Below, piece after piece: positions 1-64,000 of a stretch of DNA of 64,000 nucleotides. How positions within the stretch are numbered: the first letter of the stretch is position 1; each line of letters starts with the position of its first letter. The notes below the pieces were generated by a model. That model made no database searches and was not told the origin of the DNA. It saw only the letters and a program-made list of their open reading frames with translations. The DNA is taken from positions 160,424 to 224,423 of the forward strand of contig CBDEGI010000002.1 of NCBI GenBank assembly GCA_965237575.1, given 5' to 3'. The translations under genes were made by a program, and so were the position numbers. The stretch is from Bryobacterales bacterium. Its GTDB lineage: Bacteria; Acidobacteriota; Terriglobia; Bryobacterales; UBA6623.

Positions 1-939
1 GATGCGACGACGCTGGAAGCGAACGCGGCGCTGCGTTCGATCGTGCGGCGGGCGAGCGGCGAGGGCTACGAAGAGTTTTTGCGACGACTCGCGGCGGAGG
101 CGGGGATCGAGACGCCGACCAGAGAGCAGTTGGCGAAGCTCGACAAGAAACGCAAAAAGAAAGGCTCGAACCAACAGTGGCGGCACCCGCACGACCCGGA
201 CGCCAAGATCACGAAGATGAAAGACGGGCGCACGCACCTGGCCCACAAGGCCGAGCAGGCGGTGGACCTGGAGACGGGGGCGGTGCTGGCGGTGACGCTG
301 GCCGCAGCCGACCGCGGCGACACGACCACGATCGCGGACACGATCACCGAAGCGGCCGAGCAAGTGGCTGCGGTGGCGGCGGACAACGAGGCCAACGAGA
401 AACTGGCGGCGGACGGGGTGCGGGAAGTGATCGCCGACAAAGGCTATCACTCCAATGCGGTGCTGACGGATTTGGCGGCGTTGGAGCTTCGTTCGTACCT
501 GAGTGAACCGGACCGCGGACGACGCTGCTGGCGGGACAAGCCACGAGAGCGCGAAGCGGTGTATGCGAACCGGCGGAGGATTCGGGGCGTGCGCGGCAAG
601 CGGCTGCTGCGGCAGCGAGGCGAGAAAGTGGAGCGAGTATTTGCGCACTTGTTCGAAACCGGTGGGATGCGACGGACACACCTGCGGGGCCATCCCAATA
701 TTCTCAAGCGACTGTTGATTCATGTGGGCGGATTCAACCTGTCGCTGGCGCTGCGCCGGAAACTGGGCGCGGGCACGCCGCGAGGGCAGAAAGCGGCAGA
801 AAAGGCCCTTGAGCGGCTCGGCAAACGCCTTTTCGAGCTGCTGAGGCCCCGCCGTTGGACTCGCCGCGACTTTCTGTGGCCGACGGCCCCGCGAGCCCTC
901 CGGATCGAGCCGTCCGACCCGCTCCCCCTCGCTGCTTGA
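1..939 (+). CDS. IS5/IS1182-type DDE transposase, C-terminal part (5' end outside the window)
   Basis: Frame 1 is open from nt 1 (DATTLEANAALRSIVRRASGEGYEEFL...) and runs into listed ORF 43..939. It contains KITKMKDGRTHLAHKAE, DKGYHSN and RGEKVERVFAHL..GGMRR..LRG..N..KR strings that I recognise from IS1182/IS5-group transposases. Stop TGA at 937-939. Confidence 0.8.
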   Translation, partial: DATTLEANAALRSIVRRASGEGYEEFLRRLAAEAGIETPTREQLAKLDKKRKKKGSNQQWRHPHDPDAKITKMKDGRTHLAHKAEQAVDLETGAVLAVTLAAADRGDTTTIADTITEAAEQVAAVAADNEANEKLAADGVREVIADKGYHSNAVLTDLAALELRSYLSEPDRGRRCWRDKPREREAVYANRRRIRGVRGKRLLRQRGEKVERVFAHLFETGGMRRTHLRGHPNILKRLLIHVGGFNLSLALRRKLGAGTPRGQKAAEKALERLGKRLFELLRPRRWTRRDFLWPTAPRALRIEPSDPLPLAA

Positions 940-973
940 CCCGGCTGGCAAACGCTACTTCTGCCACGGGCTG

Positions 974-1258
974 CTAGGCGGCGCGGCGTTCGTAGCGATG
1001 GTGCAGCCCGCCGACTTCCGGAAACTCCACCACTTTCCCAAGTTCCGAACCTTGCACCTCTCGCTCGATCGGCGCGTCCTTGGCCAACCCCAAGTGCGTT
1101 CTCGATCGATGGTAGTAGCCGAAATAGCTCGTCAAGATCCGTCTCAGATGTTTCCGGTTGAGCACAATGACATGGTCCAAACACTCCCGTCGGATCGATC
1201 CGATCAGACGCTCGGCGAAAGCATTCTGCCACGGACTTCGCGTGCCGTCAGCACTGCT
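974..1258 (-). pseudogene. rve (integrase-core) transposase, C-terminal remnant only
   Basis: Listed ORF 974..1180 begins at an internal TTG. Hand translation further upstream in the same frame gives ...TRSPWQNAFAERLIGSIRRECLDHVIVLNRKHLRRILTSYFGYYHRSRTHLGLAKDAP...GGLHHRYERRAA*. This is only the last ~95 residues of an rve-type integrase, and similarity fades upstream of ~1258. Confidence 0.7.
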
Positions 1259-1534
1259 ACCAGAATGCGCGAACGGCGGACCCGGCTGTCAAGGCCGCGT
1301 GAGCCTCAAGCTCCTCAATCTAAACGGCTACGTAGTTTTGGCGAGGCACAGCCGCCTTCGCGTGAGCTACGGCCTCGGCCAAGGGATTAGACACCGTAAA
1401 TCTGAGTAGTGTAGGTCAATCTCCTGATTGACTGCACGGCTTCGTCGGGCTTAGCGTCGCTGGTATAGGAAGGAATCTGTCCGCGGAGACGGCTGAAGGA
1501 CGAGATTCTCCGCCCGATTTTATCTCTGAGTGCG

Positions 1535-4414
1535 ATGAGATTCTTGAAGCTTCTCGCTGCTTCCTTGCTGGTCTGCGCCACGCCCGCAGCCGCGGCGGAG
1601 CCCCCCGTTCAGACCCTCTGCGTTCTCGACTTCAATCGGCTAGGCGACGATGCCAGCATGGACTGGCTCCAGGAAGGTCTCGCCGACATGATCATCGGCA
1701 CCATGAATGGGCTCGGCCCGTATCAGGTCATCGAGCGGCAATACCTGAAGGAGATCCTCCGGGAACACGGTTTGGCGGCGCACGGGCTGGTCGATAGGGA
1801 CACAGCGATTCGACAAGCCCGACTAGCCAAGGCCCAGCTCCTGCTGCTGGGAAGTTTTGCAAGGCAAGGCGATCGACTGACGATTCAAGCTCGGCTTATA
1901 AAAATCTCGGACCAGCAGATTCTTGCACGGGTCACTTGGACGGATCCCTACGCCAAAGTCCTCAGCGCTCCGCGGGACTTGAGCGAGAGACTTCTTGTGG
2001 CTCTGGGCAATCCTGTCGATCCGGCACAGCTTGAGGGCATCGAGAAAGAGATCCCGAGGACCATTGACGTTGCGAAATCCTACTACCAAGGCATCCGGGC
2101 CTTCGACAACGGCCACTACCCGGAAGCGTTGGCTCACTACCTCGACGCAGCCCGGCAAGCCGGCGATTTCATCAAGGTCTACCCGGCCGTACTCGAGATG
2201 TACTATCTGCTCGGCAGGAGCGAACATGCCGTCGTCTTTGCCCGGGAGCTGGCGCAACTCTACGAGAAGAGGGGTGACGTGCGAAGCGCTCTAGAGTACT
2301 ACTTCGCCGCGGCCGAGCAATGTTTGGACCCTTTGAACAATCACAGACCGGGGATCCGCCTGTTGAACGAGCTTATGCGCCTCGTGAAACAGCATGAACA
2401 CAAGACCAACGAGATGGAGGCGGCCAAGCGGTTCATCCTTGCCAGGATTGATGAGCTGCACGAAACGGGGAAATACGAATCGTTCGGAAAGATATTGGCG
2501 GATCGCAGTATTCGGTATCGGTTGTGGCCTGGTGATATTGAAGCCGAGCTGATGCGCAGAGCGGAAAAGCAAGCGCGCGGAGGGTACGCCGTATTCGAGG
2601 ACGGCCAGTGGGTTAAGCGATCCGTCCCCAAGCCCTCGGTGCTCATGTGGAAGATGCGTGCGCAGCACACCCTGGCCCGAGCGTATGCCCAGACGGGAAG
2701 AATCGAACTAGCACTGGATCAGTATCGGGAGCGGCTCGAAGAGTACGAATTCCTGACCGAACACCCCCTCTACGAAGGGAGGCATCGTGATCCCATCAGG
2801 ACGGAAGCCCATTTTATGTTGTTGCGCCACTACGCAAGAACGGGCAAGTTGGTCCGGGATCATGCTGTGAACAAGATCAACCGGCTCAATGTCGTCAGAG
2901 ATGGGCTTGTGTTCCGGAGAGACTTCGAGGACCGCGGCCTCGATCCGCGGGCGAGGGTGGCTTCTCGATACGAAGAGCGAGGCCACGAATACTTCGATTT
3001 CGCAGCCCCTTCAGGCTCGCAGGTCGATTCCGTCACGCTACGGGCAAAGATCGAGGGCATCGGGTCGTTCGGGTTCAACCTCCCGGAGCCTGCCGGGTGG
3101 CCCCCACAGTTTTCCTTTTCCAAACGGTTTGAGGACTTCAAATTCTCCAGGCGAGGCGACTACGAGCGGACGGTTGTTTTGCCCTCAGGGACTGAATTCT
3201 TTTCGATCGGTACGGGCTGGGGGCGTGGCTTGTATTCGAATACGCCGGTCGAGGCACTCTACGACAAACTATTCGGGCCGAAGGATGGCCCAGACATCGT
3301 GCGCTGGGAGGTGTCGTTCGCGGTTTCTCCCAAACACCGCGCGACCGTCGCGACAAGATTCGGTGTACCGACACAGCTCGACCCCGCGGTTCAACAACTG
3401 ATCGACCGTCACACGGCCGGCTGGGAAAGCAACTCCGTAATCCGAGAGGGACAGACCGCCTTCTATTCGGGCGATCCTTCCCTGGATGTGTACGCCGAGG
3501 ACTGGCTCGTATATTCAATCGATGGCGGTATTCAGATCTTCCACCAACGCGACCCGCGGCTCAAGATTGACGTACCCATCACGATCAACACCAGGGAACG
3601 GGAGTTCGATGCGTCCTTGGTCCGAACCCATGACGGCCGGTACGCGATGCTTTGGGCGCGTGGAACCAGCAAGAGAAACGCGAGGCGCTTCGTGGCGTTC
3701 TCCGCGGATTTGCTGCGCTGGGCGACGCCGCAGCGCATGGTTTTCGAAGAAGCACGGAAGAATCTGGGCTACACCTATGCACGGGCGGAGCCGCCCGAGC
3801 GGACCTACAACGTCGTCCCCAGCCGCCGGGGCTACGTGATGTTACTGGCACAGGGCTTCGTGCGGCACTCGAAGGACTTGAGGAGTTGGGGCCCACCGCA
3901 GAAAGTCATCCCGCAAGACCTCTATCGGAATCGTCTCGTGAAGACCCGGGATGGGACTTTGTGGGCGGTTTACGAGAACTCCTCGGACGAGCTTCAGCCC
4001 TACACGCCGGACGACTGGCTCCACGGCTATTTCGTGGTCGACGGCAAGCGGTACAGACACGTCACGGAGCTGCGCGTCAGCCGCAGTGCGGATGGCGTTC
4101 ACTGGGAGCGGGCCGGCAAAACCGTCTTTCCCGGTCAGCCCAGCGGCCTGTGGGCTTTCCCTGTTTCGGAAGGTCAGATTGGCATTGCCGTGGCCTTCAA
4201 CAATCTCTTCGCAAAGTGGTTGACGGCGTCGCGTTTTGGGGGGCTGCGATGGATCGAGACCGAACTCGAGGTCATGCATCAATCAGAGGAAGCGGAGTTC
4301 TTCGCTGCTGACACAGTACTCACTTGTATCCGTCCCGTCTTCGATTTCGAGAAGCAGAAGGCGATGCTCTTGGCCACAAGCTCCCGAGCGCTTTACGAGA
4401 GGTTCAAGCAGTAG
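1535..4414 (+). CDS. exported multidomain protein: CsgG/TolB-N-like module + TPR-like helical region + Asp-box beta-propeller-like C-terminus
   Basis: 959-aa ORF with signal peptide MRFLKLLAASLLVCATPAAAAEP. Residues ~26-140 carry the V-ERQ-L-EIL-E...LLLLGSF...RLTIQARL pattern shared with genes at 4415 and 6259. The middle is helical, with repeat-like YY/A-rich segments. The C-terminus has Asp-box-like SRSADGVHWE plus FSADLLRW and HSKDLRSW. Confidence 0.75.
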   Translation: MRFLKLLAASLLVCATPAAAAEPPVQTLCVLDFNRLGDDASMDWLQEGLADMIIGTMNGLGPYQVIERQYLKEILREHGLAAHGLVDRDTAIRQARLAKAQLLLLGSFARQGDRLTIQARLIKISDQQILARVTWTDPYAKVLSAPRDLSERLLVALGNPVDPAQLEGIEKEIPRTIDVAKSYYQGIRAFDNGHYPEALAHYLDAARQAGDFIKVYPAVLEMYYLLGRSEHAVVFARELAQLYEKRGDVRSALEYYFAAAEQCLDPLNNHRPGIRLLNELMRLVKQHEHKTNEMEAAKRFILARIDELHETGKYESFGKILADRSIRYRLWPGDIEAELMRRAEKQARGGYAVFEDGQWVKRSVPKPSVLMWKMRAQHTLARAYAQTGRIELALDQYRERLEEYEFLTEHPLYEGRHRDPIRTEAHFMLLRHYARTGKLVRDHAVNKINRLNVVRDGLVFRRDFEDRGLDPRARVASRYEERGHEYFDFAAPSGSQVDSVTLRAKIEGIGSFGFNLPEPAGWPPQFSFSKRFEDFKFSRRGDYERTVVLPSGTEFFSIGTGWGRGLYSNTPVEALYDKLFGPKDGPDIVRWEVSFAVSPKHRATVATRFGVPTQLDPAVQQLIDRHTAGWESNSVIREGQTAFYSGDPSLDVYAEDWLVYSIDGGIQIFHQRDPRLKIDVPITINTREREFDASLVRTHDGRYAMLWARGTSKRNARRFVAFSADLLRWATPQRMVFEEARKNLGYTYARAEPPERTYNVVPSRRGYVMLLAQGFVRHSKDLRSWGPPQKVIPQDLYRNRLVKTRDGTLWAVYENSSDELQPYTPDDWLHGYFVVDGKRYRHVTELRVSRSADGVHWERAGKTVFPGQPSGLWAFPVSEGQIGIAVAFNNLFAKWLTASRFGGLRWIETELEVMHQSEEAEFFAADTVLTCIRPVFDFEKQKAMLLATSSRALYERFKQ

Positions 4415-5326
4415 ATGAAGTATTGGTGGGTCCAGATTCGTGTGTTGTTGCTAACGGCGGTGGCGGCGCATCTTGTCTGGGCAAGTGGGGTCTGGACAAG
4501 TGAGGTCTGGGCAAGTGAGCGGCCCGCTCGCATCTGGTTCTTGCCGTTTGACAATCCTAGCGCCGATGCATCTTTGAAATACCTGGAAGAAGCGCTGCCG
4601 GCGCTGCTAGCCGTCGCCGTGTCTCAAACCGACGAACACGCCGTCGTGGACCGACAGCACTTGACCCAAGTCCTGGCCGAGCAGTCTCTGACTCTCGAGG
4701 GTCTGACATCGCCCAGTGCTAGGCACGATGTCGGGAGGCTCCTTGAGGCAACCGTGATCATTAGTGGGAGCTTTGTCAAGCAGGGCCAAGAGCTTCTCGT
4801 CATGATTCGGGCGGCCGATGTTGAAACAGGAATCGTCACCGCAACTGCGGAAGCTCGTGGTCCTGTCGGTCAACTCGGTCCGTTAGTGAGTAAGCTCTAC
4901 GGCAGATTAGCCCGGGACTTGGGCACGCGGCTACCCGATCTGCGCGCAGATCAGATCGACTCGGCGCCGCTGTCCAACCTGCATTTCATGCGCGGTCTTG
5001 GTTTCTATTTCAGCGCGCGCTACAACCAGGCCCTAGGGGAGTTCGTGCAGGCTGCCGAAGAGCAGGAGTTGAGCGTTATCTCCCGGCTGTGGCTGGCAAA
5101 CGCCTACCTGGCCCAAGACCAGTTTGGTCATGCCTATCTAGAGTTGAGCAAGCTGATGCGCAGTGGATCGAGCAACCTCCGCCAGGACGAGGTCAAAGCC
5201 AAGATCTGCGTGCCTGCGAGAAACACCTGGGCGCCGAGGACGAGTGAAGATCATCGAGGAGCTGGCCATGAGGAAGTGAAGATCATCGAGGAGCTGGCCA
5301 TGTTGCAAGCTCCCAGAAGGGAGTAG
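4415..5326 (+). CDS. exported protein, CsgG/TolB-N-like module + TPR-like tail (3' end disturbed by a 32-bp tandem duplication)
   Basis: The start ATG directly abuts the upstream stop (4414/4415). It has a signal-like N-terminus and a module IWFLPFDN...VVDRQHLTQVLAEQSL...VIISGSF...LLVMIRAADVETG paralogous to genes A and D. The C-terminal reading frame is uncertain (see repeat 5243-5302). Confidence 0.7.
   Translation: MKYWWVQIRVLLLTAVAAHLVWASGVWTSEVWASERPARIWFLPFDNPSADASLKYLEEALPALLAVAVSQTDEHAVVDRQHLTQVLAEQSLTLEGLTSPSARHDVGRLLEATVIISGSFVKQGQELLVMIRAADVETGIVTATAEARGPVGQLGPLVSKLYGRLARDLGTRLPDLRADQIDSAPLSNLHFMRGLGFYFSARYNQALGEFVQAAEEQELSVISRLWLANAYLAQDQFGHAYLELSKLMRSGSSNLRQDEVKAKICVPARNTWAPRTSEDHRGAGHEEVKIIEELAMLQAPRRE
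4475..4519 (+). repeat. 15-bp tandem repeat x3 inside the signal/N-terminal region of gene 4415-5326
   Basis: GTCTGGGCAAGTGGG / GTCTGGACAAGTGAG / GTCTGGGCAAGTGAG, read directly from the sequence. It encodes VWASG-VWTSE-VWASE. Confidence 0.9.
5243..5302 (+). repeat. tandem direct duplication, period 32 bp (28 bp identical)
   Basis: AGTGAAGATCATCGAGGAGCTGGCCATG occurs at 5243-5270 and again at 5275-5302, separated by AGGA. The period is not a multiple of 3. Confidence 0.9.
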
Positions 5327-5335
5327 ACGTGTCTC

Positions 5336-6262
5336 ATGCCGGCGCCTAACGGTAACAAGGCCACCCGACCGATTACTCCATTGGGATTCGCTCGGAGCGT
5401 CTCCTTGTCGCGGCATTTCGCGCGACCGGTCAGGGGAGTCGTCACCTTCACGCTCGCTTCCTGCTTGGCTCTGGGCTCGGAGGCGACCCCTGCGTCGTTT
5501 GGCGGTCCTGCCCTGGTCATCGCTCGGCCGAGCCGACCCGAGCCTCTCCGGCTCTTTGGAGGCCAGACCGCTGCAGTGCCCGTCGTCGTCCACGCGCCTG
5601 AGGTCGAAGGGCTCACCCTCCGCGCACAGTTGGTGCAGTTGACTTCCAACCTCTCGGTTCCCATCGTTGCCGAGCTCGAAGTTCCACTCCCGTCGAACCC
5701 TTCGCCGCATTCGGCGATCGAGCTTGATCTATCCGTCCCGCTTCCCGCAGTCCAACGAGAGACAAACTTCGAACTCCGGGTTCGGTCACGCCGAGGTCAC
5801 GACAAGCCTTGGCACGCGGCCGGCCGTATCGCGTTGCGGGTGTATCCCGGTGACCTGCTCGATTCGGTCCGCGTGTGGGCGAAGTCTCACCCGCTTCGCG
5901 TGAGGCACGGCAACGGGTCATTGCAGCGTTTCTTGCGCCAGCAGCGGATTCCCGTGGTCGCTGATGGCAAAGCTCAGGGTTTCGGTGACGGGCGGGGCGT
6001 ATCTCTCTTTGCCGGAGAGTCGGCGCTTCGCGAGCATGAACGCTTCCCTTTACCGGAGGACGAAGCGATTGTCCTGTTCACGGAACGGGAGTCGGAACCC
6101 CCGCGCCTTTTCATCGAGCGTACCGACCGAGGAACGACCGTGAGCGTCGAGATGCGCCTTCTCAACCGCTTGGCCACCGACCCTCTGGCGCAGAAGATCT
6201 TTCTTGAGGTGTTCCAACTCCTCCACGAGGAGAGACCGTCAGTTAAAGGAGATATTCAATGA
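5336..6262 (+). CDS. hypothetical exported protein, probable lipoprotein
   Basis: 308-aa ORF 9 nt after the upstream stop. An in-frame TTG at 5405 would give [20 protein letters not shown], a basic n-region, short h-region and canonical lipobox LASC. I recognise no family. Confidence 0.6.
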
Positions 6263-7233
6263 GATTACTGATTTTCGACCGAGCGCGTTGCGCTACGCCG
6301 TGGCTGTTAACACTTTCGCTCTTCTTAGCCCTTGGCCTTTCCGCGGCCGCAGCTCCACCCGCGGAGGAGCGACATCTGGCTATCGCAGTCCTCGATTTCC
6401 AGCCCGAGAGCAAAGATCTTGGGAAAACTGCGACGCAGGTGACGGAGCTCCTGATCTCCGAGCTCTCAAATCGTCCGAACTTGATTCTCGTGGAGCGCCA
6501 GCGACTGGGCGAAGTACTGAGTGAAATCGAGCTAGGCATCTCGGGCACCGTGCAGCCCGATACGGCGGCCAAGATCGGTGGCCTGATTGGTGCCAAGGCC
6601 CTCGTAACGGGACGGGTATTCTCCTCAGGTGACGACCTAGTTGCCATCGTGCGCACCATCGGCACAGAGACGGGCCGGGTCTATGCGGAAAGCGTAACCC
6701 TAGCGGCGGACGAGCCGGCCCACCGATACGCGGAGATTCTGGCCGAAAAGCTGTCCTCGCGTCTGAGTCGCTCCAAGGACAGTTTGCTCGCCCCTCCCAC
6801 GACGAGCGAAGACCGCATGCGGCGTCTCGCTCGGTTGGCGCGGGGAAAGACGCTACCCTCCCTGTCTGTCTTGATCCCGGAGCGCCATTCCGGTCGTGCC
6901 GCGATGGACCCGGCAGCCGAAACCGAGATCTCGCGGATTCTTAGGTCGCTCGGCTTCCCGCTGCTCGATCCCAACTCCAACGCCCGTCCGGATATCCGGA
7001 TCGCCGGAGAAGCGTTCAGCGAAGTGGGCTCCCGGCGGGGGAATCTGGTCTCGGCGAGCGGGCGTGTCGAGATCAAAGCAGTGGACCGCAAAACCCATGC
7101 TGTAGTTGCGGTGGATCGACAGACCGAGGTTGCCGTGGACCTGTCAGGAGAGATGGCCGGCAAAAAGGCGCTGCAACAGGCCTCGGCAAACCTCTCCGAG
7201 CGACTCGTGCGCGCTTTGCTACAGGCCCGCTAA
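6259..7233 (+). CDS. exported protein, CsgG/TolB-N-like module + second alpha/beta domain
   Basis: There is a 4-nt overlap with the upstream gene (ATGA). The signal peptide is ...[16 protein letters not shown] and the module is [10 protein letters not shown]...[18 protein letters not shown]...ALVTGRVF...[13 protein letters not shown]. The C-terminal half is (SVLIPERH...[15 protein letters not shown]...[11 protein letters not shown]...), family unknown. Confidence 0.75.
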
Positions 7234-7590
7234 TCCGATAGCTTTAATCCACGCCACAAACCCCGTTCCTGATGGGAACGGTCCCACTGCTGACAAGTGC
7301 CTATAGTGGTGTTCGGGCTATGTCGGGGCGGTTGCCGACCGTTCGCCCACCTCGTGCCGCCTGCCCCAAGTCTCCGGTTGTTTCCGAGTGGGCGACCACT
7401 CGTCCAGAACGGGGACGTAACGATGGCCAACGACTCTGGGTGGCCACTTCTACGGTTAGGGCGTTCTACTTCCTTCTGGTACGCCTGGCTCTACGTTGGC
7501 CGACAAGAACGAAGCCGCTGGGCGCGGCGGACGCCTGCGGCGTGGGTGGCAAGGGAAGAGTACAGTCGGTCGCAGAGAAGGAGGTTCTCT

Positions 7591-7821
7591 GTGACGATAC
7601 TCACCCAGCGGATGCGAGAAGAGCTCGTACGCCGCAACTACGCGGAAACAACCGTCGAGCAGTTTCGAGAATGCGCTCGAAAGAGGCTCGATCATCTCGG
7701 CCCGGACGACATGCGCCGCTACCAGGCGTACTTGCTCGAGAACAAGAAGCTCGTCGTCGGCACGGTCGTGCTGCACATCAGTGCGCTGCGATTCCTGTAT
7801 GTCAAGGTGCTTGGCCGGTAG
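7591..7821 (+). pseudogene. tyrosine recombinase, N-terminal SAM-like domain only (3' truncated)
   Basis: GTG at 7591 is preceded by AAGGAGG. VTILTQRMREELVRRNYAETTVEQF...LGPDDMRRYQAYLLENKKLVVGTVVLHISALRFLYVKVLGR* matches the N-terminal core-binding domain of phage-type integrases. The ORF stops at 7821 with no catalytic domain downstream. Confidence 0.7.
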
Positions 7822-8085
7822 GCCGGCGCACAGCAGTATTGGGCGTCCGTATCGGTTCATCACTGCTCAGCGAGCTCATCTCTGGACCGCTTGCTCACGC
7901 GCGCGACGTGGTCCTGGACCAGCGGCGGATGGGGACTAGCTTCCCGAGCACAGTCTCGAAGAAGACTTAAGGCTCTTATTGGCTGGATCGTTGGCATCCA
8001 ATGCTTGGTGCTTGTGTGTAGTTCGTATTCCTTTGGTACTTGACGGTTCTCGTGCAGCGCGTGCAGCGGGAGAGGAGGTGTTGCA

Positions 8086-9063
8086 GTGCGACAATTTTTC
8101 TGCTTAGTCGGCGCTTTCTATATGGCGAGCGTGTCTCCACAAGCATCCGCTCAGCCGGCGCGCTGGGAGACGCTTACCGATGAGGGGGTTCGAGCGCACG
8201 AGCAGGGACGCTACGTGGAGGCCGGAAGATTGCTGTCGGCTGCCCTTAAGGAAGCAGAGAACTTCAAACAGAACGACTCACGGGTTGTCGACAGCCTGAA
8301 CAATCTGGCCGAACTCTACTACACCCACGGGAAATACGATCAAGCGGAGCCGTTGTACAAACGCGCTCTGTCGATCGCCGAGCAGGTTCTGTCAGCGGAC
8401 GATCCCAAATTGGCCAGGAGCCTAAACAACCTGGGGACCCTCTACCAAACTCAGGGCAAGTACGTTGAGGCCGAGCCGCTTTACAGGCGGTCCTTGGCAA
8501 TATGGAAGCAGGCCCTGGGTCCGCAAAATCCCAGTGTGGCTACCAGCCTGAACAACCTCGCGGAACCTGTACAGCGTTCAGGGGAAATACGCTGAAGCAG
8601 AACCGTTGTACTGGCAGGCGTTAGCCATCGAGCAGAAGGCTCGGGGGTCAAACCATCCGGACGTAGCGTCGAGCCTCAACAACCTCGCGGAGTTTTACCG
8701 CGCTCAAGGAAACTACTCTGAAGCAGAGCCGTTGTACAAACGGGCCCTCTCAATCCTGGAGAAAGCCTATGAGCTGGAGCATCCAAGCGGAGCCACCGTT
8801 CTGAACAACTTGGCGCTTCTCTACCGGCATGGTGGTAGGTACGCGGAGGCTGAGGCACTGTACAAGCACTCTTTGGCGATCGCGGAGAGGAGATTGGGAC
8901 CCGAGCATCCTAGTGTGGCCTCTATGCTAACAATCTAGCGGAGCTGTACGACGCGCAGGGCAAGCAAGTTGAAGCGGAAGCACTGTACAAGCAATCTCTA
9001 GTTATTTCGGAAAAATTTTTGGGGCCCGAGCACCTGACGCCAAAGGTGTCCGACGTAACCTAG
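8086..9063 (+). pseudogene. TPR (kinesin-light-chain-like TPR_10/12) protein with two frameshifts
   Basis: The repeat unit LNNLAxLYxxQGKYxEAEPLYKRAL continues across both ORF breaks. At ~8567 an extra C changes NNLAE-LYSVQGKYAEAEPLY into NNLAEPVQRSGEIR*. At ~8928 a missing A turns SM-LNNLAELYDAQGK into SMLTI*. The last frame stops at 9061-9063. Confidence 0.85.
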
Positions 9064-9127
9064 AAGAATTGAGAAACAGCAGCCGTTAGAAAGCAGTGCG
9101 AGCCGATGAAGCGGCGACTTTACGCAA

Positions 9128-10444
9128 TCAGAAACTGATGTCCCACTGGGCGCGGTAACGGGTGGCGGCGAGATCGGGCTCTGAGGTCTGATCCAGTCCC
9201 AATCGCGAGACGTCGAAGGTGAGCTTATTGGCGTGGCCCCAGAAAAACCAGTTCACGGCAAACGTCAACTCCTCGAGCAGGTCGTCGGGCGCTGCCGTAT
9301 TGTAGTCGACGAAGGCATAGCGGACCGCGGTCTCCAGTTGCTTGGGAACCCACGGCGCAACGTAGTGGAAGAAGTAGCCAGCCTGCGCGTAGCTCCCCCG
9401 CAAGTGCGTGGTCGTGAGGTTCTTATTGTCGACGATCCGCTTCCAATGAAACTCTTGCTGGAGCGAGAACCCCTTGTACTTGAGCGCCGTTTCCTGAAGA
9501 TACTGGCGAAGCGAGTACTGTCCCGGCTCGCCGGGCTCGAACCCAATGATTTGACCTGCTCCCGAGCCGGAGAATCGGGTATAGCGACTGCGGTTGCTCA
9601 ACGTGCCGAAAGCCAGGCTCGCGGCGGGCGTTTCGTGGTACTCGATGTCACTTTGTGAGTACGGCAGGTCGCTCTTGAGGAAGTTCCACTGGTAGCGAGC
9701 CATGAGCATCGGTGTTCCGTCGCTCTCGTCCACCGAACTGATGCCGCGGCCCGTGCCGGTGAAGATCCCGGCGTAATAGTGGGAATCCCCCCAGGTACCC
9801 TTCATGAGGCGTCCCGTGAACATCGCGCCCGGTTGACGATCAATTGTGAAAGGACGGTTGACGATGGAGCGTTCTGCGAACTGCTGCTTACCGGAAGAAT
9901 CGACGCGCTCGCGGTTGTAGGTCGCCTTCCATTGGCCGACTTTCAACTGCAACCAATCCACGGGTGCGATCGTTATATCCCCGGTAAGGAAGCGGTTGTT
10001 GATCAAGTCGTGCTCGACGGCGTATTGGACCCAGGGCCGGAAGACCACGCCTTTCGCCTTAAACCGCGCCCGGCGAAAACGGAACTGTGTCAGCTCCTCC
10101 TTGTCGAACCCGGGGGCGTTGCGAGGCTCCGCATCGAAGGGATCGGAGTATCGGATCTGGCCACGCCAGTTAATTCTGGCGCTGTAGTTGCCGCGCCGGT
10201 CCTCGATGCCGAGCCCCTTGCGGCTGTACTTGATCTTGACTTTCCGACCCTCGTCGGCGGTGAGTGCTGACGGCTCTATGTCCCCTGCGTCACTCTTCTG
10301 AGCCTTTTTTTCAGACTGCCCGATTACCGGCGCGGCTTCGCCGGGCGGGTGCGAGCCCTGCGGCGCGCCGGCGGCGAGTGAGAGACTGGGAACGAGAAAG
10401 AGGATTCCCAATACTAGCGTCACACTACGGAATCGCCGCATCAT
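9128..10444 (-). CDS. phosphate-selective porin O/P family outer-membrane porin
   Basis: The signal peptide is MMRRFRSVTLVLGILFLVPSLSLAAG. RINWRGQIRY...FRFRRARFKAKG...LQLKVGQWKATYNRERVDSSGKQQFAERSIVNRPF matches the OprO/OprP-family pattern as I remember it, and the protein ends in ...WDISF. Confidence 0.7.
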   Translation of the reverse strand: MMRRFRSVTLVLGILFLVPSLSLAAGAPQGSHPPGEAAPVIGQSEKKAQKSDAGDIEPSALTADEGRKVKIKYSRKGLGIEDRRGNYSARINWRGQIRYSDPFDAEPRNAPGFDKEELTQFRFRRARFKAKGVVFRPWVQYAVEHDLINNRFLTGDITIAPVDWLQLKVGQWKATYNRERVDSSGKQQFAERSIVNRPFTIDRQPGAMFTGRLMKGTWGDSHYYAGIFTGTGRGISSVDESDGTPMLMARYQWNFLKSDLPYSQSDIEYHETPAASLAFGTLSNRSRYTRFSGSGAGQIIGFEPGEPGQYSLRQYLQETALKYKGFSLQQEFHWKRIVDNKNLTTTHLRGSYAQAGYFFHYVAPWVPKQLETAVRYAFVDYNTAAPDDLLEELTFAVNWFFWGHANKLTFDVSRLGLDQTSEPDLAATRYRAQWDISF

Positions 10445-10589
10445 GCAACCCCGCGGGAGCTTTGAGGTCTTCGCACACCCTTAGCGTAGCGGAGCCGTAA
10501 CGTTTCGCGGGTGAAGACGAGGTTAAGAAGGGGCTAAGTTCCCGTTAACCGCGCTGCGCGGGACGTAAGCGGCTTTCCAGACGAGGCGG

Positions 10590-11384
10590 GGCATTGTCAA
10601 GTTAATGACCCCGAGGCGGCGTTGCCTTGGAGTGTGCCCGGATTTCTCGTCTTCAGCAGGCACGCGTCGCCGTCTTCCAGTCAGTGAACGCTCGCTCCCG
10701 AAGGAGTCGATGGTGAATCGCTCTTAGATGATGACGTGCGACTCGGAACAGGTTCTGAATCGGGCCGTGGACCGAGAGGAATCGTTGAACCTGTGCCGCT
10801 GATTTGAAGCGACGCATCTGGCGTTCCTGCTCCCGGGTGTGTTGGTGGGAGACTTCCGCTCTGTTATTTTCGTATTGCCCGGTTCGATGGGTGACGGATG
10901 GGAAGATCTCTCGGTGCGCAGCCGGATAGCTTCGCAGTTTGTCGGTGACAAGTTGCAGCGGTGGCCTCTCCTGGCGCTTCAAGACCTTGCGAAAGAAGCG
11001 CTTGGCAGCTCTCTTGTCTCGGTGGCGTGTGACCAGGATATCGAGGACATCGCCATCCTGGTCCACCGCCCTCCAAAGATAGTGACGTTCGCCGCGGATC
11101 GTGATGAACACCTCGTCCACGTGCCAGATGTCTCCGAGGCGACCCTGTCGCCTCCGCAGAGTGCGGGCGTACTCCGGTCCGAACTTCCGGCACCAGGATC
11201 GAATGGCTTCGTAGGATACGGTGATGCCACGCTCCGCGAGAAGGTCCTCCACGTCGCGGAAGCTCAGCGTGAACCGATGGTACAGCCAAACGGCATGGCT
11301 GATGATCTCGGGTGGAAAGCGGTGGCGTCGATACAGTGATCCCATCCATCGATTGTCGCCGACCGCCGTTAACTTGACATTGCC
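10590..11384 (-). mobile_element. complete IS6-family insertion sequence (~795 bp)
   Basis: The terminal inverted repeats are GGCATTGTCAAGTTAA (10590-10605) and the reverse complement of 11369-11384, GGCAATGTCAAGTTAA (15/16). There is a single transposase ORF. The flanking 8-mers differ (CGAGGCGG vs TCTCCCTG), so there is no target-site duplication. Confidence 0.85.
10653..11345 (-). CDS. IS6-family DDE transposase
   Basis: A 230-aa ORF, MGSLYRRHRFPPEIISHAVWLYHRFTLSFRDVEDLLAERGI...WHVDEVFITIRGERHYLWRAVDQDGDVLDILV...VTDKLRSY...NNRAEVSHQHTR. The size and motifs are those of IS26/IS6-type transposases. Confidence 0.9.
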   Translation of the reverse strand: MGSLYRRHRFPPEIISHAVWLYHRFTLSFRDVEDLLAERGITVSYEAIRSWCRKFGPEYARTLRRRQGRLGDIWHVDEVFITIRGERHYLWRAVDQDGDVLDILVTRHRDKRAAKRFFRKVLKRQERPPLQLVTDKLRSYPAAHREIFPSVTHRTGQYENNRAEVSHQHTREQERQMRRFKSAAQVQRFLSVHGPIQNLFRVARHHLRAIHHRLLRERAFTDWKTATRAC

Positions 11385-11710
11385 TCTCCCTGGCTTTTGC
11401 GATTGGAGTGACAGTGTCTTGCTGCTCGGCCTTTGGCAGGTCCCTACCTTGGGTGATGAGTTCGCCTACGAGTTCGTTGCGCTTGCGGCGTTGGGCCTCG
11501 ATTGCCTCGGTTGGTCTCTGGCCGGCGACCTGCCTTTTGCGCTTCTTGCCCTCCCACCACTCCAGAAAAAAATATCCGGGGCGCTTGTCCCAGACGTAGC
11601 GCTCACCGTTCTTCTTGAGTGAAATGAACCGCCAGCTGTGGCGTCGGCGTGGCGACGCCGCTTGACTCGCGAATCTTCTTGATGATCCGAACTCGCTTGA
11701 GGTGGGCCAC
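11385..11710 (-). pseudogene. phage-type integrase, N-terminal stub (frameshifted, then cut by IS6)
   Basis: GTG at 11710 follows GGGAG. VAHLKRVRIIKKIRESSG... shifts frame into ...WRFISLKKNGERYVWDKRPGYFFLEWWEGKKRKRQVAGQRPTEAIEAQRRKRNELVGELI..., which resembles the arm-binding N-terminus of integrases. The reading frame runs straight into the IS6 inverted repeat at 11384. Nothing integrase-like lies on the other side of the IS. Confidence 0.6.
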
Positions 11711-11805
11711 GGTGGGCTCCCTTGGTGTCTATTTTCGGTGAATCACAGACACCATCATGGTAGCGAGTTCTGTAATCGATTGCAACTAAAAAGGTTAGGA
11801 AAGAT

Positions 11806-11879
11806 TGGCTGGGAGGCAGGGATTCGAACCCCGATAAACAGATCCAGAATCTGCCGTGTTACCGTTACACTACCTCCCA
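11806..11879 (-). tRNA. tRNA-Gln (anticodon CUG), CCA encoded
   Basis: Folded by hand: acceptor TGGGAGG/CCTCCCA, U8, D stem GTGT/ACAC, anticodon stem GCAGA/TCTGT with loop TTCTGGA, T arm CGGGG-TTCGAAT-CCCTG, discriminator G, CCA. Confidence 0.9.
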
Positions 11880-11992
11880 GCAGAGGGGCAACTCGAATTC
11901 AGTATAAGTGGGTTTTTGGAAGGGCCGCAACCGGGTGCCACGGTGCTGCGCGGCGCGGATACGACGCCGAGGCCGGACTCTTAGCTCCCCGG

Positions 11993-13120
11993 TTAGAGCA
12001 ACCGGAAGTTCACTTCGATCGTCGCGGCGACCTTGACCGGCTTGCGCTCTTTCATGCCCGGGGCGAAGCGCCACTGTTGCACGGCCTCGACGGCCTTCTC
12101 GTCCAAGCCAAGTCCCAGGCTGCGGATGATCTTGACGTTGTGGGCGCGGCCGTCCTCCCACACCTGCACCGAGAGCACGACCGTGCCTTGGTACTTGGCC
12201 TTGCGGGCTTCTTCGGAGTACTCGGGCTCGACCTTCTTGATCAGGCGCGGAGCGCTGACACCGCCGCCGACGCGGAAGATGCCGCCCCCTGCACCACCGC
12301 CCTCACCCGGACCGTAGCCGCCGCCCCTTCCCGGACCGACGCCGGTGCCCCTCCCGCTGCCGATACCGCCGCCCGTGCCGGGTCCGGCCGAGGGAGGGCC
12401 GATCTTGCCCAGCGGGTCGCCGAAGACCGCCATGTCTACATTGGGAACCTGGAGCTGAGGCGGCCCCAGCAGCGTGGGCTCCACGGCCAGCTTCGGATTC
12501 TTGTTCATGATCACCGGGGTCGGAGGCGCGAACTGCTTCAAAGAAAACCGCGGCAGCTTGCCCTTGCTCTCCGGAAGCGGGGAGTTCTGTCCGCCGCCGC
12601 CGCCGCCCGACTTGCCGGAGTTCGGCGCAAACATCTTGATGTCAGCGAGGTAGGGCGAGATGTCAACGGGAACGATCAACGTCACCGATCCCTTCAGCGA
12701 GTCTTGGATCACCGGAGCCGCAAACACTGTAAACAGAAGCACCACAATCGTAACGTGAACCGCGAACGACGAGAGCACGCCCTTTTGCTTGTTGTCGTAT
12801 GCGCCCCAGATGCTCTTCACTCGAACCGGCCGCGACGTCAGCCGCAGGGGCGGCAGCTTCCTGTCCCTCACGATCGTTTGAAGGTTATTCTTGAGCGTCC
12901 GGAACCACGGTTCGTGGACCGACTCGAGGATCTTCGGGCCAAGTTCCTCGTCGCCCTCTTGATGAGGCCGAAACGTCGGCAGCGGCGGAAGCTCCTCTTT
13001 CTTCGAGAACAGCTCCGTTACCTGCCGCTTGAACGAGACGTACCACGGCTCGTAGATCGACTCTATGAGCAGCGAACCGAGAGCGGACTCACCTGTGTCT
13101 GTTGCCTGCCGAGCACTCAT
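11993..13120 (-). CDS. TonB-family energy transducer
   Basis: The C-terminal TonB domain is ...PRLIKKVEPEYSEEARKAKYQGTVVLSVQVWEDGRAHNVKIIRSLGLGLDEKAVEAVQQWRFAPG..., preceded by a Gly/Pro-rich linker, one TM segment and repeated LPPL..TSRPV motifs. I prefer ATG 13120 (MSARQATD...) to the ORF-track start 13270. Confidence 0.8.
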   Translation of the reverse strand: MSARQATDTGESALGSLLIESIYEPWYVSFKRQVTELFSKKEELPPLPTFRPHQEGDEELGPKILESVHEPWFRTLKNNLQTIVRDRKLPPLRLTSRPVRVKSIWGAYDNKQKGVLSSFAVHVTIVVLLFTVFAAPVIQDSLKGSVTLIVPVDISPYLADIKMFAPNSGKSGGGGGGQNSPLPESKGKLPRFSLKQFAPPTPVIMNKNPKLAVEPTLLGPPQLQVPNVDMAVFGDPLGKIGPPSAGPGTGGGIGSGRGTGVGPGRGGGYGPGEGGGAGGGIFRVGGGVSAPRLIKKVEPEYSEEARKAKYQGTVVLSVQVWEDGRAHNVKIIRSLGLGLDEKAVEAVQQWRFAPGMKERKPVKVAATIEVNFRLL

Positions 13121-13501
13121 GCTGATCGCGTCCCTGGTATCCAAATCTGAAGATAGATCTGTTAAATAGACGAAGCGCCAGATGCCCGCGTTTCGGAAAA
13201 ATTCCGAACCGGTGCGGGGCCGCGCCTGACGGCAAACCCGCCCAGTATCATGGTAGCGATCGCGTGCCACGATCGCAAGACGGTTTCTCTACATCTATGT
13301 TAACCTATTCGGCCAGGACTACCCGTGTCTTGATCGGAGTTCGCGGATGCAACCGCTCCGCTACCCGCGCCTGGCTCGATCCCCGATGGCACTCCCCTCC
13401 GACGGTGCCGCAAGGCCCGGCAACCCGGCACTGCGCTAGACTGAGGCGAGCCGGGCTCGCGTAAACCGCGATCCACCACCCTGCCCGGCAGCACGACCAC
13501 C

Positions 13502-14074
13502 ATGCCCGCCCCCGAGGATCTCACCGCGGCGCCCAAGAACGCTTCGCCGGGGATGACCCCCTATCTGGTACTCGCGGCCGCCATCGTCCTGCTTGACCGC
13601 GCTACCAAGGCCGCCGTCGCGTCGGGAATGCAGCTCTATGAGAGCCGCGTCATCGTGTCGGACTTCTTCAACTTGGTCCATACGCGCAACACCGGCATCG
13701 CCTTCAGCTTGTTTTCCGACAGTTCGCCCGTCGTCAAGGGCGTGATTCTGCCTGTTGTCTCGACCCTGGCCGTGATCGGCATCGCCTATCTGTTCTGGCG
13801 CTCGGGTGCCGTCGAGCCGCGAACCCGAATCGGTCTCACGCTCATCCTCGCCGGGGCCGCCGGAAACCTCTACGACCGCTTCGCCTACGGCTATGTCACT
13901 GATTTCTTGGACTTTTACCTAGCCTCCCATCACTGGCCGAGCTTCAACGTGGCCGACAGCTCGATCACGATCGGCGCCGGCCTGCTGCTGCTCGACTCAT
14001 TCCGGCGCGCGCCGAACCCGGAGGGCAGCCCGGAAAGCAACCCCGACAGCCGCTCCGAAAGGGAGGCGGCCTAG
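13502..14074 (+). CDS. lspA: lipoprotein signal peptidase II
   Basis: LDRATK, FNLVHTRNTGIAFSLF, GAAGNLYDRFAYGYVTDFLDF and WPSFNVADSSITIG are the conserved LspA blocks. An alternative start is ATG 13553. Confidence 0.9.
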   Translation: MPAPEDLTAAPKNASPGMTPYLVLAAAIVLLDRATKAAVASGMQLYESRVIVSDFFNLVHTRNTGIAFSLFSDSSPVVKGVILPVVSTLAVIGIAYLFWRSGAVEPRTRIGLTLILAGAAGNLYDRFAYGYVTDFLDFYLASHHWPSFNVADSSITIGAGLLLLDSFRRAPNPEGSPESNPDSRSEREAA

Positions 14075-14081
14075 GCCCTCC

Positions 14082-14888
14082 ATGTGTCCGCTGCTGTTTT
14101 CAGTCGGGCCCCTGTCGATCCCGACCTATGGCGTCTTGGTCGCGATCGGCTTCCTGGTGGGTCTGTATCTGGTCGGGCGTTTGTCCAAGAGGGCGGGGCT
14201 TGATCCGGACAGGATGACCAACCTGGGGCTCTGGGTGGTCCTGGCCGCCATCATTGGGGCCAAGGTGTTCATGGTGTTCGCGGACTTTGGAACGTATTGG
14301 CACGACCCCGGGCGCCTGTTCTCCCTTAGCTTACTTCGGGCCGGCGGTATCTTTTACGGTGGGCTTCTCGGGGCCTTGGGAGTAGCGGTCTGGTACTCGC
14401 GCAAGCACGGTTTGCCCGGTCTCCAGACCGCCGACATCTTCGCCCCCGCTGTCGCCGTGGGACACTCGATCGGCCGCCTGGGTTGCTTTGCCGCCGGTTG
14501 TTGCTGGGGCAAGCCGACCTCGCTGCCCTGGGGTGTGGCCTTCACCGATCCCGCGGCTCACGACTTCGTGGGCGTGCCGCTCAACGTCCACCTGCACCCC
14601 ACGCAGCTTTACGAGGCGGGCGGCACCCTAGCGGTCGGACTGCTGCTACTGCGATTGATCGGCCGGCCGCACCGCCCGGGCGCCGTCTTCGCCTGGTACC
14701 TAGTGCTGTACTCCAGCTTCCGCCTGGGCGTCGAGTTTCTGCGGGCCGAAACCTCCCGCAACTTCCCTTTCGACGGGCCGCTCAGCGTGACGCAATGGGT
14801 CGCGGTGGTGTTGGTCGTGGCCGGAGCGGCCCTGCTGCTGTGGCACTCGTCCCAGCCGGCCGCTTCCCCGGCCCGCCAAACGAGCTAG
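14082..14888 (+). CDS. lgt: prolipoprotein diacylglyceryl transferase
   Basis: YGVLVAIGFLVG, GHSIGRLGCFAAGCCWGKPTSLPWGVAF and HPTQLYEA are conserved Lgt strings, and the size (268 aa) fits. Confidence 0.9.
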   Translation: MCPLLFSVGPLSIPTYGVLVAIGFLVGLYLVGRLSKRAGLDPDRMTNLGLWVVLAAIIGAKVFMVFADFGTYWHDPGRLFSLSLLRAGGIFYGGLLGALGVAVWYSRKHGLPGLQTADIFAPAVAVGHSIGRLGCFAAGCCWGKPTSLPWGVAFTDPAAHDFVGVPLNVHLHPTQLYEAGGTLAVGLLLLRLIGRPHRPGAVFAWYLVLYSSFRLGVEFLRAETSRNFPFDGPLSVTQWVAVVLVVAGAALLLWHSSQPAASPARQTS

Positions 14889-14892
14889 GACG

Positions 14893-17502
14893 ATGTCCGC
14901 CGGCGCCCCTCGTCTGTTCCTGATCGATACCTTCGGGCTGATCTTCCGCGCCTTCTACGGCCGCGCGCGCTCGGGCGCGCCGCTGATGCGCACGTCCGCG
15001 GGCCTGCCGACCGAAGCCATCTACATCTTCAACAACATGATGCGGAAGCTCATCGACACGCATCGGCCCGACTATCTGGCGGCCGTCTGGGAAGGCGCCG
15101 GGCCGACCTTCCGAGACGAGATCTTCGAAGACTACAAGGCCAACCGCGACGAAACGCCCGACGACCTGCTCCTGCAATTGCCCTACGTCGAACGCCTGCT
15201 CGAGTCGGTCAACGTTCCCGTTCTCGCCTGTGACGGCTATGAGGCCGATGACGTCATCGGTACCCTCGCCAAGCAGGCCGCCGGCCGCGACATCAACGTC
15301 TACGTTGTCTCGAGCGACAAGGATCTGACGCAACTCGTCAGCGACCACGTCTACATGCTCGACCCCATGAAGGGCGACCTGCTCTACGACCCCGACAAGG
15401 TCAAGGAAGTGCAGGGCGTCGCGCCGGAGCAGATCGTCGACCTGCTCGCGCTCAAGGGAGATTCGGTCGACAATATCCCCGGCGCCCCCGGTATCGGTGA
15501 CAAAGGAGCGCGCGATTTGATCGAGACCTACGGCGGTGTCGAAGGCGCCATCGAGCACGCCGCCGAAGTCAAGCGCAAGACTTATCGCGAGAGCCTGCAA
15601 CAGAACCGCGACCAGATCCTGATGAGCAAAGTGCTGGCGACCATCGCCCGCGACGCGCCGATCGAGCTTGATCTCGACTCGCTCGAGGTCGCCCGGCCGA
15701 ATGTCGAAGCCCTCGCCGAGCTCTACCGCGAGTTGGAATTCAATAGCTTGCTGAGCCAACTCCAGGTGCCCAAAGGTCCGGCCGAGGTGCAGTACCGCAC
15801 CTTGCAGTCGCCCGGCGAATTCGACGAGTGGTTCGAGCAGAACACGAAGAGCGCTCCCCGTGCGTCCGTTGCGTTCGTAGTCGACCTGACGGCGGGCGGC
15901 GAACTCGGGGCCGGCGAACTTGATAACAGGGGGGTGGCCTTCAGCGCCGCCGCCGGAGAAGCTGTACTCCTGCCCACGCCGCATCTCGACGCCGCCAAAC
16001 CCTACCTCGAAGATCCCGCTAGGCCGAAGCGCGTTCACGACCTCAAGACGGCGATGCATCAGCTCGCACCCCGAGGCATCGAACCGGCCGGCGCCACCGA
16101 CGACACGATGCTGGCAGCCTTCCTGCTCGACGCCAGCCGCAACGACTATTCGCTCGAAAAAGCAATCGCGCGCTACCTCGGCGTGGCGGTCGATTCCGAC
16201 CTCTGCCGCACGGCCGATCTGGTGCGTCGGCTCGGTGAAACCTTCGATCGCGAGATCGACGCGCAGGACCTTCGCGATCTCTACCAAGACATCGAGCTGC
16301 CGCTGGCGCCGATCCTCGCCCGCATGGAGCGCGCCGGCGTCCTTCTCGATACGGACATCCTCGGCGGGCTCTCGCAAGACATGGAGCGCAAGCTCATCGC
16401 GCTCAGAGAGGAGATCTACAGCTTCGCCGGGATGACCTTCAACATCAACTCGCCCAAGCAATTGGCGAACGTACTGTTCGAAGATCTCGCCCTGCCGCCC
16501 CCGCCGCGCCGTGGCAAGACCCGGTCGCTCTCCACGGCGTCCGATGTTCTCGAGGGCCTTGTCGAGCACCACGAGGTCATCGCCCACATCCTCGAATACC
16601 GTCAGTTGATGAAGCTCAAAGGGACGTATGTCGACGCGCTACCCGCCTTGATCAATCCCGCCACCGGACGCCTCCACACCACCTTCAACCAGTGCGGGGC
16701 GGCTACCGGACGGCTCTCCTCCGCCAATCCGAATTTGCAAAACATCCCGATTCGCACCGAGCTGGGCCGCGAGATCCGTGCCGCTTTTATCGCGCGCCCC
16801 GGCTGGACGCTGCTGGCCGCCGACTACTCGCAGATCGAGTTGCGCATCCTGGCGCACATCTCCGCCGACCCGGTGCTGCTCAAGGCATTCCGCGGCGGCG
16901 AGGACATCCACACGCGCACCGCGGCGGAAGTGTTCGGCGTGCCGCCCTTGATGGTCGGGCCCGAGGAGCGCCGCAGCGCCAAGGCGGTCAACTTCGGCAT
17001 CGTGTATGGGCTAAGCCCGTTCGGCCTCGCCAAGCAACTCGACATCTCCCAGGCCGACGCCCGCACTTACATCGACGCCTACTTCGAGCGCTACGCCGGC
17101 GTGAAGAAGTTCATGGCCAAGGCGGTCACCGACGCGCGCCGCCGCGGCCACACCCGCACCCTGCTGGGCCGTCTGCGGCCGATCCACGATCTCGACAGCC
17201 GCAACTCCAACGTGCGCGGATTCGCCGAGCGAACCGCCATCAACTCACCGATTCAGGGCTCCGCGGCCGATCTGATCAAGCTGGCGATGATCCGCATCGA
17301 CGCCAAGCTACGCGACGAGGGCAGCCAAGCTCTGATGCTGTTGCAGGTCCACGACGAGCTGTTGTTCGAAGTCCCCGACGCCGAGGTCGCCCCGCTCGCC
17401 GCGATGGTCAAGCACGAGATGCAGCAAGTCTACGCCCTCAATGTGCCACTGGTCGCCGACGTGAAGACCGGCCCAAACTGGCGCGACATGAAACAGCCGT
17501 GA
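14893..17502 (+). CDS. polA: DNA polymerase I
   Basis: 869 aa. It has a 5'-nuclease N-terminus (LIDTFGLIFRAFY), then polymerase motifs DYSQIELRILAH, RRSAKAVNFGIVYG and LLQVHDELLFE. Confidence 0.95.
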   Translation: MSAGAPRLFLIDTFGLIFRAFYGRARSGAPLMRTSAGLPTEAIYIFNNMMRKLIDTHRPDYLAAVWEGAGPTFRDEIFEDYKANRDETPDDLLLQLPYVERLLESVNVPVLACDGYEADDVIGTLAKQAAGRDINVYVVSSDKDLTQLVSDHVYMLDPMKGDLLYDPDKVKEVQGVAPEQIVDLLALKGDSVDNIPGAPGIGDKGARDLIETYGGVEGAIEHAAEVKRKTYRESLQQNRDQILMSKVLATIARDAPIELDLDSLEVARPNVEALAELYRELEFNSLLSQLQVPKGPAEVQYRTLQSPGEFDEWFEQNTKSAPRASVAFVVDLTAGGELGAGELDNRGVAFSAAAGEAVLLPTPHLDAAKPYLEDPARPKRVHDLKTAMHQLAPRGIEPAGATDDTMLAAFLLDASRNDYSLEKAIARYLGVAVDSDLCRTADLVRRLGETFDREIDAQDLRDLYQDIELPLAPILARMERAGVLLDTDILGGLSQDMERKLIALREEIYSFAGMTFNINSPKQLANVLFEDLALPPPPRRGKTRSLSTASDVLEGLVEHHEVIAHILEYRQLMKLKGTYVDALPALINPATGRLHTTFNQCGAATGRLSSANPNLQNIPIRTELGREIRAAFIARPGWTLLAADYSQIELRILAHISADPVLLKAFRGGEDIHTRTAAEVFGVPPLMVGPEERRSAKAVNFGIVYGLSPFGLAKQLDISQADARTYIDAYFERYAGVKKFMAKAVTDARRRGHTRTLLGRLRPIHDLDSRNSNVRGFAERTAINSPIQGSAADLIKLAMIRIDAKLRDEGSQALMLLQVHDELLFEVPDAEVAPLAAMVKHEMQQVYALNVPLVADVKTGPNWRDMKQP

Positions 17503-17503
17503 A

Positions 17504-17533
17504 ATGTAGGGCACGGCATGCCGTGCCGTGCCC
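17504..17533. repeat. intergenic palindromic element, copy A (inverted orientation, slightly degenerate)
   Basis: ATGTAG-GGCACGGCATGCCGTGCC-GTGCCC lies immediately after the polA stop. It has the same core as the copies at 33288 and 46869. Confidence 0.85.
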
Positions 17534-17615
17534 GCGCCGCGAATCGCCTGCCGACCCCGCACGCGCAGCGGTCCTCCGAACGACGCCTTGCTAAAATACA
17601 AACACCCGCCATTCA

Positions 17616-17691
17616 GCCACGGTAGCTCAGTTGGTAGAGCAGCGGTTTCGTAAACCGCAGGTCGTCGGTTCGAGTCCGACCCGTGGCTCCA
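17616..17691 (+). tRNA. tRNA-Thr (anticodon CGU), CCA encoded
   Basis: Folded by hand: acceptor GCCACGG/CCGTGGC, D arm GCTC-AGTTGGTA-GAGC, anticodon arm GCGGT-TTCGTAA-ACCGC, T arm GTCGG-TTCGAGT-CCGAC, then TCCA. Confidence 0.9.
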
Positions 17692-17915
17692 CTTTTTCAA
17701 TAACTTAGCCTTTCACTCTCGCAGCGGATGCCGTCACTGGGCCCGCATTCGTGCCCTCTACGGTCCTCATGGGTACTTAGCCATTCCGTCTTCGCCGGGC
17801 CACGCTTGCCCGGTCCGCACGACTGAAAGTCCATGACCATCAGGCTTTGCCGGTGGCTGGGCTCACTGGGGTTCGGGCTCGGTTGTTTCCGCGGTACTGT
17901 GATAGCCTGCCGTTG

Positions 17916-18887
17916 ATGCGACTTCTTGGCATGGGCCTCCTGGCCCTTTCGTCCGCGTTTTCCCAACAGCCCGACCTCGTCGTGGTCGAAAAGGTCTCCA
18001 ACAGCGTGGGCTTCTATACCTCCGAGGGCCAACGCGTGGCCGGCGTCCCGGTCGGCAAACATCCCCACGAGATGGTCTTTTCGCCCGACGGGCGGCTGCT
18101 CTACGTCAGCGATAACGGCATCCTGTGGATGACCTATGCCGGCGAAGGCGGCAACACGATCTCGATCATCGACCTGGAGCAAAGAAAGAGGACCGGCGTC
18201 ATCGATCTGGGCGACTATCGCCGCCCGCACGGCATGGACCTCGATCCGCGAACCGGCCGCATGGTCGTCACCATCGAAAACCCCGACGGCCTCTTGCTGA
18301 TCGATCCCGCCGCGCGAAAGGTCCTACGCAAGTACGACGTCGAGGGCGCCGATCCGCACATGGTGATCCTCGGCCCGAAAGCCGAGTGGGCCTACGTCAG
18401 CAACACCGCGACGGCCGCGGTCGCCGCGGTACATCTAGAGACCGGCGACGTCAGTCTCATCCCCACCGGCAAGAGGCCCCAGGGCGCGGTGCGTTCCCAT
18501 GACGGCAAGCTGCTCTACGTGACCAACTCCGAGAGCAGCGCCATCGCGATCATCGACATGCAAAAGAAAGAGAACGTCGGCAGCATCAAGACCAGCGGCG
18601 GCCCCGGACGCGTTGCGCTCACCCCTGACGGCAGGCAGCTCGTCTACAACATCCAAAGCGATCCGGCGGTGGGTTTCGCCGACATCGCTTCCGGCAAAGA
18701 GACAGCGCGCATTCCGCTGCCTGGACCGCCCCTATCGCTGACGCTCTCCGCCGACGGCCGGTGGGCTTACACCGGCGTGCAGTCGCTCGATAAGGTCTAC
18801 ATCATCGACGTCGCCTCCAAGAAAGTCGCGCGCGGGTTCGATACGCCGAGAAACTCCGGCCCCGACCCCGTTCTGCCGCTTCCTTAA
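17916..18887 (+). CDS. YVTN/YncE-like beta-propeller repeat protein, exported
   Basis: MRLLGMGLLALSSAFSQQ is the signal. Repeated units have the form G..PHGM.F.PDG..LYV.N / P.G...S.DGK.LYVTN. I chose ATG 17916 rather than the track start 17847. Confidence 0.7.
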   Translation: MRLLGMGLLALSSAFSQQPDLVVVEKVSNSVGFYTSEGQRVAGVPVGKHPHEMVFSPDGRLLYVSDNGILWMTYAGEGGNTISIIDLEQRKRTGVIDLGDYRRPHGMDLDPRTGRMVVTIENPDGLLLIDPAARKVLRKYDVEGADPHMVILGPKAEWAYVSNTATAAVAAVHLETGDVSLIPTGKRPQGAVRSHDGKLLYVTNSESSAIAIIDMQKKENVGSIKTSGGPGRVALTPDGRQLVYNIQSDPAVGFADIASGKETARIPLPGPPLSLTLSADGRWAYTGVQSLDKVYIIDVASKKVARGFDTPRNSGPDPVLPLP

Positions 18888-19138
18888 AGAACGTAGAGGA
18901 TGAGGACGCCGGACTTGACGCGCGCAAACTTCGATGCCGGCGAGGGCGCTCCCAAAGCACCGACGCCGGTGCCGATCGGGCCGATCTGACGGACGCGGTA
19001 CTTCAAGAACCCTCACCATTTACCGGAAAGAAGATCCAACCATCAAAAGAAAAGTTCACCGGCTCCACGGACAAACCTCTGAGGGCTAAGGTCGAAGCAC
19101 GAGCTCTCCGGCCCAGCCGCTTGAAAAAGCGTCTTTGG

Positions 19139-20395
19139 CTAAAGAAATGACAAAGGTGTGCCCTCAGAAAGTACCATCGGGCGGCCGATGTTCGTCATGT
19201 ACTCCTTGGTGTGATCGACCCCGAGTTTGTTGTACAAGGTCGCGGTGAAGTCGGGCACTTCGACCGGGTTGTCCTTGACGAATCTCGCATCGTTGTCGGA
19301 GGAGCCCCAGACGCGGCCACCTTCGATGCCTCCGCCTCCGATGGTCAGCGAGAAACAATTCGGCCAGTGGTCGCGGCCGGTGTAGACGTTGATCTCGGGC
19401 GTGCGGCCGAACTCTCCTGTTACCAGCACGATGGTTGAGTCGAGCATGCCACGGTCGTGGAGGTCTTCGAGCAGAGTGGCGTAGGCACGGTCGAACTCGG
19501 GCAGGTAGTCGTTCGCCAAGTTTTCGAAGATGTTGGAGTGGTGGTCCCAGTTACCCCGCTTGACGGTGACGAAACGGACGCCCGCTTCGACCAGGCGGCG
19601 GGCCAGCAGGCAGCCCTGCCCCATTCCCGTGTGGCCGTACTGCTCCCGAAGCGTCTCCGGTTCCTGAGCGATGTCGAACGCCTTCTTTGCGAGTGGCGAG
19701 CGCATCAGCCCGAGTGCACGCTCGTAGTAGGAGTCAATCGAGTCAAAGGTGTTGCCGGTGTCCCATTGCGAGATCTTGGAGTCGACCAACCGCAACAGCG
19801 AGTAGCGGCTTTCCATCTGGGTCCAGTCAACGCCCATCGGCAGTTCGAGATCCCGGACGGAGTACTTTTCGACATTGGGGTCGCCCGCGCTGAACGGGTT
19901 ATACTGCGGCCCCAGGAAACCGGATTGCTCCCTGCGCCTTGCGGATGGGATCGACACGTAGGTCGGCAGCTCGTTGCGCGGACCCAGTTCCTTGGTCACT
20001 ACCGAACCGATCGAAGGATGCTTCATGGTCGGCAACGGCTTGTGGCCGGTCAACATGATGTCCGTGGCGCCCTCGTGGGAGCCGTCCTTGTGCGTCATCG
20101 AGCGGATGACGGTGAACTTGTCGGCCTGCTTCGCGGTGAGCGGCAAGTGCTCGCAGACCTGCAGTCCGGCGACGTTCGTCGGGATCGGCTTGAAGATGCT
20201 GCGATACTTCGCGCCCAGGTCGGGCTTGAGGTCAAACGTGTCGATGTGGCTCATCCCCCCGCCCAACAGCAGGTGAATGATCGAGAGATCCTTCTTGGGC
20301 GCCGCGTGGGCACGGAGCACGTCGCCCCACGACAGTAAGCCGAACGGTGCAATCGAGCCTATTTTGATGAACGAACGTCGGTCGAAGCGGCGCAT
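19139..20395 (-). CDS. DUF1501 (sulfatase-fold) protein with Tat-like signal
   Basis: MRRFDRRSFIKIGS..., LLLGGGMSHIDTFDLKP, ...TGEFGRTP..N...GRDHWP... are typical DUF1501 strings. Confidence 0.85.
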   Translation of the reverse strand: MRRFDRRSFIKIGSIAPFGLLSWGDVLRAHAAPKKDLSIIHLLLGGGMSHIDTFDLKPDLGAKYRSIFKPIPTNVAGLQVCEHLPLTAKQADKFTVIRSMTHKDGSHEGATDIMLTGHKPLPTMKHPSIGSVVTKELGPRNELPTYVSIPSARRREQSGFLGPQYNPFSAGDPNVEKYSVRDLELPMGVDWTQMESRYSLLRLVDSKISQWDTGNTFDSIDSYYERALGLMRSPLAKKAFDIAQEPETLREQYGHTGMGQGCLLARRLVEAGVRFVTVKRGNWDHHSNIFENLANDYLPEFDRAYATLLEDLHDRGMLDSTIVLVTGEFGRTPEINVYTGRDHWPNCFSLTIGGGGIEGGRVWGSSDNDARFVKDNPVEVPDFTATLYNKLGVDHTKEYMTNIGRPMVLSEGTPLSFL

Positions 20396-20405
20396 GGCTT
20401 GTCCA

Positions 20406-22916
20406 CTAATGGTTGTACAGATACTCCTTCGAATTCAAGATCGCCCACAACAGGTCTTGAAACACCTGGCGGCGCTCCTGCTCCGCCAACTTGGCCGTGA
20501 TCGCCTCACGCTCGGCCGGACGCGGGTAGCGCGACAGCGACGTCAGGAAGATGCGAGCCAACTGCTGCTCGTCGTCGAGAGCGGGGTCGGGCTCCCACTT
20601 GGATACCTTTTCGTGGATGGTGTCTCCCGAGATCATGTGCAGCACTTGGGTGATGTCGGGCTGGTGGTCGCGCTCGCAAATGGTCTCGCGGTCCAGCCGC
20701 CCGAAGGTTTCGAGTATGTAGTGGGGCTTTCCTGAGTAGACCTGCATGGCGCGCGTACCCGGAGGATAGCCGTCGTATTTTTCCGGTATGCCCGTGATCT
20801 GCACGATGGTATCGAGGATCTGCTCGGCGAGGAGTCGTCGCATGTAATAGTGCGAGGAATTAATCCGGTCGGCGCGGTTGGAGTCGTTCGGCTCGGAGCT
20901 TAACTGATACGTACGCGAATTGAGAATCGCCCGGATCAAGTGACGCAGGTCATAGTCGTGGCTTGAGAGGTCCTCCGCCATCGCGTCGAGCAGCGCGGGA
21001 TTGACCGGCGGATTCGTAACGCGGAAATCGTCCACTTCCTCGACCAATCCACGGCCCAGGTAGTGCTTCCAAACCCGGTTGACGATGGTTCGCGAGAAGA
21101 ACGGGTTTTGCGGGTCGGTCATCCATCGCGCGAGGTCTTCGCGAACATCCTTTTCGGGTAGATCGGGCTCGAGGCCGCCGTCGAGATACTTGGGTAAAAC
21201 AACCTGCTCGGTCGCGGGATGCTTGACGGGACGGGGCTTCATTACGAAATCGACCGGCTCCGGCGCCCAGTAGTGGCCGTTTTCGTCGTTCTGATAGACC
21301 TCCTTCTTGGCCATGCGAGCGAAGAAGGCGGCGAATCCGTAGAAGTCGTCTTGCGTCCATTTTTCCCACGGATGGTTGTGGCAGCGAGCACACTCGATGC
21401 GCACGCCAAGGAAGAGCTGGCTGATGTTGGTGGCGTGGTCCTCGGCTTCGGAGTGGCGGCTGATGTTGTAGAAGCTAGTGGGCCCGATGTTGCCGAACTC
21501 GAACAAGTGCGCGCCTTGGCTAAGCAGCACTTCGGTGACCAGTTGGTCGTAGGGCTTGTGGTCGAGGAACGATTGCTTCAGGTATTGGTAGACCAGCCGT
21601 GCGCCCTTGGCGCCTGCCTCGTGGGTTCCGGCGCGAAACATCTCCGTGAACTTCAGCGCCCAGAACTCTGCAAACTCAGGTCTCTCGAGCAAACCGTCGA
21701 TGAGCTTGGCCCGCTTGTCGGGGTCGGTCGATTCGAGAAACTCCACGGCTTCTGTTTCGGTGGGAAGCAAGCCGATCGTATCGAGATAGACCCGGCGCAG
21801 GAATTGCTCGTCATCGGCCAGCCTGGAAGGTGAGATGTGGAGGCGCTCGAGTTTTGAGAAGACGTCTTCGTCGATGTAGTTGTTGCGCGGTGCGTCGGCC
21901 GCGTCTGAGGTCCGCAGTTCTTCCGGCTGCGGAACATAGAACTTGGCCGCCACGGCCCGGCCCAGCGTACGCACCATGACGGCCGTTTCGCCTGGCTGCA
22001 GTGCCTTGATCTTCCCGTCCGCTGAAACCTCGATGACATCCGGGTTGTTGGAAGAGTACTGCACGAGGTGGGTGACGTCGCGGCTTGTTCTGTCGGTGTA
22101 GGTCGCTGTTGCCACCAACTGTTGAGCGGCACCCACACCACCGAGGATGCGTTCTTCGGGATAGACGGTCAGAGATTCGATTCGGGGCGCGTCACCGCTG
22201 TCGTACTCGGCGCCATCGCGGATCCAATCGAGAATCGTGCGGTAGTCGAGCGAATCGACCGAGAAACGGACGCCCCCGCCGTGAGCGACCTCAAACGTCG
22301 GTTTCTGAAGCAGGAGACTCTTCTCGGGATTCTCGCGATCGATGCGGGGCTGAATCGCCTCGTAGTCCAGGTCGGGCTCGTATCCGAAGAGAGACAGCTT
22401 GAACCCGTTCTGACCGCTGATCGACCCGTGGCAGGACGAACCGGCGCATCCACCCATCGTGAAGATCGGCATGACGTCTTTGACGAAACTCACCTTGGGT
22501 TTTTCACCGGCTGACGCGACGAAAACCGGGACCGTAGCACTTCCTTCCTCGCACTCAACCCCCAGTGTGGCCTTCCCGTTGGCCAATGCGGTCAGAACGC
22601 CTTCGGGTGAGACGGAGGTGACATACGGGTTATCCAGTTGGAAGGAACAGCCACCGGTAACATCGCGGTCGTTCGCGCTGACGGTCAGTACCTGCGCAGC
22701 GCTGGCCCCGAGTAGGTGGACCGACGGAGGATAAACGGAGATGCCCACCGCCCAGGCGGGCGTGGCAACCGCGAGCAAGGTAAGGATTCTGGTGGATTGT
22801 CGCAAAGAACACCTAATGGTAAACGAGCAGCCGGGCGGGCGCGGGGGCCCGCCCCTACAGCCTCGTTGGATGCTTCGACGCCTAAGGAAGCACCACGACA
22901 TTCCATCAGTTTTCAT
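20406..22916 (-). CDS. DUF1549/DUF1553 (PSCyt/PSD-type) protein with N-terminal Ig-like (Big_2-like) domains
   Basis: FLRRVYLDTIGLLPTETEAVEFL...DKRAKLIDGLLERPEFAEFWALKF is DUF1549, CARCHNHPWEKWTQDDFYGFAAFF is DUF1553, and GCAGSSCHGS is a heme-like motif. The start is uncertain (22916 or ATG 22901). Confidence 0.85.
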   Translation of the reverse strand: MKTDGMSWCFLRRRSIQRGCRGGPPRPPGCSFTIRCSLRQSTRILTLLAVATPAWAVGISVYPPSVHLLGASAAQVLTVSANDRDVTGGCSFQLDNPYVTSVSPEGVLTALANGKATLGVECEEGSATVPVFVASAGEKPKVSFVKDVMPIFTMGGCAGSSCHGSISGQNGFKLSLFGYEPDLDYEAIQPRIDRENPEKSLLLQKPTFEVAHGGGVRFSVDSLDYRTILDWIRDGAEYDSGDAPRIESLTVYPEERILGGVGAAQQLVATATYTDRTSRDVTHLVQYSSNNPDVIEVSADGKIKALQPGETAVMVRTLGRAVAAKFYVPQPEELRTSDAADAPRNNYIDEDVFSKLERLHISPSRLADDEQFLRRVYLDTIGLLPTETEAVEFLESTDPDKRAKLIDGLLERPEFAEFWALKFTEMFRAGTHEAGAKGARLVYQYLKQSFLDHKPYDQLVTEVLLSQGAHLFEFGNIGPTSFYNISRHSEAEDHATNISQLFLGVRIECARCHNHPWEKWTQDDFYGFAAFFARMAKKEVYQNDENGHYWAPEPVDFVMKPRPVKHPATEQVVLPKYLDGGLEPDLPEKDVREDLARWMTDPQNPFFSRTIVNRVWKHYLGRGLVEEVDDFRVTNPPVNPALLDAMAEDLSSHDYDLRHLIRAILNSRTYQLSSEPNDSNRADRINSSHYYMRRLLAEQILDTIVQITGIPEKYDGYPPGTRAMQVYSGKPHYILETFGRLDRETICERDHQPDITQVLHMISGDTIHEKVSKWEPDPALDDEQQLARIFLTSLSRYPRPAEREAITAKLAEQERRQVFQDLLWAILNSKEYLYNH

Positions 22917-25011
22917 GCGACGTCTCTGTTGCGGCCCGCTTCTCGGCCGGCGCGATCACAATCGGATGGGACTTGCCGAGCTGCCTCCCCTCCGTTCTAC
23001 CGATCAGGACGATCGACGCGGGGGCTCTCACCGAGGATGTGACCTTAAGCATCGCGACGGTGGTGCTCGGTTGGAGGACCGCCGGTTCGACGATGATTCC
23101 TGCGGGACCTTCTCCCACGATCTCGAGTGGGGATGTGCCCTCGTCCAAACGGTTGACGATGACGCGGATTTCGCCCGGCTCATCGGGTGGCACGGTCACT
23201 TCGTCCGGAGTCGCCAGCACTAGCGTGGGGGGATCGGCGACCGTCGCCAGCAGTCTTGCGGTTTGCGCGTCGCCCATGATTTTCCCGGTGCTTCTAAACC
23301 GGTACTGCGTATGGCCTTCGCGTTCGACCGTGCGGCCTTCCATCACTCCTCGCCCCCGGAAGCGGATCCGGCTCAAGCCGGCGGGAGCATCCGTGGCGAC
23401 GTGGATCGGGATCTCCACTTTGGTGCCGTCCATGGTGTGCGCCTCGCCGCAGGTGTTTCGGAACGGTGTATTGACCGGCTGCACCACAACCTTCTCGGCG
23501 GTTACCCCTTCCGGCAGGTCTTCGGCCCAGACCTCGACCGGCGTGTTCCAGCCTTGCAGCCGCCGCAGCCAGACAGTCACCACGTTCTTTCGGCCGCGGT
23601 AGAAGGTCTCGTCGGTGCCAACGACCTTCACCTTGAACTCTGGCTCAGCGCGCTTCACGGTCAGACGATACGGGAAGTTGGGGTGGCCAAGAAACGCCGC
23701 GTCGCGGATCTTGGCCACGTAGCGGCCTGCTTTGGGGAGGTCGATCGCCAAGTGGGGGTCCATGTTCGCGGGATTCCTGCCGGTGTTGGTGGCGGGCTCG
23801 TCTTGATACGCAATCCGCTGGCCGGAGTCGTCGTAGACCTCGATGAGGGGATCGAACGGATAGTTGAGCTTCATCGACGCGACTGCGAGCAGGACCCTTT
23901 GCGGCGTGTCCACCCGAAATGAAAAATAGTCGGCGGCCTTGCGCTTGTCGATGACACCGTTAGCGACCACCGGCATGGTGACGGCATAAGGGTCGTCTCG
24001 CTGCCTCGCAGCGTCGCCCAGAACCGTGACCTCAGGGAACTCCGAAACCACGAACGGCACCGGCAGTGTTGCTCCATCAACGTGGAGTTGATGGACGCCG
24101 AGGGGCATGTCGTCGGGGATCTCCAGGCGAACCCTCGCTGCATTCGGGCTTCGCGAGAGAACCTGCCCGCGCGCTCGCCCCTCGCCAAGGACAACGCCGC
24201 TGAGCCCGGAGAGGTTGACTCCACTCAGCAAGATCTCGACCGGCTTGCCGCGCCGGCCTCCCATCGGCATGGCGTGGTCGACTTGCGGCATCTCGCCAGC
24301 GGTGAGCCGGTAATCGGATGTCTCGGATCCTTGCTCGCTGGTGCCGTAGAGGCGCAGGTAGTACGTTCCGTCGTAGCGAAAGGTGTGGACTAGATGAGCG
24401 TCCTTGAAAATATAGTAGTCATCGGAATAGGCGATCTCAACGCCGTTGCCATCGAGGAGGCCGATGACGGGATCGAGGCGGGACCCATTCCTGGTAGCGT
24501 TGACATCGAACGTAATCGTCTGGCCCGCCCGTGCTTCAAAACGAAAATAGTCGTAGTCTTTTCTCTCGACAATGCCGTTGATCAGGACCGGGAACTCGAT
24601 CGCCTGCGCGTCGTCGCGATCGTTGTTGGGTTCCTGTTCAAAGGACTCAGGACGCGTGCTGACAGTAAACCAATTCAGAGTGGAGCCGTGGGGCGCGATC
24701 ACACGGAAGTCGTGACGGCCGGGCTCGGCGGCCGCATCGATGTGAACGCGTGCTTCGATGCGGTTATGCGCGGCCTTGAGGATTTTCGCTTGAAGCTTCG
24801 GGGTGGCGAAACGGATCTCCGAAGTGTCTTGCAGGTCCGCGCCACGAATCGTGATTTCGACGCTGGTGCCTTGCCGGCCTCCATGCGGGAACACCCCGCT
24901 CACGGCGGGTCGGATCGAGGGGATTGGAGACTCGGCCAGGAGAGTGGGGGCCAAGGCTAGCAATACTAGCCGCTGGAACGCTGCTTTGCTGGGGAACACT
25001 TGCGTGAACAC
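22906..25011 (-). CDS. exported protein with two pre-peptidase C-terminal (PPC)-like domains
   Basis: The signal is MFTQVFPSKAAFQRLVLLALAPTLLA. EQEPNNDRDDAQAIEFPVLINGIVERKDYDYFRFEARAGQTITFDV and a second ...ANGVIDKRKAADYFSFRVDTPQRVLLAV... unit match the PPC pattern. Confidence 0.65.
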   Translation of the reverse strand: MFTQVFPSKAAFQRLVLLALAPTLLAESPIPSIRPAVSGVFPHGGRQGTSVEITIRGADLQDTSEIRFATPKLQAKILKAAHNRIEARVHIDAAAEPGRHDFRVIAPHGSTLNWFTVSTRPESFEQEPNNDRDDAQAIEFPVLINGIVERKDYDYFRFEARAGQTITFDVNATRNGSRLDPVIGLLDGNGVEIAYSDDYYIFKDAHLVHTFRYDGTYYLRLYGTSEQGSETSDYRLTAGEMPQVDHAMPMGGRRGKPVEILLSGVNLSGLSGVVLGEGRARGQVLSRSPNAARVRLEIPDDMPLGVHQLHVDGATLPVPFVVSEFPEVTVLGDAARQRDDPYAVTMPVVANGVIDKRKAADYFSFRVDTPQRVLLAVASMKLNYPFDPLIEVYDDSGQRIAYQDEPATNTGRNPANMDPHLAIDLPKAGRYVAKIRDAAFLGHPNFPYRLTVKRAEPEFKVKVVGTDETFYRGRKNVVTVWLRRLQGWNTPVEVWAEDLPEGVTAEKVVVQPVNTPFRNTCGEAHTMDGTKVEIPIHVATDAPAGLSRIRFRGRGVMEGRTVEREGHTQYRFRSTGKIMGDAQTARLLATVADPPTLVLATPDEVTVPPDEPGEIRVIVNRLDEGTSPLEIVGEGPAGIIVEPAVLQPSTTVAMLKVTSSVRAPASIVLIGRTEGRQLGKSHPIVIAPAEKRAATETSHEN

Positions 25012-25222
25012 ACACCCCTCGGCGCCACTATAGCACCCGATGGGGATTATTCATTGACAAGCGCCGTAGCGTGCAGCGTCGTCGTTTGGTGGCGCTCTCT
25101 GGCGATCGCAGGCCGCGCTTCGCACCGCCTGGATGCGAAACCAGTACAATGTCGGCCACCGACCCTCGGTGCGAGTCAGGTTCTGGAAGCCCATCGTCTT
25201 CGCCCCTGCTATGGAGATCTCT

Positions 25223-26503
25223 ATGCGCCACGTTCGACAAAGTATCAGCACGGCCGTTGCTCTGCTGCTCGGCGGCATCGTTCTACCCACCTGTTTGCTT
25301 GCTCAGTCCATCGATGCGGCCAAACTGCACGACGAAGCGATCGTAGTGGACGGACACGTCCACATCATCACGCCCGTTTTCCACCAAAACATCGATCCGT
25401 GGAAGGTGCAGGAGACGGGCCTGTTCGACTACGCCCGCGCCAAGCAAGGTGGCCTCGACGTCGTCGTGCACACCGTCTACATCGAAGACCCCTACAACAA
25501 CTACAACTACGCGGTGAAGCAGGCCTGCCGCCTGATCGAGGTCTTCTACCGCGTGCTCGACGCAAACGCCGACAAGATGGAGCTTGCCCTCACCTCCGCC
25601 GACGTGCGCCGCATCGTCGCCAAGGGAAAAATGGCCGCGATCCTGGCGCTGGAAGGTGGCTTTGACACCGAGGGCGATCTCGACGTGCTGCGGCTGTTCT
25701 ACCGACTCGGCGTCCGCATGATTCAACCCATCAGCCACAACACGACCAACGCCTTTATGGACGCGGGTCTTGGGATCACAAAATGGGGAGGGCTCACCGA
25801 CCAGGGCCGTAAGGTGATCTCTGAGATGAACCGGCTGGGGATCTTGATCGACCTCTCGCACGCCACCGACGAGGCGAAACTCCAGATCATCGAAGCTAGC
25901 CGCGCGCCCGTCGTCGGCAGCCACCACGGGCTGCGCCACTTCATCGAACACAAACGCAACCTCTCGAACGAAGTGCTCAAGGCCATGGCGGCCAAGGGCG
26001 GGCTGATGGGCCTGCACTCGAGTTCCGGGTACATCGGCGTGAAGCTCGCCGAATGGCGGAAGGCCCAGTCCGCCGGCCCTAGCGCAACCCCATCAGCAAG
26101 GCTACGCCACCTTATCGAGGGGTTCGAATTCCACCGCCCTGCCTATGAAGACTTCGGAGCCTACATCGCCAAGCTCGACGCCAAGATGCACGACAAATGG
26201 AACAGTGGCGGCTACGGCACCCCTTGGCAGGAATCACACCGGAAAGCCATTGAAGCCGGCCGGCCCTTGCCGACTGTAGGCGATTGGGCGGACCTGGTCG
26301 ACTACGTCGTCGAGATGGTGGGCGACAGCCACATCGGGATCGGCCTCGATCTCATGAGCGGTCCGAACATGGTCGACTTTGACGCCACCGGATACGGCCG
26401 TCTCACCGAAGCCCTCGTCAAGAAGGGCTACAGCGAGCAACGCATCAAGAAGATCCTCGGCGAAAACTGGCTGCGGTTGTTCGACCAAGCCAAGGCGCCC
26501 TAG
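25223..26503 (+). CDS. membrane dipeptidase, peptidase family M19
   Basis: HDEAIVVDGHVHI, ILALEGG, DLSHA, VGSHHGLRH and IGIGLDL match the renal-dipeptidase family. The signal-like N-terminus is MRHVRQSISTAVALLLGG. Alternative starts are 25211 and 25133. Confidence 0.85.
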   Translation: MRHVRQSISTAVALLLGGIVLPTCLLAQSIDAAKLHDEAIVVDGHVHIITPVFHQNIDPWKVQETGLFDYARAKQGGLDVVVHTVYIEDPYNNYNYAVKQACRLIEVFYRVLDANADKMELALTSADVRRIVAKGKMAAILALEGGFDTEGDLDVLRLFYRLGVRMIQPISHNTTNAFMDAGLGITKWGGLTDQGRKVISEMNRLGILIDLSHATDEAKLQIIEASRAPVVGSHHGLRHFIEHKRNLSNEVLKAMAAKGGLMGLHSSSGYIGVKLAEWRKAQSAGPSATPSARLRHLIEGFEFHRPAYEDFGAYIAKLDAKMHDKWNSGGYGTPWQESHRKAIEAGRPLPTVGDWADLVDYVVEMVGDSHIGIGLDLMSGPNMVDFDATGYGRLTEALVKKGYSEQRIKKILGENWLRLFDQAKAP

Positions 26504-27591
26504 GACTCTGAGCCGGCGGCCTCGAACTTCACGGGCAACCCAAACTCTGTGGTCCAGGTCGTTTTCTCGTCGATCGGAACAACCTTCAGCGACCAACCGT
26601 AGCTCACCCGGCTGTCGTCGATGTCGCTGGGCCGCCCATCGGGCATGACGAAGCTTATCGAAGTGGCGGACCGCTTGTCTCCCACTGCGCGGTCGGCGGT
26701 GACGATCCGCTCGTCGGTCCACACGGTGGTCGTCGTGCCGGATTCGTCAGCCGAGGGCGCTGCTTCCATCCGGTAGAGCTGAAGCTCGAGCCGGAGCCTC
26801 ATCCTGCGAGCGGCAGGAAAGGGGATCTCGAGGATGGCGTCGAACCGCTCGCCGGCCGGGATCGGGTTTTCGGCGATGCGGAGGGTGGACCGTCCCCGCG
26901 TCGCGAGCTGCCAGACCACCGAGAGCGCGCCGAAGAGCAAGAGTCCGGCCATGAGGTAAAGCCCAGCGGTCAGAGCCATGAGGAATCCCCGCGCCTCCAC
27001 CTCCTCTCCGCGGAGCCCATGAGTCATCCCGAAGGCCCCGGCCAGAAACGCGAGCCCGGCAGCCACCAGAACCACCAGGTGCATCCCCTCGCCGCTCCCG
27101 ACCTCGGTCGGCGCGTCCCGCGGAGGCCCGCGACGGATGCGCTTGAAGATATCCACGCTCGCGAGGAGGAGACCGAGCGTGATCAAGTCGAAGCACAGGA
27201 CCATCCCGAACAGCAAGGGTCCTTCCTCGAGCGTGGCAGGCAAGCCGATGAAGGTCATCAACCCCAGGAATAGCGGCAAGATCACGAGGGCAGCCTTGAC
27301 CCAGAACATAACCGCGGGCCGCTCCTCGTGCGTGGGATATCGGAACACGTCGCCTCCAAGCAAGTCTAGTACGACCCACCGCCCATCGCTGCTGAGTCGA
27401 GTCCCGAAGTTGAATCGTTCTGGGGAAAGTAGTAGCCCGACCTTCCGCTTCATGTAGCTGAACCAGAGAGTTCGGCGGCTGTGCCCGTCTGCCGTGATCA
27501 CCGCCGCCCGCCGCAACACACTGGCCGGAAGGAACCCGATTTTCGGTGGGGAACAATTGTCATCGCCCTCCATATCCAGACGGCCCCTCAT
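26500..27591 (-). CDS. hypothetical polytopic membrane protein
   Basis: 363 aa. It has a soluble N-terminus, about four hydrophobic segments (VKAALVILPLFLGLMTFIGL, LLFGMVLCFDLITLGLLLASV, MHLVVLVAAGLAFLAGAF, FLMALTAGLYLMAGLLLFGAL) and a beta-rich C-terminal domain. Its start overlaps the upstream stop by 4 nt. Confidence 0.6.
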   Translation of the reverse strand: MRGRLDMEGDDNCSPPKIGFLPASVLRRAAVITADGHSRRTLWFSYMKRKVGLLLSPERFNFGTRLSSDGRWVVLDLLGGDVFRYPTHEERPAVMFWVKAALVILPLFLGLMTFIGLPATLEEGPLLFGMVLCFDLITLGLLLASVDIFKRIRRGPPRDAPTEVGSGEGMHLVVLVAAGLAFLAGAFGMTHGLRGEEVEARGFLMALTAGLYLMAGLLLFGALSVVWQLATRGRSTLRIAENPIPAGERFDAILEIPFPAARRMRLRLELQLYRMEAAPSADESGTTTTVWTDERIVTADRAVGDKRSATSISFVMPDGRPSDIDDSRVSYGWSLKVVPIDEKTTWTTEFGLPVKFEAAGSES

Positions 27592-28919
27592 GGTTGCCCG
27601 ATGGCGATGAGCGAATCTTTGGTGCGGAAATACAAGACACCGTCCGAGATTGCAGGTGTCGCTAGCACGGGCTCGTGCAGCTTGTTCGTTGCGAGCAACG
27701 AATACTCCTGGCCCGAACCGACAACATAGACGTCGCCGTCTTCATTTGCGAGGTAGATCTTCCCATCACCGGCCACGGGCGAGGCGGTGAAGGCCCCGGG
27801 CGCTAGGCGCTGACGATAAACAATCTCGCCGCTCTTGGGACGGAGACAGACCAAGATCCCATTCCAGCGACTCACGTAAAGGAGCCCTCCGAACAGCAGG
27901 GGCGTCTGCATGTAACTGCCCTGGCGGCGAACGACCCACGCCAGCCCCTCGGCACGATCGTTGGAAAGGGTCAGGGTGCCGCGCTGGCCGGACCTGACAG
28001 CGTAGACGGGCGACAAGTCCCCGTGTGAGTTCGTGAGAACGAACAACCCATCGGCATAGATCGGCGTGGGAACAGGAATGTCGCCTCCTCCGTCAACGCG
28101 CCACAGTTCCTCTCCGGTCTCGAAGTCATAGCTGCCGGCGTGCTTGTAGCCGTTGACCACTACCTGCGTCCTCTCACCCGTGTCCACGACCAACGGAGCA
28201 CCCCAGGTAGGTACGTCGCGACGTTCGACACGCCAGCGCTGCTTTCCGTCTTTGAGCCGATGCACGGCAAGAAACCCTCCCTGCTGCACGTCCGCCAAGA
28301 CCACAACCTGGCCGTCGTGAATGACGGGGGAGTTGCCAAACTCCCACTGAGCTTCCGGGACGCGAAAGTACCCCGCGTCGAGCACACCGAAGTCGTGGCT
28401 CCACAGGACGGTACCTTCCAGGTCCAGACAGTACAGGCCCTCCGAGCCAAAGAACACCACGAGACGCTCGCCGTCCGTGGCCATCGTTGTATTCGCGTGC
28501 GAGGACTTGAGGTGACGCTTCACCGCCGGAACACCGTGATGCAGGTCGCGCTCCCAGAGCAGATCCCCGTTGTGCTTGTCGTAGCAGAGGACTTTCCACG
28601 TGTGTTCGGATTGGTCGTCGACCGAGTCGATGTCCCCGTAACGGCCTGTACGAAGGTCTCCCGGGTCGGCGGTGCTGACGGCGGTGGTGAGGAAGAGCTT
28701 GTCACCCCAGATCACCGGACTGGAAAGGCCCAAGCCCGGGACTTCCGCGCGCCAGCGGATGTTCTCACCGGTCTTGACATCCCAGCGCAGCGGGAGGCTG
28801 TGACCCTCGGCCACACCGGCGGCCTGATGACCGCGGAACTGCGGCCAGTTGCCGTCGGTGGGTTGTGCGGCCGCGACAGAGACACCCAGAGCAATCAATA
28901 AGATGACAAGCGCATTCAT
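27588..28919 (-). CDS. PQQ-like beta-propeller repeat protein, exported
   Basis: The signal is MNALVILLIALGVSVAAAQP. NWPQFRG...G.....P..W........W...VPG.G.SSPVIWGDKLFL and repeated G..LW / DG..YV units are typical of PQQ-repeat/BamB-like propellers. Confidence 0.75.
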   Translation of the reverse strand: MNALVILLIALGVSVAAAQPTDGNWPQFRGHQAAGVAEGHSLPLRWDVKTGENIRWRAEVPGLGLSSPVIWGDKLFLTTAVSTADPGDLRTGRYGDIDSVDDQSEHTWKVLCYDKHNGDLLWERDLHHGVPAVKRHLKSSHANTTMATDGERLVVFFGSEGLYCLDLEGTVLWSHDFGVLDAGYFRVPEAQWEFGNSPVIHDGQVVVLADVQQGGFLAVHRLKDGKQRWRVERRDVPTWGAPLVVDTGERTQVVVNGYKHAGSYDFETGEELWRVDGGGDIPVPTPIYADGLFVLTNSHGDLSPVYAVRSGQRGTLTLSNDRAEGLAWVVRRQGSYMQTPLLFGGLLYVSRWNGILVCLRPKSGEIVYRQRLAPGAFTASPVAGDGKIYLANEDGDVYVVGSGQEYSLLATNKLHEPVLATPAISDGVLYFRTKDSLIAIGQP

Positions 28920-29091
28920 TCTTTTTGCGAGACCAGGAAGGCTCAGCGTACCAGCGGCAGCGATCGTTCGGTGGCTGTCCTCGATCCCCGTCCTCGATCC
29001 CCCTCAGGCTACCTAGCGAGCAGACTGCGGATTGCCGAGATTTCCGTTCTGGTCTACTGGCCGCGTTCAGCCGCAATTCCCGCCATCGTTC

Positions 29092-30075
29092 TCAACCCGA
29101 GCAGCCCACACACACGGGCGCCAACCCCTCGGAAAAGCCTCCAACGCTTCCATACCTTGGTTGGATGACGAACTTGCCGCGTTTGTTGACGTAACCCCAG
29201 TTCTGCCCGGAGCTTGACGGTCCACAGTCACCGTTACACGCGGCAGCCAGTCCCTGTGAGAACGATCCGACACTCCAGCCTTGAAGTTCCAGGAGAGCTT
29301 TCCCGTTTGAGTCAATGAAAGCAATACCCGCGGTCGTCCGAACGAGAGCCAATCCCTCAGCGAAGTCGCCGGCTCGACGATCCGGCTGAGCCACGATTGC
29401 CAGTTTGCCGCTTCTGTCGATGTAGCCTTGATCTGTCGCGGCGAGGCCCTGGGAAAAGGGGTGCGCCCACGCAAATTGGGGCTCGATGAGAAATTGCCCC
29501 AAACGGTTAATGAACCCGTGTCGCCGTTCGTAAAGATTGTCAGTCCTATCCAAGCTGACCGCAGCGAGTCCCTCGCTAAATGGACCTGATCGACTAAACT
29601 GCAGCGGAATCACGAAATCACCGTTCTTGTTGATGTAGCCTTTGCGGGCTAGTTTGAGGTCCCGGTTACGACAAGGTCCTATGCATACCTCCGCGAGGCC
29701 CTCAGAGAACGGCCGCGCCCAGTTGAACCGCTCAGGGATAACCAGAGTGCCGAGTTTGCCGATGTAGCCAAATAGAGTTCCCGGCTCCCAATATCCCTCT
29801 GAGGGTGTCGATGTTACAACGGCAAGGCCGTCAGAAAATGACGATGCGGAACCATATTGTGGACTGATCACCAATCGCCCGGTGTTGTTGATATAGCCCC
29901 ACTTGCCGTGGACCATCACGGCCGCTAGCCCTTCGGAGAACTCCTGCGCCGATTCAAACTCTGAAGGGATTTGGATGGTTCCAGACTGGTCTATGTAAGC
30001 CCATACCGCCGGGCGTGACGAAGCTGAACTGCAATCCCACAAGCTCATGGCAAGGAGGACCATCCATAGCATCAC
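29092..30075 (-). CDS. WG-repeat (KWG) protein, exported
   Basis: About eight repeats of the form WGYI(D/N)..G..VI.PQ(F/Y)..A..FSEGLA.V. Confidence 0.8.
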   Translation of the reverse strand: MMLWMVLLAMSLWDCSSASSRPAVWAYIDQSGTIQIPSEFESAQEFSEGLAAVMVHGKWGYINNTGRLVISPQYGSASSFSDGLAVVTSTPSEGYWEPGTLFGYIGKLGTLVIPERFNWARPFSEGLAEVCIGPCRNRDLKLARKGYINKNGDFVIPLQFSRSGPFSEGLAAVSLDRTDNLYERRHGFINRLGQFLIEPQFAWAHPFSQGLAATDQGYIDRSGKLAIVAQPDRRAGDFAEGLALVRTTAGIAFIDSNGKALLELQGWSVGSFSQGLAAACNGDCGPSSSGQNWGYVNKRGKFVIQPRYGSVGGFSEGLAPVCVGCSG

Positions 30076-30230
30076 ACATGACTCAGCCCTAGGCCAGGAT
30101 TTCCATTTTGGCCGTCCCGGCAGTGACAGAGTAGCCGGTAGAGCGCTGTTAGGGAACGTTCTTCGCAGGTCCTCCCCGTTCGATCCTCCTGTTTACGCCA
30201 GTCAGGACGTTCAGACTGGGCATCGTCAAG

Positions 30231-30269
30231 ACGATCCGGTGGACGATCCGGTGACGACGATCCGGTGAC
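30231..30269. repeat. short direct repeat ACGATCCGGTG x3 in a non-coding stretch
   Basis: Copies start at 30231, 30243 and 30257, followed by the palindrome GGTGACAGTCACC. Confidence 0.7.
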
Positions 30270-31061
30270 AGTCACCGATCGCCAGAGCCGTGACCGTAAG
30301 GGAGCGGTCCGGCACGAACTCTCACCCCCCGCAAAAAACCGTAGAGTCGAGAGAGAGTTCGGAGCCCGTAGCGCGGATCTCGGTTTTGAGATCCGCGGCC
30401 TTTCACCCAGCACAACTGCCCCGCTCAGTCACAGAAGTTCAAAATTTTTCTCACACGTTGATGTCAATCGACTTACCTTCAATCACCATCACCGGCTCAC
30501 CCCGCCACTCCGACTCCCACGTGCTACTCTCCAGGTGAGGGCTGGTCACATGGTGGCCGGCCCTCATGCGTTTGTCAACATCGAGGCCTCGATGAAGCGC
30601 AAAACAGTGTGCGGTGGCTCCGGCGCAAGCCCGTTGAGAGAACGACTCAGCGGGTGGCAGCCGGCGGCTAGGCGGCCCAAAGTTTGTAGGAAAGGGCCGC
30701 GACGCCCCGGAATCGGTTCCGGCAAGTAAGGATTAGGTTTGGAATGTGGACGGTTGTCTTTGGCAAAGCCGCGGTGAACGCTCAAAGCCCTTGGATTCAG
30801 GGTGAGTAAGCCGGGCCGCGGACCTTTCTTACAACGGTCCGATAGCATTCGAGACCCCCTTCGCACTGCGCCCTAGTAAAATGGGGCGGCCTCGGGGGAC
30901 TCCGCTCATAGAGCCGGAGCCCCCCAGAGGCGACAATCTGGACTTCGACTCACCGTGCAGGATACGTGTCTCTTCCCGGGGTCAGTGGCAATGGCTTCCA
31001 GAAGCCCTGCAGAGGCCTAGGAACAGAAGTAGTAGCCTCTTGTCCCCGACTTTGCGGAAGA

Positions 31062-31376
31062 CTACTCAGCAAGTGTCAACCTAGCTCCCCAAGTGAGACG
31101 GAGGACGCCTCCGATCGCAGAACTGAATCTCAGATGTTCTCCTTGTCGATTGTTGAACTCAAGGATATATTTCCTAGGTGGAGCGCCCGGCTCACCACTC
31201 CTGCTGTAAGTTCGACAGACAGCATCTTTTCTATTTTCACTGATTTCACAGCTTACCCATGCACCGTCATATCGACTGCCAGCCCACTGAGCGGTTTCGA
31301 GGAGGCCCGGTGGCCTTGGTGGAGGGTCTGGATAGTATTCACACGTAATTAGAAACGGAAGTAACACTAAGAGCAT
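31062..31376 (-). CDS. small hypothetical protein, possible lipoprotein
   Basis: The internal ATG 31376 gives MLLVLLPFLITCEYYPDPPP (a lipobox-like LITC). It lies in an AT-richer stretch and I recognise no family. Confidence 0.35.
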   Translation of the reverse strand: MLLVLLPFLITCEYYPDPPPRPPGLLETAQWAGSRYDGAWVSCEISENRKDAVCRTYSRSGEPGAPPRKYILEFNNRQGEHLRFSSAIGGVLRLTWGARLTLAE

Positions 31377-31639
31377 TGCTCTCAAGCATCGATCAACACG
31401 CACTTTGCTATTCCTCGCATCCTTCGATGCCATTGCATCGAACTGTTGCTGTCGGTGTCTCGTCAGGAGGCTGTTGCTGAAAGTTAATTCTCCGCTGGGC
31501 TGACAGCTGGATGATCAAGAGATCGAGTGTTATGGGCGTCTGAATACCGCCTCCGGCGCTTTGAGTGTTGAAGAAATGACGAAGATCTAGGTTTACGCCT
31601 GGTGCTTCTAAAGTACTCAAACAGAAGAAGGTACTGTTC

Positions 31640-31885
31640 CTACCGAGGAGACTGAATGGAGAGAAGTGAGGGACAGGCTACTACTTTTGAGAGTACCATG
31701 GGCCTCCACTCATCAGGAACGCGGATCAGCACAGGGTCAGACTCTCCGGCATCCTTCGCATTCTCGACAGCTTGTGCGTAGTTATCACCGCTGGCAACGA
31801 CGCGGGATTCGTCTTGCGAGAGCGCAACCGACGTGTTGGGAGCTGCACCGGCAAGGATCTTGACTCTTTCTTCAGCGGACATCAC
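31640..31885 (-). CDS. small protein resembling DUF5678 family
   Basis: ...SVALSQDESRVVASGDNYAQAVENAKDAGESDPVLIRVPDEW resembles the DUF5678 pattern (W-V-A-h...V-h-A-x-G-x-x-h-x-E-h...A...G...P-h-h-h-x-V-P). This match is from memory only. Confidence 0.35.
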   Translation of the reverse strand: MMSAEERVKILAGAAPNTSVALSQDESRVVASGDNYAQAVENAKDAGESDPVLIRVPDEWRPMVLSKVVACPSLLSIQSPR

Positions 31886-31942
31886 GCAATCCTCACTCCC
31901 CAGTCTAAATGCTACCGGAGTGCAACGGGGCTCAGCCTCACG

Positions 31943-33133
31943 CTACCGGAACCAGTCGTAGTTCAGGCCCAGTGAGCGGTCCTGGAGCGGCAGCTCCACT
32001 TTCTGTCCGCCCCGCTTGGCGGACTCCTTGAGCGCGATCTCGGTTTCGAGCGCCATGGCGACGCGGCGGCCGGAGTTCTTCGGCTCGTCCAGGCGGCCTT
32101 CCATGCAGGCGATGACGTCATCGAGGCAGTAGATCCCGCCGTAGGGCGGCAGGAACTGCGGTTCGGGCCACGGGGCGGGGACGCGCTGCTTGCCGGTGGG
32201 CGTCTCCATTTCGATGTCGAGCGCCCAAGCACGCTTGTAATCGAAGCGCATCTCTCCCTTGCTGCCATAGAGCCGAACACCCGGCGCTCCTTTGCGGAAG
32301 TGGACGACTTCGTCTTCAGTCGTCACCATCATGCCCTGCCCGCGGAACTCATCGCTGCCGGATTCGCACCGTGACTCGTCGCCATGACCCGTGACCCAAG
32401 CTGGCTTGCCGCGGAGGAAGTACGCCCAGTTCTGATGCTGCGCGAACGGCCCGCTCGCCTCGATGGAGTGCAACTCGCCGATCTCGCCCCCTCCGAGCAA
32501 TTCCTTGGCCTTCGCGAAAGAAGGATGAGTCGTGGTGATGGAGCCGGCGTTGAGCGGAATGTTCTTCTCGGCGCAGGCCTGGACCATGCGGTCAGCCTCT
32601 TCGAGGGTGTGGGACATGGGCTTCTCGACGAAGATGCCCTTGGCTCCCGCCTTGACGGCCTCGACGGTTAGGAAGGAGCGACCCTTGGTGTTGGTGGCGA
32701 TCGCGACGATGTCGAGGTGCGCTGTGGCATACATCTTTAGAGCGTCGTCGTAGAGTTCAACATTGCCATAGCGCTCTTTGAAGGCCTTCAGACGCTGTGG
32801 ATCGAACTCCGCGGCGGCGACGAGCTTCACCTCGGGCCGCGCCCACAACGCCTCGGCGTACGACGTCGGGTTGCCCTCGTTGCCCGGGTGGTCGTGATGG
32901 TTGAACTTGCGGTGGATATCGAGCTTGGGTGTCGGCCGCACTTTGTCCTCGACCTCGAAGCGGTCGGGTATGCGGTCGGCCAAGTCGTAGAGGAGCCCCA
33001 TCCAGCCAAGCCCGACGATCCCGCCACGGTATTTCGGCTCGGCCTCACGAGCAGCGGCCGCGGACGCCGCCGGATTGGCCACCATCGCGGCGGCACCGGT
33101 AATTGCTGTTCCCAAGAATCTTCTTCGAGACAT
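31943..33133 (-). CDS. Gfo/Idh/MocA-family oxidoreductase with Tat signal
   Basis: MSRRRFLGTAITGAAAMVANPAASAAAA is followed by the Rossmann segment GIVGLGWMG and ...HLDIVAIATNTKGRSFLTVEAVKAGAKGIFVEKPMSHTLEEADRMV. Confidence 0.8.
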   Translation of the reverse strand: MSRRRFLGTAITGAAAMVANPAASAAAAREAEPKYRGGIVGLGWMGLLYDLADRIPDRFEVEDKVRPTPKLDIHRKFNHHDHPGNEGNPTSYAEALWARPEVKLVAAAEFDPQRLKAFKERYGNVELYDDALKMYATAHLDIVAIATNTKGRSFLTVEAVKAGAKGIFVEKPMSHTLEEADRMVQACAEKNIPLNAGSITTTHPSFAKAKELLGGGEIGELHSIEASGPFAQHQNWAYFLRGKPAWVTGHGDESRCESGSDEFRGQGMMVTTEDEVVHFRKGAPGVRLYGSKGEMRFDYKRAWALDIEMETPTGKQRVPAPWPEPQFLPPYGGIYCLDDVIACMEGRLDEPKNSGRRVAMALETEIALKESAKRGGQKVELPLQDRSLGLNYDWFR

Positions 33134-33287
33134 CGTCCAGCCTCCTAGCCCGGCGCTACGGGTCTCTCACTGCTCTTGCCAGCCGACGCCGATCGAATTG
33201 AATCTTCGCATGCTTGCACCGCTTCTGCTTGGGCCGTTTCCTCAACTCAACCTAGGAGGCTCGCAAGGTGCAGTGATCTTGGAAGAC

Positions 33288-33313
33288 GGGCACGGCATGC
33301 CGTGCCCCTACAT
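33288..33313. repeat. intergenic palindromic element, copy B
   Basis: GGGCACGGCATGCCGTGCCC is a perfect 20-bp palindrome, followed by CTACAT and preceded by GGAAGAC. It sits in the divergent region between 31943-33133(-) and 33537(+). Confidence 0.9.
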
Positions 33314-33536
33314 GTGAACATGGATCCTGCCAGAGTAATTCGCAAGAGTCAGCAGTCGTCGACCACGTCGTTGAGATTGTAACGCTACCAATCGCGCGAA
33401 CCTTCTCGCCGAAGGTGTCTGTTACGATATTCCCGGTCAGCCACATAGTGCGCAGATCCGCCAGAACCGAGTAGGAAAAACCGATGCCGCATCCCAGACC
33501 ACTCCAGCTCCTCACCTCAACCGTCTTGGAGGCCCC

Positions 33537-34373
33537 ATGCTGAAAGTGCTGAATGAACGAGCCGTCGAGCAGTACAAGCGGGATGGATACTACTTCCCGG
33601 TCAAGATGCTCGACGATGAGCAAGTCGCGGCCAACCGAACGCTTCTGGAGAATTTCGAAACCAGTCAAGGCAAACCCATTGGGGGAGCGCTGCGGAATAA
33701 ATCTCATTTGCTGTTCACGTGGGTCGACGACCTGATGCGCCATCCGAAGATCCTCGATGCGGTCGAGGATCTGATTGGGGCCGATATCCTTTGCTGGAAC
33801 ACCTTCTTCTGGGTCAAGGAGCCCGGAAGCGAGAGTTTCGTCTCGTGGCATCAGGACCTGCGCTATTGGGGCCTCGACACCGACGACCTGGTCAGCGTGT
33901 GGCTGGCGCTATCCCCGGCAACGCTCGAGAGCGGATGCATGCGCGTACTGCCGGGCAGTCACCAAGGCGATCTCCTACCCCACAAAGATGAATTCAAGGA
34001 GAACAATCTCTTAACGCGCGGGCAGGAAATCTCGGTCGAGGTGGACGAAGCGAAGGCCGTGGCCATGCCGCTGCAACCGGGTGAGATGTCGATGCACAAC
34101 GTACGGTTGGCTCATGCATCGGGTCCCAACCGGTCCACCGATCGGCGGATCGGCCTCTCGCTGCACTACATGCCCACGCGCACGAAACAGGTTGTCGGCG
34201 AGTGGGACAGTGCGGCTCTTGTCCGCGGCGAGGACCGGCACGGTCACTTTACGCTCGCGCCACGTCCCTCTAAGGACTTCGATCCAGCCGCGGTGGCGTT
34301 TCACGAGAAAGCTACCCAGGCCATTCGCGACGTGCTGTTCAAGGACGCCGCGAAAGTCCGTCCGACGCTCTGA
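33537..34373 (+). CDS. phytanoyl-CoA dioxygenase (PhyH) family Fe(II)/2-oxoglutarate oxygenase
   Basis: QYKRDGYYFPVKML, SWHQDLRYWGL, VSVWLALSPAT and MHNVRLAHASGPN match the PhyH family. Confidence 0.8.
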   Translation: MLKVLNERAVEQYKRDGYYFPVKMLDDEQVAANRTLLENFETSQGKPIGGALRNKSHLLFTWVDDLMRHPKILDAVEDLIGADILCWNTFFWVKEPGSESFVSWHQDLRYWGLDTDDLVSVWLALSPATLESGCMRVLPGSHQGDLLPHKDEFKENNLLTRGQEISVEVDEAKAVAMPLQPGEMSMHNVRLAHASGPNRSTDRRIGLSLHYMPTRTKQVVGEWDSAALVRGEDRHGHFTLAPRPSKDFDPAAVAFHEKATQAIRDVLFKDAAKVRPTL

Positions 34374-34432
34374 CTCGCCTGCAAGTCACCCTGCAAGGCG
34401 GACCGTTCAACTCACCCGCGAAGGAGAGCGAC

Positions 34433-35614
34433 ATGAAATTACACGGCGTCATGCCGGCGCTGATCACCCCGTTCGACTCTGACAATCGAGTGTCGGAGCC
34501 GATGCTGCGGCGCTTGGTGGATCACTATGCCGGAATCGGCATGCACGGGCTGTACGTCTGCGGCGGTACGGGCGAGGGCATTCTGCTGACGGTCGAGGAA
34601 CGAAAAAGGGTCACCGAAATCGTGGTCGATGAGGCTCGCGGACGTCTTGCGGTAATCGTTCACGTGGGCGCAGTGGGCACCACGGACGCCGCCGAGTTGG
34701 CAGCACACGCCGGGCCGGCCGGCGCCGACGCCATTTCGAGTGTGCCGCCGTTTTACTATCGCGTCAGTACCGAAGCGATCTTCCAGCACTACTCCGCCAT
34801 CGCGGAACGATCGAGCCTGCCTTTCCTGCTCTACAACATGCCCGCGTCGACCGGGGTCACCGTCACTCCCGACATGATGAAGCGCTTCCTGGATATCCCG
34901 ACCGTTGCAGGGATGAAGTTCTCTTCCTACAACCTCTTTCAGATGCGCCAAATCCTGGAACTCGAGCCCGGCCGCATGACGGTGTTCTCGGGGAACGACG
35001 AGGTCTTCTTGGCGGCACTCGCAATGGGCGCCCAGGGAGCGATTGGTCTGACACTCAACTTCATGCCCAAGCTATTCCTCGATACGTATTCCCACTTCCA
35101 AGCAGGTCGCGTCGAAGCGGCTCAACAGAGCCAGTTCTTGGCGAATCGCGTCAAATGGGGTATCCACTTGACTCAGGTAGCCCCTAGGCGTTGTGGTTTG
35201 GTCGATCCATGGACGCCAGCACACTGCACCCAGAATGCACCCTGGGGCGCCAGACGCCGGTCTGCAGGCAATTGGGCCACGAGGCTGCGTTTCGGGGCCG
35301 ATCAAGGATTACGCACGCGCCATGGCCATCGCAGGCTTGGAAACGTGGTGCTATCGGCAAGCCTTTCCGGGGGCCGCCAATGGCCAACCACAGTATGTTG
35401 TGGTCACCTGAGTCAAATGGATACCCCACTTCGCGTCATTGGGGTGATCCTTCAATACAACTCACTTTCGGCGGGCAAAGAGGTCATGCGCTTCAAAGGG
35501 TATGACTGCGGCTTTGGCCGTGGTCCGATCGAGAGACTCACAGAGGAGCAAAAGAGAGAGCTTCGCGAGCAACTGGAAGCAACGGGCTACTTTGACTCGG
35601 ACGTCGGACTCTGA
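34433..35614 (+). CDS. dihydrodipicolinate synthase/N-acetylneuraminate lyase family protein carrying an in-frame 95-codon MITE insertion
   Basis: GVMPALITPF, GLYVCGGTGEG, YNMP and GMKFSS give the DapA/NanA fold up to ...FLANRV. About 95 unrelated codons follow, and the family-typical tail then resumes as IGVILQYNSLSAGKEVMRFKGYDCGFGRGPIERLTEEQ. Confidence 0.85.
   Translation: MKLHGVMPALITPFDSDNRVSEPMLRRLVDHYAGIGMHGLYVCGGTGEGILLTVEERKRVTEIVVDEARGRLAVIVHVGAVGTTDAAELAAHAGPAGADAISSVPPFYYRVSTEAIFQHYSAIAERSSLPFLLYNMPASTGVTVTPDMMKRFLDIPTVAGMKFSSYNLFQMRQILELEPGRMTVFSGNDEVFLAALAMGAQGAIGLTLNFMPKLFLDTYSHFQAGRVEAAQQSQFLANRVKWGIHLTQVAPRRCGLVDPWTPAHCTQNAPWGARRRSAGNWATRLRFGADQGLRTRHGHRRLGNVVLSASLSGGRQWPTTVCCGHLSQMDTPLRVIGVILQYNSLSAGKEVMRFKGYDCGFGRGPIERLTEEQKRELREQLEATGYFDSDVGL
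35153..35431. mobile_element. MITE (non-autonomous element, 279 bp) with 26-bp terminal inverted repeats
   Basis: The left end is AAATGGGGTATCCACTTGACTCAGGT (35153-35178). The reverse complement of 35406-35431 is AAGTGGGGTATCCATTTGACTCAGGT (24/26). It is flanked by direct CGCGTC(A) at 35147-35152 and 35432-35437. Deleting the element plus one duplicate restores ...ANRVIGVILQYN.... Confidence 0.85.
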
Positions 35615-35748
35615 CGGTACGGCCTGTCGATTGGTCTGACGGGTGGCTCGGGGCCCGCGATGATCGGGAGGAAGGGCACGCTGATACACTGTCGTCGAAA
35701 CCTCTGCCTGTTTCTACCAAGGGTGCTGTGGTTTCGGAAGGAAGGGTC

Positions 35749-35784
35749 AACGTCATGAACAACGTCATGAACAGCGTCATGAAA
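35749..35784 (+). repeat. 12-bp tandem repeat x3
   Basis: The units are AACGTCATGAAC / AACGTCATGAAC / AGCGTCATGAAA. Each contains an ATG, and they lie just upstream of the BNR fragment at 35805. Confidence 0.9.
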
Positions 35785-35804
35785 CCAGGAACTCACGCCA
35801 GTCT

Positions 35805-36335
35805 TTGGTGCTGTTGGTTGCCCTGATCGTGACGGGGACTGTTGTGACGGGGCCTTTATCGGGCCAGCAGGCCCCCGAGCTACACCAGCGGTTCGTCGCG
35901 ATCGACAACGTTTGTGCCTGGCCGAACGTGACCCTCTTGAAGGACGGAACGTTGACGGCGACCATCTTCAATCAGCCGTCCCACGGGCGTGTGGAAGGCG
36001 ATGTCGAAACCTGGATCAGCACCGACGGCGGCCTCTTGTGGGAGCGCAGCGGCGTCCCTGCGGTACACGAGCCGGGGACGAATCGTCTCAATGTCGCCGC
36101 CGGCAGGGCGCATGACGGCTCGCTCGTGGTGCTCTCCTCCGGAACGAGCAACATGGAACCTCGGGGCGGAAGCACAACCGATGGCCTCTGGGATTGGCTG
36201 CCGATCCTGGTTTCGCGGTCGTGGGACCGGGGACGAACCTGGCAACGCTCCTCTTCAGTGGAGTTGCCCGACGGCGTCGATTACATGATTCCTTTCGGCG
36301 ACATCATTGCCGGCAACGTAATAGGCGATCAGTAG
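35805..36335 (+). pseudogene. BNR/Asp-box sialidase-like protein, N-terminal half only
   Basis: The hydrophobic leader is LVLLVALIVTGTVVTG and the Asp-boxes are STDGGLLWE and SRSWDRGRTWQ. The ORF ends 13 codons after PFGDI, where it meets an opposite-strand paralogue. The only ATGs upstream are in another frame (MNNVMNSVMKPGTHAS...), which suggests an additional 5' frameshift. Confidence 0.6.
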
Positions 36336-37074
36336 ACGCCCATCTTCGAACTGGAGGCGCGGCGGGGTACCCGCAATCGCGCATGTCGAGATCGACGAGT
36401 CTGCGGGGGGAATCCCACGTGCGCCCGTAGTCTTCGCTGATCCGGAGGTCAATTCCGTAGTTGCCCGGGCTTCGGTTGCCGTAAGTTAGGGCAATCCGCC
36501 CGTCGGAGAGTCTGAGCAGATGGGCTGCTGAGGTGGAGGGAATGCCCAAGGTCCGCTCGTGACGCCAAGTGAAGCCATCGTCTTCGGAAGCGTGCACGTC
36601 AAGGTCCAGGTAGCCGAATCGGCGGGACACGGCCAACCAATGGCTATCCCCTGTATGAAGGATGGCCGCCTCGACATGGATGTCTTTGACGATCGGCGTC
36701 ACTTCATCCCAGGTCATGCCCCCGTCTTTGCTGCGAATCACGTAGACATGGCCTTCGCGGCTGCGGCCGCTGCTTTCCGGAGTCCAATCATGGGTGTAGA
36801 CTCCGGCCACGAAGTCGCCGTTTGCCGCAGTCAGAATGTCGCCGAAGGGCACCAAGCTGGACGTCACCCCGTTTGAAAGGGTCACCGAGGTCGGCATCGT
36901 TTCGGTGATCTGAGCGGCGTGATGGCCGGGAAATGCGAGATCGCCCGGCTCGTCTTCGGCATCCCTTCGTTTAAGATCCCCCGGGTCACGATCTTCATGA
37001 GACTTTCCCCACGATGATTGAAAGGGATTCCCTAGGTCACCCAAACCGTAGCGGACTGCGGTTGCCAGATGCAA
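36304..37074 (-). pseudogene. BNR/Asp-box sialidase-like protein, C-terminal two thirds, frameshifted near its end
   Basis: The Asp-boxes are SKDGGMTWD, SEDDGFTWR and SEDYGRTWD. After ...MRDCGYPA the family-typical RLQFEDGRLLIAYY continues in another frame (shift near 36360-36366). N-terminal similarity to the + copy starts only at TSVTLSNGVTSSLVPFGDI. Confidence 0.6.
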
Positions 37075-38506
37075 CCATCCGAGCGCCCCGATTCGGTCTT
37101 ATGTCAGGATTGGCTTGACTACGTTGCCGTGCACGTCGGTGAGTCGAAAGTCCCGGCCGCTGTAGTGAGGTCAGTTTCGTGTGGTCCAGGCCGAGCAGGT
37201 GAAGAATGGTGGCGTGCAGGTCGTGAACATGCACGGGGTTTTCGACGGCCGTGTAGCCGAACTCGTCCGTGGCCCCGTAGGTCATGCCGCCCTTGACGCC
37301 GCCGCCCGCCAACAGGACCGTGAAGCCCAATGAGTTGTGGTTGCGCCCGTTGGTGAGTTGGGAGTTTCGCTGTAGCTCGACCGCCGGGGTGCGGCCGAAT
37401 TCACTCCCCACGACGATGAGGGTCTCTTCGAAGAGGCCACGGGCCTTGAGGTCGGCAACAAGCGTTGCGATGGCGGGATCGGCCTCCGCGGCCAGGCGCT
37501 TGTGAGCCATGATGTCGCCGTGGCTGTCCCAGGGCTGGACCTTGCCGAAATAAACCTGCACCATGCGGACGCCGTGCTCCACCATGCGCCGCGCCATTAG
37601 GCAGGCGCGGCCGAAGTCGCTCTTGCCATAACCATCCCGTACCGCTCTCGGCTCCCTCGCGATGTCAAACACCTCGGGCGCCTGCATCTGCATGCGGAAC
37701 GCAGTCTCCATCGTCTCGATCGACGCCTCGAGCTGCGAATCCCCTTCGCGCGAGGTCAGGTGCCTGCGATTCAGACGCTCGAGCAGGTCGAGTTGCCGGC
37801 GCTGCACGTCGTGACTGAAGCGCTTGTTTCGGATATATCGGATCAGCTTCTGCGGATCCTTCTCATCGGTGCGAATATGGGTTCCCTGGTAGACGGCCGG
37901 CAGGAAAGCCGACTCCCACAAGGGCGGTCCGACCGTGGGCACACCCGGACATAGAACGACAAATCCGGGAAGGTTGCGGTTCTCGGTGCCGAGCCCGTAC
38001 GTGATCCACGATCCCATGGAAGGGCGGCCCGGCTGGAGCGCTCCGCAGTTCATCATGAACAGTCCCGGCTCGTGGTTGGGCACCCCCATGTGCATCGAGC
38101 GGATGACGCAAAAGTCATCGATGATTTCGCCCACCTGAGGGAACAGCTCGCTCACCTCGATCCCGCTTTGCCCGTACCTGTGGAAGTCAAACGGTGACTT
38201 CATCAGGGTCCCGACTCGGCCGTCGTCGGCGTCGGTCTTGGGCGTGCCTCCGGGCATCGGCTCACCGTCGTATTTGGCGAGCGCCGGCTTGGGGTCAAAG
38301 GTATCCACCTGCGACCAACCGCCGTTCATCATCAGAAAGATGACGTTCTTGACGCGGGGCTCGAAGTGGGGCGGTTTCGGGTCGAAGGGCCCGGTTGTCG
38401 CCGCCTTCAGGTTGGCCAGTCCCAGCGCGCCAAAGCCGCTCCCAAGCTGGGCCAATAGCTCGCGGCGGCTGAGTGAGCGCGGCAGGTGGGGGCTGTAAAC
38501 GGCCAT
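37037..38506 (-). CDS. DUF1501 protein (Tat-like signal); probable 1-nt frameshift close to the 3' end
   Basis: LSRRELLAQLGSGFGALG, VIFLMMNGGWSQVDTFDPKP and GSEFGRTP are present. After ...LGLDHTKLT the listed frame reads SLQRPGLSTHRR..., while the adjacent frame reads HYSGRDFRLTDVHGNVVKPILT* (stop at 37099-37101). The latter is the usual DUF1501 C-terminus. Confidence 0.85.
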   Translation of the reverse strand: MAVYSPHLPRSLSRRELLAQLGSGFGALGLANLKAATTGPFDPKPPHFEPRVKNVIFLMMNGGWSQVDTFDPKPALAKYDGEPMPGGTPKTDADDGRVGTLMKSPFDFHRYGQSGIEVSELFPQVGEIIDDFCVIRSMHMGVPNHEPGLFMMNCGALQPGRPSMGSWITYGLGTENRNLPGFVVLCPGVPTVGPPLWESAFLPAVYQGTHIRTDEKDPQKLIRYIRNKRFSHDVQRRQLDLLERLNRRHLTSREGDSQLEASIETMETAFRMQMQAPEVFDIAREPRAVRDGYGKSDFGRACLMARRMVEHGVRMVQVYFGKVQPWDSHGDIMAHKRLAAEADPAIATLVADLKARGLFEETLIVVGSEFGRTPAVELQRNSQLTNGRNHNSLGFTVLLAGGGVKGGMTYGATDEFGYTAVENPVHVHDLHATILHLLGLDHTKLTSLQRPGLSTHRRARQRSQANPDIRPNRGARMVASGNRSPLRFG

Positions 38507-38510
38507 AGCG

Positions 38511-41303
38511 TCAATCCACGAAGGCGAACTCGTTGGAGCTTAGCAAGACCTGCGCGTACTGCGTCCATCCATCCTCGCCGGCGGAGGCGAGAAAGTCGAG
38601 ACCGTCCTGCACGTCCGAGGCGGAGCCCTCACGGGCGTAGAGGAGCCGATGCGCCTCCTTGATCGACTTGGCGTCGCTCTCGCCCGTGCGGACACGCGCC
38701 GCCAGGGCTTCGGACTGATTCAGAATGAAGTCGCTGTTGAGGAAGAACAGGCGCTGCAGCGGCACGTTCGTGACGACGCGACGCGCGCTACTGGCGCTGG
38801 GGTTCGGGAAGTCGAAAAGGGAGAGTGTCTCATCCGGACGAAAGCGCTGCACTCTCCCGTAGACCGTCCGGCGCTGGTTGTCGGCGGACAACTCGGCGGA
38901 AGCGCCGCCCTGCTTTGGGTCGAGGCGTCCGGAAACGAACAACGTAGCGTCTCGCATGGCTTCTATATCGAGTCGGCGGCGGTTGGCGCGCCAGAAGAAG
39001 CGATTATCGGGGTCGGCCGTCTCGTTCGCCTTCGAGCGGTCACTGCGCGCCTGGTAGGTTTTGGAGAAGACGATCTCCCGAATGAGCGTCTTGATCGACC
39101 AGTTCCGGTCAACCAGACGCCAGGCCAGGTATTCGAGCAATTCCGGATTCGACGGCCTGGCTCCCGTCCGCCCGAAGTTGCTTGGCGTTCGCACCACGCC
39201 GCTTCCAAAGAGGTGCTGCCAAACACGGTTCGCCATGACACGCGCGGCCAGCGGATGCCCGACGATCGCTTCAGCCAGTTGCAGGCGCCCACTCCCGTTG
39301 CGGAGGGGCCTGGGTTCGGCGTCGCTCAGCACGGCCAGAAATCGTCGCGGAACTTCCTCCCCATCCACAAACGGGTTGCCGCGGGGATTCAACCTAGCGT
39401 TCCAAGGTTGCTTCCAATCCTCAATGCCAGGCAGGAAGGGATAGTGATCGGGCAGCTTCGCTTTTTTTTCTTTGAGCTCAGCTCGGAGCGACTCGAGGTG
39501 CTGCTTCCACTCGCCCTGCAGGAAGCGTTCGACCTCTTCCCCTTGATAGCGCAGGACAGGCTTACCCCTGCCGAGAACAGGGTTCCAAGCCAAGTAGCGG
39601 TCTCGCGCCATCTGCTTGGTATCGACGTCGTCGTATTTGAAACTGTCTCCCGAGGTGTATCCCTTGGGAAGCCGTGCTAGCTCCTTCTCCTCGCGATTCA
39701 GGCGGGCAACGAGGATTCGAGTCTCTTCTTGAATCTTCTCGTGTTCTTCGGCGAGCGAAACGACCAACGCTTGATAGTCGTCCGCGACCTGCCGGACTTC
39801 CGCCTCGGTGGCGGAGCCGTCCCGCAGCAACCGTTGCCAGGCATCCAAGTACGGATGTCCTTCGTGAGGCTTGTCAAGATATTTGACCCAGCGCTCCAGA
39901 GTCTTGCGGTCAAGCTTGCTCCGGCGGGCAACTTCGTCGACCTTGCAAGCCACCTCGTCCTCGTCGGTCTCACCCGCCGACAGAACCCGCCAGGAGGCGA
40001 CCACGTAGTCGGAGGTGCGCCGAATGAAGATGCGAGTCAGGTCGTCGGCCTGCCGCTCGAGGAAGCCGTTGATCTTCTTCTCGAGATCCTTGATCTCTTT
40101 TTCTTGTCGTTCGTACTCCTCGATGACCTGCTCGGAGGCCAGCGGATAGCTCTTATAGTGAACGCTCGCGAAGACCCCGGCTAGGCCGTAATAGTCTTCC
40201 ATCGAGATCGGGTCGTATTTGTGGTCGTGACATCTCGCACAGGCCGCCGTCAAACCAAGAAAGCCACGCGATACCATGTCCACTCGTTCATGCCGCTCGT
40301 CCGCGCGAGCCTGAGGAGGATGAGATATGCCGTAGTACCAGGGCCCAAGCCCAAACAGGCCCAGGCCGCCCAGCATCTCGCGATTGTCCCCCTGCATGAG
40401 ATCAGCGGCAATCTGGGCCTTCACAAACACGTCGTACGGCATGTCCGAGTTGAAGGCCTCGATCACCCAGTCGCGGTAGCGCCAGGCCTGGGGGTATTCT
40501 GCGATTCCAACGCCGTGATAGTCATTCTCGCCGTAGCGGGCCACATCGAGCCAGTAACGGCCCCAGCGCTCGCCGAAGTGCGGAGAAGCGAGCAAGCCGT
40601 CAACGACTTTCGCAAAGGCCCGAGGGGAGTCGTCCGATAAGAAGGCGGTCACGTCCTGCGGAGTAGGGGGGAGGCCAATCAGATCGAAACTCACGCGGCG
40701 AAGCAAGGTCCTCTTCGCGGCCGGAGGATTGGGCTTCAGCCCGTTCTTCTGTAAGCTTGCCTTGACCAACCGGTCTATGGGCGAGGCTTGGTCAATCGGC
40801 GAGGCGGTGTCGACCAGCGGTTTCTTGATGGGCTGGAACGACCAGAAGGCCCGGTCTTCCTGGGTGATCACCGTCCCGTCAAGCCGCTCAGCTTCGTCCG
40901 GCACCTCTGGCCACATTGCGCCCTGCTGGATCCAAGCGGCCAAACTCTGAATCTCTTGCGGGCTCAACTGCCCGGACGGCGGCATCTTCAAAGTCGCGTG
41001 AGAATGCCGTACGGCTTGCACGAGCAGGCTGGACTCCGGATCCCCCGGGACGATGGCCGGCCCCTGGCTACCACCGCGCAACAGGCGGTCACGGGAGTCG
41101 ACCCGCAGGCCGGACGTCTCCAATTCTCCATGGCAACTTGAACACTTCTCCGACAGCAGCGGCCGGATGGTGCGTTCGAAGAGTTGCGCAGAGTCTTGGC
41201 CCTGAGCGTGGGCGGCATGCAAAAAGACGAGGACGCAGAAAGGCGCCATCCACCGGAGAAGGAATAAGGCGGGAAGAAGGCTTCGCACTCGTGGCTCCGC
41301 CAA
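38511..41303 (-). CDS. planctomycete-type cytochrome c (PSCyt1) + DUF1549 + DUF1553 protein
   Basis: CSSCHG...GGSQGPAIVPGDPESSLLVQAV...MPP is the heme-c domain. LLRRVSFDLIGLPPTPQDVTAFL...HFGERWGRYWLDVARY is DUF1549 and CARCHDHKYDPISMEDYYGLAGVF is DUF1553. Confidence 0.9.
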   Translation of the reverse strand: MAEPRVRSLLPALFLLRWMAPFCVLVFLHAAHAQGQDSAQLFERTIRPLLSEKCSSCHGELETSGLRVDSRDRLLRGGSQGPAIVPGDPESSLLVQAVRHSHATLKMPPSGQLSPQEIQSLAAWIQQGAMWPEVPDEAERLDGTVITQEDRAFWSFQPIKKPLVDTASPIDQASPIDRLVKASLQKNGLKPNPPAAKRTLLRRVSFDLIGLPPTPQDVTAFLSDDSPRAFAKVVDGLLASPHFGERWGRYWLDVARYGENDYHGVGIAEYPQAWRYRDWVIEAFNSDMPYDVFVKAQIAADLMQGDNREMLGGLGLFGLGPWYYGISHPPQARADERHERVDMVSRGFLGLTAACARCHDHKYDPISMEDYYGLAGVFASVHYKSYPLASEQVIEEYERQEKEIKDLEKKINGFLERQADDLTRIFIRRTSDYVVASWRVLSAGETDEDEVACKVDEVARRSKLDRKTLERWVKYLDKPHEGHPYLDAWQRLLRDGSATEAEVRQVADDYQALVVSLAEEHEKIQEETRILVARLNREEKELARLPKGYTSGDSFKYDDVDTKQMARDRYLAWNPVLGRGKPVLRYQGEEVERFLQGEWKQHLESLRAELKEKKAKLPDHYPFLPGIEDWKQPWNARLNPRGNPFVDGEEVPRRFLAVLSDAEPRPLRNGSGRLQLAEAIVGHPLAARVMANRVWQHLFGSGVVRTPSNFGRTGARPSNPELLEYLAWRLVDRNWSIKTLIREIVFSKTYQARSDRSKANETADPDNRFFWRANRRRLDIEAMRDATLFVSGRLDPKQGGASAELSADNQRRTVYGRVQRFRPDETLSLFDFPNPSASSARRVVTNVPLQRLFFLNSDFILNQSEALAARVRTGESDAKSIKEAHRLLYAREGSASDVQDGLDFLASAGEDGWTQYAQVLLSSNEFAFVD

Positions 41304-41554
41304 CAGTATGGCACACCACCGGACAAGCGGCGATCCACTTCACCGTTTGGTGCAGCGATTTCGCAAAGCGGTCACGGCAGAACCTGAAGGTGGTTGATTC
41401 GGCGGCGTTTGGGGTGGGGATGGAGCCGGAGCCCTGTTTTGCACGGCCCTCGACCGCCCGCGCAGGGCTGATTGTGGAGACCGACGACAAGGCTCCGGGC
41501 GCCTGCGGGGCAGGTGCTGGGCCGGCGTGGAGCCTGCGACGAACGGCCCTGGGA

Positions 41555-42745
41555 TCAACTCGAATCCAGCAGCTCCACCACCAACCCGTAGGCCAGTTGG
41601 CGCGCCACCGCACCAACACCCGGTGCACGCCGACCCTCCCGAGGCCGCACTTGACGGTGATAGAACACTTGCGTCAGCAAGTACGCCAGCAAACGAATCA
41701 TCCTCAGCACCACCAGCGCTTGCGGATGGCTCTGGTGCACCGACGGCTGCTTGAGATGGGCCTCGGTCGTCATCGTCTGAAACAGACTCGTCTCGATCGA
41801 CCAGCGGCTGCGACCGATCTGATGGAGGAACCAGGGCGGGATGGCCCCCCACTCGATGTTGCTGGCGTAAAAGTCGGTGCTTTCTTTTTGCTCGGCTTGC
41901 TGGACCGGTTGCTGCTCGACGATCGTGACGCGCCGCCGGGTCTGCTTGCGCTTGCACTCGACGACGCCCACCGTCCGGTTCGCCACCGGCCACTCCACGG
42001 CCGGCTCATGCCACAGCCAGCGTTGCTCCTCGGCGCTGTCTTCGCGCAGATCCTCCCCCCCAGCGGTGCGCCGCTCGGCCTCGGCCAACAGCCGGGGCTG
42101 GTTGTCTTTGAGGTTGATCACCCACTCCAGCCCCAACGCTTCCAGGGCCGTGACGAAGGGGGTTTCCAAGTACAGCGCGTCGGCCACCAGCAGGTCGAAA
42201 AAACGGCGGCCCAAGCGTTGCACCAACTCTTCGACCAGCGCCAGCCCGCACGCCACTTCCCCTTCGCCGGGTTTTTGAAAACGCAGGCCCAAGGGAACCG
42301 CGAAGCTCGAGCTGACCACCGAGACGACGACCACGCGATGGTAGTACTGCGTGCACTCGATGGTCTCGCCGTGGACTTTGCGTTCGACCGTTCGTGCCGA
42401 ACAGCGCGAGCAGCAACGGCGATAGGAGCGAGCGATCTCGATGCCGTCGAGCGCGGCGACGACGCGACCGCGGGCCCACCTCGACCCCAACACACCATTC
42501 CGTTTCAGCCGCCGCGCCAGCCGACAGCCCAGCTCGAACAGCGCAGCCGGGTCCTGGCGCTCGAGGGTGTAACGCAGCGCGTCTTCGGAGAGCGGACCGA
42601 TGCGTTTCCACAGCGCCCCCTGACGGCATTCGGCCTCGATCGCATGCAGGCCGGGCCACTGGCAGGCGCAACCCAAAAACACGGCATCAAAGAGGCGCGA
42701 CAGGGCAATGCGCGGCGCCGAACGTCCGTCGGGCAAAGCCGCCAC
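41555..42745 (-). CDS. DDE transposase (IS4/ISKra4-like; family assignment uncertain)
   Basis: A 396-aa ORF with LDGIEIARSYRRCCSRCSARTV..., ...FDLLVADALYLETPFV... and ...GRSRWSIETSLFQTMTTEAHLK. The listed start is an internal GTG. The frame stays open upstream to 42828, overlapping the 3' end of the preceding ORF. Confidence 0.75.
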   Translation of the reverse strand: MAALPDGRSAPRIALSRLFDAVFLGCACQWPGLHAIEAECRQGALWKRIGPLSEDALRYTLERQDPAALFELGCRLARRLKRNGVLGSRWARGRVVAALDGIEIARSYRRCCSRCSARTVERKVHGETIECTQYYHRVVVVSVVSSSFAVPLGLRFQKPGEGEVACGLALVEELVQRLGRRFFDLLVADALYLETPFVTALEALGLEWVINLKDNQPRLLAEAERRTAGGEDLREDSAEEQRWLWHEPAVEWPVANRTVGVVECKRKQTRRRVTIVEQQPVQQAEQKESTDFYASNIEWGAIPPWFLHQIGRSRWSIETSLFQTMTTEAHLKQPSVHQSHPQALVVLRMIRLLAYLLTQVFYHRQVRPREGRRAPGVGAVARQLAYGLVVELLDSS

Positions 42746-42803
42746 GGCGGCACGGAAGTCAAAGACCTTGTCGAGATAGGCCTCGAAGCGGCGGCGGCGC
42801 AGG

Positions 42804-43145
42804 CTAGGAGGTCTCCTTGTCGCGCAGCCAGCGGCGCAGATTCAGTTCGCAGATGCTGTCGACGATCTGGAGCAAGCGCTGCCGCAATCCGACGCGGCGA
42901 CGCACCGACTCGACCCTCGCGGCGGGAATATGGAAGGTGCGCGGTTTGCCTTCGAAGCGCACCGAGAGCAGGAACTCTTGATGGAGTTGTTGGCCATCGG
43001 CACACTTACAGGTGGGCTTGCCGCAGCGGCGGCGGCGTTCGACGAACGAGCCGGGCAGCATCTCCCGCAGGGCGGAGAGGCTGCGCCTGAGGCGGCCGCG
43101 GCGGGCCAGATCGGGGTCGGAGGCCACAGGCTCCTTCTCTGACAC
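42804..43145 (-). CDS. small IS-associated protein resembling DUF6788
   Basis: ...LPGSFVERRRRCGKPTCKCADGQQLHQEFLLSVRFEGKPRTFHIPAARVESV... carries the CGKP-C-C ... GK-T..IP pattern I associate with DUF6788. It lies within the IS boundaries. Confidence 0.55.
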   Translation of the reverse strand: MSEKEPVASDPDLARRGRLRRSLSALREMLPGSFVERRRRCGKPTCKCADGQQLHQEFLLSVRFEGKPRTFHIPAARVESVRRRVGLRQRLLQIVDSICELNLRRWLRDKETS

Positions 43146-43371
43146 TGATTATAGTGGCAGAAAGAGCGAAAGTCAAGCCCGTTGAAAGTTTTGCAAAAAT
43201 GATCCCGCTAGGGCGAACCCCGCAAGCTCTACCAAACCGCCGCTTACCTAGCCTCATCCCCCACCCTTTGCGAAATCGCTGCACAGGACCCAGATCCGTA
43301 CGTAAGGATTCTGACGATCACTCGATGCCCGGCCCGCCCCAACCGCGCCAACCACCACTTCCGAGCCGCGG

Positions 43372-43857
43372 ATGGAAATCCGCGGTTGCCCGTCGTACCT
43401 GGCGTTGGAAAATCGAAGACATCTTGTTCGTCCGCCGGGAAGGCCCTCCCGCAAACCCTTGGTGCGCTACAAGAGTTTCCGCTGTCAGGCCGAGAGCTGG
43501 TCGAAGGCGCGGCGGGTCGTCGCCAAGGTCGAGCATCACCAGGGCGAGCTGTTCCCGCGCGTCGGATTCATTGTGACGAGCATGACCCTGCCCAGTCGCT
43601 CGGTGGTGCGGTTCTACAACAAGCGCGGCACGGCGGAGCAGTGGATCAAGGAAGGCAAACAGGCCACGCACTGGACGCGGCTGTCGTGCCATCGCTTTCG
43701 AGCGAACGAGGTGCGGCTGCAACTGAGCGTGCCGGCTTACACCCTGGGCAACCTGTGGCGGCGGCTGGGACTACCGCGACGGATCAAGAGCTGGTCACTG
43801 ACGAGCCTCCAGCACCGTTTGATGAAGACCGGCGGCGAATTACGCCACCGGTTTTGA
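43372..43857 (+). pseudogene. IS1380-family transposase, internal/C-terminal fragment
   Basis: ...VRYKSFRCQAESWSKARRVVAKVEHHQGELFPRVGFIVTSMTLPSRSVVRFYNKRGTAEQWIKEGKQATHWTRLSCHRFRANEVRLQLSVPAYTLGNLWRRL... is the conserved C-terminal block of IS1380 transposases. The N-terminal two thirds are absent and the end is truncated. Confidence 0.8.
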
Positions 43858-43982
43858 CCTGAGAACTGACGAACGAAATGAAGGGCGCCTGACATATCAG
43901 CTTCGAATCCACTGGTGGGAGCAAAACAACGAGACCCATACCAAAAACATACAGAGGCACTTTACTAATTCGACCTTAAGTC

Positions 43983-44357
43983 ATGTGGCAGCAGCATGGG
44001 CGATCGAAGGAAAGAGCCTTGTCGAAGCAGTCAGTGAGGCAGTGGAATGAGGGAGGGGCTGGGACCGGCCTACCAATCGATTTCAAAGGTATAGACGCGA
44101 CAAAGGTCTTCTCGACGATCGTTAGCGTGGCGAAGAGCATTGCCTCCGCGGGGAAGGACGACTACCTCGATCGTGCGAAGCTCGAGATTGAGCTGAAGGA
44201 ACAACACGGAGATTTGAAGTGGCGAATGTACCCTTGGTTCGATCGCAACAATGCGGAAAAAAAAGGTGGTTTTCTCAAGCTTGGATCCGCCCAGACACTC
44301 ACGCGAGAAATCGCGGGAGAGGGGAAGCAGGAAAATAACCTGCAAGCCGACTTATGA
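43983..44357 (+). CDS. hypothetical protein (orphan, AT-richer DNA)
   Basis: A 124-aa ORF with no motif I recognise. It is listed only because it is the sole ORF of any length in this stretch. Confidence 0.25.
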   Translation: MWQQHGRSKERALSKQSVRQWNEGGAGTGLPIDFKGIDATKVFSTIVSVAKSIASAGKDDYLDRAKLEIELKEQHGDLKWRMYPWFDRNNAEKKGGFLKLGSAQTLTREIAGEGKQENNLQADL

Positions 44358-44532
44358 GCTTTCCATCGCGCGTTGAGTCCATAACACGTCGAAGAACAAT
44401 CTGAAGGGATCGAGACTGTCCCGGTTTCCGGTCCGCTGAGGCTAGCTGGCCGAGACAAGAATTGCTTGTGTCCCTGATCGCAGGTCGCCTAGCCTCATCG
44501 AAGCCAACACCGATCACTCATCGCTCTCTGTG

Positions 44533-44685
44533 TTACTGCCCGGCGCCTGCCGTCAGCACCTGGCGGACCACGCTGATCAGCCGACCGGGCGAGAACGGCT
44601 TCTCCACGAACCCGGCCAGCCCCTCGCCCACGAAACGGTTGGTCACCTCTTGCTCGTTGTATCCGCTCGACAGTTGTATCCGCTC
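44533..44685 (-). pseudogene. response-regulator receiver domain, last ~45 codons only
   Basis: The reverse strand reads SGYNEQEVTNRFVGEGLAGFVEKPFSPGRLISVVRQVLTAGAGQ*, with the receiver alpha4-beta5-alpha5 signature ...GF..KPF. It is cut at the IS6 end. A 17-bp-period duplication (AGCGGATACAAC twice) sits at the junction. Confidence 0.55.
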
Positions 44686-44773
44686 GGCATTGTCAAGTTA
44701 ACGGCAGTCGGCGACAATCGATCGATGGGATCACTGTATCGACGCCACCGCTTTCCGCCCGAGATCATCAGCC
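44686..44773 (+). mobile_element. orphan IS6 end (88 bp: inverted repeat plus first 16 transposase codons)
   Basis: It aligns with the reverse complement of 11297-11384 with 4 mismatches in 88 nt (hand alignment). It encodes MGSLYRRHRFPPEIIS and then diverges. Confidence 0.9.
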
Positions 44774-44821
44774 TGCATTGCTAGCCGCCGCCAGGGGTGA
44801 CACGTTGCAGGCCCAGAGGGA

Positions 44822-45136
44822 CTATGCCCTTTCATAGGCGTCGCCAAGGATGTCGTCGCCGTCGGCGCGGTTCTTCGAGAAGTCGAGCGCGGGGTTCTCG
44901 AAGATGGCGATGAGGTTGGTAAGCCGCTCCACCATCTCCTTGCCGCTGCCCAGCTTCGTCGGATCGTTGAAGTCCGGCATGTCGGACAGCTTGTTGGCGT
45001 CTTGCAGTGGAGCAATGATCTTCTTGTTGATCTGGTCGCCGATATCGCTCGTGCCCTTGAGCGCCACCATGTCCTTGAAGCTCGCACCGGGCGGGATGGT
45101 GATAGGGGAGAATCGGAAGAATCGGGACAGCCTCAA
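44822..45136 (-). pseudogene. type I restriction-modification methylase HsdM, internal fragment
   Basis: ...IPPGASFKDMVALKGTSDIGDQINKKIIAPLQDANKLSDMPDFNDPTKLGSGKEMVERLTNLIAIFENPALDFSKNRADGDDILGDAYE matches the HsdM N-terminal domain up to the GDAYEYL motif. The AdoMet-binding and catalytic regions are missing. Confidence 0.7.
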
Positions 45137-45384
45137 TTATGACGCTCGACTTCCCACCCTAGTGCCACCTCCTGTTTCCTCGGCCGGCCAACAGACCGTA
45201 GCTGAAGGTCGGTGCCCGCCTCGGCTGCCAGCTCCGCAATGAACTCTTTACTTCCCAACGGCTTACCGGCGCGGGTGGCGGCTCGTAACTGCTCCATCCA
45301 GCCCTCGTCGAAGGCCGACCCCTCGTGCAACACCCCGTCCCAATCACCCAGCGGACTGGTCTCCCTCCACCGATCCAGGTCCAA
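45133..45384 (-). pseudogene. fragment resembling the C-terminal extension of IS200/RayT-like (COG1943) tyrosine transposases
   Basis: ...LRAATRAGKPLGSKEFIAELAAEAGTDLQLRSVGRPRKQE resembles the R-TGRPLGS-F...L......L.P.K.GRP.K tail of that family. No Y1 catalytic core is present. Confidence 0.45.
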
Positions 45385-45504
45385 GAGACCTGTTGCGTCA
45401 CGTCCCGTGACATGCGCCCGCGCACTCGACCATGCGAAGTCCGTCGCCGTCGATTCTGCTCGGGCCGTAGGTATGGATCTGGGATACTAAGTTACGAGTC
45501 CAAC

Positions 45505-46845
45505 ATGAAACGAAGCTACGCAGGTTGGCTGGTGCGGATGCTGCTGCCGCTGCTAGGGGCTCTGGCCTGCTACGGGCAATCCCCGAAAGTCATTCAGGTT
45601 GACGTTGAACACGTCATCCACCCGCTGACGGTCGAAATCGTCTCGCAGGCCACCGCCCAGGCAAAGGAAGAAGGCGCAGCCGCTGTGTTGATCCGCTTGA
45701 ACACGCCCGGCGGTTTACTCTCGGCTACGCAGGAGGTGATCCAAGCCATCGTTGCGTCCGAGGTGCCGGTGATCACCTACGTTGCGCCCAGCGGCGGCCG
45801 GGCGGCCTCGGCGGGCTTCATGATTTTGATCGCGGGCGACGTGGCCGCCATGGCCCCCGGTACCAACAGCGGGGCGGCGCATCCGGTGCTCATGGGCGGT
45901 GAGATGGACGAGATCATGAAGCAGAAGGTCGAGAACGACGCGGCGGCTTCTGTTCGCGCCATGGCTGACAAGCGCGGACGAAATCCCGAACTGGCCGAAA
46001 AAGCGGTGATCGAGAGCAAGTCATTTACCGAGCAAGAAGCTCTCGAGGCGAAGCTCATCGATCTGGTCGCCGACAATCCCGCCGCTCTTCTCGCGGCGCT
46101 CGACGGCAAAGCCATCACGCGTTTTGACGGGGACGAAGTGACGCTGTCGCTTACCGGAGCCAGCATTACGACCTTCGAGTTGAGCTACCGGCAGACGATC
46201 CTGCTGTCGCTAATCAATCCCAATCTGGCCTTCATCCTGCTGATTTTGGGCCTGGTGGGAATCTACGTGGAATTTACGCACCCGGGGTTGATCGTACCCG
46301 GTGTGGCGGGCGGGATTTTGGTCATTCTCGGCGCCATGGCGTTGACACTGTTGCCGATCAACTGGGCGGGCGCGGCGCTGATTTTGCTAGGGCTGGCCTG
46401 TTTCATCCTCGAAGCTACCATACCCTCGGGCGGCATTCTCGCCGGGGGAGGGGTGATCGCCATGGTCTTGGGGACCGTCATGCTGGTCGACACTGAGGTT
46501 CCAGAACTCTCCATCAGTTGGACGACGGCCATCGGTGTGACCTTGCCGTTTGCGGCGATCACGGTGTTCCTGTTGCAGCTTGCGGTCAAGTCGTTTCGCT
46601 ACAAAGTTGCCACCGGCTCGGAAGGGATGGTCGGCGAGACGGGTGTGGCAAAGAGCGACGTACACGACGCCGGCCGCGTGTTCGTGCATGGAGAATGGTG
46701 GAACGCCCGCTCTGATGAACCGATCCGCGAGGGAGCGCCGATCGAGGTAGTGAGCATGGACGGGTTGCTGCTCACGGTGCAAGCGAAAAACAGCGGCCAC
46801 GCGCAGCCCCCCGCGACGGATGCAAGTTCGGCGGACGCCGCTTAG
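45505..46845 (+). CDS. NfeD-family membrane-bound ClpP-class serine protease
   Basis: MKRSYAGWLVRMLLPLLGALACYG is the signal. LIRLNTPGGLLSATQEVIQAI...SGGRAASAGFMILIAGDVAAMAPGTN is the ClpP-like part. Several TM segments follow, then the C-terminal OB-fold VFVHGEWWNARSDEPIREGAPIEVVSMDGLLLTV. Confidence 0.85.
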   Translation: MKRSYAGWLVRMLLPLLGALACYGQSPKVIQVDVEHVIHPLTVEIVSQATAQAKEEGAAAVLIRLNTPGGLLSATQEVIQAIVASEVPVITYVAPSGGRAASAGFMILIAGDVAAMAPGTNSGAAHPVLMGGEMDEIMKQKVENDAAASVRAMADKRGRNPELAEKAVIESKSFTEQEALEAKLIDLVADNPAALLAALDGKAITRFDGDEVTLSLTGASITTFELSYRQTILLSLINPNLAFILLILGLVGIYVEFTHPGLIVPGVAGGILVILGAMALTLLPINWAGAALILLGLACFILEATIPSGGILAGGGVIAMVLGTVMLVDTEVPELSISWTTAIGVTLPFAAITVFLLQLAVKSFRYKVATGSEGMVGETGVAKSDVHDAGRVFVHGEWWNARSDEPIREGAPIEVVSMDGLLLTVQAKNSGHAQPPATDASSADAA

Positions 46846-46868
46846 TAGCCCGTTGAACAAGGGAAGGC

Positions 46869-46894
46869 GGGCACGGCATGCCGTGCCCCTACAT
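46869..46894. repeat. intergenic palindromic element, copy C
   Basis: GGGCACGGCATGCCGTGCCC + CTACAT, preceded by GGAAGGC, lies between the nfeD-like stop and the SPFH start. Confidence 0.9.
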
Positions 46895-46931
46895 CGCGAC
46901 CTGACCGGCAGGCGAATCTAGGAGGACAACG

Positions 46932-47735
46932 ATGGGATTCTTCAATGTGTACTGGCTGTTTCTCTTCATCATCATTCTGTATCTGATCAACTGCATCAAG
47001 ATTCTGCCGGAGTACGAGCGCGGCGTCATCTTTCGTCTGGGGCGCCTGCTCCCGAGCCCGAAGGGGCCCGGCCTGGTGCTGGTGTTCGCGCCGATCGACC
47101 GGATCGTGCGCATCTCGCTGCGCGTCGAGACGATGGATGTGCCGCCGCAAGACGTCGTGACGCGCGACAACGTCACGGTCAAGGTGAGCGCGGTGGTCTT
47201 CTTCCGCGTGCTCGACCCGGCCAAGGCCGTCGTCGAGGTCTCTCATTACGTTCACGCGACATCGCAGCTCGCGCAGACGCGGTTGCGGGCGATTCTGGGC
47301 GAGGCGGATCTTGATGAGTTGCTCAGTCAAAGGGAGAAGCTGAACGCGCGTGTTCAGGCTACGCTCGACGAGCAGACGGAGCCCTGGGGAGTCAAAGTGC
47401 AGGCGGTCGAGGTCAAGAACGTCGACCTGCCCGAGCAGATGATCCGCGCCATTGCGCGCCAAGCCGAAGCCGAGCGTGAGCGGCGCGCCAAGGTGATCCA
47501 CGCCGAGGGCGAGATGCAGGCCGCCGGGAAGTTGACGGAAGCGGCGAAGTTGCTTGCCAGTCAGCCGACTTCGGTTACGCTACGCTACCTCCAAACCCTG
47601 AACGAAATCGGCACCGAAAAGAACACTACCATTGTGTTCCCGTTGCCGATCGACCTGTTCCGCGGCCTCAGCCACTGGGCGGCCAAGCTGGGCGACGAGG
47701 CGGATGAAGGAAGCGGTCCTGGATCGCCCGGATGA
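46932..47735 (+). CDS. SPFH/band-7 (stomatin/slipin-like) protein
   Basis: [45 protein letters not shown] and ...[14 protein letters not shown]... are present. The gene is paired with the upstream NfeD gene, as is common. Confidence 0.9.
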
Positions 47736-47783
47736 TCCGGGCAGGTGTAACTTAAAACAAAGTCGGGGTAGAATGTTAGGTAT

Positions 47784-48410
47784 ATGCCCCCCCGAGAACA
47801 GGAAGAGTTTGAGTTGGTACTCGGGAACAAGCAGCTCCTGAGTCTGTTTTTCGTTGTCGTCGTCCTGTTTGCGATCTTCTTCTCTTTCGGCTACACCGTC
47901 GGGTTTGGCCGAGGCCAGCACGAGCGCGCGGCCACGATCGCAGAGGCGGACACGGTTCCCAAGGAGTCCGAGGGTGTTCGGATTCCCGACGCGTTGCTCG
48001 AAGACGCTCTCAAGGAGCCGGTTGCTGCTCCGCAGAGGGCGGCGCCCGCGCCGGCTACGGTGCACAATGAGCCGGCACCCGCGCGTAGCGTTCGACCCGA
48101 GCCGGAGACGAGACCTAAACCACCGCCCACCGCTTCGCGGCCGAAACCGCAGCCGGCGGCCAGCGGCGGTAGTGGCGCGGCCGTTGCCCGGTCGATTCAC
48201 ATCCAGGTGGCAGCCATGCGGGTTCGCGCCGATGCCCAGATGCTGGTTAGTAAGCTGCGGGCCAAGAAGTATCCCGTGGTGCTCTATGACCAGGCGGGCG
48301 ACGGCTGGCATCGTGTGGTGATCGGGCCGTTTCCCAATGACGCATCGGCTAAGGCGTCACAGAAGAAGCTCGCCGCCGACGGGTACAAGACGATCCTGCG
48401 GCGTCCGTAG
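47784..48410 (+). CDS. SPOR-domain protein (one TM segment, Pro/Ala-rich linker)
   Basis: The C-terminus IHIQVAAMRVRADAQMLVSKLRAKKYPVVLYDQAGDGWHRVVIGPFPNDASAKASQKKLAADGYKTIL is a typical SPOR domain. Confidence 0.8.
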   Translation: MPPREQEEFELVLGNKQLLSLFFVVVVLFAIFFSFGYTVGFGRGQHERAATIAEADTVPKESEGVRIPDALLEDALKEPVAAPQRAAPAPATVHNEPAPARSVRPEPETRPKPPPTASRPKPQPAASGGSGAAVARSIHIQVAAMRVRADAQMLVSKLRAKKYPVVLYDQAGDGWHRVVIGPFPNDASAKASQKKLAADGYKTILRRP

Positions 48411-48502
48411 CCGGAGGTGATCGCGCTGACGGAGCCGCGCCCGGTTCGGGCGTGGGACGCGGGGCTGACTCCCGCGGCTCTGGCCGTCTTGCTGTTGCAT
48501 AC

Positions 48503-49489
48503 ATGCTGTCTCCGACCGACCCGCTGGTTTGGATTCAACCCGCCCCAGAGGCATACCGGGACGCGCGTCTGGACCCGCGCGTGGACGCACGTCTACCGCC
48601 GCGCCTACCCCCATGGCTCCGCAAGGGCCATACCAACTTCACGGCGCTTCACGATCTAAAGGTCGAGCTGCGGCAGCGGAACCTCCACACCGTTTGTGAG
48701 TCGGCGCGTTGTCCCAACATCCACGAGTGCTTCAGTCGCAAGGCGGCAACGTTCATGATCCTGGGCAACATCTGCACGCGTCGCTGCGGGTTTTGCGCTG
48801 TCCCGCAGGGCCTGCCTGAAGCGCTTGACCGGGATGAGCCGCAAAACGTCGCCGAGATGGCCGCGCGGATGGAGCTGCGCTACGTGGTCATCACCAGCGT
48901 CAACCGCGACGACCTGGCTGATGGAGGCTCGGTACACTTCGCGGAGACGGTACGCCAGGTACGCCGGGCGCTGCCGGCGGCACGGGTCGAAGTGCTCACG
49001 CCTGACTTTCTGGGCGATCACGACGCCGTCGCGCGTGTGCTCGATGCGGGCCCAGACGTTTTCAACCACAACATGGAGACCGTGGCGCGGCTCTATCGGC
49101 GCGTACGGCCGCAGGCGAACTACCGCCAATCGCTCGACGTGCTGGCCTTCGCGCGGCGGCACACGCCGAGCGTTCTGAGCAAGTCGGGCCTCATGGTCGG
49201 CTTGGGCGAAACGGCCGCCGAGGTCGAGCAACTGCTGCGCGATCTGCGCGATGCCGACACCGACATAGCGACGATCGGCCAGTACCTGCAGCCGACCCGG
49301 AGGCGCTTGCCGGTGGAGGAGTACATTCGGCCGGAGGTCTTCGACAGCTATCGCGCCTATGGCGAGTGGATCGGCTTCAAGTCGGTCTTCAGCGGCCCGT
49401 TGGTTCGTAGCTCCTACATGGCCGACGAAGTCAACGAGGACGCCGCCGGCCGCGATACTCCAGGCAGCGCCGCCGGAGCGGTCACTTGA
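48503..49489 (+). CDS. lipA: lipoyl synthase
   Basis: LHTVCESARCPNIHECF, ATFMILGNICTRRCGFCAV, VITSVNRDDL and SGLMVGLGE are LipA signatures. I prefer ATG 48503 to the track start 48452. Confidence 0.9.
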   Translation: MLSPTDPLVWIQPAPEAYRDARLDPRVDARLPPRLPPWLRKGHTNFTALHDLKVELRQRNLHTVCESARCPNIHECFSRKAATFMILGNICTRRCGFCAVPQGLPEALDRDEPQNVAEMAARMELRYVVITSVNRDDLADGGSVHFAETVRQVRRALPAARVEVLTPDFLGDHDAVARVLDAGPDVFNHNMETVARLYRRVRPQANYRQSLDVLAFARRHTPSVLSKSGLMVGLGETAAEVEQLLRDLRDADTDIATIGQYLQPTRRRLPVEEYIRPEVFDSYRAYGEWIGFKSVFSGPLVRSSYMADEVNEDAAGRDTPGSAAGAVT

Positions 49490-50994
49490 GATTCCGGGGG
49501 CCCCTGCCCTCCTACCTCCTCGCTGCCGCCGCCGGGATCCTGCAAGTCCTGACCTTCCCGCGCTTTGGATTTTCATTCTTGGCCGCGGTTGCCGTGGCGC
49601 CGCTTCTCGTGGCGGTGGCGAGCGAACCACGTGCACGTACGAGATTTCTGCTCGGCTGGTTGGCCGGCGTCATCTTCTGGGGTGGGACCTGCTATTGGAT
49701 CTACGACGTCATGCACCGCTACGCCCACCTGCCGGCCGTGGCGGCGGCAGCGATATTCGGTGGTTTTTTCATCTTCAAAGGCCTGCACTTGGGGGCGTTT
49801 TCACTGATCGCCGCGCCGCTGATGACGCGTTGGTGGGCAGTGCCGGCCGTGGCGGCGGCGTGGGTGGCGCTGGAAGGCAGCCATCAGTACTTGGCGTTCA
49901 CGTGGCTTCAGCTAGGTAACGCCGGGATTGATTTGCCGTTGGTCGCTCGGGCCGCGCCCTATGCAGGGGTGTACGGGGTTTCGTTTCTGCTCGCGATGGT
50001 GAATGTTGCCCTGGCAATTCTCGTGTTGCGGCGGCGAGCAGTCCGTGAGTTGGCCTGGCTTGTTGTTCTGCCTGGCTTTCTGTTGTTGTCGCCGTTACCG
50101 AGCGAGGCCGAGGGACAAGAAACGGTCCGGCTTGTACAACCGAACTTCCACCCCGACGAGATCATCGAGCACGGGTGGGACCCGATTCGCCAAGCCACCC
50201 ATTGGGAAACGATGGAGGTGCTCTCGACCACCGTTGCCGAGGCGATCGACCCGTCAACCCCGGCGCTCGTGGTTTGGCCCGAGTACTCGGCGCCGAGCTT
50301 TTATTCTCGTGACGCTCGCTTCCGGCACTACGTGGAGGGGATGGCGCGCAAGCTCGGCACGCCGCTGATTTTGAACTCGGTCGAGTACCTGCCGTCGAAT
50401 GGACGCCGGCCGCTCAACAGCGCGATCACGCTCGACTCGCGCGGAGACTTCGTCTCGCGCTACAGCAAGATCTTTCGGGTGCCGTTCGGGGAGTTCGTGC
50501 CCTGGCCCTTTTCGTTGTTCATCGACAAGATTACTCTCGATGCAGGCGACTTCCTGGCGGGCGATGAGGTCGTCGTGAGCAAGCTCAACGGTCATCGTGT
50601 GGGTACGTTCATCTGCTACGAGTCGGTCTTCGCGCGCGGTGTGCGGCGGTTCACGGCGGGCGGCGCGGAGGTGCTCGTCAATATTTCGAACGATAGTTGG
50701 TACGGACACACCGCGGCGCGTCACCAGCACCTGTTGATCGCGCGGATGCGGGCGGTCGAGAACGCCCGATGGCTGTTGCGTGCAACAAACGACGGCATCA
50801 CCTCGGTGATCGATCCGGCGGGACGGGTGACGGCGTCGCTGCCGTCGTTCGAGCAGAGTGTGTTGGTCGCCAAGTTTGATTACTCCTCGCAGGTCACGGG
50901 GTTTGTACGGTTTGGCGAGTGGTTTTGGGGGTTGACGGTGGTCGTGACGTTGGCGTTGGTTTTGGTTGGGCGAAGGCGATCCCCAAAGGCGTAG
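49486..50994 (+). CDS. lnt: apolipoprotein N-acyltransferase
   Basis: There is a polytopic N-terminus, then a nitrilase-like domain with VVWPEYSAP, FICYESVF and NISNDSWYGHTAARHQH. The TTG start overlaps the lipA stop (TTGA). Confidence 0.85.
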   Translation: MRFRGPLPSYLLAAAAGILQVLTFPRFGFSFLAAVAVAPLLVAVASEPRARTRFLLGWLAGVIFWGGTCYWIYDVMHRYAHLPAVAAAAIFGGFFIFKGLHLGAFSLIAAPLMTRWWAVPAVAAAWVALEGSHQYLAFTWLQLGNAGIDLPLVARAAPYAGVYGVSFLLAMVNVALAILVLRRRAVRELAWLVVLPGFLLLSPLPSEAEGQETVRLVQPNFHPDEIIEHGWDPIRQATHWETMEVLSTTVAEAIDPSTPALVVWPEYSAPSFYSRDARFRHYVEGMARKLGTPLILNSVEYLPSNGRRPLNSAITLDSRGDFVSRYSKIFRVPFGEFVPWPFSLFIDKITLDAGDFLAGDEVVVSKLNGHRVGTFICYESVFARGVRRFTAGGAEVLVNISNDSWYGHTAARHQHLLIARMRAVENARWLLRATNDGITSVIDPAGRVTASLPSFEQSVLVAKFDYSSQVTGFVRFGEWFWGLTVVVTLALVLVGRRRSPKA

Positions 50995-51212
50995 GTGCCC
51001 AACCCAGCACTCAGAGCCGCAGGCATGAGCCTGCGATGAAGTGCTTCTGCTTGCCACGGCGATCGCTGTTCGGCAACGACCTCTTCGGCCATAGCATCTC
51101 AACGCAGGCTCACGCCTGCGGCTCTAAGTGGCGACTCGAGCGGGTAAGCCTTGCCGGGCTCGGCGATTTTTCGGGTTTTCCGCGGACAGCCCGCTGCGCT
51201 AAAGTCAAGTGA

Positions 51213-53393
51213 ATGCGCCGCTTCCCGCTGTGGCTGGTCCTGTTGGGGGTTGCCCCCGGCGTAGTCCTGCCTGTGTCGGCGCAGTTGGACGCCACGAAGC
51301 CGTTTGACGTTTGGGCGTTGCAGCGCATCGCGCGGGTTTCCGAGCCGCAACTCTCGCCTGACGGCTCGACCCTGGCCTTCGTCGTCGAGCGCGTCCTGCT
51401 GTCGGACAACCGCAAAGAGAAGCACATCTATACCGTGCCGCTCGAAGGGGGCGCGCCGAGCCAACTCACCTACGACGGCAAATCAAACCGCCGTCCGCGT
51501 TGGTCGCCGGATTCGACTCACATTGCGTTCGTCTCGGACCGCTCGGACTCGTCGCAGATCTGGATCATGGAGGCGGACGGCAGCCGTCCGCGGCAGGTCA
51601 CCAACCTGGCGACCGAGGCCGGCGGAGTGCTGTTTGCGCCCGACGGGGAGCACGTGCTTTTCACGAGCCGCATCGTGCCGGAGTGCGGCGACGAATGGGA
51701 ATGCAACAAGCGTGTACTTGAGGAGCGCGAGCAAGACCCGGTCAAGGCGCGAACCTACGACCGCCTGCTCTATCGCCGCTGGGATCACTGGGACGACGGC
51801 CGCCAGGGACATCTGTTCTTGATTGATCTCGAAGGCGGAGAGCCGCGCGACCTCACACCCCGCAGCCACGACATTCCGCCTTTCTCTTTGGGCGGCCCCG
51901 ACGCCTACGATATCTCGCCTGACGGCCAGGAAGTCTGTTTCGCCATGGCGGTCGGCGAGGACCGGGCGACCAACACCAACCTCGATCTCTTCGTCGTCTC
52001 GATCGAGGGTGGCGAGCCGGTGTCGATCGTGAGCGGCCCGGCGGCGGAGACTTCGCCGCGGTACTCACCCGACGGTCGGTCGATCGCGTTTCGCGGGCAG
52101 GTACGTCCCGGTTACGAGTCGGACCGCTACCGCCTGATGGTCTACAGCCGACCGACATCGGAGGTCGCCAATCTCACCGAGAGCTTCGATCGTTGGGTCT
52201 CGGAAGTCGCATGGTCGCCCGACTCGTCGCGTCTTTTCTTCACCGCCGAAGATCGCGGCGGCGGGCCGATCTTTACCGTTCCGGCAGGCGGCGGCGGCCT
52301 GAAGTCGGTGGTGTTCGGTGACGCGCACCACGGCGACATTCAACTGACGCCCGATGGCCGCTCGATCGTATACAGCGTCCAGAGCGCCTCGCATCCGACG
52401 GAGGTTTTTCGCGGCTTTGCTTCCGGCGGGCCGGCCGTTCCACTGACGCGCCTCAACGATGACCTGATGAGCGAGTATGCGATCGATTCGCCGGAAGAGA
52501 TTTCCTACGAGAGCATTGACGGCACGACCATTCACGGATTTCTCGTTAAGCCGCCGGGGTTCGACTTCGAGCGCAAGTACCCGTTGCTGCTGCTGATCCA
52601 CGGCGGGCCGCAGGGGGCCTGGGGACAAAAGTGGAGCTACCGGTGGAACCCGCAGGTGTTCGCCGGGGCGGGTTACGTCGTGTTCATGCCGAACCCGCGC
52701 GGCTCGACCGGCTATGGACAAACGTTAACCGACGCCATCAACGGCGACTGGGGCGGGCTGGTCTACGAGGACATCATGGCGGGGCTGGACTACGTGTTGC
52801 GGCGGCCCTACGCCGATTCCGGGAAGCTGACGGCGGCGGGGGCGTCGTATGGCGGGTACATGATCAACTGGATGCTCGGCCGCACCGACCGCTTCCGGGC
52901 CTTCGTCTCGCACGCGGGGGTGTACGACCTGCCGAGCATGTTCGGGTCGACGGAAGAGCTGTGGTTCCCGATCTGGGAATTCAACGGCACGCCTTGGGAG
53001 AACCCGGAGATGTATCAGCGTTGGTCGCCGAGCCAATTCGCTAATCGCTTCAAGACGCCGACGCTGGTGATTCACGGTGAGAAGGACTATCGCGTGCCCG
53101 TGACGCAGGCGATGCAGCTTTTCACGGCTCTGCAGTTGCGCAAGGTGCCGTCAAAGTTTCTCCACTTCCCCGACGAGGGGCATTGGATACTCAAGCCGCG
53201 CAACAGCGTTCATTGGTATCAGAGCGTGATCGCGTGGCTGGACGAGTGGATCGCGCGGCCGCATCGGCCGGTGGAGCCACCGGTCTACCGTCGCGATATG
53301 GAACGGGAGGAGACGCCCCCGGCAGACGGCGGTCCCACGGCCGCAACCGACCGTGGAAACGATGTGGGTGCGGCGCGCGGCGCGCGGCCGTAG
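51213..53393 (+). CDS. S9-family serine peptidase (prolyl oligopeptidase/acylaminoacyl-peptidase type), exported
   Basis: The N-terminal propeller has repeated SPDG units. The C-terminal hydrolase part has LLLIHGGPQG, the GASYGGYM nucleophile elbow, and HGEKDYRVP...FPDEGHW. Confidence 0.9.
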   Translation: MRRFPLWLVLLGVAPGVVLPVSAQLDATKPFDVWALQRIARVSEPQLSPDGSTLAFVVERVLLSDNRKEKHIYTVPLEGGAPSQLTYDGKSNRRPRWSPDSTHIAFVSDRSDSSQIWIMEADGSRPRQVTNLATEAGGVLFAPDGEHVLFTSRIVPECGDEWECNKRVLEEREQDPVKARTYDRLLYRRWDHWDDGRQGHLFLIDLEGGEPRDLTPRSHDIPPFSLGGPDAYDISPDGQEVCFAMAVGEDRATNTNLDLFVVSIEGGEPVSIVSGPAAETSPRYSPDGRSIAFRGQVRPGYESDRYRLMVYSRPTSEVANLTESFDRWVSEVAWSPDSSRLFFTAEDRGGGPIFTVPAGGGGLKSVVFGDAHHGDIQLTPDGRSIVYSVQSASHPTEVFRGFASGGPAVPLTRLNDDLMSEYAIDSPEEISYESIDGTTIHGFLVKPPGFDFERKYPLLLLIHGGPQGAWGQKWSYRWNPQVFAGAGYVVFMPNPRGSTGYGQTLTDAINGDWGGLVYEDIMAGLDYVLRRPYADSGKLTAAGASYGGYMINWMLGRTDRFRAFVSHAGVYDLPSMFGSTEELWFPIWEFNGTPWENPEMYQRWSPSQFANRFKTPTLVIHGEKDYRVPVTQAMQLFTALQLRKVPSKFLHFPDEGHWILKPRNSVHWYQSVIAWLDEWIARPHRPVEPPVYRRDMEREETPPADGGPTAATDRGNDVGAARGARP

Positions 53394-53545
53394 GCGCGGA
53401 TCGCAAGAATACCTGCCGATACCGCGTCCTGCTCTTACTCCTTCGCCCGCACCGTTCCTGGCGTGGGTCTCGCCTGGCAGATCCGCGGCTGCCGGGCGGC
53501 GGCCTCCAGCCGGCTCGCAGCGGCCTGGACTACACTCACAGAGCC

Positions 53546-55321
53546 ATGAAAGAAACCAGCTACTGGCAGCGAACCGACTCGTTCGATGAAAAGATGCGCT
53601 TGCTGACCGAGGCGTATCGCAACAAAGACTACCGCGTGGCGCGGTCGATCGGCGATTCGCTGCGGCACTCGTTGACCCTCGAGCAGCAACAGCAAGCCCC
53701 GCTTGGCGAGACGGTCCTCGGCGCAGAGTCAGACATGCCCGTCGCCGAGCTGCCGGCGCCGTGGCGGGATTGGGCGCGGGGCTGGTCGTACGTCCGAGTC
53801 TTGGCGCTTGACGAGACGGCGAACGCGACCCGCTCGGGCGAGCCGATCGAGTTGGTCGTGTCGGTTCTCGTGGATCGCGTATCGTCGCTGCGGCGCGAGG
53901 TGCGCGTCGCTCGGATCGACGGCTCGGTGCTGCGCGAGGTTCGCAGCCAGGTCGATGAAGAAGTCCGCCGCGGGGGCGAGCGTCAATGCCGCCTAACCTT
54001 TTTCGCCAACGCTCCGGCCCACCAGCGCTCCTATTGGCTCGTCTTTTACGGAAACCCCGACGCCGAGTTGCCTCGCTACCCCAGCGACCTCGAAATCAAC
54101 GGCGAGGGCTTCCAACTCGACTTTGAGAACGAATACTTTCGCGGCAAGCTGTCTGAGCAAATGGGCCAACTCGAGCGCCTCACCTACAAGCGCGAGCACG
54201 GCCTCGAACTCTTCGCCGGCGGCGAGGGGCATGGCGAGCCGCCCGGCATCGACTGGGCGCACGACTACGTCACGTCGGGCAACTTCCAGAAACTGCGAGT
54301 GACGAACTGGCCCACCGTGCCCGACTACGAGGTCTTCCGGGGCCCGTTGTCTCTCACCGTACGACGCTGGGGCTTCCCGTACTCGACCGTGCATCCGCTG
54401 TTCTCGCCGGCCCGCATGAACGTGTTTGTCGAGTACCGCTTCTATGCCGGAACGCCGTGGTTCGTGAAGGTCGGGTCGATGCAGGTGATCAAAGACATCG
54501 AGATCGGCTACCTGCGCGACGACGAGTGGGTGTTTTCCGGCATGTCGTTCACCGACACGGTCTGGATGGGTCCCGACGGCAAGCTGCATCGCGGCGAGGT
54601 TGCGGACGGGCGGCAGGAAGACCTATGGTCGGTCGGCTTCATCAATCCGCAGACCGAGGACGCGTTTATCGTGCTCTTCCTCGATCACTCGGTCGAGAAC
54701 CGCAACGACCTCAAGCACGGTGGCGCGCCGCTGTTCTATTACAAGTGGCACGGGCACGTTTGGAGCCGGGCGCTCTATCACGGCGAAACGTTGCGGGCCG
54801 GGACCGTGCTGCGCCAGCGGAACGCCTACTTGACGATGCCGTTCAGCGAGCAGGAAGGCCCCGGTATGGTGGAGGGTATGCGTCACCGGTTGATGAACCC
54901 GCTTGCGCCGTCGGTCGCCGACCTGCCTGCCGGCCTGAGCGCTACGGCCCCAAACGGACGGCTGGCGCGTCCGGGCGAGGCGGGCGACAGCCCGATCTCG
55001 AAGCGTCTGCTGTGGGACGCGCTTGCCACCTGCCAGGACGAGCAACTCTACGCGGCGCGTCCGAGCGTGCTCGACCTGGGGTTGGTGTACGACCTGCGGG
55101 TGCGCGGCGACGTCGTTCACGTGCTGATGGCGATGCCGCATCGCGGGCGGCCGCGACTCGGCTACTTCTCGTATGGCTCGGGTGGTAATTCGACGCCTGT
55201 GCGTACGCAGTTGTTGAAGGTGCCGGGCGTGCGAAAGGTGGTCGTTGAACAGACTTGGAACCCGCCTTGGGACGCCAACCGCCTGACCGATGAGGGGCGG
55301 CGGAAGTTGGGCATACCGTAG
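53546..55321 (+). CDS. hypothetical ~500-aa domain fused to a C-terminal DUF59 (MIP18/PaaD-like) domain
   Basis: I chose ATG 53546 (MKETSYWQ...), because the longer track ORF overlaps the peptidase gene. The C-terminus VLDLGLVYDLRVRGDVVHVLMAMPHRG...VPGVRKVVVEQTWNPPWDANRLTDEGRRKLGI fits the DUF59 pattern. I do not recognise the N-terminal part. Confidence 0.65.
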   Translation: MKETSYWQRTDSFDEKMRLLTEAYRNKDYRVARSIGDSLRHSLTLEQQQQAPLGETVLGAESDMPVAELPAPWRDWARGWSYVRVLALDETANATRSGEPIELVVSVLVDRVSSLRREVRVARIDGSVLREVRSQVDEEVRRGGERQCRLTFFANAPAHQRSYWLVFYGNPDAELPRYPSDLEINGEGFQLDFENEYFRGKLSEQMGQLERLTYKREHGLELFAGGEGHGEPPGIDWAHDYVTSGNFQKLRVTNWPTVPDYEVFRGPLSLTVRRWGFPYSTVHPLFSPARMNVFVEYRFYAGTPWFVKVGSMQVIKDIEIGYLRDDEWVFSGMSFTDTVWMGPDGKLHRGEVADGRQEDLWSVGFINPQTEDAFIVLFLDHSVENRNDLKHGGAPLFYYKWHGHVWSRALYHGETLRAGTVLRQRNAYLTMPFSEQEGPGMVEGMRHRLMNPLAPSVADLPAGLSATAPNGRLARPGEAGDSPISKRLLWDALATCQDEQLYAARPSVLDLGLVYDLRVRGDVVHVLMAMPHRGRPRLGYFSYGSGGNSTPVRTQLLKVPGVRKVVVEQTWNPPWDANRLTDEGRRKLGIP

Positions 55322-55350
55322 GGTGGTGTGCATGCTAGTTTTGGCATATA

Positions 55351-55719
55351 ATGGAAGTTGTGCCGGAGCAGCCGCGACGACTCGTATGGCTCGTCGATAC
55401 GCTCGATGTCCTGCGAGGCTTCGCTACCGGTGTGAGGCAGAAGATTGGCTTTGCCCTTTACCAAGCTCAGGTCGGTGACACGCACGAGACCGCCAAGCCC
55501 ATGCACGGTTTCGGTGCGCCGGTATGGGAGGTCCGCGCTGACGATCGGAGCGGAACCTACCGGGTCGTGTATGTCGTTCACCTGCGCGACGCCGTCTACG
55601 TCTTGCACGCGTTTCAGAAGAAGTCGAAGTCAGGCGTATCGACCCCGAAGCGAGAGCTAGACCTAATCAAGCAACGACTCAAGCTGGCCCGGAAACTCGC
55701 GGACGAGGGAAAGGATTGA
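55351..55719 (+). CDS. Gp49/HigB-like toxin (RelE/ParE superfamily)
   Basis: ...VWEVRADDRSGTYRVVYVVHLRDAVYVLHAFQKKSKSGVSTPKRELDLIKQRLK is the Gp49-like (DUF891) signature. There is a 4-nt overlap with the next ORF. Confidence 0.75.
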   Translation: MEVVPEQPRRLVWLVDTLDVLRGFATGVRQKIGFALYQAQVGDTHETAKPMHGFGAPVWEVRADDRSGTYRVVYVVHLRDAVYVLHAFQKKSKSGVSTPKRELDLIKQRLKLARKLADEGKD

Positions 55720-56042
55720 CTATGGCCCATCGAGACCAAACACCGAGCAGTGGAAACGTCTTCGCCGACTTGGGCCTGCCGAAGCCCGATGATCTACTGG
55801 TGAAAGCGGAGTTGGCGGCGAGAATCATCCGTGAGATCGACCGGCGGCGGCTGACACAGATTGGTGCCGCCGGGGCACTCGGGATCGATCAACCGAAAGT
55901 CTCGGCGCTGAAGCAAGGCAAGCTCACCGGCTTCTCGATCGAGCGCCTGATGCGGCTTCTCTTGCGGCTCGGCCGGGACATCGAGATCAAAGTGAAAGAG
56001 AAGCCGAAGTCACGGACGTCGGCGCGGCTGCGCGTCGCATGA
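55716..56042 (+). CDS. XRE-family HTH antitoxin (HigA-like)
   Basis: SGNVFADLGLPKPDDLLVKAELAARIIREIDRRRLTQIGAAGALGIDQPKVSALKQGKLTGFSIERLMRLLLRLGRDIEIKV is typical of the partner of Gp49-like toxins. Confidence 0.75.
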   Translation: MTMAHRDQTPSSGNVFADLGLPKPDDLLVKAELAARIIREIDRRRLTQIGAAGALGIDQPKVSALKQGKLTGFSIERLMRLLLRLGRDIEIKVKEKPKSRTSARLRVA

Positions 56043-56095
56043 ATGATGTAGCGTAAGCGAATGCCGCTGGAGCATTGCGGAGCTGACGCCCGCCC

Positions 56096-56485
56096 CTACG
56101 TGTCCGACGGTTCGCTGTCGAGGAAGCGGTTGGGGCGCAGGAAGAAGCCGATCGTCAGGGCGCCGTTGGGGCAGTGGGCGTCGTGGCGGCTGCCGGCGGG
56201 CCGCCAGACGTAATTCCCTGCGGTGACTTCGCCTTCATCGTCGACCAAACTGCCTTCCAGTACGTAGGTCTGCTCGATCTCGACGTGCTCATGGAGCGGC
56301 AGCCGCGCGCCCGGAGAGCAACGAAACAGCGCCGTGAGCAGGCCCGACTCCTTGTCCTCCATCAGGATCTTCATCTCGATCCCGTCGTACTTGGTGGGCG
56401 TCCAAGGAAGCTCGTCGACGCGAACGTAGCGCGAGGCCAGCGGCGCGAGGCCTTCGTGGTGGGCGTGGGGCGTCTCGGCAGGCAT
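56096..56485 (-). CDS. cupin-domain protein (ChrR C-terminal-like)
   Basis: ...DELPWTP....GIEMKILMEDKESGLLTALFRCSPGARLPLHEHVEIEQTYVLEGSLVDDEGEVTAGNYVWRPAGSRHDAHC. An alternative start at ATG 56650 would add a hydrophobic leader. Confidence 0.7.
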   Translation of the reverse strand: MPAETPHAHHEGLAPLASRYVRVDELPWTPTKYDGIEMKILMEDKESGLLTALFRCSPGARLPLHEHVEIEQTYVLEGSLVDDEGEVTAGNYVWRPAGSRHDAHCPNGALTIGFFLRPNRFLDSEPSDT

Positions 56486-56665
56486 GATTGGCGCCAATCT
56501 TATCACAGCGCTCGGTCTCAGAACGGCCGCGTCGCCGAGCCGGATGCCCGCAGTGATCAGGGTGCCGAATTGAAGTACGAACAGCGCCGCCGCGAAACTG
56601 AACCCGCGACAGAGCAACGACCGCAGTCCGGTAAGAGGACACAGTATCATTAGTCGAGCCTCATC

Positions 56666-57862
56666 ATGCCCCGAAATCTCTCCTCTGATCTGGCCAAGAA
56701 AGTTTGCTCCGCGGTGAACCGAGACCGTCTCGTTGAGACAGCCATCGGGCTCGTGGAGGTTCCCAGCCCTACGCGGAGTGCGGGAGCGGTCGCTGACCGC
56801 CTGGCCGAGATCCTGACCGGCGACGGCTTCGCGGTCGAGCGGCTCGTGGCCGACTGGCCCGACGCGCCCGCCGTCGTCACGCGTGTCGAGAGCGGCAGAC
56901 CCGGGCCGGTGCTGCAGTTCGACGGACACCTCGATACCGTGCACCTCCCGTTCGTCCCACCGCGCCACGAGAACGGTTGCCTTTACGGCTCCGGTGCATC
57001 GGACATGAAGGGCGGGATCGCTGCGTTCGTCGAGGCCGCGCGGGCGCTGTGCGAGATCGGCGGGTTGCAGGCGGGCGGCGTGCTACTCACGGCGCACGAT
57101 ATGCACGAGGGCCCGTGGGGCGACCGACGTCAACTGCGCTCACTGATCAGCCAGGGTGTCCACGGCGACGCGGTGATGCTGCCGGAGTATTTCGCCGACA
57201 AGTTGCCACTCGCGGGGCGCGGCATGGCGATCTTCGAGATTCACATCCGGCGAGACGGCGAACCCGTTCACGAAGTGCTGCGCCCGGCCGGACTTCCCTC
57301 GGTCGTCAACGCGGGGGCCGATCTGGTCGTGAAGCTGCGTGACCTTGACGAGACGATGACCGGCACCGAGGCCGCGGGCATCGGGCGCGATTCGGTGTTC
57401 GTCGGTCAGATTGAGTCGGGCGAGATCTACAACCAGGCGCCGGTCGAGTGCCTGGTGCGCGGTACCCGGCGCTGGGTGACGCCCGGGACCGCGGCGGAGG
57501 TCGAGCAGGGCTTCCGCGAGCTACTCGAACAGCATGCCCAGGCCAGCGGTACGCGGATCGATCTTGACTACTCGTTGCAAGGCGATGCGTTCCGGATCGA
57601 CGAGGGCGAAACGGCCGTGGCGGCGTTTCAAACAGCGCACACCGCGTTGACCGGCGCGCCATTGCCGGCCGGGGCCAAGCCGTTTCTCGACGATGGCAAC
57701 TTGTTTTGCTCGATGGCGGGCGTGCCGGCCTTGACCCATGGCCCTGCGGCGACGGGCGCCCACACGCTGAACGAATGTGTGGCGGTGGATGAGTTGGTGC
57801 GGGTGGCGCGAGTGTATGCGCTGACGGCGTTGTCGTTTTGCGCTGAGACAAGCGACGGGTAG
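56666..57862 (+). CDS. M20-family metallopeptidase (ArgE/DapE/ACY1 type)
   Basis: VLQFDGHLDTV and YGSGASDMKGGIAAFVEAARAL are present, and the size (398 aa) fits. Confidence 0.8.
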   Translation: MPRNLSSDLAKKVCSAVNRDRLVETAIGLVEVPSPTRSAGAVADRLAEILTGDGFAVERLVADWPDAPAVVTRVESGRPGPVLQFDGHLDTVHLPFVPPRHENGCLYGSGASDMKGGIAAFVEAARALCEIGGLQAGGVLLTAHDMHEGPWGDRRQLRSLISQGVHGDAVMLPEYFADKLPLAGRGMAIFEIHIRRDGEPVHEVLRPAGLPSVVNAGADLVVKLRDLDETMTGTEAAGIGRDSVFVGQIESGEIYNQAPVECLVRGTRRWVTPGTAAEVEQGFRELLEQHAQASGTRIDLDYSLQGDAFRIDEGETAVAAFQTAHTALTGAPLPAGAKPFLDDGNLFCSMAGVPALTHGPAATGAHTLNECVAVDELVRVARVYALTALSFCAETSDG

Positions 57863-58072
57863 CGCGGGCTACTGGGGTTGCTTGCCACGCGGCACTTGAA
57901 CCCATGTGTCGGTAAGAGTACCGACACGGCAGGTCTGGGGGCCCGCGCCACACCGGACGCGGCATGAATGCCCTGGCCGCGGCGTTGGGCGGTCCACGAC
58001 TACCGCTGGTTCGACCTTGGAGTTGGAGGCTCTTTGGGGCATAATATCTACGGGTAGGGGTGGGATGCCGGT

Positions 58073-60739
58073 ATGCGCTTGATTCCTCGCACAGTTCGGC
58101 TCGGGCTGGTGCTTTGCGCGGCTGCTTCTTTGGCCGTGGCGGCAAGCCCTGTCTTGGACTCCTCGCTGGAGAAGGCCGGGCCGGCGGTTGTCGAGATCTA
58201 CGAGAACCTGGCTCCTCCTCCTCCGTCGACCCCCGAGGAAGCCCAGGCGGGTTGGAAGAAGAAGTACGTCCACCACAAGGCCCGCGACATCAGTTTGACC
58301 GGGCTGACGCCCACGTTTCGCTATACCGAGTCGGCCTTTGGCTTTCCACGGCTGCCAACCAAGTTCTCGAAGAACGCTCTGGTCTTGGATTACTCCGAGC
58401 CCTTCGCGCTGCGGGCGGGCATGACAGCCGCGCTGCCGGCTGGGAGCTACCAGTTCCGGCTTCGATCGAAGGGGTCGGCGCGGTTTGAGCTGGACGGCAA
58501 GATCCTCGCGACCACGAAACGCCAGAAGCCGAACCGGTCAAGCAACGACGAGTTGCCGCCGCCCCCTGAGTTTGTGGAACCTCCTCTTCGCCCGGCGAGT
58601 GTTCCCCATCAAGACGTGTTGGTGACCGTGGACCTAGATGGCGGGGAGCACCAGTTCACGCTCATCGCGCTGATCGGCGGTTATGGCTTGATTCCCGATC
58701 CGGCGGAGCTTTCGTTGAGCTACTCCCGTGACGGGGAAGTCGACCGACTGCTCGGGGGTGCTGACACGCCGTTGCTGACGAACGAGGGTTGGGAAGCCTA
58801 CGAGGCCAAGGTCATTGCGCGTCACAGCCAGGGAGATGTGGCGCGGCGGCGCGCGGCCGATGATGCGGTCGAGGCCGCTTGGGGGGAGCGGCATGGTCGC
58901 GTGCGCGAGTGGCTGGCCACCGAGGCTCCGGTGGCGGTGCCCGGGGTTGCGTCCGAGGAGTCCGTCCACAACGACATCGACCGGTTCGTTCAAGTGAGGC
59001 TGGAAGAGGCAGGTGTCCGGCCCATGCCGCTGACGACGGACATCGAGTTTCTTCGCCGGCTGTCGCTTGATGTGATTGGAGTTATCCCCACGGCGGATGA
59101 GCTTCGGGCGTACATCGAGGACCCGCCCGAGCGGCGACGGCAACGGGCCATCGAGCGGTTGCTGAGCCACCCGGGTTGGGCCGACCACTGGGTCCCCTAT
59201 TGGCAGGATGTGTTGGCCGAGAACCCCAGCATCCTGAAGCCGGATCTCAACAATAGCGGTCCGTTTCGATGGTGGCTGCATCAAGCCTTCAGCGACGACC
59301 TGCCGTTCGATCGCGTGGTGACCGAGCTGATCGAAATGGAGGGGAGCCTCTACCAGGGTGCGCCGCGTGGATTCGCGATGGCGAGCCTCAACGATGCACC
59401 GATGGCGGCGAAGGCCGATATTCTTTCGCAGGCGTTTCTGGGCCAGAAGTTGTCGTGCGCCCGCTGCCATGACGCTCCGTTCCACCCCTTTAAGCAGAAG
59501 GACTTATTCAGCGTCGCCGCGCTACTTGACGGCAACCCCATCGAGCTGCCCGAGGCCAGCACCGTGCCGGTCCGCGAAGGGGCGCGCAAGCCGTTCGTTC
59601 AGATCTCGCTGAAGCCGGGCGACCGGATTGATCCGCACTGGCCGTTTCAAGCTCTGAGCGGAAACGCCATCGTGGCCGAACCGCCGAGCAATACATCGGT
59701 GGCGAGCCGCCATCAATTGGCGAGCTTGATGGTTGACCCGCAGAACGAGCGTTTCGCCCAGGTGGTGGTCAACCGAGTTTGGAAACGCTACCTGGGGCGG
59801 GGATTGGTTGAGCCAGCGCACGATTGGTCCGAGGCGGAAGTCTCGCACCCGCGGCTGCTGCGGTATTTGTCACGGCAGTTCCTCGAGAGCGGCTATGACC
59901 TCAAGCATCTGGCGCGTTTGATCTTTTCGTCGAACGTGTATCAACGAAGGCCCGACCCGGCGGCAGCCGAGTCCGGCAGCGAGCGCGCCGCCTTGTTGGC
60001 GGGTCCGGTTCGGAGGCGGCTGAGTGCCGAGCAGTTGGTCGATTCGCTCCATGTGGCGGCGGGCAAGAGTCTCGATTGCGAGGAGCTGAATCTCAACCCC
60101 TTGGGCGACCGTCCGCTAAGGCAGTTCGTGAATATGGGGACGCCGCGGCGTGCTTGGGAGATGACGGCGCTGTCCAACGAGCGGGACCGTCCGTCGCTGG
60201 CGTTGCCGAGGGCCCAGGCGTTGGTGGACGTTTTGACGACGTTCGGTTGGCGCCAGGCACGGCAAGACCCAGCCACGGTGCGGGACGACGGGCCTTCGCC
60301 GATGCAGACGCTGATGCTGGCGAACGGTCCGATGGGTACGCGGATTACGCGGCTCTCCGACGACAGCGGTTTCACGCGGTTGGCGTTGGAAGACCGGCGG
60401 CTGGATGAGCTGGTCCGTGAGACCTATCTGCGGCTGCTGTCGCGTCCGCCAAGCCAGGACGAGACGAACGTTTTCGTCGATTACCTGCAACCGACCTACG
60501 CCGACCGCCGAGTGCCCGGGAGGACGCTGTCGGACGTCGATCTGTCGAAGAAGACAGACAAGAGAGTTTCCTGGGCCAACCACATGTCGGAGGAATCGAA
60601 TCTGATTCGGATGGAAGAAGAACGAACCGTGCGGATGGGCGACGAGCCGACTGCGGCTCTGCAACCGGCCTTCCGTGAACGCTACGAAGATGTGGTTTGG
60701 ACCTTGGCGAACTCGCCGGAGTTCAAGATTATTCCGTAG
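58073..60739 (+). CDS. DUF1549/DUF1553 protein, exported
   Basis: The signal is MRLIPRTVRLGLVLCAAASLAVAASP. FLRRLSLDVIGVIPTADELRAYIED...IERLLSHPGWADHWVPYWQDVLAEN is DUF1549 and CARCHDAPFHPFKQKDLFSVAALL is DUF1553. Confidence 0.9.
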   Translation: MRLIPRTVRLGLVLCAAASLAVAASPVLDSSLEKAGPAVVEIYENLAPPPPSTPEEAQAGWKKKYVHHKARDISLTGLTPTFRYTESAFGFPRLPTKFSKNALVLDYSEPFALRAGMTAALPAGSYQFRLRSKGSARFELDGKILATTKRQKPNRSSNDELPPPPEFVEPPLRPASVPHQDVLVTVDLDGGEHQFTLIALIGGYGLIPDPAELSLSYSRDGEVDRLLGGADTPLLTNEGWEAYEAKVIARHSQGDVARRRAADDAVEAAWGERHGRVREWLATEAPVAVPGVASEESVHNDIDRFVQVRLEEAGVRPMPLTTDIEFLRRLSLDVIGVIPTADELRAYIEDPPERRRQRAIERLLSHPGWADHWVPYWQDVLAENPSILKPDLNNSGPFRWWLHQAFSDDLPFDRVVTELIEMEGSLYQGAPRGFAMASLNDAPMAAKADILSQAFLGQKLSCARCHDAPFHPFKQKDLFSVAALLDGNPIELPEASTVPVREGARKPFVQISLKPGDRIDPHWPFQALSGNAIVAEPPSNTSVASRHQLASLMVDPQNERFAQVVVNRVWKRYLGRGLVEPAHDWSEAEVSHPRLLRYLSRQFLESGYDLKHLARLIFSSNVYQRRPDPAAAESGSERAALLAGPVRRRLSAEQLVDSLHVAAGKSLDCEELNLNPLGDRPLRQFVNMGTPRRAWEMTALSNERDRPSLALPRAQALVDVLTTFGWRQARQDPATVRDDGPSPMQTLMLANGPMGTRITRLSDDSGFTRLALEDRRLDELVRETYLRLLSRPPSQDETNVFVDYLQPTYADRRVPGRTLSDVDLSKKTDKRVSWANHMSEESNLIRMEEERTVRMGDEPTAALQPAFRERYEDVVWTLANSPEFKIIP

Positions 60740-60759
60740 GCCGACAAGAGGATCATGCC

Positions 60760-62064
60760 ATGACGAGTTGGAAAGGAACGCGACGAGATCTGTTGAAGAC
60801 AACGGCCGCGGCCGGTGTCGGCATGGGGCTGGGGGCCGGAGCGTTGGCGGGAGCGGGCCGCGTCGGTGAGGGTCCGCGCGGCAAGGCCGACGCCTGCATC
60901 ATGATCTGGCTGGGCGGCGGGGCCGGGCACATCGACACCTTTGATCCGAAACGCCGGGGCGACGCCGAGCGGAATGTAGCGGGGTCCTACTACGATTCGA
61001 TTCCGACCGCGGTGAAAGGCGTGCGTGTTGCCGAGCACCTGCCGAGAACGGCGAAGCTGATGGACCGTTGCGCCATCCTGCGGACGGTCAGCCACGATCT
61101 GGTCGGCCCGCATGGCGCGGCATCGAACTTGATGCACACCGGCCGCAAGCCGAGCGGAACGTTGCAGTATCCCTCGATCGGGTCGGTGGTTTCGCACGAA
61201 CTTGGTACGAAGTCTGACGACGTGCCGGCTTACGTGGTGATGGGCTACCCGAACATCATGCGCGACCCGGGCTTTCTGGGGGCGCGGCATGGGTATGTTT
61301 ATCTGACGCAGACCGAGACCGGCCCGGGCGGGTTGACTCGGGCCCCGGACGTCGACCGCGCCCGGCAACAGCGGCGCGAGATGCTGCTGGGAACTCTGCG
61401 AAATCGTTTGGCGCGGGAGCATGCCGGTGACCCGGCCGTGCAATCCCAAATCGACGTCAACGAGCAGGGCTTTCGCATGGCGGGACCGCGCTTCATGAAG
61501 GTCTTCGACCTTGGTGAAGAGTCGACTTCGCTGCGCGAAGCGTATGGCGGGGAGTTTGGGCAGCGATGCTTATTGGCACGGCGGCTCGTCGGGTCCGGAG
61601 TGCGTTTCGTGGAAGTGTCGTTCAACCTGAACTTCCTGAACGGGTCCGGGTGGGATGTGCACCAGCAGGGCATCTTGAAGCAACATCTCCTCATTCGGGA
61701 CCTGGACCAGGGCTTGGCGACTTTGATTCGGGACCTCGAGAAGCACCAACAGCTTGACCGCACTCTGATCGTTGTCTCAACCGAGTTCGGCCGGCCGCCT
61801 GAGTTCGACAGCCAAGGCGGGCGGGGTCACCAATCGATCGCATTCAGTTGCCTACTGGCGGGCGGCGGTCTTCGCACGGGTCAGGCTATTGGAGCGACCG
61901 ACGAACTCGGTGAGGCGGCTGTCACAAAGCCGATTTCCGTGCCCGACTTTCACGCCACGATTCATGCCGCCCTGGGGATTGACCCGGCCAAGGTCCTCTA
62001 TGCGGGCAAGCGGCCCGTGCCTATCACCGATCACGGTGAGGCGATTCAGCAAGTGTTTAGCTGA
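60760..62064 (+). CDS. DUF1501 protein with Tat-like signal
   Basis: MTSWKGTRRDLLKTTAAAGVGMGLGAG, IMIWLGGGAGHIDTFDPK and STEFGRPP are present. I chose ATG 60760 rather than the overlapping track start 60697. Confidence 0.85.
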   Translation: MTSWKGTRRDLLKTTAAAGVGMGLGAGALAGAGRVGEGPRGKADACIMIWLGGGAGHIDTFDPKRRGDAERNVAGSYYDSIPTAVKGVRVAEHLPRTAKLMDRCAILRTVSHDLVGPHGAASNLMHTGRKPSGTLQYPSIGSVVSHELGTKSDDVPAYVVMGYPNIMRDPGFLGARHGYVYLTQTETGPGGLTRAPDVDRARQQRREMLLGTLRNRLAREHAGDPAVQSQIDVNEQGFRMAGPRFMKVFDLGEESTSLREAYGGEFGQRCLLARRLVGSGVRFVEVSFNLNFLNGSGWDVHQQGILKQHLLIRDLDQGLATLIRDLEKHQQLDRTLIVVSTEFGRPPEFDSQGGRGHQSIAFSCLLAGGGLRTGQAIGATDELGEAAVTKPISVPDFHATIHAALGIDPAKVLYAGKRPVPITDHGEAIQQVFS

Positions 62065-62152
62065 TCGTACTCACTGCGTATCTAGATCGAAACAGCCCTC
62101 CTACGAGGTCGCCCGGCGGTTCCTTTCCGGCGTTCGATATCATGAGCAGGTT

Positions 62153-64000
62153 ATGAGGGCGCTGAGCCTTGTCGCGATTGCTCTTCTCACCGCGGTCAAC
62201 CTGGCGGCGATCGATATCTGTCCGCCGACAGCGGTGTACGAACCGTGCGAGATCACCATCGACCTGACCGATGCCGAGGCCGCCCAGCACCCCAACCCCT
62301 ATGTGAGCGTCGAGCTGCGGGGCGAGTTTCGCTCGCCGAAGAGGGGCACGACCCACGTCATACCGGCCTTCTGGGACGGCGGGGCGCGCTTCAAGTTTCG
62401 CATCGCGCCCACCGCCGTTGGCCGCTGGGACTTTCGGCTGCTCTCGAACATCCCAAGTCTTGACCGCAAGGTTGAAAGCTTCGAGGCGACCGAGGCGCGT
62501 ACGCCCGGTTTCGTGCGGGTCTTCAATCTGCGGTACTTCCGCTACGACCAGCTCAGCACGCCCCACCTATGGATGGGCGACACCTGCTACAAGTTCGCCA
62601 CCATTCCGTTTGACACCTTTCGGCAGCTCGTCGACATCCGCGCGAAGCAGAAGTTCAATCACATGCGGGGCCTCGTGCTCGGCGACGACGCCAACGCCGC
62701 GCGCGTGCTGGCCGACCCCGATCACATCCAGCCCGGCCACTTTCAGGAAGTCGACCGCCGCGTCGCCTACATGAACAGCCAGGGGATCACGTACGATCTG
62801 ATCCTCGCCGGCGACCGCAATCAACTCGTCGAGCTGCTTCCGAAACGCCGCCAGCGACAGCGCTATTTCCGCTACATTGTGGCGCGCTACGCGGCGATGA
62901 ACATTACCTGGCAGGGCGTACAGGAGTTCGAGGAGTACAAAGACGGCGCCCGCGTGCTGCTTGAGATCAACGACTACTTGAAAAAGACGGACCCCTACCA
63001 ACACCCGCGCTCGACGCACGCTGTGACGACCTCGGGTGGGCTGTCGGACCAGGGTTGGGTGGACTACATGGTGCACCAATCTTCGAGTACCGACCTCGCG
63101 GCCGTCGAGTACGAGATGTACCCCGTGCCTTTCGTCAACGCCGAGTTCGGGTACGAAGACAGCGGGGCCGGGAAGTCGCACCAGCACCACGTCGACGCCG
63201 ATGAGTTCCGCCGCCGGCTGTGGCGCGCCGCCATGCACGGCCAGTACGTCACTTACGGCAACACCGGCACCTACGGCGGACGTAAGTTCGACGTCGACCT
63301 CAAGTACGCCGACTCGCCCGGCGCCCGGCAGATGACGCACTTCCATGACTTCTTCGCGCAAACGCGCTACTGGGATCTGGAGCCGTATCCGCGCGTGGCC
63401 GGCGGGCCCGCGCTGGCGTTGGAGTTGCTGCGCTACCGCAGCGACCTGATGGAGGGCGTCGAGTATATCGTCTACGTCGAGAAGCCGCGCCGCGTCGAGC
63501 TGCACGTCGCCAAGGGCAAGTACAACGTGAGCTGGTTCAATCCGATCGACGGAACCTGGATCGACCAGAAGGACGAGTTCAAGGGCGAGCGCTTCATCAC
63601 GGAGGGGCCGCCCGATCCCTCGCACGATTGGGTGCTGTATGTGCGGCGCGAGGGCAAGAAGAACGGCATGCGCAAGTCGTACAAGCTGGAGTCGCGCCGG
63701 CCGAAACCCAAGGAGATCGAGCTGTTGCCGTCGGAGGTGCCCTACACGATCCAGTTCCCCACCGAAGAGGAGTTGGTCGCCGGACAGGAGTACGAATTCA
63801 ACGCCACGCTCACCAAAGACACCCGCACGGCCAAGAGGATGCGCTGGATGTGGGCCGTCGAGGTGCCGGGTGCGAAGAACGGCTACCGTGTTCTGGGCGC
63901 CAAGCAGTTCGGACGCTTCAAGGTCCCCGAAGGGCTGACCCGACGCTATCCGACGACGTTGCTCGTTCGCTTGCTCGGGGTGGACGGTGCGCGCCGCCTG
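62153..64000 (+). CDS. DUF5060 + DUF4038 (GH140-like) protein, 3' end outside the window
   Basis: This ORF is not in the supplied ORF track. My hand translation from ATG 62153 is open for 616 codons to the window edge. MRALSLVAIALLTAVNLAA is the signal. VIPAFWDGGARFKFRIAPTAVGRWDFRL is DUF5060-like, PHLWMGDTCYKFATIPFDTFRQLVDIRAKQKFNHMRG is DUF4038-like, and YIVYVEKPRRVELHVAKGKYNVSWFNPIDGTW is the C-terminal beta domain. Confidence 0.75.
   Translation, partial: MRALSLVAIALLTAVNLAAIDICPPTAVYEPCEITIDLTDAEAAQHPNPYVSVELRGEFRSPKRGTTHVIPAFWDGGARFKFRIAPTAVGRWDFRLLSNIPSLDRKVESFEATEARTPGFVRVFNLRYFRYDQLSTPHLWMGDTCYKFATIPFDTFRQLVDIRAKQKFNHMRGLVLGDDANAARVLADPDHIQPGHFQEVDRRVAYMNSQGITYDLILAGDRNQLVELLPKRRQRQRYFRYIVARYAAMNITWQGVQEFEEYKDGARVLLEINDYLKKTDPYQHPRSTHAVTTSGGLSDQGWVDYMVHQSSSTDLAAVEYEMYPVPFVNAEFGYEDSGAGKSHQHHVDADEFRRRLWRAAMHGQYVTYGNTGTYGGRKFDVDLKYADSPGARQMTHFHDFFAQTRYWDLEPYPRVAGGPALALELLRYRSDLMEGVEYIVYVEKPRRVELHVAKGKYNVSWFNPIDGTWIDQKDEFKGERFITEGPPDPSHDWVLYVRREGKKNGMRKSYKLESRRPKPKEIELLPSEVPYTIQFPTEEELVAGQEYEFNATLTKDTRTAKRMRWMWAVEVPGAKNGYRVLGAKQFGRFKVPEGLTRRYPTTLLVRLLGVDGARRL

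Follow-up and report, generated by a model that had tools for sequence, protein, structure and literature searches.

In the 64-kb window analysed here (the whole stretch of DNA, 64,000 nucleotides, from a soil Bryobacterales bacterium with a genome of ~9 Mb), the 3′ end of tRNA-Gln(CTG) probably bears the scar left when an IS6-mediated rearrangement deleted, or moved elsewhere, the body of an integrative element; this scar is now fused to a mosaic plasticity zone. In the scenario that we favor, an element of an Acidobacteriota-specific tyrosine-integrase family would have entered the tRNA 3′ end, and only its attL edge would survive, as a 95-nt spacer with an inverted repeat plus the first ~108 integrase codons. 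An IS6 element would then have taken away or displaced the remainder of the integrase gene and the element body, most likely by IS26-style intramolecular replicative transposition (adjacent deletion), which would leave the IS without a target-site duplication and would fuse the scar to DNA that now starts with a native-looking porin gene. The other 10 kb, down to nt 1 and past it as far as uvrC, would be a mosaic plasticity zone produced by separate events, its parts being a horizontally mobile four-gene module, recombinase, rve and IS1182-like stubs, and a decaying TPR gene. We infer both the deletion mechanism and this order of events.

The tRNA-Gln boundary and the integrase stub

The tRNA-Gln(CTG) gene lies on the minus strand at 11806-11879, where the original prediction had placed it as tRNA-Gln(CUG); both ARAGORN and Rfam (64.8 bits) find it, and the Rfam scan returned nothing besides two tRNAs. 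The genes on the far side of the tRNA (TonB_C, lspA, lgt and polA) are core, as had been claimed, and are conserved in two related genomes. Alignments to the relatives L001 (94% nucleotide identity) and L002 (78%) reach 11805 and end at the tRNA-Gln 3′ end, beyond which each of these genomes carries different DNA; both lack the stub and spacer described below, and an integrase of the stub's family is absent from both. From these alignments, the 3′ end of tRNA-Gln(CTG) appears to be the point of integration as well as the end of synteny with relatives, and the integrase insertion is apparently lineage-specific. An integrase C-terminal fragment near the L001 tRNA-Gln was considered as the missing half and rejected: it shows no similarity to the full-length family member P0149, converges on a tRNA-Val and is of another family. 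Among the relatives, no empty site flanked by matching DNA was found, since in this lineage conserved gene order is interrupted every few kilobases: the arrangement around uvrC and tRNA-Gln differs in each genome examined, and in relatives sought through UvrC (90-91% identity) the right flanks are unrelated to the present locus and to one another.

The integrase gene starts with a GTG at 11710, 95 nt past the tRNA 3′ end and on the same strand, just as predicted, and what is left of it is an N-terminal pseudogene of ~108 codons (11385-11710, minus strand), recognized through its homologues, a profile search and tblastn. The product of this ORF corresponds to the N-terminal part of tyrosine integrases of ~400 aa: the stub has 69 homologues, the profile search yields full-length members of 366-414 aa, and in tblastn the stub is 57-60% identical to P0147 and P0149. 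The frameshift noted earlier is real and corresponds in the alignment to a 19-nt insertion at ~11636-11654, which is private to the window and absent from the three other assemblies of the locus. The truncation by IS6 falls exactly at 11384/11385 and, as the original prediction had it, no integrase sequence follows on the other side of the IS; indeed, the rest of the family sequence is nowhere in the 64-kb window. The catalytic domain of the family (R...HxxR...Y), whose motifs can be read by inspection in P0149, was not found in the window, leaving residues ~1-108 alone, and those frameshifted.

Between the stub and the tRNA is a 95-nt spacer (11711-11805, minus strand), which we assign to the element side (attL arm) because the same spacing and repeat are seen in L049, L035 and L038. 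It holds a conserved inverted repeat just ahead of the integrase start, with arms TGGTGTCTG (11746-11754) and TAGACACCA (11723-11731); a stem is predicted here, with an energy that is not unusual (z = -1.15). The repeat, TGGTGTCTG...TAGACACCAAGG, precedes the start codon in all tRNA-linked homologues. The closest homologue of the stub, in L049 (83% amino acid identity), starts 94 nt beyond a tRNA-Gln(CTG) whose genomic surroundings are unrelated and whose upstream flank is different, and more distant homologues start exactly 95 nt after tRNA-Ser(GGA) (L035/L036) and tRNA-Ser(CGA) (L038-L040). This set of loci documents an Acidobacteriota family of tyrosine integrases at tRNA-Gln and tRNA-Ser 3′ ends, where the spacer is fixed at 95 nt and the inverted repeat is conserved. 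The placement of homologues 94-95 nt after tRNAs also bears out the earlier view of the tRNA-Gln/integrase pair as the scar of a tRNA-targeting element, and the pair is the attL-side scar of such an integrative element, cut by IS6.

A tyrosine-integrase gene directly at a tRNA 3′ end is a mark of genomic islands. In Enterobacteria, tRNA-integrating islands and integrative mobilizable elements with P4-int-type integrases sit at selC, leuX or ssrA. The present locus resembles these in its integrase gene, which follows the tRNA 3′ end immediately and has the same orientation, in the synteny break exactly at the tRNA end, and in the use of several tRNAs (Gln, Ser) by one integrase family. It differs in keeping only 108 integrase codons of ~400, in having no attR, excisionase or backbone genes, and in that the N-terminal arm-type domain of its integrase family matches no Pfam or NCBIfam model.

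The IS6 element and its junction

The insertion sequence that cuts the integrase is 795 bp long (10590-11384, minus strand), with its transposase at 10653-11345 (minus strand). The transposase scores 217 bits against NCBIfam transpos_IS6 (NF033587; cutoff 125) and matches Pfam DDE_Tnp_IS240 (PF13610) with E = 1.6e-40, and the overall length and terminal inverted repeats (GGCAnTGTCAAGTTAA) are those of an IS6 element of about 0.8 kb. Its ends read GGCATTGTCAAGTTAA at 10590 and GGCAATGTCAAGTTAA (minus strand) at 11384, a pairing for which 0.03 matches are expected by chance. There is no 8-bp target-site duplication: the flanks, CAGGGAGA and CCGCCTCG (minus strand), differ. We therefore attribute the joining of the left-side DNA to the stub to a later rearrangement; the missing duplication indicates such a secondary event, not exclusion from the IS6 family. 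The same junction is present in all four assemblies of the locus (the window, L033, L034 and L051), and the pre-rearrangement state is therefore lacking.

When members of the IS26/IS6 family transpose replicatively within one molecule, they are known to produce adjacent deletions and rearrangements. Like the products of IS26 deletions, the present junction consists of a complete IS6 element with inverted repeats and no 8-bp duplication, adjoining a truncated gene whose remainder is gone. Unlike them, it lies in an Acidobacteriota chromosome rather than on a resistance plasmid, has no second flanking copy, and reflects an event that we infer.

The window's only other IS6 sequence is an inverted 88-nt end fragment (95% identical) at 44686-44773, 33 kb off and across the tRNA, so that an IS6-bounded composite transposon lacks its second copy. 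The fragment does imply that more than one copy has existed and, together with the missing target-site duplication and the strongly scrambled synteny among close relatives, it speaks for a different outcome, in which homologous recombination or inversion between two IS6 copies split the island and the element body was displaced elsewhere in the genome instead of being deleted. We regard this as distinctly unlikely: the fragment adjoins receiver-domain and HsdM-like remnants rather than integrase sequence and, among the matches listed, the sole other place with an identical IS6 transposase is L051, at the same junction. The lone integrase-like match near the fragment (P0147 residues 119-155 against 44752-44859 by tblastn, E = 0.001) was rejected as a continuation of the integrase and judged to be chance, as it is off-frame of the HsdM-like remnant and runs into IS6-derived sequence.

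The DNA left of the IS6 element

The genes that the original prediction had named left of the IS6 element were recovered, with a qualification for the last of them. Adjoining the IS is an intact phosphate-selective-type porin gene (Porin_O_P; 9128-10444, minus strand; Pfam E = 9.6e-13), whose codon usage is native (GC3 0.77; log-likelihood per codon -1.03, inside the core range). Next to it is the TPR gene (8086-~9060, plus strand), a pseudogene with two frameshifts, as claimed, recognized by its TPR_12/TPR_10 matches in Pfam, by three-frame translation and by the repeat families D1 and D2; the PADLOC defence-system models picked up only a generic TPR match and a weak PrimPol match of 18 bits in the cargo, on this gene. 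The second recombinase stub, placed earlier at 7591-7821, spans ~7606-7821 (plus strand) and is an N-terminal SAM-like domain alone (Phage_int_SAM_4, Pfam E = 1.7e-8): the catalytic domain is absent downstream, and the stub is indeed unrelated to the first, showing no match to the tRNA-linked integrase family. The rve remnant (974-1252, minus strand) is the C-terminal part of an IS3/IS481-type transposase (Pfam rve_3 E = 5.5e-11; NCBIfam IS3/IS481). At the left edge, the transposase said to be of IS1182 type (1-939, plus strand) does run off the window, its 363-aa ORF beginning 153 nt before position 1 in L033, but its family can be given only as IS1182-like. It is a degenerate IS1182/IS5-like DDE transposase (Pfam DDE_Tnp_1 and DDE_Tnp_1_6) whose best NCBIfam match, transpos_IS1182, spans positions 93-342 of the 488-position profile and, at 99 bits, stays below the cutoff of 270, with DUF772 at E = 0.034, where assignment to IS1182 takes both the cutoff and an intact DUF772.

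The predicted cluster of four exported genes is present at 1535-7233 (1535-4414, 4415-5326, 5336-6262 and 6259-7233), and CsgG/FlgO-like N-terminal domains are found by Pfam in three of the four products. The cluster belongs to a discrete 5.9-kb module (1309-7266, plus strand) with sharp borders at 1309/1380 and 7266: over exactly this interval it is 93% identical in nucleotide sequence to a copy in L044/L045 that lies between IS256/ISL3 and a group II intron. No terminal repeats were found at the module borders. This separate context shows the module to be independent of the tRNA-Gln element.

The original prediction had taken all of 1-11879 as one degraded island, that is, an old insertion running from tRNA-Gln leftwards through nt 1 and decayed in place, with IS6 as a later simple insertion accompanied by local erosion. 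The tRNA-integrase arrangement is the classic one, the region is dense in transposase and recombinase remnants, and for the majority of genes in 1-11.8 kb GC3 is lower and codon usage atypical. The 959-aa protein of the module is, moreover, 73-75% identical in amino acid sequence to proteins of MAGs whose source labels place them in other lineages (for the 73% match, Methylomirabilales according to NCBI), roughly as high as for UvrC from different Bryobacterales genera (77-79%), a level suggestive of horizontal transfer. We nevertheless find that the extent of the proposed island is not supported, and rate this reading as unlikely. An att repeat was defined as at least 13 nt of the tRNA-Gln 3′ end, GGTTCGAATCCCTGCCTCCCAGCCA. 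The 25-nt 3′ end has no match with up to three mismatches in the window, and the far repeat that the prediction called for is represented only by chance matches of 9-12 nt in the window and a further 8.4 kb to its left (recovered from L033/L034, so that the inspected sequence is the window plus about 8 kb extra); attR is thus not found within about 20 kb. In the 8.4-kb flank, core uvrC is reached ~2.7 kb outside the window, and a relative shares a conserved block there; an island could not extend far past the window. attR could sit further off if rearrangements moved it. Nor does the one-island reading agree well with an IS6 element that lacks a target-site duplication and has nothing of the integrase beyond it, with a native-looking porin gene directly adjoining the IS, or with a module that is mobile or maintained on its own between IS elements elsewhere. 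Finally, backbone genes of the type seen in L050, a near-complete relative of the element with TIR, PRiA4, primase and ArdC-N genes beside the integrase, are missing: none (primase, ArdC-N, TIR and similar) was found in 1-11384.

The compositional comparison with the core gives a mixed picture: median GC3 is 0.70 in 1-11.8 kb versus 0.78 (Mann-Whitney p = 0.004), with atypical codon usage in the four-gene cluster, the TPR gene, the SAM_4 ORF and IS6, but nothing unusual in the porin gene or in the IS1182-like one. Low GC3 left of the IS6 element also fits leftover distal cargo of an island.

Composition bears as well on the opposite reading, that there is no island cargo here at all, the four-gene cluster, TPR gene and porin gene being vertically inherited and their odd composition a consequence of weak expression or of biases particular to single genes. 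GC3 is just as low in several genes elsewhere in the window (29092-30075 and 36304-37074, for example), the porin composition is typical, and the 93% identity of the module to L044/L045 matches the 94% core identity to L001, which would allow for vertical descent with scrambling of the flanks. This we consider very unlikely: vertical descent sits poorly with a 959-aa protein that is so similar in lineages labelled otherwise when UvrC already falls to 77-79% within Bryobacterales, and IS elements or an intron flank the module in each of the two contexts observed. The scar-and-mosaic explanation given at the outset remains the one that we prefer. Because synteny breaks every few kilobases and cargo modules have separate histories, a tRNA plus an integrase stub is, in transposon-rich Bryobacterales genomes, a poor basis for assigning the neighboring kilobases to one island.

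The integrase family at other loci

The integrase family is Acidobacteriota-specific, and a scan of IMG/VR found no relatives of it and therefore no sign of a prophage. All six loci of the family examined have only defective or truncated copies beside intact spacers, and most of the 523 database matches are shorter than 200 aa. The stubs P0006, P0013 and P0046 end within ~8 codons of one another, and the defects lie elsewhere in other loci; a pseudo-att site at these shared ends was considered and rejected, as they have no similarity to tRNA 3′ ends. It is conceivable, although we think it extremely unlikely, that the stub and the upstream inverted repeat form a retained unit encoding a putative arm-type DNA-binding protein that acts by itself and sits on tRNA att sites. 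This would explain both the six defective loci with intact spacers and the predominance of matches below 200 aa and, if true, the retained stub could give immunity against re-integration or local regulation, for example.

Fusellovirus (SSV-type) integrases, in which attP lies inside int, are split upon integration, and the recurrence of integrase fragments near tRNA genes is shared with the present family. Membership in this type was rejected: the tRNA end is 95 nt upstream of the start codon and outside the ORF, the truncation points are unlike tRNA, and the positions of the defects vary by locus.

A closer comparison is offered by Ca. Solibacter usitatus, which we take to be a relative within the Bryobacterales. 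The genome of strain Ellin6076 contains 123 genes of mobile elements, and tRNA genes and phage integrase genes occur in its 16 degenerate candidate islands (PMC3174227). Like the present genome it is large and has many integrase, transposase and IS genes, and its islands combine tRNA genes, below-average GC and decay (PMC3174227). Those islands are defined by composition only (PMC3174227), whereas the present analysis resolves to the nucleotide an integrase family, its distance from the tRNA and the truncation by IS6; at the present locus the one-island reading fails the att test. The locus has little significance beyond annotation, except that it would be a clean case of IS6 erasing integrative elements in transposon-rich Bryobacterales. 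A patchwork of mobile DNA of this kind is ordinary for Bryobacterales genomes, and IS and MITE activity is ongoing in the same population.

An integrase stub at tRNA-Gln

ARAGORN and Rfam both place a tRNA-Gln(CTG) on the minus strand at 11806-11879, and a phage-type tyrosine integrase stub (about 108 N-terminal codons, 11385-11710) begins on that strand with a GTG at 11710, 95 nt past the tRNA, as the original prediction had stated. The frame from this GTG is broken after about 25 codons and picks up in another frame owing to a 19-nt insertion (~11636-11654), which is private to the window's strain, since the other assemblies of the locus (L033, L034 and L051) lack it. The frame then meets a complete IS6-family element at 11384/11385, confirming the predicted frameshift and truncation. 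Also as predicted, no sequence of the stub's integrase family was found past the IS6 element; nor was any found elsewhere in the window.

The repaired 108-aa sequence has no match of its own in Pfam or NCBIfam. It has 69 homologues, the longer of which run on into a SAM-like core-binding domain, and an exhaustive profile search of the family gave 523 matches, including full-length proteins of 366-414 aa; in one of these (P0149), the R...HxxR...Y motifs of tyrosine recombinases are readable in the sequence. Most database matches are shorter than 200 aa, a count confounded by fragmentary metagenome contigs, and no relatives were found among IMG/VR viral contigs.

For the closest homologue of the stub (P0001, 83%), the distance from a tRNA-Gln(CTG) to the start is 94 nt, and the DNA upstream of that tRNA is unrelated to the window; two other homologues start 95 nt past tRNA-Ser(GGA) (P0013) and tRNA-Ser(CGA) (P0046). 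In all four loci, the spacer carries an inverted repeat, TGGTGTCTG-N14-17-TAGACACCAAGG, right before the start codon. Because the homologues keep the tRNA context, the 94-95-nt distance and the spacer repeat, the tRNA-integrase pair seen here represents the attL edge of a family of integrative elements rather than a chance adjacency. The nearly complete relative L050 has, behind a frameshifted integrase, genes for TIR, PRiA4, primase and ArdC-N, a cargo that marks it as an integrative, plasmid-like element. What novelty there is here is modest and limited to the integrase subfamily: its unmodelled N-terminal domain, its fixed 95-nt spacer with the conserved inverted repeat, and its tRNA-Gln and tRNA-Ser sites.

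All six integrase-family loci examined (L035, L038, L042, L049, L050 and window 11385-11710) hold defective copies, the defects being truncation at 175 or 188 aa, an in-frame stop, frameshifts and the IS6 cut; these copies are probably what is left of an old integration wave that is now decaying. In L038, the tRNA-Ser(CGA) 3′ end recurs, as an exact 14-nt match (12071-12084), 6.2 kb further downstream; this repeat is a plausible candidate for the attR of a small island, now degraded, that comprises an integrase stub, Pyr_redox_2, OsmC, PALP and AhpC.

The IS6 junction and the DNA to its left

The IS6 element is 795 bp long (10590-11384), with inverted repeats GGCAnTGTCAAGTTAA at 10590 and 11384 and a transposase (10653-11345) scoring 217 bits against a cutoff of 125. 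Its flanking 8 bp are unequal (CAGGGAGA on one side, CCGCCTCG on the other), giving no target-site duplication; with no integrase beyond it either, the DNA to its left must have been joined to the stub by rearrangement. An element of the integrase family would first have integrated at tRNA-Gln; intramolecular replicative transposition of IS6, or recombination with another IS6 copy, may then have deleted integrase codons ~109-400 together with the element body, or moved them elsewhere, leaving the IS without a duplication. Such loss of adjacent DNA without duplication is well established for IS26. As four out of four assemblies of the locus already share the same junction, we infer IS6-mediated removal or displacement here rather than observing it.

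A second IS6 end fragment (88 nt, 44686-44773, inverted, 95% identical to the full copy) shows that further copies existed; no integrase sequence was found in its flanks. This fragment is part of a second graveyard of mobile DNA (41000-45400), which also contains an IS4-like transposase (41555-42745), pieces of transposases around 43400-43860, an HsdM-like remnant (44822-45136) and, immediately left of 44686, a receiver-domain gene that has been truncated.

The original prediction took all of 1-11879 to be a single degraded island, and Pfam and NCBIfam did recover its listed contents: a Porin_O_P gene between IS6 and the TPR gene, the TPR_12 gene with two frameshifts, a second recombinase stub (Phage_int_SAM_4), the four-gene exported cluster and an rve_3 C-terminal remnant (974-1252, minus strand). 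The transposase at the left window edge is indeed IS1182-like, but its match is sub-threshold. Composition likewise agreed only in part: the four-gene cluster, SAM_4 ORF, TPR gene and IS6 are atypical (GC3 0.67-0.72 vs a median of 0.78; p = 0.004), but the porin, the first gene left of IS6, is typical of the genome in both GC3 (0.77) and codon usage.

The largest product of the four-gene cluster (1309-7266, plus strand), 959 aa long, has a CsgG/FlgO-like N-terminus and matches to TPR models; two smaller products have CsgG-like N-terminal domains (three of the four genes in all, by Pfam/NCBIfam), and the remaining one has no domain match. The cluster behaves as a separate unit, because a 93% identical block, over exactly 1309/1380-7266, stands in another context in the database contigs L044/L045, with IS256/ISL3 transposases on one side and a group II intron on the other. 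The next-closest homologues of the largest protein are 73-75% identical, about the UvrC similarity between Bryobacterales genera; one is from a MAG labelled Methylomirabilales by NCBI, and a 63% homologue is from a MAG labelled Vicinamibacterales. At least 76 homologues are on record, some in MAGs source-labelled Acidobacteria, Vicinamibacterales or Methylomirabilales. In L046, a Methylomirabilales-labelled contig, genes 1 and 2 have homologues, and in the gene after them (426 aa) no similarity to module genes 3 and 4 was detected. An imperfect 32-nt tandem duplication (~5243-5302), private to the window, alters the C-terminus of the second gene (4415-5326), giving 303 aa vs 291 aa in L032-L034.

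The predicted far att repeat was not found. The 25-nt tRNA-Gln 3′ end, allowing up to 3 mismatches, has no second copy in the window, and the window plus 8.4 kb of additional left flank, supplied by ENA metagenome contigs, gave only 9-12-nt chance matches. That flank encodes a DHOR protein, a cupredoxin, a porin, uvrC and phoD, then a transposase running into the window; as uvrC and the DHOR-cupredoxin-porin block are conserved in a relative, an island could not reach more than some 2.7 kb past the window's left edge. None of the L050 backbone genes is present left of the stub. The original prediction is thus partly supported: the tRNA anchor and the IS6 truncation hold, and a single island spanning 1-11879 does not, given the missing att repeat, the nearby uvrC, the secondary IS6 junction without duplication, the typical porin, the independent module and the missing backbone. 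The four-gene module, second recombinase stub, rve and IS1182-like remnants and decaying TPR gene would have been gathered independently.

The locus is a familiar tRNA-linked integrase scar in a transposon-rich genome, here of a member of the Bryobacterales (Acidobacteriota). Published work on Ca. Solibacter usitatus had already recorded 123 mobile-element genes in it, along with sixteen candidate islands, degenerate and containing genes for tRNAs and phage integrases (PMC3174227).

Synteny with relatives

The TonB_C, LspA, Lgt and PolA genes on the other side of the tRNA are core, as predicted, and the block is conserved in two related MAGs; the TonB gene is 96% identical in L001 (OZ253444.1, an 8.96-Mb chromosome) and 80% in L002. 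Nucleotide alignment (94% and 78%, respectively) stops at 11805, one base past the tRNA 3′ end. Past it, L001 has an unrelated integrase C-terminal fragment converging on tRNA-Val, then IS481 and IS630 elements and ispG, whereas L002 has no integrase there but a glycosidase-like gene and then one for a TonB-dependent receptor; the stub is thus specific to the window's lineage. The conserved block (11806-17691: tRNA-Gln, tonB, lspA, lgt, polA, tRNA-Thr) has a tRNA gene at either end. At the tRNA-Thr end, too, homology to L001 and L002 is lost no more than about 40 nt from the tRNA, which makes both tRNA genes markers of rearrangement breakpoints. Between tonB and lspA, L001 carries some 3.5 kb that the window lacks.

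The synteny comparison thus places a break at the tRNA, with relatives lacking the stub, but no empty site could be reconstructed in the compared relatives on the tRNA-Gln or uvrC side. In relatives whose UvrC is 90-91% identical, the genes to its right are unrelated. Because synteny blocks in this group span only a few kb, the break alone says little about island content.

Continuing mobility at the locus

Three ENA metagenome contigs (L032, L033, L034) encode a 959-aa protein identical to the window's. Of these, L033 aligns collinearly (99.6% over 5270-14448), L034 has the same arrangement except for MITE insertions, and L032 departs inside gene 4, at window 7056. A MITE of about 245 bp (terminal inverted repeats GGGGTATGCACTTGACTCCCGA, 9-bp target duplication) sits in gene 4 at window 6930-6938 (L032:15369-15621, L034:15368-15621) and in the TPR gene at 8924-8932 (L034:17646-17898); as these sites are filled in some haplotypes and empty in the window, it is currently active in the population. 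A second element, MITE-like and some 280 bp long, with ends GGGGTATCCACTTGACTCAGGT (window 35152-35430, L034:6381-6660) breaks phoD in L034 as a 99%-identical copy and has an 83% copy in L032, where an IS481-like element also lies near phoD. With two MITE families polymorphic, this IS481-like element and the L032 breakpoint in gene 4, mobile-DNA activity continues in the population. A 33-nt repeat that contains a palindrome (GGGCACGGCATGCCGTGCCC; window 33281-33313 and 46862-46894, L001:1175-1208) could be a REP-like intergenic element.

Follow-up and report, generated by a model that had tools for sequence, protein, structure and literature searches.

A very recent IS1595-type MITE insertion in a NanA-like gene of a Bryobacterales bacterium, with one extra G that leaves the reading frame open

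Introduction

In-frame fusions between MITEs and host genes have been documented for the RPEs of Rickettsia, for ERIC and BOX elements, and for QMITE1 and QMITE2 of Coxiella (PMC10969869; PMC5896051). Elements of the IS1595 family, for their part, make direct repeats of 8 bp (7-9 bp in some groups; PMC12561309), and the catalogued elements of Haloquadratum walsbyi include an IS1595-derived MITE of 165 bp, related to ISHwa6, whose inverted repeats are 25 nt and whose direct repeats are 8 bp long (PMC3852290, Table 4). Here we consider a locus at which these two subjects meet: a stretch of 64 kb of DNA from a Bryobacterales bacterium (the window, in whose numbering all positions are given) contains a gene for a NanA-like class I aldolase of the DHDPS family, which is interrupted by a short mobile element and is still open from end to end. 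We think it very probable that the locus, taken as a whole, is best explained by a recent insertion of an IS1595-derived MITE into this gene, whose frame stays open by virtue of a single extra G within the element. The features on which the argument turns are collected in Table 1.

Table 1. Features of the interrupted gene and of the element within it
Feature	Position in the window	Strand	Remarks
Host gene, NanA-like class I aldolase (DHDPS family)	34433..35614	+	393 aa with the insert, 298 aa without it
Target-site duplication, left copy, TCGCGTCA, 8 bp	35146..35153		Single in the empty site of L084-L089; 8 bp also at other copies
MITE	35154..35430	+	277 bp here; family consensus 276 bp
Left terminal inverted repeat, AATGGGGTATCCACTTGACTCAGGT	35154..35178	+	Core GGGGTATCCAYTTGACTCAGG common to IS1595-family elements of about 1,035 bp
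Right terminal inverted repeat	35406..35430	-	Two positions unlike the left repeat
G-run GGGG (GGG in all other sampled copies)	35294..35297	+	From DNA copies and from the frame switch in translated copies
TGA in the right repeat	35409..35411	+	Host-frame stop with the consensus 276-bp element; 325-aa product ending VVVT (simulated)
ATG in the right repeat, in the host frame	35417..35419	+	In frame with 34433; gene callers start downstream remnants there at other copies
Target-site duplication, right copy, TCGCGTCA	35431..35438		From comparison with the empty site

The host gene and its predicted product

The ORF of 393 codons stays open across the element, as the first-pass annotation of this DNA had stated, and the host frame is the only one of the six that crosses it without a stop. 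When the 393-aa protein is compared with the Pfam profile DHDPS (PF00701), residues 3-234 match profile positions 2-233 of 289 (7.9e-66, 222 bits), and the match breaks off exactly where the element begins. Excision of the element in silico gives a product of 298 aa that matches the same profile from end to end (positions 2-288 of 289; 2.5e-70), with a rise in score from 222 to 237 bits; the earlier claim that removal of the insert restores the normal sequence of this enzyme family was therefore well founded. A full-length profile match, a Schiff-base lysine and a catalytic tyrosine together place the gene among the class I aldolases of the DHDPS/NAL group. Lys162 (the Schiff-base residue), Tyr134 and the GxTGE motif all occupy invariant alignment columns, all lie upstream of the insert, and all are intact; K162 and Y134 align with the active-site motifs of NanA.

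The solved structures nearest to the host protein are those of E. coli NanA (about 1e-54), and an alignment with them of the kind proposed in the first-pass annotation puts the insertion point at ...ECNKV|IDLLIK... of that enzyme. The best NCBIfam match is likewise to an N-acetylneuraminate lyase (PRK04147), with a score of 249.4 bits that lies under the cutoff of 281; TIGR00683 gives 214.9 against a cutoff of 382, so that neither NanA equivalog cutoff is reached, and the DapA equivalog gives 188 bits against 206. Because the protein falls under the cutoffs for both NanA and DapA, we refer to it as NanA-like and regard its substrate as only putative. Genes for BNR/sialidase-like proteins adjoin the host gene. 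The PhyH protein encoded nearby falls into one cluster, at 90% identity or more, with MCY4588300.1 of a Bryobacterales MAG.

The model of the 298-aa form (pLDDT 96.1) is a (beta/alpha)8 barrel followed by C-terminal helices at residues 227-244, 249-259 and 276-288, and the first of these is the helix into which the insert falls, at V240|I241. In the model of the 393-aa form the host parts retain pLDDT values above 90, and the first C-terminal helix is split into 227-238 and 335-340; between these, residues 240-331 have pLDDT values of 24-34 and no secondary structure. The peptide specified by the insert is strongly basic (pI 11.8, net charge +11), with 13 Arg, 11 Gly, 5 Trp and 4 Cys, and no Glu. 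At the three codon positions the insert has GC contents of 0.62/0.63/0.56, where the host gene has 0.62/0.42/0.74: the insert has the composition of translated non-coding DNA, not that of an evolved coding sequence. From the models, this 95-residue Arg/Gly/Trp-rich loop is probably disordered, and the product, if made, is predicted to keep an intact catalytic barrel. Such a product would be at best partly functional, and the locus appears to be under relaxed constraint.

Structure and borders of the element

The junctions read, in order, ...GGCGAA TCGCGTCA AATGGGGTATCCACTTGACTCAGGT ... ACCTGAGTCAAATGGATACCCCACT TCGCGTCA TTGGGG... The terminal inverted repeats are 25-26 nt long with an identity of 24/26, and the 26-mer occurs at exactly two sites in the 64-kb window, in inverted orientation and with 0 and 2 mismatches, the number expected by chance in dinucleotide-preserving shuffles being 0.00. 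These are the 26-bp repeats that the first-pass annotation had picked out from the letters. No further site resembling them was found in the window, even when 5 mismatches were allowed, in agreement with the earlier remark that the window holds no autonomous element with matching ends. In two details the first-pass annotation needs amendment. It had described an element of 279 bp at 35153-35431 flanked by a direct CGCGTC(A) duplication; element and duplication are both present, but the empty site and the sister copies described below show the element to be 277 bp long with the borders of Table 1, and the empty site and the other copies give a duplication of 8 bp (TCGCGTCA) instead of 6-7 bp. 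The net insertion (the element plus one duplicate) is still 285 bp, or 95 codons, after this correction.

The element is small and lacks a transposase gene (a Pfam search of the 95-aa translation gave no match), and its ends are inverted repeats, its 8-bp duplication has a matching empty site, and there are multiple near-identical copies elsewhere. Its description as a MITE is thus sound, and can be extended by the finding, set out below, that its ends are of the IS1595 type. Around the element Rfam gave no match at E<=1, and at the gathering threshold the whole window yielded only two tRNAs, both away from the element; with neither a Pfam domain nor an Rfam family, the insert has no match to a Hint domain or to an intron. 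A scan for promoters and terminators found none inside the element. As RNA the element folds strongly (-140.5 kcal/mol, z = -4.85), and when we considered whether it might be a full-length palindrome, whose centre could be a hotspot for indels, pairing proved to be confined to the ends.

Recency of the insertion

A homology search with the 393-aa product found a protein of 298 aa (P0001) that is letter-for-letter equal to the predicted excision product. Seven contigs, drawn from several ENA metagenome assemblies, encode it, and their gene order is that of the window (Gfo/Idh/MocA, PhyH, DHDPS, a 175-aa ORF, BNR_2, DUF1501, PSCyt/PSD1). Six of these contigs (L084-L089) were compared as DNA, and are about 99.9% identical to positions 28992-41612 of the window; at the corresponding place they have an empty site that reads GGCGAATCGCGTCATTGGGG, with one TCGCGTCA. 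Alleles at 96-98% identity (P0002, P0140, P0142-P0144) are also without the insert. The first-pass annotation had recognized that its reading would fail if orthologues contained the same 95 residues as a conserved domain; this is not so, the other homologues found all being of about 298 aa and without the insert. The insert-bearing allele is known from a single assembly (P0141, present in NCBI and ENA, probably as the same record), and in the JGI metagenomes a gapped pattern that spans the G-run had 0 matches, the lineage itself seeming to be absent from that collection.

There is also a reciprocal polymorphism: L084-L089 carry a copy of the element (identical but for one 1-nt gap) 3.8 kb away, at a site that in the window is empty (CACACGTA, 31340-31347). 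Since near-identical genomes hold both a precise empty site and the exact 298-aa product, the insertion is very recent and strain-specific, a conclusion that we regard as firmly supported and that bears out the recent insertion which the first-pass annotation had named as one of two possibilities, the other being a tolerated insertion of 95 residues.

Sister copies

Five other loci hold between them six copies that match the window copy with 0 mismatches and a single 1-nt gap. Apart from the site of the L084 type, they are at 8225-8500 and 10149-10424 of L093, at 10059-10334 of L094, and at 10233-10508 and 19271-19546 of L095. At the same borders most other copies are flanked by 8-bp duplications; the L093 copy at 8225-8500 has none, and two copies have only 7 matching bases under the borders chosen. 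Searches with the translated element, on both strands, revealed a further 27 small ORFs that read into copies with at least 10 different flanks. None of these small ORFs contains a Pfam domain, and in no match among the translated copies is the element flanked on each side by a Pfam domain.

The genes interrupted in sister genomes include those for a flagellin, a methyltransferase and a nuclease. The other sampled intragenic copies truncate the host ORF, which ends inside the element with VVVT followed by a stop (the fuller ending ...QPQYVVVT-stop was seen in P0121-P0127, P0132 and P0138). The starts of two called genes, at L094 10321 (a flagellin remnant) and at L095 10495 (Mrr_cat), lie 13 nt inside the ends of their elements. 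A burst of IS1595-type MITEs is currently under way in the population, and genes are among its targets.

The IS1595 parent family

When the repeat core GGGGTATCCAYTTGACTCAGG was scanned across one genome per species, at least 83 loci were found, most of the matches listed being in Bryobacterales; among those listed there were at least 45 inverted pairs about 1,010-1,040 bp apart, with 8-bp duplications. The 310-aa ORF of one such element (L037) scores 207 bits with the NCBIfam model IS1595 NF033547, for which the cutoff is 75, and also matches the Pfam families DDE_Tnp_IS1595 and Zn_ribbon_IS1595 (PF12762, PF12760). The core of the MITE repeat is identical to that of these elements of about 1,035 bp with an IS1595 transposase ORF. 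Thus the MITE shares its ends with autonomous members of the family, and 8-bp direct repeats are found at the window copy and at most of the other MITE and full-length copies.

The similarity stops at the ends: in comparisons with sampled full-length elements only the terminal 45-54 bp of the MITE match, and BLASTN of the element against the 83 loci listed likewise matched only at the ends. Elements of 279 bp found in Bryobacterales represent a different MITE family with the same termini. A weak observation is that each of the two subterminal regions of the MITE looks like the transposase-stop end of the parent. Of the intact transposases found, the closest belongs to a relative (L090, a contig of 6.2 Mb, on which the orthologue of the host gene is 97% identical), where two tandem intact copies of IS1595-family elements adjoin the orthologous gene; this transposase is 78% identical to that of L037, and the repeat core differs from that of the MITE at 2 of 21 positions.

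The evidence firmly supports the view that an IS1595-derived MITE, which would have been mobilized in trans, inserted very recently in one strain. The element, which is non-autonomous, may have arisen by deletion from an insertion sequence of the IS1595 family. A DDE transposase of that family, acting in trans, would have recognized the terminal repeats of 25-26 nt and pasted the element, between codons 240 and 241, into an 8-bp staggered cut (TCGCGTCA), with duplication of the 8-mer as the expected outcome; at some stage the central G-run would have gained one G, giving 285 bp and the ORF of 393 aa.

The extra G and the reading frame

The sister copies compared as DNA are all 276 bp long and read TTTCGGGCCG where the window reads TTTCGGGGCCG (35294-35297), and GGGG was found in the window copy alone among the copies sampled. 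The translated copies that span the G-run all switch frame at this point (...ATRLRFG|PIKDY...QPQYVVVT-stop, ...EAAFR|ADQGL... and, on the reverse strand, ...ILDRP|ETQPRG...). A consensus element with its duplication adds 276 + 8 = 284 bp, which is not a multiple of 3, and its simulated insertion in the host gene causes a frameshift and a product of 325 aa. It is the extra G that makes the addition 285 instead of 284 bp, and the ORF is therefore open at 393 aa. The in-frame, stop-free state of the window copy is thus not a property of the element family.

How did the G arise? It may have come by slippage, either before or after the insertion. The account that we consider the more probable makes it a neutral slip, or else the mark of a rare 277-bp donor. 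In simulation there are 225 positions (35186-35410) at any one of which a +1 insertion would reopen the frame, and the other copies show occasional indels, mostly in G-runs (P0128, P0137), with a -TT variant at the same spot in P0046 and P0081.

A less probable idea is that the extra G was selected as a frame-restoring +1 suppressor. The gene would then have been broken by a 276-bp copy and reopened by a slip in the G-run, and this slip would have been favoured because there is still a need for the lyase, or for translation to run on into the downstream genes; the 95 residues would be a newly born segment of protein. It is consistent with this that the copy matches the master in all else (0 mismatches in 276 bp), so that its sole change is of the frame-restoring kind and is one seen in no other sampled copy; that the flanking 12.4 kb contain no single-base indels in comparison with six assemblies; and that the catalytic barrel is intact, with the insert near the end of a helix outside it. 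However, with 225 positions available, reopening of the frame is an easy outcome, and indels in G-runs are the main variation among copies even where no gene is at stake. Moreover, the locus looks relaxed, the neighbouring DUF1501 gene carrying a 2-nt frameshift in the window and the L090 orthologue being truncated by another insertion sequence, and a disordered loop with a charge of +11 placed in a helix may well be damaging. We therefore hold selection for the extra G to be a tentative suggestion.

We think it improbable that the extra G is a homopolymer error of sequencing or assembly, in which case the gene would be an ordinary insertional pseudogene of 325 aa that ends at the TGA in the right repeat. 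A one-base difference in a G-run is admittedly a classic place for such an error, the allele is known from one assembly only, and the scattered G-run indels of other copies could be errors too. An assembly error is nevertheless not favoured, because across the 12.4 kb that could be aligned with six assemblies there was no single-base indel, and what did differ was a small number of SNPs, a 14-nt repeat-unit difference (30482) and a deletion of 2 nt (37167); in addition, a run that goes from GGG to GGGG is short for homopolymer error, and the polishing of a multi-copy repeat would be expected to pull towards the GGG consensus, not away from it.

That the insert is instead a native, lineage-specific domain or loop, or an intein or intron, might be suggested by its being in frame and stop-free and by its strong RNA fold, but this is refuted, virtually beyond doubt, by the exact empty site with its single 8-mer and the identical copies at unrelated loci, to which can be added the length of about 298 aa in the other homologues (including alleles at 100% and at 96-98% identity), the non-coding composition, and the expectation of a strong fold from long terminal inverted repeats.

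Significance, and comparison with known systems

With insertion of an IS1595-derived MITE as the preferred explanation, the locus offers a natural example, from a poorly studied soil lineage, in which the insertion can be reconstructed from the filled site, its exact empty counterpart, identical sister copies and a candidate parent family. If the extra G is real and was selected, the locus would lend itself to the study of how protein sequence arises from transposon DNA: the window would have caught such DNA in the act of becoming a 95-residue segment of a working enzyme, with the ancestral allele, donor-type copies and the repaired allele coexisting in one natural population. The locus also carries a caution for annotation, in that the 'DHDPS family protein' of 393 aa is chimaeric, and a single base decides whether the gene is called intact or a pseudogene.

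As an enzyme, the host protein is like NanA in its (beta/alpha)8 barrel with three C-terminal helices (as predicted by the model) and in keeping the Schiff-base lysine and the catalytic tyrosine, and differs in falling below the NanA and DapA equivalog cutoffs. As a mobile element, the insert is closely comparable with the ISHwa6-related MITE: both are short, non-coding and multi-copy, have inverted repeats of about 25 nt and an 8-bp duplication, and share their ends with full-length IS1595 elements that encode zinc-ribbon and DDE transposases. The element in the window, however, belongs to Bryobacterales (Acidobacteriota) and is 276/277 bp long, and its interior is unrelated both to the sampled parent elements and to the 279-bp MITEs of Bryobacterales.

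As a gene fusion, the locus resembles those made by RPEs, ERIC, BOX and the QMITEs, in that a small palindromic mobile element lies within a coding gene, keeps the frame and adds a peptide. RPE families, however, are built to be in frame and recur across many genes, whereas the family described here adds 284 bp, not a multiple of 3, and its other sampled intragenic copies truncate the host ORF; the recurrent in-frame insertion of a conserved peptide that would mark an RPE-like element was not found. RPE inserts are roughly 30-50 aa long, and the present one, at 95 aa, is longer; it is also polymorphic between strains instead of fixed. In-frame fusion of a MITE with a host gene is thus already known, and what this locus adds is an unusually complete set of alleles and a possible case of frame repair.

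Element positions in the window and its sister contigs

The sister contigs L084-L087, which are about 99.9% identical to the window and have the nanA-like gene without the MITE, carry a 276-bp copy of the element 3.8 kb upstream of that gene, at a site that is empty in the window (31340-31347, CACACGTA). There is therefore a reciprocal difference in element position between the two lineages. Sister contigs likewise hold a second family of MITEs, about 255 bp long, that is missing from the window, where the empty site is at 29175-29182 (TGCCGCGT); its ends are related (GGGGTATGCACTTGACTCCCG), and the left one retains a resemblance to the transposase-start end of IS1595 elements.

Some differences between the window and its relatives are smaller. 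At window 30482 a short tandem repeat is one 14-nt unit (TCACCATCACCGGC) shorter than in L084/L085, and a 2-nt deletion (GA) at 37167, compared with L084-L086, falls within the ORF at 37037-38506 (-), shifting the frame of the DUF1501 C-terminal tail (489 aa in the window, 469 aa in the relatives). The deletion may be genuine, giving a frameshifted gene, or may be an error of the assembly.

Features of the window and of related contigs
Feature	Location	Strand	Remarks
276-bp MITE copy	L084 2632-2907, likewise L085-L087		Identical to the window's MITE apart from one 1-nt gap
Second MITE family, ~255 bp	L084/L085 about 191-446		With 8-bp duplication
MITE-interrupted genes	L094 10001-12696; L095 10001-11193; L093 10001-11072		
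IS cluster at orthologous locus	L090 10001-14450		6.2-Mb ENA contig
DDE_Tnp_1-type transposase gene	Window 41555-42745	(-)	396 aa
12-nt tandem repeat	Window 35748-35783		Three copies of CAACGTCATGAA, third with one change
tRNA-Gln(CTG)	Window 11806-11879	(-)	Rfam/ARAGORN
tRNA-Thr(CGT)	Window 17616-17691	(+)	Rfam/ARAGORN

MITE copies within other genes

Real genes are broken by further MITE copies, namely those for a flagellin (where the copy sits after codon 19), an Mrr-type nuclease and a methyltransferase. In two of the contigs concerned (L094 and L095), the start called by the gene caller for the downstream gene remnant is an ATG inside the right inverted repeat. Two adjoining copies are translated through as a single ORF in the predicted proteins P0046 and P0081, the second copy having a 2-nt (TT) deletion beside the G-run (GGGG at 35294-35297 in the window's copy, GGG in other sampled copies), a change that also leaves frame 0 open. 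This deletion suggests that the centre of the MITE is an indel hotspot.

Insertion sequences and related MITEs

The nanA-like locus is an insertion-sequence hotspot. In the relative's contig L090, the orthologue of the gene is 97% identical, and past ...EVMRF its 3' end is replaced by a DDE_Tnp_1_4 insertion sequence, followed by two intact IS1595-family elements in tandem; an ISAzo13-type transposase is situated among BNR genes. The DDE_Tnp_1-type transposase of the window belongs to a 90%-identity cluster whose 34 members are spread over many contigs, so this further insertion sequence is multi-copy in the lineage. We also draw attention to the 12-nt tandem repeat, directly upstream of the 176-aa ORF that comes after the nanA-like gene. 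Over the window, Rfam and ARAGORN gave no match beyond the two tRNA genes.

Finally, a separate MITE family of 278-279 bp is present in Bryobacterales MAGs at no fewer than 22 loci (including L001, L002, L014, L017-L019, L023, L039 and L040). It shares its terminal ~50 bp with the window's MITE, and both have 8-bp duplications, but their interiors are unrelated.
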